Shown in pieces: positions 1 to 32,000 of a DNA stretch of 32,000 nucleotides. Positions within the stretch are counted from its first letter, which is position 1. The number at the start of each line of letters is the position of its first letter. The position numbers and the translations under genes were made by a program. The notes beneath the pieces are model-generated. The model was not told where the DNA came from and searched no databases. It worked only from the letters and a program-made list of their open reading frames with translations. The stretch spans positions 21,661 through 53,660 of the forward strand of contig CAJLBR010000002.1 of NCBI GenBank assembly GCA_905204915.1, in the 5' to 3' direction. Source of the stretch: an uncultured Clostridium sp. (lineage in GTDB: Bacteria; Bacillota; Clostridia; TANB77; CAG-465).

Positions 1-47
1 TTACTCAATATCTACTTTGCTTTATCATCGGCTATATATCTTTTGAA

Positions 48-76
48 ATTATACCATAGTAACAATGTTTTGTCAA
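48..76 (-). promoter_or_regulatory. SigA-type promoter firing leftwards out of the window
   Basis: Minus strand TTGACA (76..71), 17-nt spacer, TATAAT (53..48). Its target gene lies outside the window. Confidence 0.4.
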
Positions 77-112
77 ACCATCAAGCTAAAATCAAATAAA
101 TATCAAATTATA

Positions 113-427
113 TTAGTTTAAACTTACATCAACATCTTCATTTGCTGTTTCATTTAATTCACTTGTTTCTGCAGGTTGAGTACTTCCAAAAGAGAAAACT
201 TTTCTTTCTTGTTTAGCTTTTTCTTCAAATTTTTTATCAAATTCTGCTTTTGCAGTATCTAAAGATTCTTGCATTGCAGCAAACATTTCTTCTACATCAG
301 ATTTTGTAAAATCGTATACACTACTTCTTGCCATAGGCTCTAATATTTGAATATCATGCATTACTTTATTTACTCTTTTTCCTGCATTCTCCATAAATTT
401 TAATCTTTTTTCTTCATTTATTTCCAT
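113..427 (-). CDS. Hypothetical small acidic/charged protein (104 aa)
   Basis: ATG preceded by GAGAGGGG RBS. Candidate promoter TTGATT-17-TGATATAAA at 468..496. No motif I recognise. Confidence 0.55.
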   Translation of the reverse strand: MEINEEKRLKFMENAGKRVNKVMHDIQILEPMARSSVYDFTKSDVEEMFAAMQESLDTAKAEFDKKFEEKAKQERKVFSFGSTQPAETSELNETANEDVDVSLN

Positions 428-603
428 TTATATTACCCCTCTCATGATGATCATTATCAACATTAGTTTTATATCATAAATTAAAATTTAAATCAAGAAT
501 CTAATTTAATTATTTTCGGCATTTTTGTTGAAAAAAGTTTTTTTATATGATAAAAGTGTAGTAATGGTATTTTTATATACCGCTTACCAAGTTTACATAA
601 TTG

Positions 604-632
604 TTGACTTTAAGCGATATATATGATATAAT
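604..632 (+). promoter_or_regulatory. SigA-type promoter with extended -10
   Basis: TTGACT (604..609), 17-nt spacer, TGATATAAT (624..632). Lies upstream of the 668 CDS. Confidence 0.5.
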
Positions 633-667
633 ATTACTAGACTAAAAAAGAGGAGGATCATGAATTT

Positions 668-928
668 ATGACCGAAAATGAATATATTACAGTAATTAAG
701 CCATTTTTTGAAAACATCAAGAAGTTTTTAAAGAATAAAAAAATCAACAATTTTCAAAAAGGTGAAAGGCTTTTTGTGGAAAACACGCTGATAAAGCTTG
801 TTCAAAATGAGACCGCACCCGCCAAAATATATGCAATTGTATCAAAAACCACTCCAAAAGAAAGAGAAATCTGCCTAAAATACGGCATTAACTTTCAGGC
901 TGTTGAACAGTTGCTAGAAAATGAGTAA
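668..928 (+). CDS. Hypothetical protein (86 aa)
   Basis: GGAGGA RBS at 651..656, ATG at 668, followed by a hairpin terminator. No recognisable motif. Confidence 0.55.
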   Translation: MTENEYITVIKPFFENIKKFLKNKKINNFQKGERLFVENTLIKLVQNETAPAKIYAIVSKTTPKEREICLKYGINFQAVEQLLENE

Positions 929-935
929 AAATAAG

Positions 936-970
936 ACAGGATACTTACTATGTATCCTGTTTTCCTTTTT
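936..970. terminator. Bidirectional intrinsic terminator between convergent genes
   Basis: Stem ACAGGATAC (936..944) / GTATCCTGT (952..960), with T-rich tracts on both sides. Confidence 0.6.
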
Positions 971-2270
971 ATATATAATCTTTGTTTTCTTTCTCTCTTG
1001 AATTATTGCCTTCTTTATTAGAAGTGTACTCAGTTGGAGTTTTTACAACACCCTTTTTTAAGTTTGCAAAGAAATCATTCATTGTTGTTTGTTCTTTATC
1101 TTTATTTGCCTCAACATCATCATTTAATATGTCATCTATATCTTTAACTTCGTATGAAATTTTACCTTCGGCATCATATGACACTCCTATACTTTCGGGC
1201 TCTTTTTCCAATATTTCTATTAATGTTCCAACCATATTTGGATCAAATTGAGTTCCAGCGTTTTCATTTAACTGGTCTATTAATTGATCTTTAGTCTTAC
1301 CGGCTTGATAACTCCTTCCAAACATTGCTTGTGCTGCATCTGCTATTGATACAATTCTTGATAATTTATCTATTTCTTCACCTTTTAGTCCTCTAGGATA
1401 TCCTCTACCATCATATCTTTCATGGTGTTCAGAAGCGATTGATTTTGACCTTTCAAATTTACCCAAATTATATTGTGAAAGTTCTACTTCACCAAATACA
1501 ACGTGTGATTTCATTTCTCCAAACTCTTCATCTGTTAATCTTTCAGGCTTCTTTAAGACCCTATCTGATACATCTTCTTTTCCAATATCATGTAATAGTG
1601 CTCCTACTTTAAGTATATCTCTTTCTTCATCGGATAACCCCATCTTTATTGCCATTTCATCAGCAATTAGAGAAACAGATTTTATATGACCTGCTGTATA
1701 GTGATCTTTTTCATTATCTATTTTTTCAACTATCTTTTTTGTAAGATCAAATATTTCAGTTTCTTTCACTTTTAGCTGCTCTTTAGTTCTTAGAGCATCA
1801 TTTTTTATTCCCTTTAAATTTTGACCTAATATTTTAGATTCAGTATTTATATCATAATGAAACAAACTACCATTAAAGTCATCAACTAACATATCCCCAA
1901 CTTCTATTGAGTTATTTTTACTAATTTCATCAGTTGAATCATATATATTCATAAGTTTCGTATTTGTACCTTGTTCTATATCCTTTGTTAATATTCTTTT
2001 TAATGTTTCCTTATTTTCACTACTATTGATGTATTCAGCCGAAAATATAAAACAATCGATGCCACCCATATCAATAAATTTATCCAAAGTTTCTTTACTC
2101 ATATTATCTACATTAATTAAGGTAACATCTTTAGAAGAACCATACGCATTATTTAGCATTTCTCCTATTTTATCTCTATTTCGATTTTGAACATTAAAAC
2201 TAGTAGCAATTATAAACTTGTTCATTAAATCACCTACTAAAGATTTACCACAAAATATAATTTTTTTCAA
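969..2270 (-). CDS. HD-GYP domain c-di-GMP phosphodiesterase with an uncharacterised N-terminal domain
   Basis: Motifs HDIGK and HHERYDGRGYP sit in the C-terminal half. The more likely start is ATG at 2225 (MNKFII), preceded by AGGTGA; the 2270 start has no RBS. Confidence 0.85.
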   Translation of the reverse strand: MKKIIFCGKSLVGDLMNKFIIATSFNVQNRNRDKIGEMLNNAYGSSKDVTLINVDNMSKETLDKFIDMGGIDCFIFSAEYINSSENKETLKRILTKDIEQGTNTKLMNIYDSTDEISKNNSIEVGDMLVDDFNGSLFHYDINTESKILGQNLKGIKNDALRTKEQLKVKETEIFDLTKKIVEKIDNEKDHYTAGHIKSVSLIADEMAIKMGLSDEERDILKVGALLHDIGKEDVSDRVLKKPERLTDEEFGEMKSHVVFGEVELSQYNLGKFERSKSIASEHHERYDGRGYPRGLKGEEIDKLSRIVSIADAAQAMFGRSYQAGKTKDQLIDQLNENAGTQFDPNMVGTLIEILEKEPESIGVSYDAEGKISYEVKDIDDILNDDVEANKDKEQTTMNDFFANLKKGVVKTPTEYTSNKEGNNSREKENKDYI

Positions 2271-2331
2271 TACAAAACTAAATTAAATTATAAAATCAAC
2301 TAAATTATTTTAAAATTTAATATAAAAATAA

Positions 2332-2362
2332 GACACAACAAACATTATGTGTTTGTCATGTC
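2332..2362 (-). terminator. Intrinsic terminator after the alcohol dehydrogenase gene
   Basis: Imperfect hairpin (core ACAAACA/TGTTTGT) followed by a T-rich run on the minus strand. Confidence 0.45.
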
Positions 2363-2370
2363 CTAAAAAA

Positions 2371-3522
2371 TTACATTGCTTCTCTATAAATTTTAATTAT
2401 ATCTTCAACGCTTGGAGTTCTTGGATTACCAGGAGTACATGCATCATTCATTGCTTTTTTTGCAAGCATTTCTAGATCCTCTTCTCTTCCACCAACATCT
2501 GAAACTGTTTGAGTAATACCAACACTAGCAGATAACTCTTTTATTTTTTGAACCATAGTGTAAATTACTCCCTCTTTAGACATATTTTTAGCTGGTTCAC
2601 CAAGTGCAATTAAGATATCTCTAAATCTCTCATAACATACTTCACCATTATATTTCATTACATGTGGTAACAAAATTGCATTTGCTATTCCATGTGGGGT
2701 ATCATATACTGCACCTAATTGGTGTGCCATTGAATGAACTATTCCAAGTCCAACATTTGAAAATCCCATTCCTGCAACATATTGAGCAAGGGCCATTTGT
2801 TCAATTGCCTCTTCATCTTTTTCATTAACAGCAGCTGGTAAATATTTAAAAATGTTTTGTATTGCTCTTATATGGAACATATCTGATAGTTCCCAAGCAG
2901 CTTTTGTAATATATCCCTCAATTGCATGAGTTAATGCATCCATTCCAGTTGCAGCAGCAAGCATTTTAGGCATAGAAGCCATAAGCTCACTATCAACAAT
3001 AGCTATAATTGGAATATCATGTGGATCAACACATACCATTTTAGTTTTTGTTTCTTCATCAGTAATAACATAATTTATTGTAACCTCAGCAGCAGTACCA
3101 GATGTAGTTGGCAATGCTATTATTGGAAGAGCTTTATTTTTTGTATCAGCTGTACCTTCTAATGATACAACATCACTAAATTCCTCATTAGTTGCAATTA
3201 TTCCTATTGCTTTAGCAGTATCTATTGAACTTCCTCCACCTACAGCAACTAAAACATCTGCACCAAACTCCTTACAAATCTTTAGTCCATTTAACACATT
3301 TGTAACTGTTGGATTTGGTTTTACATCTGAATAAACTTCATACTCAATTCCTGTATTATCTAATACATCTAGTACTTTAGCGGTAACCCCTGCTTCATAT
3401 AAAGCCTTATCTGTAACTACTAAAACTTTTTTAAATCCTCTATTAATTATCTCTGTAGAAAGTACACTTCTAGCACCTTTCCCATGATAAGACATTTCGT
3501 TTAAAACAAATCTATTAACCAT
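2371..3522 (-). CDS. fucO: Iron-dependent alcohol dehydrogenase, lactaldehyde reductase/1,2-propanediol oxidoreductase type
   Basis: Near full-length resemblance to E. coli FucO as I remember it: GGGSSIDTAKAIG, TTSGTAAEVTINYVITDEE, DALTHAIEGYIT, GFSNVGLGIVHSMAH, TPHGIANAILLPHVM. GAGGTG RBS. Confidence 0.9.
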   Translation of the reverse strand: MVNRFVLNEMSYHGKGARSVLSTEIINRGFKKVLVVTDKALYEAGVTAKVLDVLDNTGIEYEVYSDVKPNPTVTNVLNGLKICKEFGADVLVAVGGGSSIDTAKAIGIIATNEEFSDVVSLEGTADTKNKALPIIALPTTSGTAAEVTINYVITDEETKTKMVCVDPHDIPIIAIVDSELMASMPKMLAAATGMDALTHAIEGYITKAAWELSDMFHIRAIQNIFKYLPAAVNEKDEEAIEQMALAQYVAGMGFSNVGLGIVHSMAHQLGAVYDTPHGIANAILLPHVMKYNGEVCYERFRDILIALGEPAKNMSKEGVIYTMVQKIKELSASVGITQTVSDVGGREEDLEMLAKKAMNDACTPGNPRTPSVEDIIKIYREAM

Positions 3523-3689
3523 ATAATCACCTCTATATAAGAATTATAACAAAGAATAAAAAATTAATCAACAGCTTATAAATATTATATAACATCTCAA
3601 TACACTTTAAGTGTTATTATACATATTTTTAGATTGTTTAAATAAAATTATAAATGTTATATCATAATAATATTAGTGGAGGTTTTTAC

Positions 3690-4031
3690 ATGGCAAAAAG
3701 ATCTAAGGAAATATTGGTTATAAATACAAAAGCTTTTGGCAAGAAAATTTGTGATGCCAGAAAAAAATATGGTTACACTCAATTTGAATTATCAGAGATA
3801 CTTAAAGTATCACCTAATTTTTTAGGAGACATTGAACGTGGTAAAAAGCTTCCAAGTCTAAATAAAACTATACTTATAGCCAACGAATTACAATTAAGTT
3901 TAGACTACTTATTTTCTGAATCTTTAGATAATGAAATAAATGAACCCGGAGATGTGTACTTTACTGATAAGCAGCTTGCATCACTAAATAGAGTGGTAAA
4001 AGAAATAACAAATAACTTTAAAGAATGCTAG
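3690..4031 (+). CDS. XRE-family helix-turn-helix transcriptional regulator
   Basis: HTH signature YTQFELSEILKVSPNFLGDIERGKK. I prefer ATG 3690 (GGAGG 8 nt upstream) over the ORF-track start at 3654. Divergent from fucO. Confidence 0.8.
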   Translation: MAKRSKEILVINTKAFGKKICDARKKYGYTQFELSEILKVSPNFLGDIERGKKLPSLNKTILIANELQLSLDYLFSESLDNEINEPGDVYFTDKQLASLNRVVKEITNNFKEC

Positions 4032-4126
4032 TTTTTCATACTTCCATATAAAGTATAAATATATTTATTATTTTATATTTCAAGTCATGAAAATTAATCA
4101 TAGATTTATAAAAAAATTATAAAATT

Positions 4127-4156
4127 AAAATGTTGGGGCGATTACCCCAACATTTT
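4127..4156. terminator. Bidirectional intrinsic terminator
   Basis: Perfect 12-bp stem AAAATGTTGGGG / CCCCAACATTTT with a 6-nt loop. Confidence 0.7.
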
Positions 4157-4157
4157 T

Positions 4158-4931
4158 CTATTTAATATTGTAAAATCTTAATGAGTTATTATAAACTTTT
4201 TCAGCCACATAATCCATATTTAATCCTTTATAATCTGAAAGTTTTCTACATATTATTGGTAAATTAGCAGAAGTATTTATTGTTCCTCTATAAGGAACAG
4301 GTGCTAGATATGGTGAATCAGTTTCTATAACAATTTGATCTAGTGGTATTTTCCTTATATACTCTTTAAAACTTTCATTTCTTTTAAAAGTAATATTACC
4401 ACCAAATGCTACAAAATATCCTTTTTCTATTACGAGTCTTACTAAGTCATCGGTTGGTTGAAAGCAATGAAATAGTGTTCCATACTCAGCTTGTTTTTCA
4501 TTTTTTAGTATATTGTATGTATCAAGTCCGGCATCTCTAGAATGGATTAAAATAGGAAGTTTTAATGTGTTTGCAAGTTCTATTTGCTCTATGAATAATT
4601 TTTTCTGTTTTTCTTTATTATCCTTTACAAAGGCATAATCTAATCCTATTTCGCCAATAGCTACTATTTTTTGATTATAATAAGTGTTATATACGTCCAA
4701 TACATCTTTAGCAGTGAAATTATCTACATCATGAGGATGAATTCCTATAGCAGCATATATTTGCTCATATTTATTTGATAATTCTATTGATCTTATAGAA
4801 GAAGGCACATCGTACCCAACATTAATTATACGGTCCACTCCGGCATCAATGCATTTTTTTATTGTTTCATCTTCTATTCCTTTAAAATTTTCATCATTGT
4901 AATGTGCATGAGTATCTATAAACTTCATCAT
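4158..4931 (-). CDS. tatD: TatD-family metal-dependent hydrolase/DNase
   Basis: N-terminal FIDTHAH motif, plus EIGLDY, HSRDA and ETDSPYL motifs. The ORF-track start at 4940 is TTG inside the GGAGGA RBS, so the true start is ATG 4931 or 4928. Confidence 0.85.
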   Translation of the reverse strand: MMKFIDTHAHYNDENFKGIEDETIKKCIDAGVDRIINVGYDVPSSIRSIELSNKYEQIYAAIGIHPHDVDNFTAKDVLDVYNTYYNQKIVAIGEIGLDYAFVKDNKEKQKKLFIEQIELANTLKLPILIHSRDAGLDTYNILKNEKQAEYGTLFHCFQPTDDLVRLVIEKGYFVAFGGNITFKRNESFKEYIRKIPLDQIVIETDSPYLAPVPYRGTINTSANLPIICRKLSDYKGLNMDYVAEKVYNNSLRFYNIK

Positions 4932-4941
4932 TTCCTCCAAA

Positions 4942-6330
4942 TTAATTTACTTTCACTTTCGTTGGTAAAGTTATTACAACCTCTGTTCCAACATTTACTA
5001 CACTTCTTATATCTATTGTTCCGTTATTTCCATCAATAATTTCTTTTACTATTGATAATCCAAGCCCTGTACCGCCCATTTTTCTAGACCTAGCTTTATC
5101 AACTCTATAGAATCTTTCAAAAATTCTTTGTAAATCTTTTTCTGGTATTCCTATACCATTATCTACAACCTTTATATATGCATTTGAATTTATAGAACCA
5201 ACATATAGTTTAATTTCTCCACCATCAGGAGTATACTTAATACTATTTGTTAGTATATTAACTATTACTTGTTCTATAGCATCTCTATCAGCGTATACCT
5301 TTGGAGGTGAAACCATTACTATACATTCTAGTTTATGATTCTTTTCACCAGCAACAAATTTCATTTTTTCACATACAGATTTACACAAATCTTCTAAAGA
5401 GAACATCATTTTCTTCCAACTTACTTTTTTATAATCAAATCTTGATAATTGTAATAAGTCTGATACAAGTCTACCCATTCTATTTGCCTCTTGGTTTATA
5501 ACTCTTGAGAATTTTTCAACCTCTTCTTGAGTTAAATTACCATTCATCATAGTCTCTGAGTATCCTTTTATAGAAGTAAGCGGTGTTTTTAGTTCATGGG
5601 AAACATTAGAAACAAATTCTTTTCTCATATTATCAAGCTTAACATTTTCAGTAATATTTCTCACCATCATTATAACTCCCATTGGAGTCAAACTGTTACT
5701 GAAAAATGGCGCAAATATTATATTTAATACATTTTCACCGACGGTTATTTTTGTTTCTATACTTTTGTAATTTGATAGATATATAACTTGATCAAATTTA
5801 ATATCTATCTTTAGCTTTTTGGTAATTTTATTAAATGTATCTTCAGAATTACTAAGTCCTAATAGTCTAATTGCAGGTTTGTTAATATGCACAACCTGTT
5901 CATTAATTGAAAAGGCCACAACACCATCTGCAATGTGTTCTAGTATAATTTCAGTTTTACTCTGTTGGCTATTAAGGTCAATATGATTTTTCTTTATTAA
6001 TTCCATCATTTGTGTATAAGATTCCACAAAATCATTTATCTCAACCAAATTACTGCAATTCTTTAAATTTTTAGTATCTAATATTTTTCCAGATGCCACA
6101 TTTTTCATATTTTTTTCTATTTTTTTGAGTGGCGCAGTAATAAGATTTGATATTATATTAGCAAATATTACCGCTACAATTATAAAAAATACTAGTACAG
6201 CAATATTTCCAGCTGAAAATATCGAATCTGTTTTAATAAAGTTCCCAGATAGTATAATAGTAGCTATAAAAACTATAACTACCATTGTAATACTTAAAAA
6301 TACGATATTGAATTTTATTGAATTTTTCAT
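4942..6330 (-). CDS. Two-component sensor histidine kinase (WalK/VicK/PhoR-like)
   Basis: Two N-terminal TM segments, a HAMP/PAS-like region, H-box SHELKTPLTSI, and an ATPase region DNGIGIP...GGTGLGLSIV. ATG 6330 is preferred (GGAG 7 nt upstream); the ORF-track start at 6342 is TTG. Confidence 0.85.
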   Translation of the reverse strand: MKNSIKFNIVFLSITMVVIVFIATIILSGNFIKTDSIFSAGNIAVLVFFIIVAVIFANIISNLITAPLKKIEKNMKNVASGKILDTKNLKNCSNLVEINDFVESYTQMMELIKKNHIDLNSQQSKTEIILEHIADGVVAFSINEQVVHINKPAIRLLGLSNSEDTFNKITKKLKIDIKFDQVIYLSNYKSIETKITVGENVLNIIFAPFFSNSLTPMGVIMMVRNITENVKLDNMRKEFVSNVSHELKTPLTSIKGYSETMMNGNLTQEEVEKFSRVINQEANRMGRLVSDLLQLSRFDYKKVSWKKMMFSLEDLCKSVCEKMKFVAGEKNHKLECIVMVSPPKVYADRDAIEQVIVNILTNSIKYTPDGGEIKLYVGSINSNAYIKVVDNGIGIPEKDLQRIFERFYRVDKARSRKMGGTGLGLSIVKEIIDGNNGTIDIRSVVNVGTEVVITLPTKVKVN

Positions 6331-6353
6331 AAATTTCTCCAAACTAAAATTCT

Positions 6354-7055
6354 CTAATCACAAACGTAATATCCCATACCTCTTTTTGTTTGAACATATT
6401 GAGGATCAGCAGAATTTTTTTCTATTTTTTCTCTTAATCTTCTAATTGTAACATCGACAGTTCTAGCATCACCATAAAAATCGTATCCCCAAACACCTCT
6501 TAATATTTGTTCTCTTGTAAACACTTGATTTGGTGCAGAAGAAAGCATTTTTAAAAGTTCAAATTCTTTTACTGTAAGATCTATAGTCTTGTTATTAATA
6601 ATGGCAATATAACGTTCTGGATCTATTATCATATCCTTTATTTTTATTCTGTTTTTTGAATTCTTAGAATCTTTTTCTTCTTCTGGTAGCACATGTTTTC
6701 TTAAGTTAGCTTTTACTCTTGCAATAACCTCTCTTATACTGAATGGTTTTGTCATGTAATCATCTGCCCCAAGTTCAAGACCAATTATTTTATCTACAAC
6801 TTCTTCTTTTGCTGTAAGCATAATTATAGGACAAGTTAAATGTTTTCTTAACTCTTTACAAACATTAAATCCATCTATTTTGGGTAGCATTAAGTCTAAT
6901 AAAATTAAATCTGGTTTTAATTCTAAAGCTACTCTTATAGCCTCTTCACCATCATAAACGGCTGTAGTTTGAAATCCTTCTTTAGTTAAGTTAAAATCCA
7001 AAATATCAACAATTGGCTTTTCATCATCAACAATCAAAATTTTCTTCTCATTCAT
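6354..7055 (-). CDS. walR: OmpR-family response regulator, WalR/YycF-like
   Basis: KILIVDDEKPIVDILDFNLTKEG...DLILLDLMLP...IIMLTAK...GADDYMTKPFS...ARVKANLR closely parallels B. subtilis WalR as I recall it. Winged-helix C-terminus ends ...TKRGMGY. Confidence 0.7.
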   Translation of the reverse strand: MNEKKILIVDDEKPIVDILDFNLTKEGFQTTAVYDGEEAIRVALELKPDLILLDLMLPKIDGFNVCKELRKHLTCPIIMLTAKEEVVDKIIGLELGADDYMTKPFSIREVIARVKANLRKHVLPEEEKDSKNSKNRIKIKDMIIDPERYIAIINNKTIDLTVKEFELLKMLSSAPNQVFTREQILRGVWGYDFYGDARTVDVTIRRLREKIEKNSADPQYVQTKRGMGYYVCD

Positions 7056-7143
7056 ACAAACACACCTCGTTATTTTTTTACAAAATAATTATACCATGTA
7101 TACATTTTTTTTGCTACTTTTTTTGAAATTTTTTTAATTTTTT

Positions 7144-7160
7144 TGTAATTTTAATGTAAC
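7144..7160 (+). promoter_or_regulatory. WalR-type direct repeat TGTAAT-N5-TGTAAC
   Basis: Exact fit to the published WalR consensus TGTWAH-N5-TGTWAH, in the walR-like/tspO divergent intergenic region. A third TGTAAC lies at 7175..7180. Confidence 0.35.
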
Positions 7161-7244
7161 CTTATTTTAATTATTGTAACCTACTTAAAATATTTTTAAT
7201 ATATTGGTATTTTTTTCATAGAATAATATTAGGAGTGATACTAA

Positions 7245-7718
7245 ATGAAAAATGTAAATTATAAATTATTAATAACTTTTATAATTGTAGCACTAGCATT
7301 TGGAGGAATAGGAGCATTACTTGGTGGTAATATGGATGCTTTCCAAGAAATAAACAAACCAAGCTTTTCACCTCCAGCAATACTGTTTCCTATAGTGTGG
7401 TCAATTCTATACATATTAATGGGAATATCCTCATATTTAATTTGTGTAAATAACACTGATTTTGAGAAATTTAAATATAAAGCTTTAGGTGTATATTTAG
7501 TTCAATTAATTATAAATAGTTTATGGACATTATTTTTCTTTAGACTAGAGTGGTTTTTATTTGCGTTCATATGGTTAATTTTATTACTAGTATTTGTTAT
7601 AATAATGTTTATAAAATTTTATAAAATATCACCAATTGCTGGACTTTTACAAATACCTTATGTATTGTGGTTAATATTTGCAGGTGTATTAAATTATGCA
7701 ATTTACACTTTAAATTAA
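7245..7718 (+). CDS. tspO: TspO/MBR tryptophan-rich sensory protein
   Basis: Five TM segments with Trp-rich motifs (FPIVWSILYILMG, NSLWTLFFF). AGGAG RBS. Confidence 0.85.
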   Translation: MKNVNYKLLITFIIVALAFGGIGALLGGNMDAFQEINKPSFSPPAILFPIVWSILYILMGISSYLICVNNTDFEKFKYKALGVYLVQLIINSLWTLFFFRLEWFLFAFIWLILLLVFVIIMFIKFYKISPIAGLLQIPYVLWLIFAGVLNYAIYTLN

Positions 7719-7737
7719 AAAATAATAAATGAAAAAA

Positions 7738-7768
7738 ACTTGAGTCAAAATTACTCAAGTCTTTTTTT
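7738..7768. terminator. Bidirectional intrinsic terminator
   Basis: Stem ACTTGAGT (7738..7745) / ACTCAAGT (7753..7760), flanked by A-run and T-run. Confidence 0.7.
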
Positions 7769-7793
7769 GTTTTAAACATTAAATATGCAAATA

Positions 7794-9119
7794 CTACATA
7801 TCACTCATTACATATTCTTTAAATTTGTTTCCTCTATCTTCAAAATTCTTAAAGTGAGTATAGCTAGCAGCTGCTGGTGACATAGCACAAATCATACCTT
7901 TTTTAGTTATTTTTTTTGCATAAAAAGTAGCATCTTTTAAGTCATCAAAATATTTAACATTCTTCGTTGTATTTTCATCCATTAACATATTCAATATTTT
8001 TTTGCCTGTTTCATAAACGCATATTATATTTTCTACATTACACTCATTAAGATATTTAGCAAATTCCTCATATTCTATTCCTCTATCCATACCGCCTATT
8101 ATAATCGTGTTAACATTTTTTAAAGTTTCTATACACATTATTGCAGCTTCTGGAATTGTTGCAATTGAATCATTATAATATGTTACATCGTCAAAAGTAC
8201 CTACTTTTTCTAGTCTATGTGGTAATGATTTAAATTCATATGTAGTATTTGTTGCTCTTTTTAAATCAAGATTTAAAATTTTAGATATTTCTAATGCAAC
8301 CATAATATTAAATGCATTGTGTTCACCTAAAATTCCTCTTTCATGATTAAAATCAAAGAAATCATATTTTTCCTTTTGTTTAATGCTTATAGGAATTAAA
8401 TTAGATTTTAAATTAGCACTATTTATATGTTTTAAAAGAAGTTCATCATTTGCATTAAATATAGCAAAGTCTTCCTTAGTCTGATATCTTAGCACATTTA
8501 CCTTTGAATTTATATATTCTTCATAAGAATTATAATGATCAAGATGCTCTTCAAAAACATTTAATACAACTCCAATATGTGGAGAATGTTTTATGTATTG
8601 AGCTTGATGTGAAGAAATTTCTATTACTACAATATCATTTTTACTAATTTCATCTATTTCTGTAAATATTGGCTTACCTATATTACCTAAAAAGTGAACA
8701 TTTCCAGTTTGTTCTCTTATTATACTATATATAAGAGAAGAAGTTGTACTTTTACCTTTAGTTCCCGTAATACCAATTGTTAAAGAATCTGTATATTTCA
8801 AAAACATTTCTAACTGAGATGTTATTTTAGATTCAAATGAAGATATATCTACTCCCTTAAAAGAAATTCCAGGAGATTTAAAAATAATATCGTACTCATT
8901 TAAAAGTTCTAGATATTCGTGAGTTTTTATAACATTTAAATTCATATCCTCGTAATATTCTTTATTATCTTCACTTAAAATGTCTATATTTTCATCTATT
9001 ACATCTATTACAATATCACCTAAATGTTTCCTTAAAAACTCATAAGTTGATTTTCCTTCTCTTCCAAAACCCAAAATAACAATTCTTTTATTTTCTAATT
9101 CTTTTATCATCTCTTGCAT
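7794..9119 (-). CDS. murD: Mur ligase of MurD type (UDP-MurNAc-L-Ala:glutamate ligase); D- or L-Glu specificity unresolved
   Basis: N-terminal Rossmann motif VILGFGREGKS and Mur ligase P-loop GITGTKGKSTT. Its ATG directly abuts the upstream stop (TAAATG at 9117..9122). Confidence 0.8.
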   Translation of the reverse strand: MQEMIKELENKRIVILGFGREGKSTYEFLRKHLGDIVIDVIDENIDILSEDNKEYYEDMNLNVIKTHEYLELLNEYDIIFKSPGISFKGVDISSFESKITSQLEMFLKYTDSLTIGITGTKGKSTTSSLIYSIIREQTGNVHFLGNIGKPIFTEIDEISKNDIVVIEISSHQAQYIKHSPHIGVVLNVFEEHLDHYNSYEEYINSKVNVLRYQTKEDFAIFNANDELLLKHINSANLKSNLIPISIKQKEKYDFFDFNHERGILGEHNAFNIMVALEISKILNLDLKRATNTTYEFKSLPHRLEKVGTFDDVTYYNDSIATIPEAAIMCIETLKNVNTIIIGGMDRGIEYEEFAKYLNECNVENIICVYETGKKILNMLMDENTTKNVKYFDDLKDATFYAKKITKKGMICAMSPAAASYTHFKNFEDRGNKFKEYVMSDM

Positions 9120-10535
9120 TTATAGCACCTTCAATTCATTTTTTAACAACTCTTCAAATTTAGTTGGCAAATTATTATTACAATAACCTTTTAATAGTTT
9201 TTCTCTATTTTCTTCAACTACTTTTTTCACACTATCTATGTTATTATTATATTCATTATTAAAATATTCATTTAGTAAAATTGGCATAAAATCTTTATTT
9301 TTACATTTTAATATGTGTGAACACAAAGAATAATTTATTTCTTCATAAGTGCCAACACAGTCAAATGGTTTATTATCACCCTTACCTATAAGTTCAATAA
9401 ATGTTTGTCTTAATGATCCTTTATTAAGCAAATTTTCACCAAATATTTTTATCATTTTATCTTCATCTAAAAATTGTGATAACATTATATATACAAATAA
9501 ACACTTTGAACAATTAGCACACCATATATTTTTCTTGCTACCAACATTACAGCTTTTGAATACTGGGTGATATTTTTCATATCTAGCAAATAATGCTGTT
9601 ATTTGAAGTTCAGTAAGTGGTCTTAATAAACTAAAATATTGAGTTCCAGTCTTTAAATATGTATCTGAATAATATCTAAAATCGTTTTCAAATTCAATAC
9701 TTTTAGAATACTGATGATTTATAGTAGTTCCAACAACATTTGGTTCATTAGCGCTAGATTCATTAGATAATACAATATATTTCTTTCTTGAGATATATGC
9801 AATAAATGTAGTTAAAAAAGCAAGCATAGCAGAAAATGGAGTATGACCATTTAAGAATCCTTTTTGATTTAGTTCTAACATATTTTTATCTAGAATTCTT
9901 TCTATTATTATAGTATCATCTTCATAACCAGCTGCACTAGTGCTTTCAATAGTAGCTCCTCTAGCATTAACGATAAACGCAGTATTTTCATTTTTTAGTG
10001 TTCTTAGAACTTCCATTGTAACATTTGAGTCTTTTCCACCGCCAACTGGTATAAGTTGTCCTTTTAATTCTACAGGAGATTCTAAAGCTAAATTTTTAAA
10101 GTCTTCATTTGATTTAATTATAATAAATTCATCTTCATTAACATCGATATTGTTTATATAGAAAAATTCTCCTAAACCATTTAAATAAAGTTTTTTGAAC
10201 CATATTTTTTGATCATCGTTTAAATAACCACATTCTATAATTAATTTTTTTGAACATGTAAGTTTTAAATAACTTACAACTTCAACCATACCAATATTAA
10301 ATACCAAATTTTTAACTATATTAGAAGTTACATCAATACTTTGATCAAATCCATTTTTTCTTAAAGTATCCTTTATTTTATCAGTTGGAATTATTAGTTT
10401 AGGATTAAATGTTGAAAGTCCTACAATTTCGAATTCAAACTCTACAACAATATTTTGATTTTCTATTTCAATCTTATAATCATGATATATAAAAGTATCA
10501 TATTTTTCTCTAAATTCTTTATATTTATTATTCAT
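9120..10535 (-). CDS. PP-loop (adenine nucleotide alpha-hydrolase-like) protein; candidate MurL-type UDP-MurNAc-L-Ala-L-Glu epimerase
   Basis: PP-loop-like VGGGKDSNVT. C-terminal Cys cluster C-x10-C-x2-C-x2-C (SCNVGSKKNIWCANCSKC). Translationally coupled to the murD-type gene. Function is inferred, not demonstrated. Confidence 0.5.
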   Translation of the reverse strand: MNNKYKEFREKYDTFIYHDYKIEIENQNIVVEFEFEIVGLSTFNPKLIIPTDKIKDTLRKNGFDQSIDVTSNIVKNLVFNIGMVEVVSYLKLTCSKKLIIECGYLNDDQKIWFKKLYLNGLGEFFYINNIDVNEDEFIIIKSNEDFKNLALESPVELKGQLIPVGGGKDSNVTMEVLRTLKNENTAFIVNARGATIESTSAAGYEDDTIIIERILDKNMLELNQKGFLNGHTPFSAMLAFLTTFIAYISRKKYIVLSNESSANEPNVVGTTINHQYSKSIEFENDFRYYSDTYLKTGTQYFSLLRPLTELQITALFARYEKYHPVFKSCNVGSKKNIWCANCSKCLFVYIMLSQFLDEDKMIKIFGENLLNKGSLRQTFIELIGKGDNKPFDCVGTYEEINYSLCSHILKCKNKDFMPILLNEYFNNEYNNNIDSVKKVVEENREKLLKGYCNNNLPTKFEELLKNELKVL

Positions 10536-10559
10536 ATTTCTCTCCTCAAAATTACCTAA

Positions 10560-10588
10560 ATTATATCATTACTGTCTATTTGTTACAA
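10560..10588 (-). promoter_or_regulatory. SigA-type promoter for the PP-loop/murD operon
   Basis: Minus strand TTGTAA (10588..10583), 17 nt, TGATATAAT (-10 at 10565..10560). Confidence 0.5.
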
Positions 10589-10710
10589 GAATTATTTTCT
10601 ATTTAATAAACTTTATGCATATTTTTTATTAGATATAACATAATATTAGTAACTACATTTGTAGTTTAAATATATTTAATATTTCTTGGTTCTACGAAAA
10701 ATGTAGATAA

Positions 10711-10746
10711 GAAAAATAGGTGAGGATTTAAATTTTCTCACCTATT
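10711..10746 (-). terminator. Intrinsic terminator after recR
   Basis: Stem AATAGGTGAG / CTCACCTATT with a T-run on the minus strand, starting right after the recR stop. Confidence 0.6.
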
Positions 10747-11340
10747 TTATATTTCTCTTCTTCCTTCTAGAGCTTTTATAAGAGTAATTTCATCAGTATA
10801 TTCTAAATCTCCTCCGACCGGTATTCCATGAGCAATTCTTGTTACTTTTACACCTATTGGTTTTATTAATCTTGATATATACATAGCTGTGGCTTCTCCT
10901 TCAACAGTTGGATTAGTCGCAATAATTATCTCTTTTACAGTATCATCAGAAAGTCTAGATAATAGTTCTTTTATTTTAATATCTGCAGCACCAATATTGT
11001 TCATAGGTGAAATAGCCCCATGTAACACATGATACATGCCTCTATATTCATGAGTTTTTTCCATTGCTATAACATCTTTTACATTTTCAACTACACATAT
11101 CACACTTTCATCCCTCTTTGGATTAGAGCATATTTGACATGGATCCGTTTCAGTTATATTATAGCATTTTGAGCAAAATTTTACTTTATTTCTTGCTTCA
11201 AGTATTGTACTAGACATTTCTTCAGCATATTCTTTAGGTGATTCCAGTACATAAAATGCAAGTCTTACTGCCGTTTTATGTCCTATTCCAGGTAATTTTT
11301 CAAATTGATTTATAAGTTTAGTGACAGTTTCTGAATACAT
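10747..11340 (-). CDS. recR: Recombination protein RecR
   Basis: HhH region [15 protein letters not shown], Cys4 zinc finger CSKCYN...CQIC, and Toprim region. Confidence 0.95.
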
Positions 11341-11348
11341 CTTATCAC

Positions 11349-11684
11349 CTAGAACATTCCTGGTACGTTGAAACTTCCAAGTTCTGCTTGCATCATAGCA
11401 TCTGCTTGATTCATAGCTTCATTAACAGCAGTTAATATTAAATCTTGTAACATTTCAACATCAGCTGGATCAACTACTTCAGGTTTTATTATAATTTCTT
11501 TTATTTCTTTATTACCAGTAGCTTTTACTATAACAGCTCCGCCTCCAGCAGAAGTTTCTATTTCTTTTTTTGCAACTTCTTCTTGTTTTTCTTGCATTTC
11601 CTTTTGCATTTTTTGTGCTTGTTTTAAAATATTTTGCATGTTACCCATGCCGCCACCACCTGGAAATCCTCCAAATTTAGCCAT
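11349..11684 (-). CDS. ybaB: YbaB/EbfC nucleoid-associated protein
   Basis: Typical size, N-terminal Gly/Met-rich [15 protein letters not shown], and the conserved dnaX-ybaB-recR gene order. Confidence 0.9.
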
Positions 11685-11738
11685 TTAAATCATCCTTTCT
11701 TTTTTACCTTAACATTATATTATAATAATTTATATTTT

Positions 11739-13301
11739 TCAATCTAAATCTGTATATTTTATTTCTTTATCTTTCAAATATTTTTCCATACCCTCATTAG
11801 CAATAGCTTCTTTTGTTTCTAAAGTTATTTCTAATTGTTTATTTATTCCATATTTTGATTCAAAAAGTTCTCTTAAGCAGCTCATACTCTCATCTGACTT
11901 TAAAATGTCATAAGCAAATCCATTATTAGTAATAACGTAAACCTTATCATTATCAGTGCAGATACTTACACTTGTAAGCGCAGAATATAGTTTAAATTTT
12001 CCAAGTGAAGAAACAGTCTGTTTTAAATCATCTATCTCATTAAAATATGACATATTAGATTTGTCTATCGCACTAGTACTATTACTAACATTAGTGCTTT
12101 TTGGAGGCTTTGCACTTGTACTAACATTTTTAGGAGCTACTGTTCCTGTTGTTACTGTTACAACCTTATTTTCTTTAATACCAGCAATCTTACTTTCTAG
12201 TGCATTTAATCTTTGTGTAATCATTTTTACAGTTTCATCATTTAAGCTTGCACTTGAATTATTGCTATTATTATTTGATGACATATCCAAATTACACAAA
12301 CTAACAATAGTAGATTTAAAAACAATTGAAGGTTTTGTAGATAGTCTTATATCATTATCTAACTTAGATAATCTATCTATTATATTAATTATTCGTGTCT
12401 TGTCACTTTCAGTACTATTTATTAAAATATCTAAAAAGTTTTCTGTAAGATCTGAGGCTAATTGTCTTAAATCTTTTCCTTTATTTATCAACTTATCTAT
12501 TTCTTCTATTGCACTTATAGAATCATATTCCTTAAGTGATTTTGTTATTTTATTTATTACATCTTTATGAGTTGCACCAATAATATTCACAACATCTTCA
12601 TAAGTTAGCTTCTCAGAAGACTCTGATATACATCTCTCAAGTATACTAAGGGCGTCTCTCATTCCACCATCTGCAAGTTTTGCAATATATCCTATAGCTT
12701 CTTCATCATATTCTATATTTTCATTTTTCAATACAAATTTTAGATTTTTTACTAAATTTTCTTCAGACAGTCTATTAAATTCGAATCTTAAACATCTAGA
12801 AAGAATAGTTACTGGAATTTTATGCTGCTCTGTAGTAGCTAATATAAATACAACATTTTGAGGTGGCTCTTCCAAAGTTTTAAGCAATGCATTAAAAGCA
12901 CTTGTTGTAAGCATATGTGCTTCATCTATGATGTAAACTCTATATTTTACATCAACAGTTGCATATTGAACTTCCTGACGTATTTGTCTTATGTTTTCAA
13001 CACTATTATTAGATGCAGCATCCATTTCTACTACGTCTGTTGTATTGCCCTCTAATATATTTTTACAAACTTCACACTCATTACAAGGTTCACCATCTTT
13101 TGGATTTAAACAGTTTATAGCACGTGCAAATACTTTAGCTGCACTTGTTTTTCCTGTTCCTCTACTTCCGCTAAATATATAAGCGTGAGAAATTTTTTGA
13201 TTTTTTATCTGATTTTTAAGAATTTTTGTTACGCTTTCTTGACCTAATATTTTTTCAAAAGTATCTGGTCTATATTTTCTATATAAAGCAATATATGCCA
13301 T
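11739..13301 (-). CDS. dnaX: DNA polymerase III subunit gamma/tau
   Basis: YRKYRPDTF, Walker A GSRGTGKTS, zinc module CNECEVC, DEAHML, and SRC motif. Confidence 0.95.
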   Translation of the reverse strand: MAYIALYRKYRPDTFEKILGQESVTKILKNQIKNQKISHAYIFSGSRGTGKTSAAKVFARAINCLNPKDGEPCNECEVCKNILEGNTTDVVEMDAASNNSVENIRQIRQEVQYATVDVKYRVYIIDEAHMLTTSAFNALLKTLEEPPQNVVFILATTEQHKIPVTILSRCLRFEFNRLSEENLVKNLKFVLKNENIEYDEEAIGYIAKLADGGMRDALSILERCISESSEKLTYEDVVNIIGATHKDVINKITKSLKEYDSISAIEEIDKLINKGKDLRQLASDLTENFLDILINSTESDKTRIINIIDRLSKLDNDIRLSTKPSIVFKSTIVSLCNLDMSSNNNSNNSSASLNDETVKMITQRLNALESKIAGIKENKVVTVTTGTVAPKNVSTSAKPPKSTNVSNSTSAIDKSNMSYFNEIDDLKQTVSSLGKFKLYSALTSVSICTDNDKVYVITNNGFAYDILKSDESMSCLRELFESKYGINKQLEITLETKEAIANEGMEKYLKDKEIKYTDLD

Positions 13302-13321
13302 TACTATTCACCTCTAACAAA

Positions 13322-13406
13322 AATCACCAAACACATAGAGATTCATGCTTATTGCTGCTTCCTTCCGGACCTGACAAGATTCACACTGCTCTATCGTTTG
13401 GTGGTA
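13322..13406 (-). ncRNA. ffs: Small (4.5S-type) signal recognition particle RNA
   Basis: Minus strand contains the conserved domain IV core GUCAGGUCCGGAAGGAAGCAGC. Closing helix CCACCAAAC/GUUUGGUG. Classic Firmicute position just upstream of dnaX. Ends are approximate. Confidence 0.85.
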
Positions 13407-13411
13407 AATTA

Positions 13412-13440
13412 ATTATACACTATTTCTATACTAAATTCAA
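13412..13440 (-). promoter_or_regulatory. SigA-type promoter for SRP RNA (and probably dnaX)
   Basis: Minus strand TTGAAT (13440..13435), 17 nt, TATAAT (13417..13412), about 7 nt before the SRP RNA helix. Confidence 0.55.
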
Positions 13441-13451
13441 GTTATTTTTAA

Positions 13452-14147
13452 TTATTTAACTGAAAAAACAAAATTAGAAACTGGTAGACGTACAACACTT
13501 ATACCATTTGTTACCATATCAGAATTTGGAAGAGTAAGTTTTATATTTGAAGAATTTATCTTACCATTATCATCTATAATATTTAATTTAAATTTTACAT
13601 CAAATTTTATATCATTAACATTCATACTGTAAAATTTCAATAATCTACCATCATATGATACTTCATTAGTACCTTCTGGCAAGTTTTTATTGCTTATAAT
13701 GTTCATATTATTAATTTTTAATTCAACTAAATATTCTCCATCTTTTTCTGTTGGTATTAAGTCTGCACCATCTATACTAATATTATCAGAATATATTTCT
13801 TCATCAATATCATTATATATTGCAACGTTTCCTATATTTGCCTTTTTAATTTCTACATTATCAATGTAAACCCTTGTTGGTTTTACATCACTTACTAATA
13901 AAAGTGATAAAGTATTTACTTGGTTAGCACTTACCTTTATATCTGTAAGACTTGTAAGTTTAGCGTTTTCGTCACCATTTTCTTCTTCCTTTACATCCAA
14001 AGATGACTTTACCATTGCATCATTTACTCTAAAATTACCCTGATTAATCTTGCCTTCATTATTTAAAAGATACATGCATACAAATACTACAATCAAAGCA
14101 GCAACTATAAAAATTATTAACTTAAAAACAATATTATTTTTTTTCAT
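13452..14147 (-). CDS. Membrane-anchored extracytoplasmic protein of unknown function (231 aa)
   Basis: One N-terminal TM segment (FKLIIFIVAALIVVFVCMYLL), then a beta-rich Asn/Asp/Ile-rich domain. GAGGT RBS. Confidence 0.6.
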   Translation of the reverse strand: MKKNNIVFKLIIFIVAALIVVFVCMYLLNNEGKINQGNFRVNDAMVKSSLDVKEEENGDENAKLTSLTDIKVSANQVNTLSLLLVSDVKPTRVYIDNVEIKKANIGNVAIYNDIDEEIYSDNISIDGADLIPTEKDGEYLVELKINNMNIISNKNLPEGTNEVSYDGRLLKFYSMNVNDIKFDVKFKLNIIDDNGKINSSNIKLTLPNSDMVTNGISVVRLPVSNFVFSVK

Positions 14148-14230
14148 AGATTACCTCACTGATAAGATTATACTACATGTAAAAAGAAAAAACAACACAA
14201 ATTTTGTCTTATTCATTCATTTTAAATAAA

Positions 14231-14258
14231 CAAAAAAGAACCTTTTACTTAAGGTTCC
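14231..14258 (-). terminator. Intrinsic terminator ending the VirD4-containing operon
   Basis: Stem GAACCTT / AAGGTTC with a 6-nt loop, then TTTTTTG on the minus strand. Confidence 0.6.
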
Positions 14259-14268
14259 TCTTATATCA

Positions 14269-16200
14269 TTAATGATTATCTGTTTCTCCAAATAATTCAT
14301 CAAATTTCTTTTCTAACTCAGCTTGAAGATCAAATTTTTCAATTTCTTGTGCTGTACCGGCACTGCTAGAAGCTGCTGGTTTTGGTTGTTCAGTTTGTTC
14401 CTTTCTGTAATTTTTAGCTTTTCTAGCTCTATCATCTAAATGCTTGTATACATCCATTGTATGTATTTCAACATCATCAGTTTTTGGCATTTGTGATATA
14501 TCGCCAATTTCATATTGTTTAGCAACATCTCTTTCTGGATGATATTTAAAATACCAAGCTTTTTTAGCTCTAATTGGTTTTAATCCTCTTACAAGTATAA
14601 TTTCATCATTAAAGTCTAATCTCTTTAATTCATCGACTGTCATAAGTTCTCTTGCTTGTTTTTGTTTACTTATTGAAACACCTTGTTTAGACATTTCATC
14701 CTTGTCTTTACTTACAGATCTGCTTTCATATTCTATTGTCTTTTGACCTAAACTCTTAGAAAAATACTCACAAGTTTTTATTGATTGGCTTCCCAAGAAA
14801 AGTTGGGTATCACAGTTACCGATAATGTTCTCATATGTGTCTTTATAAAGTCCTTCTAATTGATCCAAACTCTGTACAACAATAGATATACTAATACCCA
14901 AACTTCTAGTTGTACTAAGTTTTTTATTAAAGTCTGGAATTTGTCCAATATTTGCAAATTCATCTAGCAAGAAATATACTTGATGATGAAGTGTTCCACC
15001 ATTTCTATCAGCTTGAGTATAAAGTTTTTGTAACATTTGGCTAAAGAATATAGTTGCAATGTAATCATATGTGCTATCAGCAGCAGAAGTAATTACAAAT
15101 AATGCTGTTTTTTCTTCACCTAACTCATCAAAATCTATGTTGTTTGATGTAGTTATTCTCATCATTGGTGGTGAGTCAAAAGCACTTAGTTTAGATACTA
15201 ATGAAATTGCTATACTTTGTTTTGTTTTATCAGCACCAACTCTTATTCCTTCATATTCTTTTCTACCAGGATGGTCTGGTTTTAATTCATCAATAAATAA
15301 TTTATCAAATATTGATTCATCAGCTCCACCTTGTCTTACAATATTTAAACAACTTGATAAGTTTTGTTCTTCTGGTGGTAACACGGATATAACGTAATAA
15401 ATACATGCTTTAAGTAACATTTTGGCAGTATTATCCCAAAATGGATCTGCAGATTTTGAGCTATCTCCACTACTTCCCATAACTATTGTATGTGCTATTA
15501 TATCAACACTAGTATGATCTATAATATGAGCAAGTGGATTATATCTATCACTATACTCTGGATTTACCAAGTTTAAAGTTCTAACTTTATAACCATTAGC
15601 TTTAAGATATCCTGAAGTCTCTCTATAAAGCTCTCCTTTTGGATCTGTTATAACGTATGAACCCAATTTTTGTAAAATATTAGGCTTAATATAACATGCA
15701 GATTTACCTGCACCAGATCCACCAATTACTAAGATATTTTTATTTATCTTTACTTTTTTAAGATCTGTACCTAAGTAATGATTTTTACTTAGTATAAATC
15801 CATCTTTTCTATTTAAAATTTCGCTTCCATCTGATAGTTTTCTAAATTCTTCTCCGCCTTTACTCCATTCACTTGAACCATGTTCTTTTCCTTCGTATTC
15901 ACTTTTGCCAGCCATTTTTATCTTCCAATATATGAAAACAGCAAGACAAATTATTAAAGCCCATAATGACCATGTTAGAAATCCTCCAAAATCTTTAAAC
16001 ATTGCAGGAAATATTCCAGGAACATCCGAACTAAATGGATGAGTTAAAGCTGGTACAAAATTTTGAAAACCAGCCATCAAACCTTCAACTTTTCCAAGTT
16101 CTTTAGCTTGATAAGATGCAAACAAAGCACCAACTAGTACAATATCAAAAATAAGATATAGTACCAAAAACATAAGAATTTCTCTTTTTAAATTACTCAT
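14269..16200 (-). CDS. VirD4/TraG-family type IV secretion coupling protein (T4CP)
   Basis: Two N-terminal TM segments. Walker A VIGGSGAGKSACYIKPNIL followed by ITDPKGELY. Walker B YFLLDEFANIG. VVQSLDQLEGLY...TQLFLG block. Acidic C-terminal tail. Confidence 0.85.
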   Translation of the reverse strand: MSNLKREILMFLVLYLIFDIVLVGALFASYQAKELGKVEGLMAGFQNFVPALTHPFSSDVPGIFPAMFKDFGGFLTWSLWALIICLAVFIYWKIKMAGKSEYEGKEHGSSEWSKGGEEFRKLSDGSEILNRKDGFILSKNHYLGTDLKKVKINKNILVIGGSGAGKSACYIKPNILQKLGSYVITDPKGELYRETSGYLKANGYKVRTLNLVNPEYSDRYNPLAHIIDHTSVDIIAHTIVMGSSGDSSKSADPFWDNTAKMLLKACIYYVISVLPPEEQNLSSCLNIVRQGGADESIFDKLFIDELKPDHPGRKEYEGIRVGADKTKQSIAISLVSKLSAFDSPPMMRITTSNNIDFDELGEEKTALFVITSAADSTYDYIATIFFSQMLQKLYTQADRNGGTLHHQVYFLLDEFANIGQIPDFNKKLSTTRSLGISISIVVQSLDQLEGLYKDTYENIIGNCDTQLFLGSQSIKTCEYFSKSLGQKTIEYESRSVSKDKDEMSKQGVSISKQKQARELMTVDELKRLDFNDEIILVRGLKPIRAKKAWYFKYHPERDVAKQYEIGDISQMPKTDDVEIHTMDVYKHLDDRARKAKNYRKEQTEQPKPAASSSAGTAQEIEKFDLQAELEKKFDELFGETDNH

Positions 16201-16219
16201 ATATAACCTCTTTATAAAA

Positions 16220-16540
16220 CTATATTATTAATTCATCTCCGTCATCCATTACAGGATCTTCATTTATTTGTTCTATTTCTTTTTCTTCTCTATCTTCTTT
16301 TTCTTTATCTTCCTTTTCGTCTTTATAACTAATTTCTACATTTCCTTGAGGATTTGTTGAAATATTTTCTATATTATCCTTGTTAGCTGCAACAACCTTC
16401 TTTAATTCTTCCTCTTTAGTATCAATTGCTTTCTTTTCAGGAGTTGCTATTTGACCAACAACTAAACTTGCTTTTGACTTAGGTACTAATTCTTTTTCGT
16501 TTACCTCTGTTACCAAAGCATCTACAATTATTTTTCCCAT
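16220..16540 (-). CDS. Highly acidic, probably disordered protein (106 aa)
   Basis: AAGGAGA RBS. 15-nt and 19-nt gaps to flanking genes. Glu/Lys/Asp-rich, ending DDGDELII. Confidence 0.6.
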   Translation of the reverse strand: MGKIIVDALVTEVNEKELVPKSKASLVVGQIATPEKKAIDTKEEELKKVVAANKDNIENISTNPQGNVEISYKDEKEDKEKEDREEKEIEQINEDPVMDDGDELII

Positions 16541-16555
16541 ATATATTTCTCCTTG

Positions 16556-17077
16556 TTAATCTTCATATCTTAATTCCAAAACAATATATGCTTTGTTTGG
16601 AAGTATTTTACATCTTCCTTTTATTCCACCAGTTATAGAATCTCTATATACAACTGGTTTAATTTCTTCACCAGTTTGAGTGTCAATAATAGAAAAATGT
16701 CTTTTATAATTAGGAGTATAATCTACTTCTTTATACTCAACACCAGCTTGATTAAATATTGAACCATAAGTTAATGGCACATTTGATTGTGTTGCCTTAA
16801 ATCCAGAATCTGAAAGTTCACCTGTACTAATAATTGCTCTAGAATTAGTAAGTGTAAGTAAAACTATAAGTTGACTTTCTTCGCCCGCTTTTAAAACATT
16901 AAATGTTTTCTTTATTCTTCCAGCATCTTGAGTATCTATACTCTCTATTTTTTGTAATGATAACATTGCATTACCATTAATTTTTTCATTTTCATTCTTT
17001 TCTACTAGAAAAGCTATAGTATTCATTCCAGGCATATCAATAACATCAAATTGATTCATATCTAATAATGATTCCAT
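16556..17077 (-). CDS. Cytoplasmic protein of unknown function (173 aa)
   Basis: GAGGGGGA RBS. No signal peptide or TM segment. Embedded in the operon. Confidence 0.6.
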   Translation of the reverse strand: MESLLDMNQFDVIDMPGMNTIAFLVEKNENEKINGNAMLSLQKIESIDTQDAGRIKKTFNVLKAGEESQLIVLLTLTNSRAIISTGELSDSGFKATQSNVPLTYGSIFNQAGVEYKEVDYTPNYKRHFSIIDTQTGEEIKPVVYRDSITGGIKGRCKILPNKAYIVLELRYED

Positions 17078-17096
17078 ATTATCCCCCTCTTATTTT

Positions 17097-18749
17097 TTAA
17101 CTACCAACGTTTCCTGTTCCGCAAGTAATGATCTCTTGTTGAGCTTTGTAAGAATCTCTTGATAAAAGTCCAGAACTTACAACTTGACCATCTAATTTTT
17201 TAGTTATATATCCCTCAGAATTATAACCATTAACACCTTTACTTACTACTACATTTCTTCCTTGAGGAATATTAGCGTCATAGTTATATTTTGTTGTATA
17301 TGGAATAGTAGATGTAACACTGCTGCTTAAAATTACTTCATATTCGTTTTCTTCTTTAGTTCCATATAAACTTATATTCATAGTTCCATTCCAGCTATAA
17401 GATGTAACAATTTTAACTGGATACTGTCTAGTATTTTTGAATTTAAAATCTAAAACTCCAATGTATACAGTTGCATCTCTACTAGGTGGAACATATCCAA
17501 CAGGAAGTCCATGTTGATGTCTTTCCACAATTTCTAAATTTGCCATTAAAGCAACGTTATAAAGAGTGGATGTAGTTTGGCAAATACCTCCTCCAACTTC
17601 ATATTCTACAGTACCAGCTTTAAATACTGCCGCTGGTAAATAGCCTTTTGAAGAAGTTGTATCTCCAATAGCATTGTTATATGAAAAAGTTTCACCAGGC
17701 ATAATTACTTTACCATTCAAATATCTTAATGCTATTTCCAAATTGTTTCCTCTAGCGTAATTAGAAGCATCAAAATAAGTTGTATAGCCAGCTAATTTAT
17801 CATTATACATACTAGCTGTTATGTCAGTAAGTTTAACTTGAGGTTCTTTTACAGTAATTGGAAATTCAATTACTTTACCTTCCTCTTTATTTTCATCTAA
17901 ATTTAGAATCCTTTTTAATTCTTCTTTATCAAAATCAATTCCAGGTTCTTCTTTTACAAATTTTACTGGGTTTGATTTTTCATCAACATACGCATCTTTA
18001 GGATCTTTTTTTACTTCTTCATAAATCTTATCAACATCTATAGTATCTGGCTTTTTTACAATTGTATTAATTATCAAAGATTTTTCATCAGTTTTAAAAG
18101 TATCAATCAATGCATTTTCAACTTCTTGATAATCAATTGCATTTCCTGATTTTCCTTTTGTAATTATTAGTTTTGAAGAAGCGTCATCTAAACTATATGA
18201 ATCTTCTACAAATCTATCCTTTAAACTAAGTTCAATATTTTTTATAACTCCATCTATTTTTTCTTCATCACAAGTATAAACTGGATCAATGTCTACTTTT
18301 TTAAACTTAGCCTTAATAATATTAAAGCTATTTTTAAAGACATTAGAATCTCTACCAAAAGACAAAGCTTTATTAACAGTACTTGTTACATCAATTCCAA
18401 AATCAATTTCAGTAGATTTAACCGAATATATATTCTCAGTTCCTTGATAGATAGAAATGTCTTTTTCAGAATTTTTTTCATTGATCAGTTGAACTAGACC
18501 ATCAGTCGTATAACCCGAAACATTTTGTCCTAAAATATAAACATTTTTATAGACGTTTGAATTTACTTTATTTACACATACAAATACACTAAAAATTATT
18601 GCTAAAAATAATATTGTAGCCATGGAAATTATAACTGGTTTAGCATACTTTTTAGACATAAAGCTTTTGCCTTTTTTCTTTATATTTTCCACAGCTCCTG
18701 ATTTAACAACCTCCAATTGGTTGTTGTTTGTTTTAGTATCCTCAGACAT
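17097..18749 (-). CDS. VanW-domain cell-wall protein with N-terminal membrane anchor and C-terminal G5 domain
   Basis: TM segment PVIISMATILFLAIIFSVFVCV. VanW core GETFSYN...GGGICQTTSTLYNVA. G5-like C-terminus (VVVSKGVNGYNSEGY...). ATG 18749 is preferred (GGAGG 5 nt upstream); the ORF-track start at 18761 is GTG. Confidence 0.8.
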   Translation of the reverse strand: MSEDTKTNNNQLEVVKSGAVENIKKKGKSFMSKKYAKPVIISMATILFLAIIFSVFVCVNKVNSNVYKNVYILGQNVSGYTTDGLVQLINEKNSEKDISIYQGTENIYSVKSTEIDFGIDVTSTVNKALSFGRDSNVFKNSFNIIKAKFKKVDIDPVYTCDEEKIDGVIKNIELSLKDRFVEDSYSLDDASSKLIITKGKSGNAIDYQEVENALIDTFKTDEKSLIINTIVKKPDTIDVDKIYEEVKKDPKDAYVDEKSNPVKFVKEEPGIDFDKEELKRILNLDENKEEGKVIEFPITVKEPQVKLTDITASMYNDKLAGYTTYFDASNYARGNNLEIALRYLNGKVIMPGETFSYNNAIGDTTSSKGYLPAAVFKAGTVEYEVGGGICQTTSTLYNVALMANLEIVERHQHGLPVGYVPPSRDATVYIGVLDFKFKNTRQYPVKIVTSYSWNGTMNISLYGTKEENEYEVILSSSVTSTIPYTTKYNYDANIPQGRNVVVSKGVNGYNSEGYITKKLDGQVVSSGLLSRDSYKAQQEIITCGTGNVGS

Positions 18750-18772
18750 ACTTTCCTCCACATTACGATGTA

Positions 18773-19468
18773 TTATTTTTTTCTAATTAAAATAAGTGGT
18801 GTTAATGTTTTTGCCTGACCAGCAGGATTATCTTTTATCATAGCCTTTAAGTTTTCCTCTGTTTCATCTATTGAATCTGCTTTTCCAAGTATCTCAACAT
18901 TAAAATCATTAGCATCGACTATCATACATTTTACGCCAGTTTTTTCATAAATTTCATTACAAACTCCAGTAGAGTTTTCTGGTATTCTTATTCCAAACTC
19001 AGCATAATCTTCAAATACATCACCATAGAATCCATCAAGTCCACTTATTTCTGGACCAACAATTTCATAAAACACTCCTCTTTTTCCAAATATTTTACAA
19101 AATCCACCTGCGATTGCTGCCCATAATACTTTCGCACGACCACATATCATTATTGCAAATTGCATTTTATATGGATTATCTACGCCAACACCAGCATCAC
19201 TTTTCATGGCAAATTTAGATAAGAATTTTGCCATTTTACTTACTTTTACGTCTTTTTTATATACAACTCTTTTTTGGCATAATCCTATTATTTTTTCACT
19301 TATTGAAATAATATCCCCATCTTCGTAGATTGGTTTTACATATTTTTCAATTATATCAATGTAATTTTCACCAATTTGAACATAGTGAGTTTCAATAGCA
19401 TGTCTTTTATAAGTTTTATCTCCTACTTTAATTTCTATTTTTTTATTTGGGTTTGCTTTAAATTCCAT
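18773..19468 (-). CDS. CofE-like (F420-0:gamma-glutamyl ligase fold) protein
   Basis: Resembles the clostridial CofE-family proteins I recall: GD(I)ISISEK...CQKR, FGKRGVFYEI, and IVDANDF near the C-terminus. First gene of the operon. Confidence 0.55.
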   Translation of the reverse strand: MEFKANPNKKIEIKVGDKTYKRHAIETHYVQIGENYIDIIEKYVKPIYEDGDIISISEKIIGLCQKRVVYKKDVKVSKMAKFLSKFAMKSDAGVGVDNPYKMQFAIMICGRAKVLWAAIAGGFCKIFGKRGVFYEIVGPEISGLDGFYGDVFEDYAEFGIRIPENSTGVCNEIYEKTGVKCMIVDANDFNVEILGKADSIDETEENLKAMIKDNPAGQAKTLTPLILIRKK

Positions 19469-19500
19469 ATGAATCCTTCTTTCTTAAAATACATAAAATA

Positions 19501-19529
19501 AGTATATTATATAAATAAAAAAAAGTCAA
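19501..19529 (-). promoter_or_regulatory. Possible SigA-type promoter for the CofE-like/VanW/VirD4 operon
   Basis: Minus strand TTGACT (19529..19524), 17 nt, TATACT (19506..19501). Confidence 0.35.
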
Positions 19530-19561
19530 TAAACAGCCGGTATTTTAGGACTAAATTTATA

Positions 19562-19593
19562 AGAAAAAAGAGAGAATGATTATCATCATCCTC
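19562..19593 (-). terminator. Intrinsic terminator of the unclassified RNA
   Basis: Minus-strand RNA GAGGAUGAU-GAUA-AUCAUUCUC forms 9 bp (one G-U) followed by UCUUUUUUCUU. The same position would be an A-C mismatch on the plus strand, which supports minus orientation. Confidence 0.65.
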
Positions 19594-19838
19594 CCTTAAT
19601 TTTGATACACCAGTACACTACCTTTTGGCAGTAACTCCGTTTTGCATTAACACACAAAACTGTATATCATATTATTCCGTGCAAAATTCAAAATCACCTG
19701 ACCTTTGATATTTAAATTTTACCAAATAATCACATAAAATCGGCGTTATGCAAAATATATGGTGGCACGGGTATATAAGTTCCTTTCGGAACATATATAA
19801 CATAAATCAAATTATTGATTTCCATTTTCTCTTTCTTT
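19562..19838 (-). ncRNA. Unclassified structured RNA candidate (~275 nt): sRNA or cis-regulatory leader
   Basis: Bounded by a perfect consensus promoter and an intrinsic terminator. No ORF of 60 aa or more. Several hand-foldable hairpins, including a GAAA-tetraloop stem at 19772..19799. Confidence 0.45.
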
Positions 19839-19844
19839 AAAAAT

Positions 19845-19873
19845 ATTATAGCAAAAACATATAGAATTGTCAA
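19845..19873 (-). promoter_or_regulatory. Perfect consensus SigA promoter
   Basis: Minus strand TTGACA (19873..19868), exactly 17 nt, TATAAT (19850..19845). Lies 14 nt downstream of the stop of the preceding gene. Confidence 0.6.
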
Positions 19874-19886
19874 CATTTTATGTTAA

Positions 19887-20198
19887 TTAGTCTACAAAAC
19901 TTGTATGTTTAACCTTCCATTTTTCTAGAGCTATACCAACCCAAAAACTATATATTCCAAGTGTAATAATGCAAAGTAAAAGCCATTTTATCCAATTTCC
20001 AAAAAGTCCTACAGCTGATCCATCAAACTTTAATCTTTTTCCATTAATTACCGTATGTTTTGTTTTCCATGAATACACCATGCAAACTGCCCACGGATAA
20101 CAGATTCCAAAAGTGCAAACTGTAACTAATCCTCCTAATATTTTCCATCCTATTAATTGTAAAAGCCCACCATCAAAATAAGATTGCCCCTCACTCAT
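19887..20198 (-). CDS. Small two/three-TM membrane protein, possibly DUF898/YjgN-like
   Basis: AAGGAG RBS. Repeated TxGI(C/Y)xxW-type motif (TFGICYPWA, TLGIYSFWV). Confidence 0.55.
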   Translation of the reverse strand: MSEGQSYFDGGLLQLIGWKILGGLVTVCTFGICYPWAVCMVYSWKTKHTVINGKRLKFDGSAVGLFGNWIKWLLLCIITLGIYSFWVGIALEKWKVKHTSFVD

Positions 20199-20284
20199 AA
20201 AATCATCTCCTTAATAAATATATACTATATTATATTTTATAGTACTAAATTTTTCAACAAATTATCTAATTATATGATTAAAAT

Positions 20285-20313
20285 AAACAAAAAAGAATCC
20301 ACAAAGTGGATTC
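20285..20313 (-). terminator. Intrinsic terminator after RNase P RNA
   Basis: Stem GAATCCAC / GTGGATTC with a 3-nt loop, then TTTTTTGTTT on the minus strand. Confidence 0.7.
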
Positions 20314-20643
20314 TTCAAGCATTTCGTAAGCCGGATTCTGTTTTAAATAGTCATTTATCTTGAACTAGTATTGCTACTAATCTCTAGCCACCAACCACGA
20401 AAGATGGCGGGCCACCTTAACCTTTCTCATCTGGTGTTGCACCGAGTGGGGTTTACACTATCCATATGTCTCCATACGGATCCGTAAGCTCTTACCTCAC
20501 GTTTTCACCCTTACCGATAAAATCGGCGGTTATTTTCTGTTGCACTTTCCTTAGGATCACTCCCACTAGACGTTATCTAGCACCCTTGCCCTATGGTGTC
20601 CGGACTTTCCTCATACCAAAGGTACGCGACTATTTGAAATACT
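20314..20643 (-). ncRNA. rnpB: RNase P RNA (M1 RNA)
   Basis: Minus strand carries GAGGAAAGUCCGGAC, ACAGAAAAUAACCGCC, GGUAAGGGUGAAA, GUAAACCCCAC and ACAGAAUCCGGCUUA universal-core motifs. P1 pairing UUCAA...UUGAA. Ends are approximate. Confidence 0.9.
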
Positions 20644-20650
20644 TATGATA

Positions 20651-20679
20651 ATTATATCACGTTTAAAACGTTATGTAAA
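20651..20679 (-). promoter_or_regulatory. SigA-type promoter for rnpB
   Basis: Minus strand TTTACA (20679..20674), 17 nt, TGATATAAT (-10 at 20656..20651). Confidence 0.55.
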
Positions 20680-20691
20680 GGATAAATGCCC

Positions 20692-20721
20692 TAAAAAAAG
20701 GCGTAGATTTTTATCTACACC
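20692..20721 (-). terminator. Intrinsic terminator after the 143-aa gene
   Basis: Minus-strand stem GGUGUAGAU / AUCUACGCC (one G-U) followed by U7. Confidence 0.6.
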
Positions 20722-20745
20722 TTGATTTTAACGTTTAAAGCGTCA

Positions 20746-21177
20746 TTATTTAACTTTACATTTCAATTTTGGCTTCTTTAACTTCTTTTCAAGTGAGTCA
20801 TAAATACGTCTTGCATATTCGCCTTTTTTATCACTTAGTGCGAGCATAACATTAAGATTGTACCTGTTATCTGTTATTACATTGCCTACATTTTTCATTT
20901 TTATGCCGTTTTTTTCACAGATTTCAACGTATTCTTTTGTTATTTCTGCATTTTTATTATATTTACTCTCTCCCGGAGAAAAGAGATCCAAAACAGAATA
21001 TGAAACACCAGATATAATAAATTCATCAAAGTACCTATACTGTACCATGAAATAAGCATTCATTTCATCTTGTACCTTAGTATCTTCAAGATAGTATCTG
21101 ATTTGGATGCCACGACTTTTTTGTATAACACAGCCTGTACCCACCTCACTCTTAAGAACTTTAAGAATTGCAAACAT
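20746..21177 (-). CDS. Hypothetical cytoplasmic protein (143 aa)
   Basis: Perfect AGGAGG RBS 8 nt upstream. Own terminator. No motif I recognise. Lys-rich C-terminus. Confidence 0.65.
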   Translation of the reverse strand: MFAILKVLKSEVGTGCVIQKSRGIQIRYYLEDTKVQDEMNAYFMVQYRYFDEFIISGVSYSVLDLFSPGESKYNKNAEITKEYVEICEKNGIKMKNVGNVITDNRYNLNVMLALSDKKGEYARRIYDSLEKKLKKPKLKCKVK

Positions 21178-21250
21178 TCTTTTTACCTCCTAGTTTTAAA
21201 TTATTAAACTAATTTTTTTACAGTGCCATAGATTATAACATAAAATTAGT

Positions 21251-21283
21251 AAAAAAACAACCCGGATAATTTATTTATCCGAG
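21251..21283 (-). terminator. Intrinsic terminator after gyrA
   Basis: Minus-strand stem CUCGGAUAA / UUAUCCGGG followed by UUGUUUUUUU. Confidence 0.6.
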
Positions 21284-21295
21284 TTATTCAATATT

Positions 21296-23746
21296 TTATT
21301 CTTCGATATTTGCATCTTCTTCTGGTACTTTTGCAATATTTACAACTTTTCCACCATCAGAAGTTCTCATTAAAGTAACCCCTTGAGTATTTCTTCCAAG
21401 TACACTAATATCTTTAACATTGATTCTTATTATAACACCTGTATCAGTTATCATCATAACATCATCAGTATCTTTAACAATCTCAATTCCTATTATATGT
21501 CCAGTTTTATTAGTAGTTTTATAAGTTAAAATTCCTTTTCCACTTCTTGCTTGAGTTCTATACTCTTCTACTTCAGTTCTTTTTCCAAAACCATTTTCAG
21601 TTATAGCTAAGACATAATCATTATTTGATGTTACTGGTTCCATTCCAACAACTTTATCATCTTTTCCAAGATTTATACCTTTAACTCCCATTGAAGTTCT
21701 TCCAACAGCTCTTACCTCTTCTTCGGCAAATCTTATAGATAATCCTTCTCTTGTTACCATGATAACGTCGCTCTTTCCATCAGTAAGTCTTACATCTATT
21801 AACTCATCGTCTTCTTTTAATGTAATGCCTTGAATTCCTGACTTTCTTATATTGCTATATTCTTCTAATCTAGTTTTCTTAACAAGACCGTTTCTAGTAG
21901 CCATAAGAACATAAAGTTCAGCATTATAATCTTTTACTGGTATTACAGCAGCTATTTTTTCTCCTTGAGATAATTGTAATAAGTTTACAATTGCTGTTCC
22001 CTTAGCAGTTCTACTTGCTTCTGGTAGTTCATACGCTTTAAGTCTAAATGCTCTACCAGTATTAGTAAAGAACATAATATAATCATGCGTAGAAGTTATA
22101 AATAAGTGTTCTACAAAGTCTTCCTCACGAGTACTCATAGCAGTAAGACCTTTTCCACCACGTCTTTGACTTCTATATGCATCAACAGATATTCTCTTTA
22201 CATATCCAAAGTGTGTTAAAGTAACGACATTAGTTTCTTCTTTAATTAAACTTTCTATGTCGATTTCTCCTTCACCGTGTGTAATTTCTGTTTTTCTTTC
22301 ATCTCCATATTGATTTTTTAATTCAATAAGTTCATCTTTAATAATATTTTTTACAAGCTCTTCACTACCTAAAATTTCTTTTAAGTGAGCAATTAATTTT
22401 ACAAGATTATTGTATTCATCTTCAATTTTTTCTCTTTGTAGACCTTGTAGTGTTCTAAGTTTCATTTCCAAAATAGCAGTTGCTTGGATCTCAGAAAGTC
22501 CAAAAGTCTCCATAAGTCTTTGTTGTGCATTATCATAAGATTCTCTTATTACTCTTATTATTTCATCTATATGATCTAATGCAATTCTTAAACCTTCTAA
22601 AATATGTAGTCTTGCTTCTGCTTTTGCCAAATCAAATTTTGTTCTACGTACTACAACGTTCTCTCTATGTTTAATGTATTCAGCCAATATTTCATTTAGT
22701 TTTAATACCTTTGGTTGTCCATCAACTAAAGCTAACATTAACATACTTTGAGTAGCTTGAAGTTGTGTATGTTTATATAATAAATTTAAAACAACATTTG
22801 GATTAGCATCTCTTTTTAATTCAATTACAATTCTTAGTCCATCTCTATCAGATTCATCTCTTAAATCTGAAATACCTTCTATAACCTTAAGACCTACTAA
22901 TTTTGCAATATTTTCTACAAGAGCAGCTTTGTTAACTTGATATGGAATTTCTGTAACTATTATTCTATATCTTCCTCTGTTGTCTTCCTCTATTTCAGCT
23001 CTAGCTCTTAAGCATACTTTTCCTCTACCAGTTGTATAAGCTTGTTTTATTCCTTCTTTTCCAAGAATTATACCAGCAGTTGGAAAATCTGGTCCCTTAA
23101 TATAATTCATTAATTCTTCATTAGTTATATCAGGGTTATCAATTTGAGCAATAGTTCCATTAATTACTTCTGTTAAATTATGTGGAGGTATGTTACATGC
23201 CATACCAACAGCAATACCATAAGCTCCATTAATTAAAAGATATGGTAATTTTGCAGGTAAAACTGATGGCTCTTTTAATCTATCATCATAGTTTGGTACA
23301 AAATCTACTGTATCCTTATCAAGATCTGTTAACATTTCAAGTGCTATCTTTTGTAACTTTGCTTCTGTATACCTCATTGCGGCTGGTGGATCATTATCTA
23401 TTGACCCAAAGTTACCATGTCCATTTACTACAGGATATCTTAATGAAAAGTCCTGAGATAAACGTACCAAAGCATCATATATAGCAGCATCACCATGTGG
23501 GTGGTAGTTACCCATAACGTCACCAACAATACTAGCTGATTTTCTAAATGGTTTTTCTGGCCATAGTGATAATTCATTCATTACATATAAAATTCTTCTA
23601 TGTACCGGTTTTAGTCCATCTCTAACATCTGGTAAAGCACGAGATACAATTACACTCATTGCATAATCGATGTAAGATTTCTTCATTTCGTCTTCTATTT
23701 TAACTGGTACTATCTTTTGTGCATCTAAAAAATTCTGTTCATCCAT
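21296..23746 (-). CDS. gyrA: DNA gyrase subunit A
   Basis: N-terminal [31 protein letters not shown], the QRDR region, and GyrA-box QRRGGKG in the C-terminal beta-pinwheel. The GyrA-box argues against ParC. Confidence 0.95.
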
Positions 23747-23815
23747 TTAATATTACCCCCATCTTATGTCTTACCCTATTATACAAGAAAAAAATTAAAA
23801 TTGCAAGTAAGAATA

Positions 23816-23843
23816 TTGAAAAATGCAGATTTTATGATATAAT
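23816..23843 (+). promoter_or_regulatory. SigA-type promoter with extended -10
   Basis: TTGAAA (23816..23821), 16 nt, TGATATAAT (-10 at 23838..23843). Confidence 0.5.
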
Positions 23844-23881
23844 GAAATAAACTTGTAAAAGTGTCATAAAAGGAGCAATAT

Positions 23882-24814
23882 ATGAAATATAAAAATTATT
23901 ACGAAATACTAAATGTAAACAGAAAAAGTTCAATGCAAGATATAAAATTGTCATATAGAAAACTAGCAAAAATGTACCATCCTGATACTAGCAAAGAAGA
24001 AAATGCAGAAGAAAAATTTAAGGATGTAAATGAAGCCTATGATGTATTAACTAATGACGAAAAAAGAAGAAAATATGATAGACAAGTACACAAATATGGA
24101 TATGGAATGGTAGAGTCTGATGATAGTCTATCTAATATAAAATATGAATTTAAAAGTGGCGTTAATGTTATAAATGATTTACTTACAACTATACTAGGAT
24201 TCAAGAAAGATGAAGCCCAAAACTTTGGTGATATAAATAATGCGCCAAATGAAGAAAGAAAACAAAAACAAAAAGCTGTTAAAGGAACTGATATTGAAAC
24301 AAACTTAGAAGTAACTCTAGAAGAGGGTTATTATGGAGTTGAAAAGAAAATTGCAATTAAAGGTTATAGAAGTGGGTTAAAAACATTTTCAGTTAATGTT
24401 CCTATAGGAATCAAAAATGGTGATAAAATTAGACTTGCAGCGCTAGGCAATCCTGGTAAGAATGGTGGCAAGAATGGTGATTTAATAATAACCGTTAAGA
24501 TAGTTGAAAATCCAGAATTTAAACTTGATGGAATAAATTTAATAAAAGATATTACCATTACACCTGCATTTGCAGCTGTAGGAGGAAAATATAAATTAAC
24601 AGTATTCGGAGAAAAAGTATTTGTTACACTTCCAAAAGAATTGAAAAACAAACAAATTATAACTGTTAAAGAACAAGGATATATTTCAGAAGACTCAAAA
24701 CGTGGAGACTTAAATTTAAGAATAAATATAGATATGCCAGATTCTCTTAGTGAAAGAGAAATTAAATTATATGAACAATTATTAAAAATAGAAAATAAGA
24801 AAAAAGCAAACTAG
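23882..24814 (+). CDS. cbpA: DnaJ-class co-chaperone lacking the zinc-finger domain (CbpA-like)
   Basis: J-domain YYEILNV...YRKLAKMYHPD. DnaJ C-terminal beta domains (GTDIETNLEVTLEE, GDLIITVKI). No CxxCxGxG repeats. Confidence 0.75.
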   Translation: MKYKNYYEILNVNRKSSMQDIKLSYRKLAKMYHPDTSKEENAEEKFKDVNEAYDVLTNDEKRRKYDRQVHKYGYGMVESDDSLSNIKYEFKSGVNVINDLLTTILGFKKDEAQNFGDINNAPNEERKQKQKAVKGTDIETNLEVTLEEGYYGVEKKIAIKGYRSGLKTFSVNVPIGIKNGDKIRLAALGNPGKNGGKNGDLIITVKIVENPEFKLDGINLIKDITITPAFAAVGGKYKLTVFGEKVFVTLPKELKNKQIITVKEQGYISEDSKRGDLNLRINIDMPDSLSEREIKLYEQLLKIENKKKAN

Positions 24815-24834
24815 TGGGGTACTTATATACTCCA

Positions 24835-25854
24835 CTAATTTATTTTCTTCTTTTTTAATCTGATATCTTCACCAACGAATTTACAAATAATAAAGTTCCC
24901 TATTAATCTTGACATTACTCTTTCATCATACTCTTTATAAAGATCGTTTAAAGTCAAGTTAGTAGAAATAAGTATTTTTTTATTATTTAAAATTCTAGTA
25001 TTTATAATATTAAAAAGTTCAGTAAATTTCATATTATTCATACTCTCTGTACCAAGATCATCGATAATTAACAAGTCAGAATCAAAAATTTTCTTATATT
25101 CAGAAGCCTCTTTGTTGTCCTTCTTATTAGAAAATTTATATTCTATAATTTTATCCATCAAAATTGGTGCAGTTTGATATACTACAGATTTATTATTTTT
25201 TATAAGTTTACCTGCTATACAATTAGCTAAAAATGTTTTTCCCAGTCCTGTATTTCCAGTAAATAATAAATTTTTTTGTTCTTTCAAATCAATGTTGTCA
25301 CAAAATTTTAGTGACAGTTTCCTTATTGCCTCTATGTTTTCTAATGGTGATTTATCAATTCCATATTTTTGCTTATCAGGATTTTTAGAATAAAATCCTA
25401 TATCAAAAGTTTCAAAATTTTCATCCTTAAGACTTAACATATTAGCTTCATTAAAACTCTCGTTTATTACTTGTTGTAAAAAGCATGAACAATATTTTGT
25501 ATTCTTTTTATCATCTAAAACAAAACCTGTATCATTGCAAAGCTTACAATCAAAGTCAGGTTCAAAGTCTTCAGGAGTATACCCTAACTTTTTTAGTTCT
25601 TTTTCTATTTTTTCCTCAAGAGATTTAATTTTTATTTGCAAATTTTCTTGTTCAATTTGTTTCTTTAATTCATCATGTGTTGTAAGAATAGTTCTAGTAA
25701 CTTCTAATCCCAATTGATTGATGCTTTCTTGAAGTTCTTGCAATTTAGGATCTTTATTAAACACACTATCTTTCTTATATTTAGCTGCCCTAATTTTTTC
25801 GTCTCTTTTACTATCATATTCTGCTTTGACTTTTGCATATGCTTCATTATTCAT
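24835..25854 (-). CDS. DnaC/DnaI-type replicative helicase loader (AAA+)
   Basis: N-terminal Cys-rich module (CKLCNDTGF...YCSC), Walker A GNTGLGKTFL, Walker B LLIIDDLG. ATG 25854 is preferred (GGAG 9 nt upstream); the ORF-track start at 25869 is TTG. Confidence 0.85.
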   Translation of the reverse strand: MNNEAYAKVKAEYDSKRDEKIRAAKYKKDSVFNKDPKLQELQESINQLGLEVTRTILTTHDELKKQIEQENLQIKIKSLEEKIEKELKKLGYTPEDFEPDFDCKLCNDTGFVLDDKKNTKYCSCFLQQVINESFNEANMLSLKDENFETFDIGFYSKNPDKQKYGIDKSPLENIEAIRKLSLKFCDNIDLKEQKNLLFTGNTGLGKTFLANCIAGKLIKNNKSVVYQTAPILMDKIIEYKFSNKKDNKEASEYKKIFDSDLLIIDDLGTESMNNMKFTELFNIINTRILNNKKILISTNLTLNDLYKEYDERVMSRLIGNFIICKFVGEDIRLKKKKIN

Positions 25855-25872
25855 ACTAAAAATCTCCAATCA

Positions 25873-26823
25873 TTAAACATTATCATAAAAAGATTCTAAG
25901 TCATCATAAGTTCTTTGCTCATAGCTTTGGTATTTTGTTTTTGGAACTGTTTTTTTAGTAGTAGTAACTGTCTTTTTAGTTTCTTTTTGTTCTACATCTT
26001 CAACTGTTTTAACACCTTTTTTGTGCCAATTGCTTATTATACCATTTATATAACTTATAGTAGGATTGCAAATATTAACAGTTCTTTTTAATGCTTCTTC
26101 AATTATATCTATACCATATCCATAGTCTTTTATCCAAGTATCCACATATTTTTCTTCATATGTTGTAAGATTTCTATTTAGTTTTAAATTCTTAACAATT
26201 TTTTGTTTTATCTTTTGAATCTTGTCATAATTTTCAAAATAGTCTTCTAGATCTTCAAATGATTTTACTCCAGCCTTATACCATCCTTCTGCAACCGCAT
26301 GAACATATTTTTTAGTAAGAGCATTTTTTTCCTGACAGTAATGAAACAAAGCAATCATTACTTCCTCAGAGAACATGTAATTATCAAACATGGCACCAAT
26401 ATCAGAATACCATCCTATAGACATTATTCCTTGGAAAAAGCTTTCATTAATTGCATACGTTGCAGCAATTCTCTTTTTCTCAATTTCAGTTTGCTCTTTA
26501 TTTTTCTTGTTTGCCATTTTAGGAATATAAGATTTATTTATCTCAACTTCCTTCAAATCAGCCAAACTATATCCATGAGTATTTTTTATAACTAATCCTT
26601 CAACTTGAAGCCTATCTAGACTAAATCCCAGCTCTTGTTCTGTTATTCCCAAACGTTTTGCAAGAGCAGCATTTTCTATTTCTAATCCTCTTTTAGCTAT
26701 AAAATTTAAATATAAGTACAATTTAACATCAGTTCCTTCTAAAGAACTCATATAATTTAGTACAAATAAGTCTGGCACTTCAATATCACTTAGTTCCAGC
26801 TTGCTTTTCTGTGAAATTTTCAT
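25873..26823 (-). CDS. DnaD-domain replication initiation/primosome protein (DnaB/DnaD-like)
   Basis: Winged-helix N-terminus and DnaD-like repeats (...ALFHYCQEKN..., IISNWHKKGVKT). Upstream partner of the loader gene, as in Firmicute dnaB-dnaI. Confidence 0.75.
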   Translation of the reverse strand: MKISQKSKLELSDIEVPDLFVLNYMSSLEGTDVKLYLYLNFIAKRGLEIENAALAKRLGITEQELGFSLDRLQVEGLVIKNTHGYSLADLKEVEINKSYIPKMANKKNKEQTEIEKKRIAATYAINESFFQGIMSIGWYSDIGAMFDNYMFSEEVMIALFHYCQEKNALTKKYVHAVAEGWYKAGVKSFEDLEDYFENYDKIQKIKQKIVKNLKLNRNLTTYEEKYVDTWIKDYGYGIDIIEEALKRTVNICNPTISYINGIISNWHKKGVKTVEDVEQKETKKTVTTTKKTVPKTKYQSYEQRTYDDLESFYDNV

Positions 26824-26856
26824 GACACATATACCTCTTTCAATTTTGTAGAATAA

Positions 26857-26885
26857 ATTATATCATTTATTCTTTTAATTTACAA
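26857..26885 (-). promoter_or_regulatory. SigA-type promoter for the DnaD-like/loader pair
   Basis: Minus strand TTGTAA (26885..26880), 17 nt, TGATATAAT (-10 at 26862..26857). Confidence 0.5.
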
Positions 26886-26888
26886 TAT

Positions 26889-27212
26889 TTACTTGTATAT
26901 TTCACCTTTAAATTTTTTTACATTAGAACTAACAAATATTTTTCTACTTAACATATATTTTATTATAAACATAAGTGCTTCTATAGAATTTTCTTCCTTA
27001 CAACTAATTAGTATTAAAGCTACTATTGGAATACTGGTTCCACAAAAAACACTAAATGCTGTTTCTAGTTCTATTTTTAAACTTGAAAATAACTTTATAC
27101 TTACTAAAACATAAATTAGCAAAAATAAAATTAGTCTATAATCAATTATTCCTAACCACTTATTATTTCTTTTAAAATTTAAGTAATAATAATTCTTATT
27201 TTTTATCTCCAT
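26889..27212 (-). CDS. Small two-TM membrane protein, VirB3/PrgI/TcpE-like candidate
   Basis: 107 aa with two hydrophobic helices (LILFLLIYVLVSIKLF; FCGTSIPIVALILISC) after a basic N-terminus. Starts 7 nt after the upstream stop, with GAGG overlapping it. Confidence 0.4.
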   Translation of the reverse strand: MEIKNKNYYYLNFKRNNKWLGIIDYRLILFLLIYVLVSIKLFSSLKIELETAFSVFCGTSIPIVALILISCKEENSIEALMFIIKYMLSRKIFVSSNVKKFKGEIYK

Positions 27213-27219
27213 TCATACC

Positions 27220-28056
27220 TCACAATTTTTCTTTATTTGAACTAAAAATAGATATATTGGCCATAATATGATTTACTAAATCATTCAATTTAAATATTAT
27301 ATAAATTGTGCCTAATAATATAACTTTAAATAACATACCTTTTTTATCAGTTACTGCTAAAGGAATTAATATTATAAACTTTATAAATACTTGAACAGAT
27401 AGATTGGTTATAATTAGTTTAAACCAGGTTTCAAATATGCCTCTAGTCGAGTCACTTGCTAAAAACATAAAGCTAAACGGGGCTATAAGTATCAAAAATA
27501 TTACTTTTACATATCTTACAGAAAAACTAATTAAAACATTTATTATTCCAAAAGATATCATTCCTTTTATTAATCCATCAATACTTAAAGCATCATTTTT
27601 CATCAGGTCATCAACAGATAAAATAACTTCTTTTAAATTGTTAAATGTTGCAGGTTTATTTATCATAAATTCTATTATTTTATCAACACAGTCGGTAATC
27701 ATTCCAAATAAATTTAAGATTTGTTCACAAAACCAATATCCATTTGTAACCAATATAGATATTACCAATATTTTAGTTAAATATAAAAAGATATTTTCGC
27801 ATTTACTTCCGTTGTATATGGCTATTAATTGTTTTAATATAAAACATATTGTAAATATCATTATAAGACTTCTTGCTAATGTCTGTATTAACTCTATATT
27901 ATTTATTTTTAAAATTAGTTTTAAGGGTTCCACCTTTAGTATTTTCTCATCTATACGTATTATATCATCTAATAATTTATAAACCTTATCGTCTATATTT
28001 TTTATTATTTTTTCAGATAACATATTTAAACTATTAATTATATTTTGACTTTCCAT
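27220..28056 (-). CDS. Polytopic membrane protein, VirB6/TrbL-like candidate
   Basis: 278 aa with at least 5 predicted TM segments by eye. Start overlaps the upstream stop (TAATG). Confidence 0.45.
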   Translation of the reverse strand: MESQNIINSLNMLSEKIIKNIDDKVYKLLDDIIRIDEKILKVEPLKLILKINNIELIQTLARSLIMIFTICFILKQLIAIYNGSKCENIFLYLTKILVISILVTNGYWFCEQILNLFGMITDCVDKIIEFMINKPATFNNLKEVILSVDDLMKNDALSIDGLIKGMISFGIINVLISFSVRYVKVIFLILIAPFSFMFLASDSTRGIFETWFKLIITNLSVQVFIKFIILIPLAVTDKKGMLFKVILLGTIYIIFKLNDLVNHIMANISIFSSNKEKL

Positions 28057-28376
28057 TAAATAAGACCATCTATAAATTTAATAATTAAATCAATTGACAA
28101 AACTATTGCATACCCAACTATAGCATTAACAATAACCTTTTTTCCTCTCATCATTTTTTCATCATCACCAAAGCTTAATTTCCTCATCAAAACACCAGCT
28201 GCAATAGCAATTCCCGCCACCGGAGTTGAAAGTTTTACTAAATATCCCTGTATTTTCTTAAACGCTGAATTTAATTTTGTGACTAATGTCGGATCTGTTG
28301 CACCATAAATACTACTAAAAACTAACATAGCTATTACCACTACTGTTACTACAACTATTACCTTTGTTTTATTCAT
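28056..28376 (-). CDS. VirB2/TrbC-like pilin candidate
   Basis: 106 aa with a signal-peptide-like N-terminus ending SSIYGA, then two hydrophobic helices separated by a charged loop (RKLSFGDDEKMMRGKK). GGGAGG RBS. 8-nt overlap with the upstream gene. Confidence 0.5.
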   Translation of the reverse strand: MNKTKVIVVVTVVVIAMLVFSSIYGATDPTLVTKLNSAFKKIQGYLVKLSTPVAGIAIAAGVLMRKLSFGDDEKMMRGKKVIVNAIVGYAIVLSIDLIIKFIDGLI

Positions 28377-30192
28377 TTATATCTTCCTCCCATCTTTTAA
28401 ATTTAACTTTTTTATATATTTTAGTTTCCATGCCATCTGATATTAACGCAAGAGCCTCGAAAGTTTTTAAATTGTAGATTAAATAACTTTCATCTAAGTT
28501 ATAATCTTTGGTTTCAGTTACGGTAAAACTTTGTGAAAGCGAAGTTTTATAACTTCTAAATTTATTTGATAACATGCTATATCTGGAATTATCACCCCCT
28601 TCACTTATACTAAAAGACTTATTTTTATTAGTAATTTTTCCGGTAAGTTTTATTATTTCTTGAATTGTGTACATATCATCATTTCTGAAAAATATTTTAT
28701 TTACAAAATTTTGTATAATTACATTTGCTGATTTTTCATTTTTTAAGGTATTAATAAGAGAACTATAACTTTGCATACTAACAACATTTATGCATTTATA
28801 TTCTCTAGAAATTGAAAAAAAGTGAGCATCTTCTTCATTAACAAATTCTTGATACTCGTCACATATAAAGAAAATATCTTTTCCGCAGTGTTTTGTAACT
28901 ACTTGTCTTTGAAAATCTAATTTTAAATATGTAGATAAAATTTGTGCAATTTTCTTATTGCTACCAAAATCAATTGATAAAACTACAACTTTATTTGAAT
29001 AAAAATCTAATATTTCACTTTTAGAACAAAACTTTTTATTTATTTTATAATCTGATACGAATATACTGGTCATACGTGTAATTTCTGATTTAATGATTCC
29101 TAAAGTTCTTTCATCTAAATTCAAATATTCATTTAAAATATTCTGTATAGCCGAATTAAGTTCAAACAACTCCTCATCTGTGAATTTATTTTTTAAAATA
29201 TTATTTTTAATTTCAGTTATCTTGCTGCTAAGATAGTCTGGATCTATTGCCATACTATGAAGTTCATAAAAACTTACTGAATTATTTAACGCCCTTAAAA
29301 TTACAATAAAACTTCTTATATACTCTTCAGATTTATCTAGCCAATAAGAATCAGAATTATTATTATCACTAATTAGAGTCAGTACTTTTTTTATTATACT
29401 TGCTAACTCAATTGAACTTACGCTAAGATTAAGAGGATTATAACAAAATGAGGAATCTAATGAAATTTCTACTAGTCTATCTTGAAGCTTATATTTTTTT
29501 AAGACATTTTTTACAGTATTTATATAGTTTCCTTTTACATCTATTATCAAACCATAAATTTTATTTTTTATTAAGCTATCTAATATATTTGTAATTGCAG
29601 AACTTGTCTTGCCACTTCCTATACTACCAGTTATTAAAATATTTTGATATAATCCATTTTTTTGCAAACTTACATTATCTTCGTTTTCATCTTTTCCTAA
29701 AAATATGAAACCATTTTCTGTAATATTTTTATTTGGTTTATTTTTTGAAACAATTAAGAGTAAAATTCTATATACTACACAGAATATAAAATAAATTGAA
29801 ATAAAATAATAAAAAAATTTAAAGTATTTATACTTAGAATCTAATATTGTTGAAATACAAAGTTGTTTATTAAAAATTTTAATGTAAAAAAAGTTTGAAA
29901 TTAAAAATTTATATGTTAAAGCTATTTTAATAGCTACTATACTCAAAGATACAAGTATTACAATACCATAATCCTTGTATCCTAATTTAGATGGATTAAT
30001 GACTTTTAAGAAAAAACTCTTTAAAGAAAATTTATTCGGGGCTTGTCCAAAGTTGCAAGTTATATCTTGCAGATTATTGTTTATATATTTTTTTAGTTTT
30101 GTGCCTGAACCAGATAATATAAAAAGTTGATCCACATTGTAATATAACTTATAGAAAAAATAAACAGAAAGAAAAATATAATCAAATATCAT
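28369..30192 (-). CDS. Membrane-anchored T4CP-like (TraD/TrwB/VirD4 superfamily) ATPase, divergent second copy
   Basis: Three to four N-terminal hydrophobic segments. Walker A ITGSIGSGKTSSAI followed by IIDVKGNY. Walker B FFICDEYQEF. Block VVSMQSYSSL...IFFRNDD. ATG 30192 is preferred (AGGTGG 9 nt upstream); the ORF-track start at 30204 is GTG. Confidence 0.65.
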   Translation of the reverse strand: MIFDYIFLSVYFFYKLYYNVDQLFILSGSGTKLKKYINNNLQDITCNFGQAPNKFSLKSFFLKVINPSKLGYKDYGIVILVSLSIVAIKIALTYKFLISNFFYIKIFNKQLCISTILDSKYKYFKFFYYFISIYFIFCVVYRILLLIVSKNKPNKNITENGFIFLGKDENEDNVSLQKNGLYQNILITGSIGSGKTSSAITNILDSLIKNKIYGLIIDVKGNYINTVKNVLKKYKLQDRLVEISLDSSFCYNPLNLSVSSIELASIIKKVLTLISDNNNSDSYWLDKSEEYIRSFIVILRALNNSVSFYELHSMAIDPDYLSSKITEIKNNILKNKFTDEELFELNSAIQNILNEYLNLDERTLGIIKSEITRMTSIFVSDYKINKKFCSKSEILDFYSNKVVVLSIDFGSNKKIAQILSTYLKLDFQRQVVTKHCGKDIFFICDEYQEFVNEEDAHFFSISREYKCINVVSMQSYSSLINTLKNEKSANVIIQNFVNKIFFRNDDMYTIQEIIKLTGKITNKNKSFSISEGGDNSRYSMLSNKFRSYKTSLSQSFTVTETKDYNLDESYLIYNLKTFEALALISDGMETKIYKKVKFKRWEEDINE

Positions 30193-30264
30193 ACAGCAAT
30201 CCACCTAAGTCTATTTTACTACTTTTCATTTTGCTTTTCAAAATATTCTACATTATATTACACA

Positions 30265-30293
30265 ATATTATAAAACTTGCGATTTTCTGACAA
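30265..30293 (-). promoter_or_regulatory. Possible promoter of the four-gene T4SS-like operon
   Basis: Minus strand TTGTCA (30293..30288), 17 nt, TAATAT (30270..30265). Confidence 0.35.
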
Positions 30294-30350
30294 TATTTTT
30301 CGATGTTTATTATCTTTTTTCACTTTTTTTTAAAAAATTTTAAAAATCTA

Positions 30351-30379
30351 TTGACATTCGTCAAAAAATATAGTATTAT
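30351..30379 (+). promoter_or_regulatory. SigA-type promoter of the tRNA cluster
   Basis: TTGACA (30351..30356), 17 nt, TATTAT (30374..30379), about 20 nt before tRNA-Lys. Confidence 0.55.
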
Positions 30380-30399
30380 ATTTAAGCAGTACATTTTAT

Positions 30400-30475
30400 G
30401 GGCCATTAGCTCAGTTGGCAGAGCACTTGACTTTTAATCAAGTTGTCCGCAGTTCGAATCTGCGATGGCTCACCA
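30400..30475 (+). tRNA. tRNA-Lys (anticodon UUU), CCA encoded
   Basis: Hand-folded cloverleaf: acceptor GGGCCAT/ATGGCTC, anticodon loop CTTTTAA, T-loop TTCGAAT. Confidence 0.95.
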
Positions 30476-30481
30476 TAAAAT

Positions 30482-30556
30482 GGCCCGTTGGTCAATCGGT
30501 TAAGACATCGCCCTTTCACGGCGGAGTGAGGAGTTCGACTCTCCTACGGGTCACCA
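30482..30556 (+). tRNA. tRNA-Glu (anticodon UUC), CCA encoded
   Basis: Acceptor GGCCCGT/ACGGGTC, anticodon loop CTTTCAC, T-loop TTCGACT. Confidence 0.95.
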
Positions 30557-30562
30557 ATAATT

Positions 30563-30638
30563 GCTGGAATAGCTCAGTTGGTAGAGCAACGGTCTTGTAA
30601 ACCGTAGGTCCTCAGTTCAAATCTGAGTTTCAGCTCCA
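30563..30638 (+). tRNA. tRNA-Thr (anticodon UGU), CCA encoded
   Basis: Acceptor GCTGGAA/TTTCAGC, anticodon loop CTTGTAA, T-loop TTCAAAT. Confidence 0.95.
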
Positions 30639-30649
30639 ATGGAGAATGA

Positions 30650-30681
30650 ATCAATCAGAATAATCTGGTTGATTTTTTTAT
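30650..30681 (+). terminator. Intrinsic terminator of the tRNA operon
   Basis: 10-bp stem ATCAATCAGA / TCTGGTTGAT (one G-U), ATAA loop, then T7. Confidence 0.7.
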
Positions 30682-30720
30682 TTGTTAAATTACTGATATA
30701 AATCACTAATAATTTTAAAC

Positions 30721-30750
30721 AAAAGACGGCCTATTAATAGGTCGTCTTTT
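30721..30750. terminator. Bidirectional hairpin terminator
   Basis: AAAAGACGGCCTAT / ATAGGTCGTCTTTT palindrome with flanking A/T runs. Lies downstream of the minus-strand receiver gene. Confidence 0.6.
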
Positions 30751-30766
30751 TATACTTTTATTATTC

Positions 30767-31159
30767 TTATACTTTTTCCAAACATTTTACTTTACTTAAT
30801 GCCGATTTAATATTATCAATATCCATTCTTTCAACCACTTCAACGATATTAAATTTTTTATTTTGAACAATTTCTTCTGATAAGTGAGTAGAAGAATTTA
30901 CTATAACGGGGATTGCTATTTTTCTAGTTGCCATGGTTCTTAGCAAATTAATTCCCTGATATCGGTCATAATCTGTCTCTCCAGAAACCCCAAAACCCAT
31001 ATCCAGGAATATTAAATTACATTCTTCCTTATGTGTTATAATATATTTACAAGCCGTAAGTAAATCGTTTTTTACTGTAATCTCGTGATTTTCATCTTCC
31101 AAATAAAATTTTAACGCTTCAACTTTAAGTTCAGAATCATCCACGATTAAAATTTTCAT
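30767..31159 (-). CDS. Stand-alone response-regulator receiver domain (CheY-like, no output domain)
   Basis: MKILIVDDSE..., phospho-acceptor context IFLDMGF, about 130 aa. ATG 31159 is preferred (GGGAGG 7 nt upstream); the ORF-track start at 31174 is TTG. Confidence 0.7.
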   Translation of the reverse strand: MKILIVDDSELKVEALKFYLEDENHEITVKNDLLTACKYIITHKEECNLIFLDMGFGVSGETDYDRYQGINLLRTMATRKIAIPVIVNSSTHLSEEIVQNKKFNIVEVVERMDIDNIKSALSKVKCLEKV

Positions 31160-31211
31160 ATGCATACCTCCCAAATTATTGGTTAATTATTATTTTGCCT
31201 TAGCTATTATA

Positions 31212-32000
31212 TCATATAATATTTGATATTTCAATAAACTTTTCTATTTCTAGCTCTTCTGCTCTAGCATTTTCGGAAACTCCACATTTTTGCATAAGTT
31301 CATTTAGCTCTGCCTTGTTCATATTGTTAAATTTTACACTTTCCAAAGAGTTTACCATTTTCTTTCTTCTTTGGGCAAAAGCATCATGTACTAAGTCAAA
31401 AAATAACTTTTCATTATTAACTTTATACTTTTTTTGTTTTGTCATTCTAATAACCGCAGAAGTAACGTTTGGTGCTGGTATAAAACTTTCTTTTGGAACT
31501 ATAACTTGTATACTAGATTCAGATAAGTATTTTGCCATTACAGTAAGAATTCCATAATCTTTTGATTTTGGATTTGCAACTATTCTATCTGCAACCTCTT
31601 TTTGCACCATAACAGTAATATCACTAATTCTTGAAGAATCTTGCAATAATTTAAAAACTATTGGTGTAGTAATATAATATGGAAGATTAGCTATTACTTT
31701 TACACTTTTAAATTTTAACCCGAGCTTATTTTCCACATTTTCCACTTCTTTATCTATATCTATTTTCAAAATATCTTCATTAATAATATTATAATTATCT
31801 CTTGTAGAAAATCTATCACTAAGTATCTCTAACATATTTTTATCAATTTCTACTAGTAAGGCATATTTAGCCACGTCTAATATGTATTCCGTTAGATTTC
31901 CAAGCCCCGGGCCTATTTCTATTACTAAATCTTCATTTGTAACTTCAGAAGACTCTATTATTTTATTAAGAATATTATCATCAATTAGAAAGTTTTGACC
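31212..32000 (-). CDS. rsmA: 16S rRNA (adenine1518/1519-N6)-dimethyltransferase, 5' end outside the window
   Basis: The frame stays open to position 32000. The upstream part translates GQNFLIDDNILNKII...VIEIGPGLGNLTE (SAM-binding motif). NLPYYITTP follows inside the listed ORF. Confidence 0.9.
   Translation of the reverse strand, partial: GQNFLIDDNILNKIIESSEVTNEDLVIEIGPGLGNLTEYILDVAKYALLVEIDKNMLEILSDRFSTRDNYNIINEDILKIDIDKEVENVENKLGLKFKSVKVIANLPYYITTPIVFKLLQDSSRISDITVMVQKEVADRIVANPKSKDYGILTVMAKYLSESSIQVIVPKESFIPAPNVTSAVIRMTKQKKYKVNNEKLFFDLVHDAFAQRRKKMVNSLESVKFNNMNKAELNELMQKCGVSENARAEELEIEKFIEISNII

Follow-up and report, generated by a model that had tools for sequence, protein, structure and literature searches.

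A vertically inherited, conjugation-derived coupling protein module on the chromosome of uncultured gut Clostridia

Coupling motor proteins are normally part of plasmid DNA-transfer machines. What role could such a protein have, then, at the end of a chromosomal operon of an uncultured gut Clostridium that begins with homologues of an amide ligase and a cell wall enzyme? In the window (the whole 32-kb stretch of DNA analyzed here), five minus-strand genes follow each other in the order CofE-like amide ligase homologue (231 aa, 18773..19468), Ldt4-type VanW LD-transpeptidase homologue (554 aa, 17097..18761), u173, a cytoplasmic all-beta protein of 173 aa without family match (16556..17077), u106, a small charged protein of 106 aa (16220..16540), and a VirD4-type coupling protein (T4CP) of the CD1115 family (643 aa, 14269..16200).

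The open reading frames and their tight spacing, with intergenic gaps of 11, 19, 15, and 19 nt, reproduce those of an earlier sequence-only reading of this DNA, and all its domain calls recurred in Pfam and NCBIfam profile searches. Its assignment of a GGAGG-type ribosome-binding site to every gene holds for four of the five listed starts, which are preceded by the Shine-Dalgarno-like sequences AAGAAGGA, AGAGGGGGA, AAGGAGA, and AAAGAGG, but not for the listed GTG start of the VanW gene; an ATG 12 nt downstream (18749) has GGAAGAAAG ahead of it and is, judging from these signals, the likelier start. A promoter-like site, TTGACT-17-TATACT (19501..19529, minus strand), recognized by its match to the consensus, lies some 30 nt ahead of the ribosome-binding site of the CofE-like gene, and the operon ends, as had been noted, in a single intrinsic-terminator-like hairpin (12-bp stem, T-run; 14262-14233, minus strand). 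No credible terminator was found inside the operon, and internal promoter-like matches are not in excess (52 versus 50.1 in shuffled sequence). The same five-gene order is present in about 26 species-level genomes, and thus the arrangement is not due to chance.

The T4CP is intact and canonical, as had been proposed. It matches T4SS-DNA_transf (272 bits), TraG-D_C (126 bits), and TrwB_AAD_bind (97 bits) in Pfam and conju_CD1115 in NCBIfam (429.7 bits, cut-off 250), has two N-terminal transmembrane (TM) segments (8-26 and 72-90), and contains the motifs GGSGAGKS, DPKGE, LDEFANIG, and QSLDQL, as well as an acidic tail. The Walker A, Walker B, and C-terminal DLQxELEKKFDELFG motifs are invariant among 32 orthologues. 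Orthologous proteins with 53-88% identity were identified in 67 species-level MAG loci; below them there is a drop to 38% or less, and the best match in 72,556 plasmids does not exceed 39.5%. All these loci are flanked by core genes in one of three contexts (gyrA…dnaX-ybaB-recR, dnaB-tilS-ftsH, or spoIID-spoIIID), the identity of the T4CP tracks that of gyrA (Spearman 0.77, n=31), and base composition is uniform. The T4CP does not lie in a conjugative element and, in agreement with the earlier view that it is not co-transcribed with DNA-processing genes, profile searches detected no relaxase or VirB4 within 10 kb of the T4CP loci or anywhere in the window. In 16 related species the gene carries a conserved +1 frameshift at a CGG codon that is otherwise unused; a single conserved extra base with intact reading frames on both sides, at such a codon, is not a pattern that decay would produce. 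The T4CP is therefore a permanent chromosomal gene, passed on vertically among uncultured gut Clostridia (at least 67 species). The module to which it belongs, chromosomal and intact, has followed the divergence of the host chromosome within this low-GC lineage.

With its score above the curated cut-off, the protein belongs with the T4CPs of Firmicutes plasmids and ICEs, such as C. botulinum pCDC3875 and the CTn-type elements of C. difficile, and has the same two N-terminal TM segments, nucleotide-binding domain, all-alpha domain, and TraG-D_C region. In contrast to these proteins, to which it is 31-39% identical on the plasmid side, the T4CP described here is chromosomal, situated among core genes, and inherited vertically, and it lacks the accompanying relaxase, VirB4, DUF3801 protein, SLT hydrolase, and oriT context. 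Its obligate neighbours are instead u173 and a small tip-bearing protein, and no plasmid counterpart of u173 was found. The module descends by domestication from a conjugation system of Firmicutes (CD1115 family) and is not a mobile element.

The u173 gene adjoins the T4CP gene in 65 of the 67 orthologous loci, its identity co-varies with that of the T4CP (rho 0.76, n=65), and a distant homologue (E 1e-34) is also located upstream of a T4CP in another lineage. With 253 clusters, and 105 representatives in a set of 1.84e9 proteins, the u173 family is small, and it has no match in Pfam, NCBIfam, PHROGs, or PADLOC. Its AF2 model (pLDDT 79.5) consists of two beta-sandwich-like halves, for which Foldseek returned no significant match. 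The second constant partner, u106, combines an N-terminal beta-strand motif with a conserved acidic-hydrophobic C-terminal tip, DDGDELII-COOH. Across species this small reading frame varies in length from 44 to 123 aa, yet the tip is kept (…GEDEPII, …GYDDNII, …EDEMIV). Of 65 loci, 51 have a recognizable tip, which is borne by a separate small protein in 32 species and by the u173 homologue in 19 (…GADDLIV, …DDEMIV, …SEDSIV); the other loci have variants of the …EDEPLIW type. The invariant module is u173, the small protein with the acidic-hydrophobic tip, and the T4CP; the two "unknown" proteins of the operon are the obligate partners of the T4CP. That u173 may be a substrate, an adaptor, or a DNA-binding protein is a guess.

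The two upstream genes behave differently. Both are present at 26 T4CP loci, the CofE-like gene only at 13, the VanW gene only at 6-7, and neither in 16-19 species, where the bare module is located elsewhere on the chromosome; altogether, of the 67 species, 39 have the CofE-like gene ahead of the module and 32-33 have the VanW gene there. The sequence-only reading had asked whether CofE-like, VanW, and VirD4 genes recur together, and the neighbourhood check found this order in the 26 species and hence none of the contrary results that the reading had named. The link to a ligase and a wall enzyme is not, however, a conserved feature: both genes are facultative neighbours, gained and lost between species, and the module is joined behind them, apparently under one promoter, in about 26 species.

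The CofE-like protein matches Pfam F420_ligase (PF01996) only in its N-terminal third (residues 25-87; 28.2 bits, cut-off 25) and fails both the CofE equivalog models of NCBIfam (17.7 versus 180.65 bits and 17.0 versus 274) and the folate-related TIGR04132 (28.9 bits versus 350). The CofE-like fold suggested earlier is confirmed by its AF2 model (pLDDT 69.7), for which the top five Foldseek matches are all Archaeoglobus fulgidus CofE (PDB 2G9I, 2PHN, and 7ULD; E 1.4e-5 to 2.1e-4, probability 1.00, TM about 0.45), to which the protein is approximately 15% identical. No F420 genes were found in the window. Its orthologues show 76-92% identity, and within this lineage the protein is extremely conserved (77-100%); the mean identity of 80% exceeds the 65% of the T4CP, and the divergence of the CofE-like protein does not track that of the T4CP (rho 0.25, not significant), which suggests an independent, strongly constrained role. 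The VanW protein (VanW 155 bits, PG_binding_4 55 bits, G5 48 bits) has the order TM (43-61), PG_binding_4, VanW, and G5, and retains GGGICQ, RHQHG, and DATVY in the orthologues examined. The earlier statement that VanW domains are LD-transpeptidases is borne out by C. difficile Ldt4 (PNAS 2024, PMC11348318), which has an identical architecture; the conserved Cys in GGGICQ and candidate His and Asp residues downstream are further common features, and the protein here is a putative enzyme of this type. Unlike in C. difficile, its gene shares an operon with the T4CP module, in some species only.

These observations bear on the integrated pathway envisaged by the sequence-only reading, in which all five genes would serve one function: the CofE-like ligase would make or modify an amide-linked compound or the C-terminus of a protein, the VanW enzyme would remodel the wall locally, and the T4CP would export some substrate to the envelope. 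Besides the tight packing of the genes, with a single promoter-like site ahead of them and a single terminator behind, such a pathway could account for the five-gene order in 26 species and for 13 more species in which u173 and the T4CP come after the CofE-like gene. It is also in line with the requirement of Gram-positive T4SSs for a peptidoglycan enzyme (CD1115-family plasmid systems have an SLT transglycosylase and an amidase) and with a paralogous T4CP in locus L020 that likewise lies downstream of an amidoligase-like protein. However, the module dispenses with one or both genes in many species, the CofE-like protein evolves on its own terms, the VanW protein has the housekeeping architecture of Ldt4, which cross-links peptidoglycan and does not open the wall, and unrelated genes are often co-transcribed in compact genomes. 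We regard this pathway as unlikely.

A second conserved cluster (26889-30204, minus strand), which the sequence-only reading had overlooked, is located 8.7 kb upstream. Its first gene encodes A611 (28369..30204), a second, very divergent T4CP-family ATPase with two TM segments, Walker A GSIGSGKTS, and Walker B FFICDEYQE, which matches TrwB_AAD_bind (47 bits), TraG-D_C (33 bits), T4SS-DNA_transf (28 bits), and NCBIfam SXT_TraD (45 bits), shares 24% identity with the T4CP along 196 aa, and has syntenic orthologues in loci L087-L092. It is overlapped by 8 nt by the gene of a 106-aa VirB2-like T4SS pilin homologue (28056..28376) with a signal or anchor segment and two TM segments, which scores 30.6 bits against PF18895 T4SS_pilin (cut-off 26.6; the L089 orthologue, 31.4 bits). 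The following genes, m278 (27220..28056), for a polytopic membrane protein with about six TM segments, and m107 (26889..27212), for a protein with two, are conserved in relatives. The order A611, pilin, m278, m107 is that of the T4CP, an approximately 110-aa membrane protein, VirB6, and PrgI of pCDC3875, so that m278 occupies the position of VirB6 in Firmicutes T4SS operons and m107 that of PrgI/VirB3. On topology and gene order they are candidate VirB6 and VirB3 proteins; profile comparisons are not significant, with no sequence-level similarity of m278 to VirB6 and a weak co-linear hhalign match of m107 to a PrgI-family protein (E 0.0075, probability 5%). The check for co-occurrence covered the sub-lineages that have both clusters at a distance of about 10 kb; where the module is located elsewhere (16-19 species), no second cluster lies within 10 kb of it. 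VirB4 is the universal T4SS ATPase, and profile searches around both clusters found none. The earlier picture of a T4CP without channel genes is incomplete, as the same window encodes a pilin, a second ATPase, and two membrane proteins.

On the other side of the operon, u231 (13452..14147, minus strand) encodes a protein with a single TM segment (10-28) and an extracellular domain, without a Pfam or NCBIfam match. It has its own promoter-like site (TGTAGTATAAT) and is conserved in place between the T4CP and SRP RNA/dnaX, with 29-59% identity in syntenic loci. Its membership in the T4CP system is uncertain.

T4CPs are relatives of FtsK/SpoIIIE, and SSB has an architecture of domain, linker, and acidic-hydrophobic tip. 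The T4CP could be a stand-alone DNA translocase that needs no T4SS channel and acts in a process such as chromosome segregation, sporulation, or DNA uptake; u173 and the tip protein would then handle DNA in the manner of SSB (folded domain, disordered charged linker, acidic-hydrophobic tip). The SSB-like layout of these two proteins fits this idea, as do the absence of VirB4 nearby and the location of the module, always amid genes for replication, segregation, or sporulation (gyrA, dnaX-recR, DnaD-DnaI, dnaB, spoIID-spoIIID). On the other hand, u173 is not OB-fold-like by Foldseek, a conserved T4SS pilin cluster is present nearby, and proximity to replication genes may just reflect a near-origin position, as argued for Patescibacteria (PMC12102498), which makes a stand-alone translocase quite improbable. 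Finally, a decaying ICE remnant without present function, despite the conjugative family of the T4CP, its interrupted frame in 16 species, and the resemblance of the second cluster to the start of a T4SS operon on a plasmid, four genes long and broken off before VirB4, is strongly disfavoured and very nearly dismissed by intact reading frames and invariant catalytic motifs across the 67 species, divergence in step with gyrA, stable core-gene synteny, uniform base composition, and the regular form of the interruption itself.

The reading that we prefer, at about even chances for the whole of it, is that the locus represents a domesticated, relaxase-less, conjugation-derived translocation system with dedicated partners. 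Possible analogues exist in two groups. The T4SS of Patescibacteria/CPR is chromosomal, relaxase-less, and derived from monoderm conjugation machinery; it has PF18895 VirB2-like pilins, its T4CP genes are usually apart from the rest of the system, and it is located near replication genes and ksgA (Microb Genom 2025, PMC12102498). Similarly, the window described here contains ksgA (31212-31874), with DnaD/DnaI, gyrA, and dnaX in its surroundings. The Patescibacteria system differs in being defined by VirB4, which is not found near this cluster, whereas here the host is a lineage of gut Clostridia, there are two T4CP-family ATPases, and the u173/tip partners are not described for CPR. The archaeal Ced/Ted systems are domesticated conjugation-derived chromosomal DNA importers composed of an ATPase, a pilin that resembles VirB2 and has two TM segments, a channel protein with 6-7 TM segments, and, as the fourth part, another protein with two (Nat Commun 2023, PMC9905601). 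A611, the pilin, m278, and m107 match these parts in number and topology, but no similarity can be detected at the sequence level, the ATPase is of the T4CP family and not VirB4/HerA-like, and the host is bacterial.

In such a domesticated system, a membrane-anchored T4CP hexamer would use ATP and engage the u173/tip protein as its dedicated client or adaptor, which might dock via the conserved C-terminal tip and/or the invariant ELEKKFDELFG tail of the T4CP. What is moved across the membrane could be this u173/tip protein or DNA to which it binds. The T4CP probably acts with the ATPase, VirB2-like pilin, 6-TM, and 2-TM proteins encoded 8.7 kb upstream, the whole forming a non-conjugative T4SS-like apparatus without a relaxase. 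Since a conserved T4SS-like cluster is present and the ligase and VanW genes are facultative, the cell-envelope role suggested earlier for the T4CP is not indicated, and a role in protein or DNA translocation in these gut Clostridia is plausible.

The five co-oriented minus-strand ORFs described by the sequence-only reading are real and are separated by gaps of 11, 19, 15 and 19 nt. They encode, in order, a CofE-like ligase (18773-19468), a VanW/G5 protein (17097-18761), a 173-aa protein (u173, 16556-17077), a 106-aa protein (u106, 16220-16540) and a VirD4/TraG-type coupling protein of 643 aa (T4CP, 14269-16200). A promoter-like site TTGACT-17-TATACT is located upstream of the first gene (19529-19501, minus strand), and the single terminator proposed for the operon corresponds to a terminator-like hairpin 3' of the last gene (14262-14233, minus strand), with no credible terminator inside the operon and with internal promoter-like matches at a frequency not above that in shuffled sequence. 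A ribosome-binding site had been assigned to every gene; Shine-Dalgarno-like sequences were found at four of the five starts and none at the listed GTG of the VanW gene, for which an ATG located 12 nt downstream and preceded by GGAAGAAAG is, judged from this context, more likely to be the true start. All domain assignments of the earlier reading were recovered by profile searches.

The operon is embedded among core genes, with gyrA (21296-23746) and the RNase P RNA (20312-20645) on one side and the SRP RNA (13319-13406), dnaX, ybaB and recR on the other, and base composition is uniform throughout the window. Between gyrA and the operon (19887-21177), genes for an extra 143-aa protein and a 103-aa DUF898/DUF6693 membrane protein flank the RNase P RNA; close relatives lack them, and in the 88%-identical relative L005 just about 0.5 kb separates gyrA from the CofE-like gene. 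A perfect sigma-70 promoter, TTGACA-17-TGcTATAAT (19873-19845, minus strand), is found just upstream of the operon promoter and is followed, within 19565-19845, by a structured RNA of about 270 nt (MFE -81 kcal/mol, z = -6.95) with a terminator at 19597-19568 and no long ORF. Considered as a riboswitch or leader of the module formed by u173, the small protein and T4CP, this region matched nothing in Rfam even at E ≤10 and is present only in the same species (locus L086), which rules it out as a conserved regulator; we regard it as a candidate small RNA or species-specific leader. Directly downstream of recR (7794-10535, minus strand), genes for a Mur ligase (441 aa) and a MurL-like protein (471 aa) abut each other. 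The latter scores 228 bits with the NCBIfam UDP-MurNAc-L-Ala-L-Glu epimerase family, under the 700-bit cut-off, and a glutamate racemase is encoded at the position of this pair in the relative L001. The pair may constitute the alternative MurD2/MurL route to D-Glu in peptidoglycan.

The product of the last operon gene scores 429.7 bits with NCBIfam NF045973 (CD1115 family, VirD4-like conjugal transfer; curated cut-off 250) and 271.7 bits with PF02534 (T4SS-DNA_transf; cut-off 20.1), with further Pfam scores of 126 bits for TraG-D_C and 97 bits for TrwB_AAD_bind, and it matches Cag5, the VirD4 protein of H. pylori, in PDB (E 2e-14). It has the two-TM anchor of the VirD4/TraG proteins, formed by N-terminal segments 8-26 and 72-90, a nucleotide-binding domain with Walker A and B motifs, and an all-alpha domain; each motif ascribed to it earlier is present. 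GGSGAGKS (Walker A) and LDEF (Walker B) are invariant in 32 orthologues, as are many other positions, including the C-terminal DLQxELEKKFDELFG (14269-14340) that follows a variable linker and is likely, from its sequence, a docking tail. The tail of TraD binds TraM, and the candidate docking tail is comparable in position. Coupling proteins normally function together with a relaxase and a VirB4-containing channel from the same element. As had been noted for DNA-processing genes, neither accompanies the T4CP: Pfam and NCBIfam scans of the larger ORFs yielded no relaxase or VirB4 family match in the 32-kb window, and a Pfam scan of four related loci (L001, L003, L004 and L089) found none among their called genes and ORFs. 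A defence-system or phage origin was also considered and rejected, with only generic P-loop matches in PADLOC (E 1e-4 or weaker) and nothing in PHROGs.

A scan of one genome per species detected T4CP orthologues with 53-88% identity at 67 loci. The window proteins were compared with all these loci by tblastn, and the region upstream of T4CP was tallied. The gene order described by the sequence-only reading does recur: CofE-like, VanW and u173 genes precede T4CP in 26 species. CofE-like and u173 genes are found in 13 further species, VanW and u173 in six (plus one truncated contig), and u173 as the only one of the three in 16 (plus three truncated contigs). The protein u173 is the obligate neighbour of T4CP, being encoded at 65 of the 67 loci; the two others are L057, where just 114 nt of sequence exist upstream of T4CP, and L020, an additional T4CP copy from a MAG in which a normal one exists as well. 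This second copy (L020, 5942-11995) is 65% identical to the window protein, retains an ELEKKFDEIFG tail and lies behind three small ORFs without known family and an 849-aa repeat protein with a C-terminus that is amidoligase-like by eye; the normal module of the same MAG is at L011. The proposed functional tie of the ligase and the wall enzyme to T4CP, extended to an integrated ligase-wall-export pathway, can draw on the recurring gene order, but the constant neighbour of T4CP is u173 and not the CofE-like or VanW protein, and we regard such a pathway as unlikely. The observation holds and has interest beyond that of an annotation curiosity, although the reason is not the one originally given.

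The two enzymes themselves have recognizable relatives. The resemblance of the first protein to the CofE fold is upheld by a marginal match to F420_ligase (PF01996, 28.2 bits against a cut-off of 25) that covers residues 25-87 only, in the N-terminal third, and by an AF2 model of moderate confidence (pLDDT 69.7, residues 129-162 poorly predicted), for which Foldseek at E ≤1e-3 retrieves only the A. fulgidus CofE structures (E 1.4e-5 to 2.1e-4, TM about 0.45, about 15% identity). The protein fails the CofE equivalogs, with 17.7 against 180.65 bits for TIGR01916 and 17.0 against 274 for NF009809, and no F420 biosynthesis genes cofC, cofD or fbiC were found in the window; the predicted structure marks it as a divergent member of the CofE fold. 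The second protein has Pfam matches to VanW (155 bits, profile positions 2-128 of 130), PG_binding_4 (55) and G5 (48), and a cysteine, Cys394, in GGGICQ is followed by RHQHG and DATVY, all kept in orthologues. Its architecture of TM, PG4, VanW and G5 is, by comparison with the published description, exactly that of C. difficile Ldt4 (PMC11348318), and it looks like an ordinary, putative VanW-type LD-transpeptidase. The CofE-like protein is much more conserved than T4CP (80% against 65% on average), with a divergence that fails to follow that of T4CP (rho 0.25); the two enzymes are thus best seen as neighbours that share a promoter in some sub-lineages.

In contrast to the CofE-like protein, u173 co-varies with T4CP in divergence (rho 0.76, n=65). 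A distant homologue (E 1e-34) from a different lineage is likewise followed by a small ORF and then T4CP. The family is small, with 105 representatives among 1.84 billion proteins, and u173 has no match in Pfam, NCBIfam, PHROGs, PADLOC, plasmids or, by profile search, PDB. Its AF2 model (pLDDT 79.5) predicts an all-beta protein with two sandwich-like halves, for which a Foldseek search of PDB and BFVD found no significant structural neighbour. The only resemblance was a generic, non-significant one to tandem Ig-like beta-sandwiches (TM about 0.25), and hhalign gave a probability of 0.2% against DUF3801, which usually lies upstream of the CD1115-family T4CPs of plasmids. A further reading, in which T4CP works alone as an FtsK-like DNA motor alongside an SSB-like partner, is about as unlikely as the integrated pathway.

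Between u173 and T4CP, the length of the small ORF ranges over 44-123 aa across loci. Its product, rich in charged residues, preserves a beta-strand-like motif at the N-terminus and, at the C-terminus, a tip in which acidic residues precede two or three hydrophobic residues (…DDGDELII in the window; …GEDEPII, …GYDDNII and …EDEMIV at other loci). In 19 species the tip is borne by the u173 homologue itself. In 12 of these the small ORF is absent and the homologue, of 210-221 aa, ends in …GADDLIV or …DDEMIV; the remaining seven have a homologue of 189-193 aa ending in …SEDSIV or …EADEMI and retain a separate, tipless small ORF. Pattern search detected the tip at 51 of 65 loci, and most others carry variants of the …EDEPLIW type. 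The 210-221-aa forms show that a single polypeptide can combine u173 and the small protein, and together with the wider distribution of the tip they support, at the level of sequence, a single functional unit consisting of a folded domain, a charged linker and a C-terminal tip. In two distant lineages (L003, 6218-9192; L084, 10591-12420), genes for DUF5711 and CvpA (Colicin_V) proteins are found no more than a few kb from the u173-T4CP module, accompanied in L003 by one for a LytR_cpsA_psr protein; this may reflect shared ancestral synteny or a functional link.

All 67 T4CP loci come from MAGs of uncultured bacteria from gut or rumen, which carry the label Clostridia (among them Clostridium sp. 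CAG:465, CAG:921 and CAG:1219). Below the range of the orthologues, identity falls sharply to 38% or less, and the best match in 72,556 plasmids is 39.5% identical. The orthologues occur in three contexts, all of them core: gyrA…dnaX-ybaB-recR, dnaB-tilS-ftsH, and beside spoIID-M23-spoIIID. Identity to the window T4CP tracks that of gyrA (Spearman 0.77, n=31). T4CP is a vertically inherited, domesticated chromosomal gene, and a decaying ICE remnant, argued against by its orthology, core contexts, gyrA tracking and invariant Walker motifs, is highly improbable.

A second T4SS-like cluster of four overlapping or abutting genes (26889-30204, minus strand) lies 8.7 kb upstream of the operon; DnaD/DnaI follow immediately, and ksgA is close by. 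Not included in the sequence-only reading, it bears directly on the operon. Its products are a divergent T4CP-family ATPase of 611 aa (A611) with two TM segments, Walker motifs and matches to TrwB_AAD_bind (47 bits), TraG-D_C and T4SS-DNA_transf; a 106-aa pilin with VirB2-like topology (PF18895 T4SS_pilin, 30.6 bits against a cut-off of 26.6; 31.4 bits for an orthologue); and two membrane proteins, m278 (278 aa, about six TM segments) and m107 (107 aa, two TM segments). A VirB2-like pilin is unusual in a monoderm T4SS and is present in the Patescibacteria variant. A611 matches the T4CP families and not AAA_10, P-loop_TraG or CagE. The cluster is syntenic in metagenomic relatives, with A611 identity of 42-55%, and is seen also at the edges of four T4CP loci; no VirB4 gene lies beside it in the window or in L089. 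A relative of A611 (33% identical) belongs to an MGE-like T4SS that does have VirB4, and the L164 element, unlike the window, encodes a 798-aa VirB4-like protein. The gene order A611, pilin, m278, m107 parallels the first four positions of the C. botulinum plasmid pCDC3875, where a CD1115-family T4CP, a 111-aa protein, VirB6 and PrgI are followed by a CD1110-family VirB4. Comparison of m278 with VirB6 and of m107 with PrgI gave non-significant hhalign probabilities of 1.5% and 5%; neither protein has NCBIfam, Pfam or PDB profile matches, and attempts to identify all four proteins through PDB or the VirB6, PrgI and 111-aa profiles of pCDC3875 gave nothing significant. In the bare-module loci L003 and L004, no similar membrane proteins are encoded beside T4CP, and the unfamiliar neighbours there are soluble proteins.

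With a domesticated T4CP, its invariant tail, an obligate tip-bearing partner unit, a second cluster nearby and no relaxase, the system is a domesticated T4SS/T4CP. A T4CP hexamer would bind the u173/tip unit as client or adaptor and would drive membrane translocation of the u173/tip protein, or of DNA; the second cluster probably partners T4CP to form a relaxase-less T4SS-like apparatus. We give this mechanism as a whole an even chance of being correct. Its closest precedents, by analogy, appear to be the chromosomal T4SS of Patescibacteria, which has PF18895 pilins, T4CP genes separated from its other genes and a position close to replication genes and ksgA (PMC12102498), and the archaeal Ced/Ted DNA importers, composed of an ATPase, a VirB2-like pilin, a 6-7-TM protein and a 2-TM protein (PMC9905601). 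The window system is likewise chromosomal among core genes, cross-species and relaxase-less. No description of it was found in the literature on chromosomal or orphan VirD4 in Clostridia, on T4SS in the TANB77/CAG lineages or on CGG frameshifting.

The T4CP gene is uninterrupted in the window and, like 51 other loci, reads GGT GGA TCT at Walker A. In 16 of the 67 species it is split at this motif by one extra C, GTT GG(A/T) C GGA TCT GGT…, and frame 0 reads VGRIWCW-stop. The split lies at about 10460-10470 in L034, L035, L042-L046, L049, L050, L063, L065 and L069, and at about 3305 in L036, 10128 in L051, 9041 in L053 and 6260 in L066. Around the extra base synonymous sites vary between species and both frames are intact. 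In L084, from a more distant lineage, T4CP is split at another place, AGT C GGA CTT (about 7160-7200). Both sites, GGA C GGA TCT and AGT C GGA CTT, are read as CGG in frame 0 and as GGA in frame +1. The conserved genes examined, about 127,000 codons, contain no other CGG: it was found in 0 of 91,562 codons at unsplit loci and in 1 of 35,944 at split loci, the one being the frameshift site, and in 0 of 8,850 codons of the long ORFs (at least 150 aa) of the window. A split at this point of Walker A would part strand beta-1 from the P-loop. In view of this separation and of the disuse of CGG, programmed +1 frameshifting at CGG, as an unassigned or 'hungry' codon, is the most economical candidate explanation.

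Combining these observations, we tentatively suggest, as a possibility that falls well short of probable, that one lineage of uncultured gut Clostridia has domesticated a conjugation machine as a housekeeping chromosomal transporter, a bacterial counterpart of Ced/Ted and of the Patescibacteria T4SS. Its VirD4 motor would read one dedicated client, u173 with the tip peptide, by a C-terminal acidic-hydrophobic signal and would act with a VirB4-less channel/pilin set, and in one sub-lineage production of the motor would be gated by the programmed +1 frameshift at CGG inside Walker A.

The usual view places coupling proteins in mobile elements or virulence T4SSs. In at least 67 species the T4CP described here is passed on vertically with the chromosome; its catalytic motifs are preserved, and it has gained obligate partners of its own, of unfamiliar fold. 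It would represent a rare bacterial domestication of conjugation machinery outside CPR. The u173 protein and the tip peptide form a small testable pair, likely a client or adaptor, and offer a simple system for T4CP substrate recognition. Should it be confirmed, the +1 shift at a never-used CGG would provide a clear-cut natural case of an unassigned or 'hungry' codon being recoded. Finally, an abundant uncultured gut lineage is flagged as having an unexplained envelope-spanning apparatus.

Follow-up and report, generated by a model that had tools for sequence, protein, structure and literature searches.

A conserved T4SS-like four-gene block beside dnaD and dnaI in uncultured gut Clostridia, probably the domesticated core of a plasmid/ICE-type system

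The window, a stretch of 32,000 nucleotides of DNA from an uncultured Clostridium sp., carries four coupled genes on its minus strand, here called g1 to g4. The first, g1 (28369..30192), encodes a membrane-anchored ATPase of the coupling-protein (T4CP) family, 607 aa in length, and is followed by g2 (28056..28376), predicted to specify a VirB2-type T4SS pilin precursor of 106 aa, g3 (27220..28056), for a polytopic membrane protein of 278 aa that is probably VirB6/TrbL-like, and g4 (26889..27212), for a two-TM, putatively PrgI/VirB3-like protein of 107 aa. The junctions are those described in an earlier note on this DNA: an 8-nt overlap at 28369-28376, a TAATG at 28056 and a 7-nt gap at 27213-27219. 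Of the limits set there for the block (26889-30293), the g4 end stands but position 30293 falls in the promoter region and not in coding sequence, since the longest g1 ORF (28369-30204) opens with a GTG at 30204 and the likelier start is the ATG at 30192, with AGGTGG 8 nt upstream. A near-consensus sigma-A-type promoter (TTGAAA-17-TAAAAT, matching 10 of 12 consensus positions) is predicted on the minus strand at 30213..30241, approximately 10 nt upstream of the RBS, and an equivalent, TTGACx-17-TGnTAAAAT, can be recognised at the corresponding position in most of the upstream regions examined from relatives (17 in all).

The operon had been placed between a tRNA cluster and the dnaD/dnaI genes, and this is confirmed. 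A divergent tRNA-Lys/Glu/Thr cluster on the plus strand (30400..30638) forms its upstream boundary and adjoins g1 in most relatives checked; immediately downstream, on the minus strand, lie a dnaD-like gene (25873-26823; NCBIfam DnaD_dom) and then a dnaI/dnaC-like gene (24835-25869; NCBIfam PRK06835). The flanks as a whole are housekeeping in character, with ksgA and tRNAs upstream and dnaD, dnaI, gyrA, rnpB and dnaX downstream. The interval between g4 and dnaD yielded no minus-strand terminator, and dnaD has a promoter-like site of its own. The AT-richness of the operon, first noticed by eye, is real but modest (GC 0.22-0.26 vs 0.30-0.31 for gyrA), and is not exceptional because the stretch 7001-10500 has values of 0.23-0.26.

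The proposal that g1 is a T4CP-type ATPase rather than a VirB4 holds up in comparisons of both sequence and predicted structure. Three T4CP families in Pfam exceed their gathering thresholds, namely TrwB_AAD_bind (2e-12, 47.1 bits, cutoff 20.5), TraG-D_C (6e-8, 33.2 bits, cutoff 22) and T4SS-DNA_transf (1e-6, 28.4 bits, cutoff 20.1), and VirB4 families are absent from the matches listed at E<=1. Alignment with hhalign gives a probability of 93.5% against the VirD4 encoded elsewhere in the window and 16.5% against a VirB4. The best Foldseek matches of the AF2 model (pLDDT 81) are Cag-beta (8dol, 7e-14), TrwB (1e9s, 6.5e-12) and DotL (6sz9), with HerA at 8e-10 and VirB4 matched through its C-terminal domain only (1e-8); together, these comparisons set the fold closer to the T4CPs than to HerA or to VirB4, T4CP and VirB4 being structurally related paralogues. 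The motifs quoted earlier, including Walker A and Walker B, are present with cores that are invariant in 44 orthologues: G189/G192/G194/K195/T196 of Walker A, D218-K220-G221, D445/E446 of Walker B, Q474/S475 and R503/D506. N-terminal TM segments are present as well, although hydropathy and the AF2 model support two to three and not the three to four first counted, with strong segments at 76-94 and 130-148 plus an N-terminal hydrophobic helix. In the modelled layout a nucleotide-binding domain would follow an N-terminal TM anchor, and the helical insert at residues ~260-388 would be the all-alpha domain. Sequence identity to the best structural matches, TrwB (R388), Cag-beta/VirD4 (H. pylori) and DotL, is just 10-15%, and g1 is unlike all three in a long extra beta-hairpin predicted at residues ~519-564 and in heading a pilin/VirB6/VirB3 operon instead of adjoining a relaxase.

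The assignment of g2 as a VirB2-type pilin precursor likewise holds up at the level of sequence. Pfam T4SS_pilin PF18895 is matched with 30.6 bits (cutoff 26.6) and TrbC with 1.7e-4, under its cutoff, and hydropathy gives the signal plus two-helix topology that had been ascribed to it: a signal-like segment, with probable cleavage between IYGA and TDP, and then two TM helices, joined by a charged loop, RKLSFGDEEKM, that is conserved in an alignment of 31 orthologues. The T4SS pilin of a Vescimonas plasmid aligns with it in hhalign (prob 84%, E 8e-6). The polytopic g3, with at least five TM segments by hydropathy, is likely to be VirB6/TrbL-like as suggested, since although each curated threshold is missed singly the signals combine. 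The window protein scores 18.2 bits with TrbL (cutoff 25.9), but Pfam TrbL is matched in 19/30 orthologues (best 6.9e-6) and TrbL_4 in one (2.7e-8). The top 8 PDB matches of its AF2 model (pLDDT 79) in Foldseek are all R388 TrwI/VirB6-TrwJ (VirB5) stalk chains (best E 0.015, prob 1.0), a structural match that is marginal at a TM-score of 0.37, and hhalign against the VirB6-position proteins of the Vescimonas plasmid and of a Symbiobacteriaceae MAG (L059) gives 88-91%. The weakest call is that of g4 as PrgI/VirB3-like, where the earlier suggestion of a two-TM hairpin of this kind is supported more weakly. Two TM segments are evident from hydropathy and an N-terminal motif, Y.NYKR.NKWLGIIDYK, is conserved among orthologues; the only recurrent Pfam matches, all sub-threshold, are PrgI (8/26) and VirB3 (4/26), and hhalign aligns 87 columns with the PrgI domain of the PrgI-VirB4 fusion of the Vescimonas plasmid (prob 76%, E 2e-5). 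Profiles of g2, g3 and g4 gave zero matches to PDB sequences.

Conservation was assessed over 112 related loci, comprising 32 species-level genomes and 80 metagenome contigs, with ~20-50 kb of sequence read per genome. The host clade is one of uncultured gut Clostridia. The order g1-g2-g3-(g4)-dnaD-dnaI survives rearrangement of the flanks: it is complete, with g4, in all 32 species-level genomes, and persists in a deeper, more distant sister clade in which gyrA and VanW have been relocated. Over the 112-locus set g2 follows g1 in 98 of 100 instances and g3 follows in 88 of 89, with dnaD (70/72) and dnaI (67/69) downstream; insertions of 1-3 kb separate the block from dnaD at six loci. The block is inherited vertically, and all four genes have dN/dS values of 0.04-0.31 in 9 close pairs. 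That all four ORFs are preserved without interruption in ~100 related loci, at dN/dS values far below 1, is more than chance would give.

The earlier note had offered two readings, a domesticated machine and a decayed element, and the synteny and dN/dS values strongly support the first, since intact genes under selection point to an envelope machine that has been domesticated rather than to a defunct mobile element. A non-functional ICE or plasmid remnant would accord with a locus that is without VirB4, cell-wall hydrolase, relaxase and integrase, that adjoins tRNA genes and that has a GC content slightly below its neighbours, but the ORFs are intact in two deep clades, the catalytic residues are invariant, most of the relatives inspected have a recognisable promoter and other housekeeping stretches have equally low GC. 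Conservation and dN/dS effectively refute such a relic, to which we assign next to no probability. It is also very improbable that the block belongs to a complete ICE of the ordinary kind, with the genes for VirB4, relaxase and integrase just beyond the region read; for the 10 kb on either side, this reading is effectively refuted. ICEs are the usual home of T4SS genes and the tRNA cluster is adjacent, yet housekeeping genes flank the block on both sides, integrase and relaxase domains were not found in window ORFs of >=110 aa, and the chromosomal position is identical across the 112 loci; on the last two grounds ICE membership was rejected.

A second unit lies at 14269..17077, also on the minus strand. 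It consists of a gene for a canonical VirD4-type T4CP of the CD1115 family, 643 aa (14269-16200), a small acidic ORF (16220-16540) and a gene for a 173-aa protein (16556-17077). The VirD4 matches Pfam T4SS-DNA_transf at 1.5e-80, NCBIfam conju_CD1115 with 430 bits (cutoff 250) and, in the PDB, Cag5 at 2e-14, and is 60-72% identical across the lineage. The triad is kept amid differing housekeeping contexts, with sporulation genes nearby in relatives. The statement that VirB4, relaxase and recombinase are nowhere visible in the 32 kb is upheld, as no VirB4, relaxase or recombinase/integrase was found in the window, but this canonical VirD4 had been overlooked. From co-conservation and shared ancestry alone, we infer that the g1-g4 block is functionally linked to the distant triad.

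The ancestry of the block is visible in sequence comparisons, which appear to trace it to T4SS clusters of the Gram-positive gut Clostridia plasmid/ICE type. The L059 cluster (WREE01000009) encodes parB, a g1-orthologue, a pilin, a VirB6-like protein, a C39 peptidase, a 2-TM protein and a VirB4-like protein, and plasmid pMM35_02 of Vescimonas fastidiosa (NZ_AP023417.1) encodes a pilin, a VirB6-like protein, a C39 peptidase and a PrgI::VirB4 fusion and, further on, a CD1115-type VirD4. Their pilin, VirB6-like and PrgI-like proteins are homologous to g2-g4 and share their order (hhalign prob 76-91%); L059 in addition has a g1-type T4CP at its head (prob 100%, E 1e-61), and the plasmid shares with the window a VirD4 of the CD1115 family. 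Unlike the window block, both clusters include a C39-type peptidase and VirB4, fused to PrgI on the plasmid, and they are plasmid-borne or beside parB, whereas the block is chromosomal, fixed by dnaD/dnaI and vertically transmitted.

The position of VirB4 in this system deserves separate consideration. The VirB4 ATPase by which CONJScan/TXSScan recognise a T4SS was not found in the window. In 32 genomes the 10 kb to either side of the block contain no ORF that is VirB4-like and no large P-loop ORF left unexplained, and in 4 genomes the surroundings of the VirD4 triad are likewise free of VirB4-like ORFs. VirB4 may have been lost genome-wide, with g1, docked via the PrgI-like g4, taking over both pilin extraction and substrate pumping. 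Consistent with such a takeover, g1 stands at the operon head with its catalytic residues all conserved and belongs to a family structurally related to VirB4, while g4 would be a free-standing PrgI domain. VirB3/PrgI proteins are expected beside VirB4 or fused to it, but g4 is followed directly by dnaD, at the site that VirB4 takes up in the related plasmid and MAG clusters. Against it, the sequence read is a small part of each genome, and three contigs of the sister clade (L097, L103 and L105) carry, ~7 kb away from the block, C-terminal fragments that are VirB4-like (P-loop_TraG 1e-12; 40% identity to the L059 VirB4), which weakens the case for VirB4 independence. To our knowledge, pilus biogenesis requires VirB4 in every T4SS studied. 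VirB4 is also the sole ubiquitous T4SS protein (PMC4027160), and T4SS genes can be dispersed, as in Rickettsia and Patescibacteria (PMC12102498). We regard the takeover by g1 as possible but doubtful.

Less plausible still, and in our estimation improbable, is that the block is a membrane complex other than a T4SS, for example one for DNA handling in replication restart or sporulation, in which imported or translocated ssDNA is passed to the primosome loader and the constant association with dnaD-dnaI would be a functional one. TrwB-type T4CPs are DNA-dependent ATPases, the block stays with dnaD-dnaI though other flanks have rearranged, transcription terminators were not detected between g4 and dnaD, and sporulation genes occur near the VirD4 triad in relatives. 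The promoter-like site at dnaD and the tolerated insertions before it speak against this role, however, and the linkage to dnaD may be a mere old insertion beside essential genes.

Our preferred reading, which we consider probable, is that a Gram-positive T4SS of the Clostridia plasmid/ICE type has been domesticated in this clade and that the block is its core, fixed in the chromosome, inherited vertically and serving a host function. As relaxase and integrase were not found and the locus is immobile, the machine would serve its host and not the self-transfer of a mobile element. By analogy with homologues, g1 would act as a membrane-anchored hexameric T4CP-type ATPase and the VirB6-like g3 as membrane channel and assembly platform, upon which the g2 pilin, following Sec export and cleavage, would be built up to form a short fibre or conduit that crosses the cell wall; g4 may tether the ATPase to the membrane complex, and the CD1115-family VirD4, encoded separately but conserved to the same degree, with its 173-aa partner would most likely be the substrate receptor. 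The host function could be contact-dependent exchange of DNA or protein with neighbouring cells, the substrate and direction of transport being purely conjectural.

By analogy, the nearest counterparts would be the Ced/Ted DNA importers of archaea and the chromosomal T4SS of Patescibacteria, which has no relaxase. In the published accounts of the Patescibacteria (Quinonero-Coronel et al. 2025, PMC12102498; Wang et al. 2023 via PMC12857230), the system resembles the block in its monoderm host, in being chromosomal, lineage-wide and relaxase-less, and in having a VirB2-like pilin (PF18895), VirB3/PrgI and VirB6, and resembles the window in having its T4CP gene away from the main cluster. As described there, it is built around VirB4, with TrsD, and its pilin arrays are often variable, whereas the window block has a T4CP-type ATPase, a single highly conserved pilin gene, a locus without VirB4 and a Clostridia host. 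According to a 2025 review, VirB2 is otherwise absent from Gram-positive T4SSs (PMC12857230). Ced/Ted (PMC11868833; Beltran et al. 2023, PMC9905601) are, like the block, chromosomal, relaxase-less and minimal T4SS-like systems of four components: a TM-anchored ATPase, a polytopic VirB6-like protein, a VirB2-like pilin and a small two-TM protein. Their hosts are archaeal, however, and CedB/TedB are VirB4 homologues, whereas the block has a bacterial host and a g1 that Foldseek and hhalign place with the T4CPs, and membership of the Ced/Ted family is thereby ruled out. The likeness is thus one of composition and possibly of way of working, not of family (PMC11868833).

The four minus-strand genes that lie ahead of dnaD and dnaI in the window were delimited by ORF reading as g1, for a T4CP-type ATPase (28369-30204 when read from a GTG, with a likely start at ATG 30192 behind AGGTGG), g2, for a T4SS pilin (28056-28376), g3, for a VirB6/TrbL-like protein (27220-28056), and g4, for a PrgI/VirB3-like protein (26889-27212). 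The junctions described in the earlier note were all found in the sequence: an overlap of 8 nt, a TAATG and a gap of 7 nt. Downstream of g4 come a dnaD-like and then a dnaI-like gene, and upstream of the operon lies a divergently oriented tRNA-Lys/Glu/Thr cluster. A promoter of the form TTGACx-17-TGnTAAAAT is located just upstream of the ribosome binding site and is recognisable in most of 17 upstream regions inspected. A short way upstream of the operon, in the interval that separates ksgA from the tRNA cluster, an orphan single-domain response regulator of 135 aa is encoded (30767-31174, minus strand; Response_reg 5.5e-9), without an adjacent partner kinase. The operon is indeed AT-rich, as had been judged by eye, with a GC content of 0.22-0.26 against about 0.30 for gyrA; housekeeping stretches at 7001-10500 are as AT-rich as the operon, and a foreign origin argued from base composition was rejected because other core segments are equally AT-rich. 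Elsewhere in the window, RNase P RNA (20312-20645, minus strand; 273 bits) and the small SRP RNA (13319-13406, minus strand; 62.7 bits) occupy gaps between protein-coding genes and account for a region of higher GC without ORFs at about 19.5-20.7 kb. A Mur ligase gene followed by a gene for a MurL-like UDP-MurNAc-L-Ala-L-Glu epimerase (NCBIfam MurL 1.7e-67, below cutoff) occupies 7794-10535 (minus strand), whereas a related genome (L081) has an Asp/Glu-racemase-like gene at the syntenic position; the D-Glu of peptidoglycan may thus be made by a different route.

The gene order is strongly conserved. A scan of one genome per species recovered 32 uncultured gut Clostridia MAGs, Clostridium sp. 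CAG:1219 among them, and the order g1-g2-g3-g4-dnaD-dnaI was present in all 32; where g4 seemed to be missing, tblastn had overlooked it or the assembly was interrupted. Another 80 contigs, mostly from a deeper sister clade, came from scanning metagenomes, for a total of 112 loci, among which g2 follows g1 in 98/100, g3 comes next in 88/89 and dnaD lies downstream in 70/72. Members of the sister clade are 40-45% identical to the window in g1 and about 64% in gyrA; there gyrA is inverted and VanW relocated, and the block still adjoins dnaD-dnaI. In nine close pairs dN/dS for g1-g4 is 0.04-0.31, so that the four genes are clearly under purifying selection, with dnaD evolving more slowly (0.006-0.10). 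The suggestion that the operon is a decayed element is contradicted by these ratios and by the order kept in the 32 MAGs and the sister clade. An ordinary ICE, the other alternative raised, is likewise contradicted by the constant locus order in relatives and by a domain search of the window, which found no VirB4, relaxase or integrase domain, in agreement with what had been read by eye in the 32 kb. Six loci (L009, L088, L089, L111, L113 and L149) carry inserts of 1-3 kb between the block and dnaD, and the linkage is therefore tight, yet not absolute; the insert at L009:4103-6126 includes a GNAT-like acetyltransferase.

The assignment of g1 as coupling-protein-type rather than VirB4 is sustained. 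The quoted ATPase motifs are present, their core residues being invariant across 34-44 orthologues, and by hydropathy the protein has a hydrophobic helix at its N terminus and two strong TM segments. Pfam returns three coupling-protein families above gathering thresholds and no VirB4 family. The AF2 model (pLDDT 81) is closest to Cag-beta/VirD4 (7e-14), TrwB (6.5e-12) and DotL, with HerA and the VirB4 C-terminal domain scoring lower, and in hhalign the family profile reaches 93.5% probability against the canonical VirD4 of the window and 16.5% against a VirB4-like protein, the latter over the P-loop alone. A divergent VirB4 was rejected on these fold matches and profile alignments. Other resources were less informative: the sole NCBIfam match is partial (SXT_TraD), the profile recovers DotL alone from PDB sequences (E 0.014), and scanning all four proteins against PHROGs gave nothing meaningful for g1, g2, g3 or g4. 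Residues ~519-564 of g1 (window ~28500-28640) form a long two-stranded beta-hairpin insertion, modelled at lower confidence (pLDDT ~62), which aligns with the orthologue of L059, a Symbiobacteriaceae MAG contig (WREE01000009).

The pilin call for g2 likewise held up, with T4SS_pilin (PF18895) above threshold and a signal-like segment plus two TM helices by hydropathy; the orthologue alignment reveals a signal peptide that is probably cleaved at IYGA|TDP, which would leave a highly conserved mature pilin of ~80 aa beginning TDPTLV. The protein encoded by g3 has at least five TM segments, and its matches to TrbL/VirB6 profiles are sub-threshold in the window protein, while TrbL is matched by 19/30 orthologues (best 7e-6); when its model (pLDDT 79) is compared with PDB folds, each of the top eight matches is a chain from the VirB6/VirB5 stalk of R388, at marginal scores. 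A tblastn search of 72,556 plasmids with g3 gave no match. For g4, with two TM segments, the sole recurrent Pfam matches are weak (PrgI in 8/26 orthologues, VirB3 in 4/26), and its profile aligns with the PrgI domain of a plasmid PrgI-VirB4 fusion at 76% probability (hhalign; E 2e-5, 87 columns) and not with the 81-aa two-TM ORF of L059. Profiles of g2, g3 and g4 found no PDB sequence at E<=10.

The earlier inventory of T4SS genes overlooked a canonical VirD4-type T4CP at 14269-16200 (minus strand; T4SS-DNA_transf 1.5e-80; NCBIfam CD1115 430 bits, cutoff 250; Cag5 2e-14). With a 173-aa protein and a small acidic ORF this CD1115-family gene forms a triad (14269-17077, minus strand). Across the lineage its orthologues show 60-72% identity, share contigs with g1 orthologues and are constantly accompanied by the upstream ~170-aa protein and small ORF in otherwise differing contexts, the triad being held together in four distinct housekeeping neighbourhoods of related genomes. 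The partner proteins (173 aa, 231 aa) match nothing in Pfam, NCBIfam or PDB.

Two relatives bear on origin. On the L059 contig parB is followed by an orthologue of g1 (hhalign 100%, E 1e-61), then by genes for a T4SS_pilin-like protein and a polytopic protein resembling g3 (88%, hhalign), and after these by a C39-like peptidase, a two-TM ORF and a VirB4-like ATPase. The Vescimonas fastidiosa plasmid pMM35_02 (NZ_AP023417.1, 31978-42632) encodes a pilin, a VirB6-like protein, a hypothetical protein, a C39 peptidase and a PrgI::VirB4 fusion, with a CD1115-type VirD4 further on; genes 1, 2 and 5 are homologous to g2, g3 and g4, respectively. This plasmid, from a gut Oscillospiraceae host, is classed non-mobilizable by MOB-suite, and its pilin is annotated 'fimbrial protein'. 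From these homologous clusters it follows that the block and the orphan VirD4 both derive from this plasmid/ICE class of T4SS, the hydrolase and VirB4 having been lost at the locus, where PrgI stands alone directly ahead of dnaD. Plasmid tblastn leads for g1 were set aside (~25% identity, mostly non-mobilizable plasmids, in uninformative contexts of integrase, type-4 pilins and restriction-modification), as were Acidobacteriota relatives of similar identity (~25%), which lie in small integrative elements with a VirB11-like ATPase and integrase and without the pilin/VirB6 set. Such elements, in Acidobacteriota and other soil MAGs (L038:6889-13973; L033, L044, L051 and L075), each encode two ATPases, one T4CP-like and related to g1 and the other VirB11-like, along with an integrase, a two-TM protein of 97 aa and two or three unknown proteins, with no VirB4 visible within about 5 kb.

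In the 32 genomes, the 10 kb around the block contain neither a VirB4-like ORF nor a large P-loop ORF left unexplained, and the L059 VirB4 found no phmmer match among 446 ORFs from Clostridia loci. Three sister-clade contigs carry VirB4-like C-terminal fragments (L097:9893-10297, L103:17064-17294, L105:13830-13904; P-loop_TraG 1e-12, 40% identity to the L059 VirB4) ~1.4 kb past gyrA and roughly 7 kb from the block, adjoining a conserved 233-aa protein; a fourth (L154) has a ParA/CpaE-like gene at that position. The fragment-bearing contigs are ERZ824473 NODE-4052, OWRJ01000229 and OLNW01002776. A VirB4 encoded elsewhere in the genome is therefore a serious possibility, and it is doubtful that the window's clade is truly without one. 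Because the PrgI/VirB3-like g4 is kept under selection, its partner should persist, either as a VirB4 elsewhere or with g1 substituting.

The product would be an envelope-spanning T4SS core, with g1 as a hexameric T4CP-type motor, g3 as a VirB6-like channel and platform, g2 as a VirB2-type pilin that is exported by Sec, cleaved and built into a fibre or conduit across the wall, g4 as a PrgI-like tether and the VirD4 triad as substrate receptor. As relaxase and integrase are missing and the locus is immobile, a host function is indicated, for example the exchange of DNA or proteins on contact. The constant proximity of dnaD-dnaI may have a functional basis, with ssDNA handed to the primosome, or a historical one; inserts are tolerated there in six loci. 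A bolder reading is unlikely: a VirB4-less machine across a whole clade of gut Clostridia, in which a coupling-protein paralogue, tethered by a free-standing PrgI/VirB3 domain, would drive a monoderm cell's assembly of VirB2-type pili on a platform of VirB6, for a host role such as DNA import with the strand passed to the co-located DnaD/DnaI primosome loader.

T4SSs are regarded as VirB4-defined machines on mobile elements, and this Clostridia clade, common in the guts of humans and animals, has retained a pilin/VirB6/PrgI module that lacks a relaxase and is fixed in the chromosome, with a coupling-protein-paralogue ATPase and an orphan VirD4. A monoderm T4SS has here been domesticated independently for a second time, which provides a natural experiment on the minimum parts needed. 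If VirB4 is truly absent, the rule that VirB4 is universal would be overturned, a real surprise should whole-genome scans confirm it; if it is present elsewhere, an important uncultured lineage of the gut would even so have a new T4SS of dispersed genes that serves the host. No description of the operon was found in the literature. It is most closely paralleled by the chromosomal T4SS of Patescibacteria, which is essential (PMC12102498, PMC12857230), and by the Ced/Ted importers of archaea (PMC11868833). According to a review of December 2025, Gram-positive T4SSs have no VirB2 except in Patescibacteria (PMC12857230). The VirB2-like pilin of pMM35_02 therefore extends such pilins beyond that group, and a further exception is provided by the block in Clostridia together with its relatives on plasmids.
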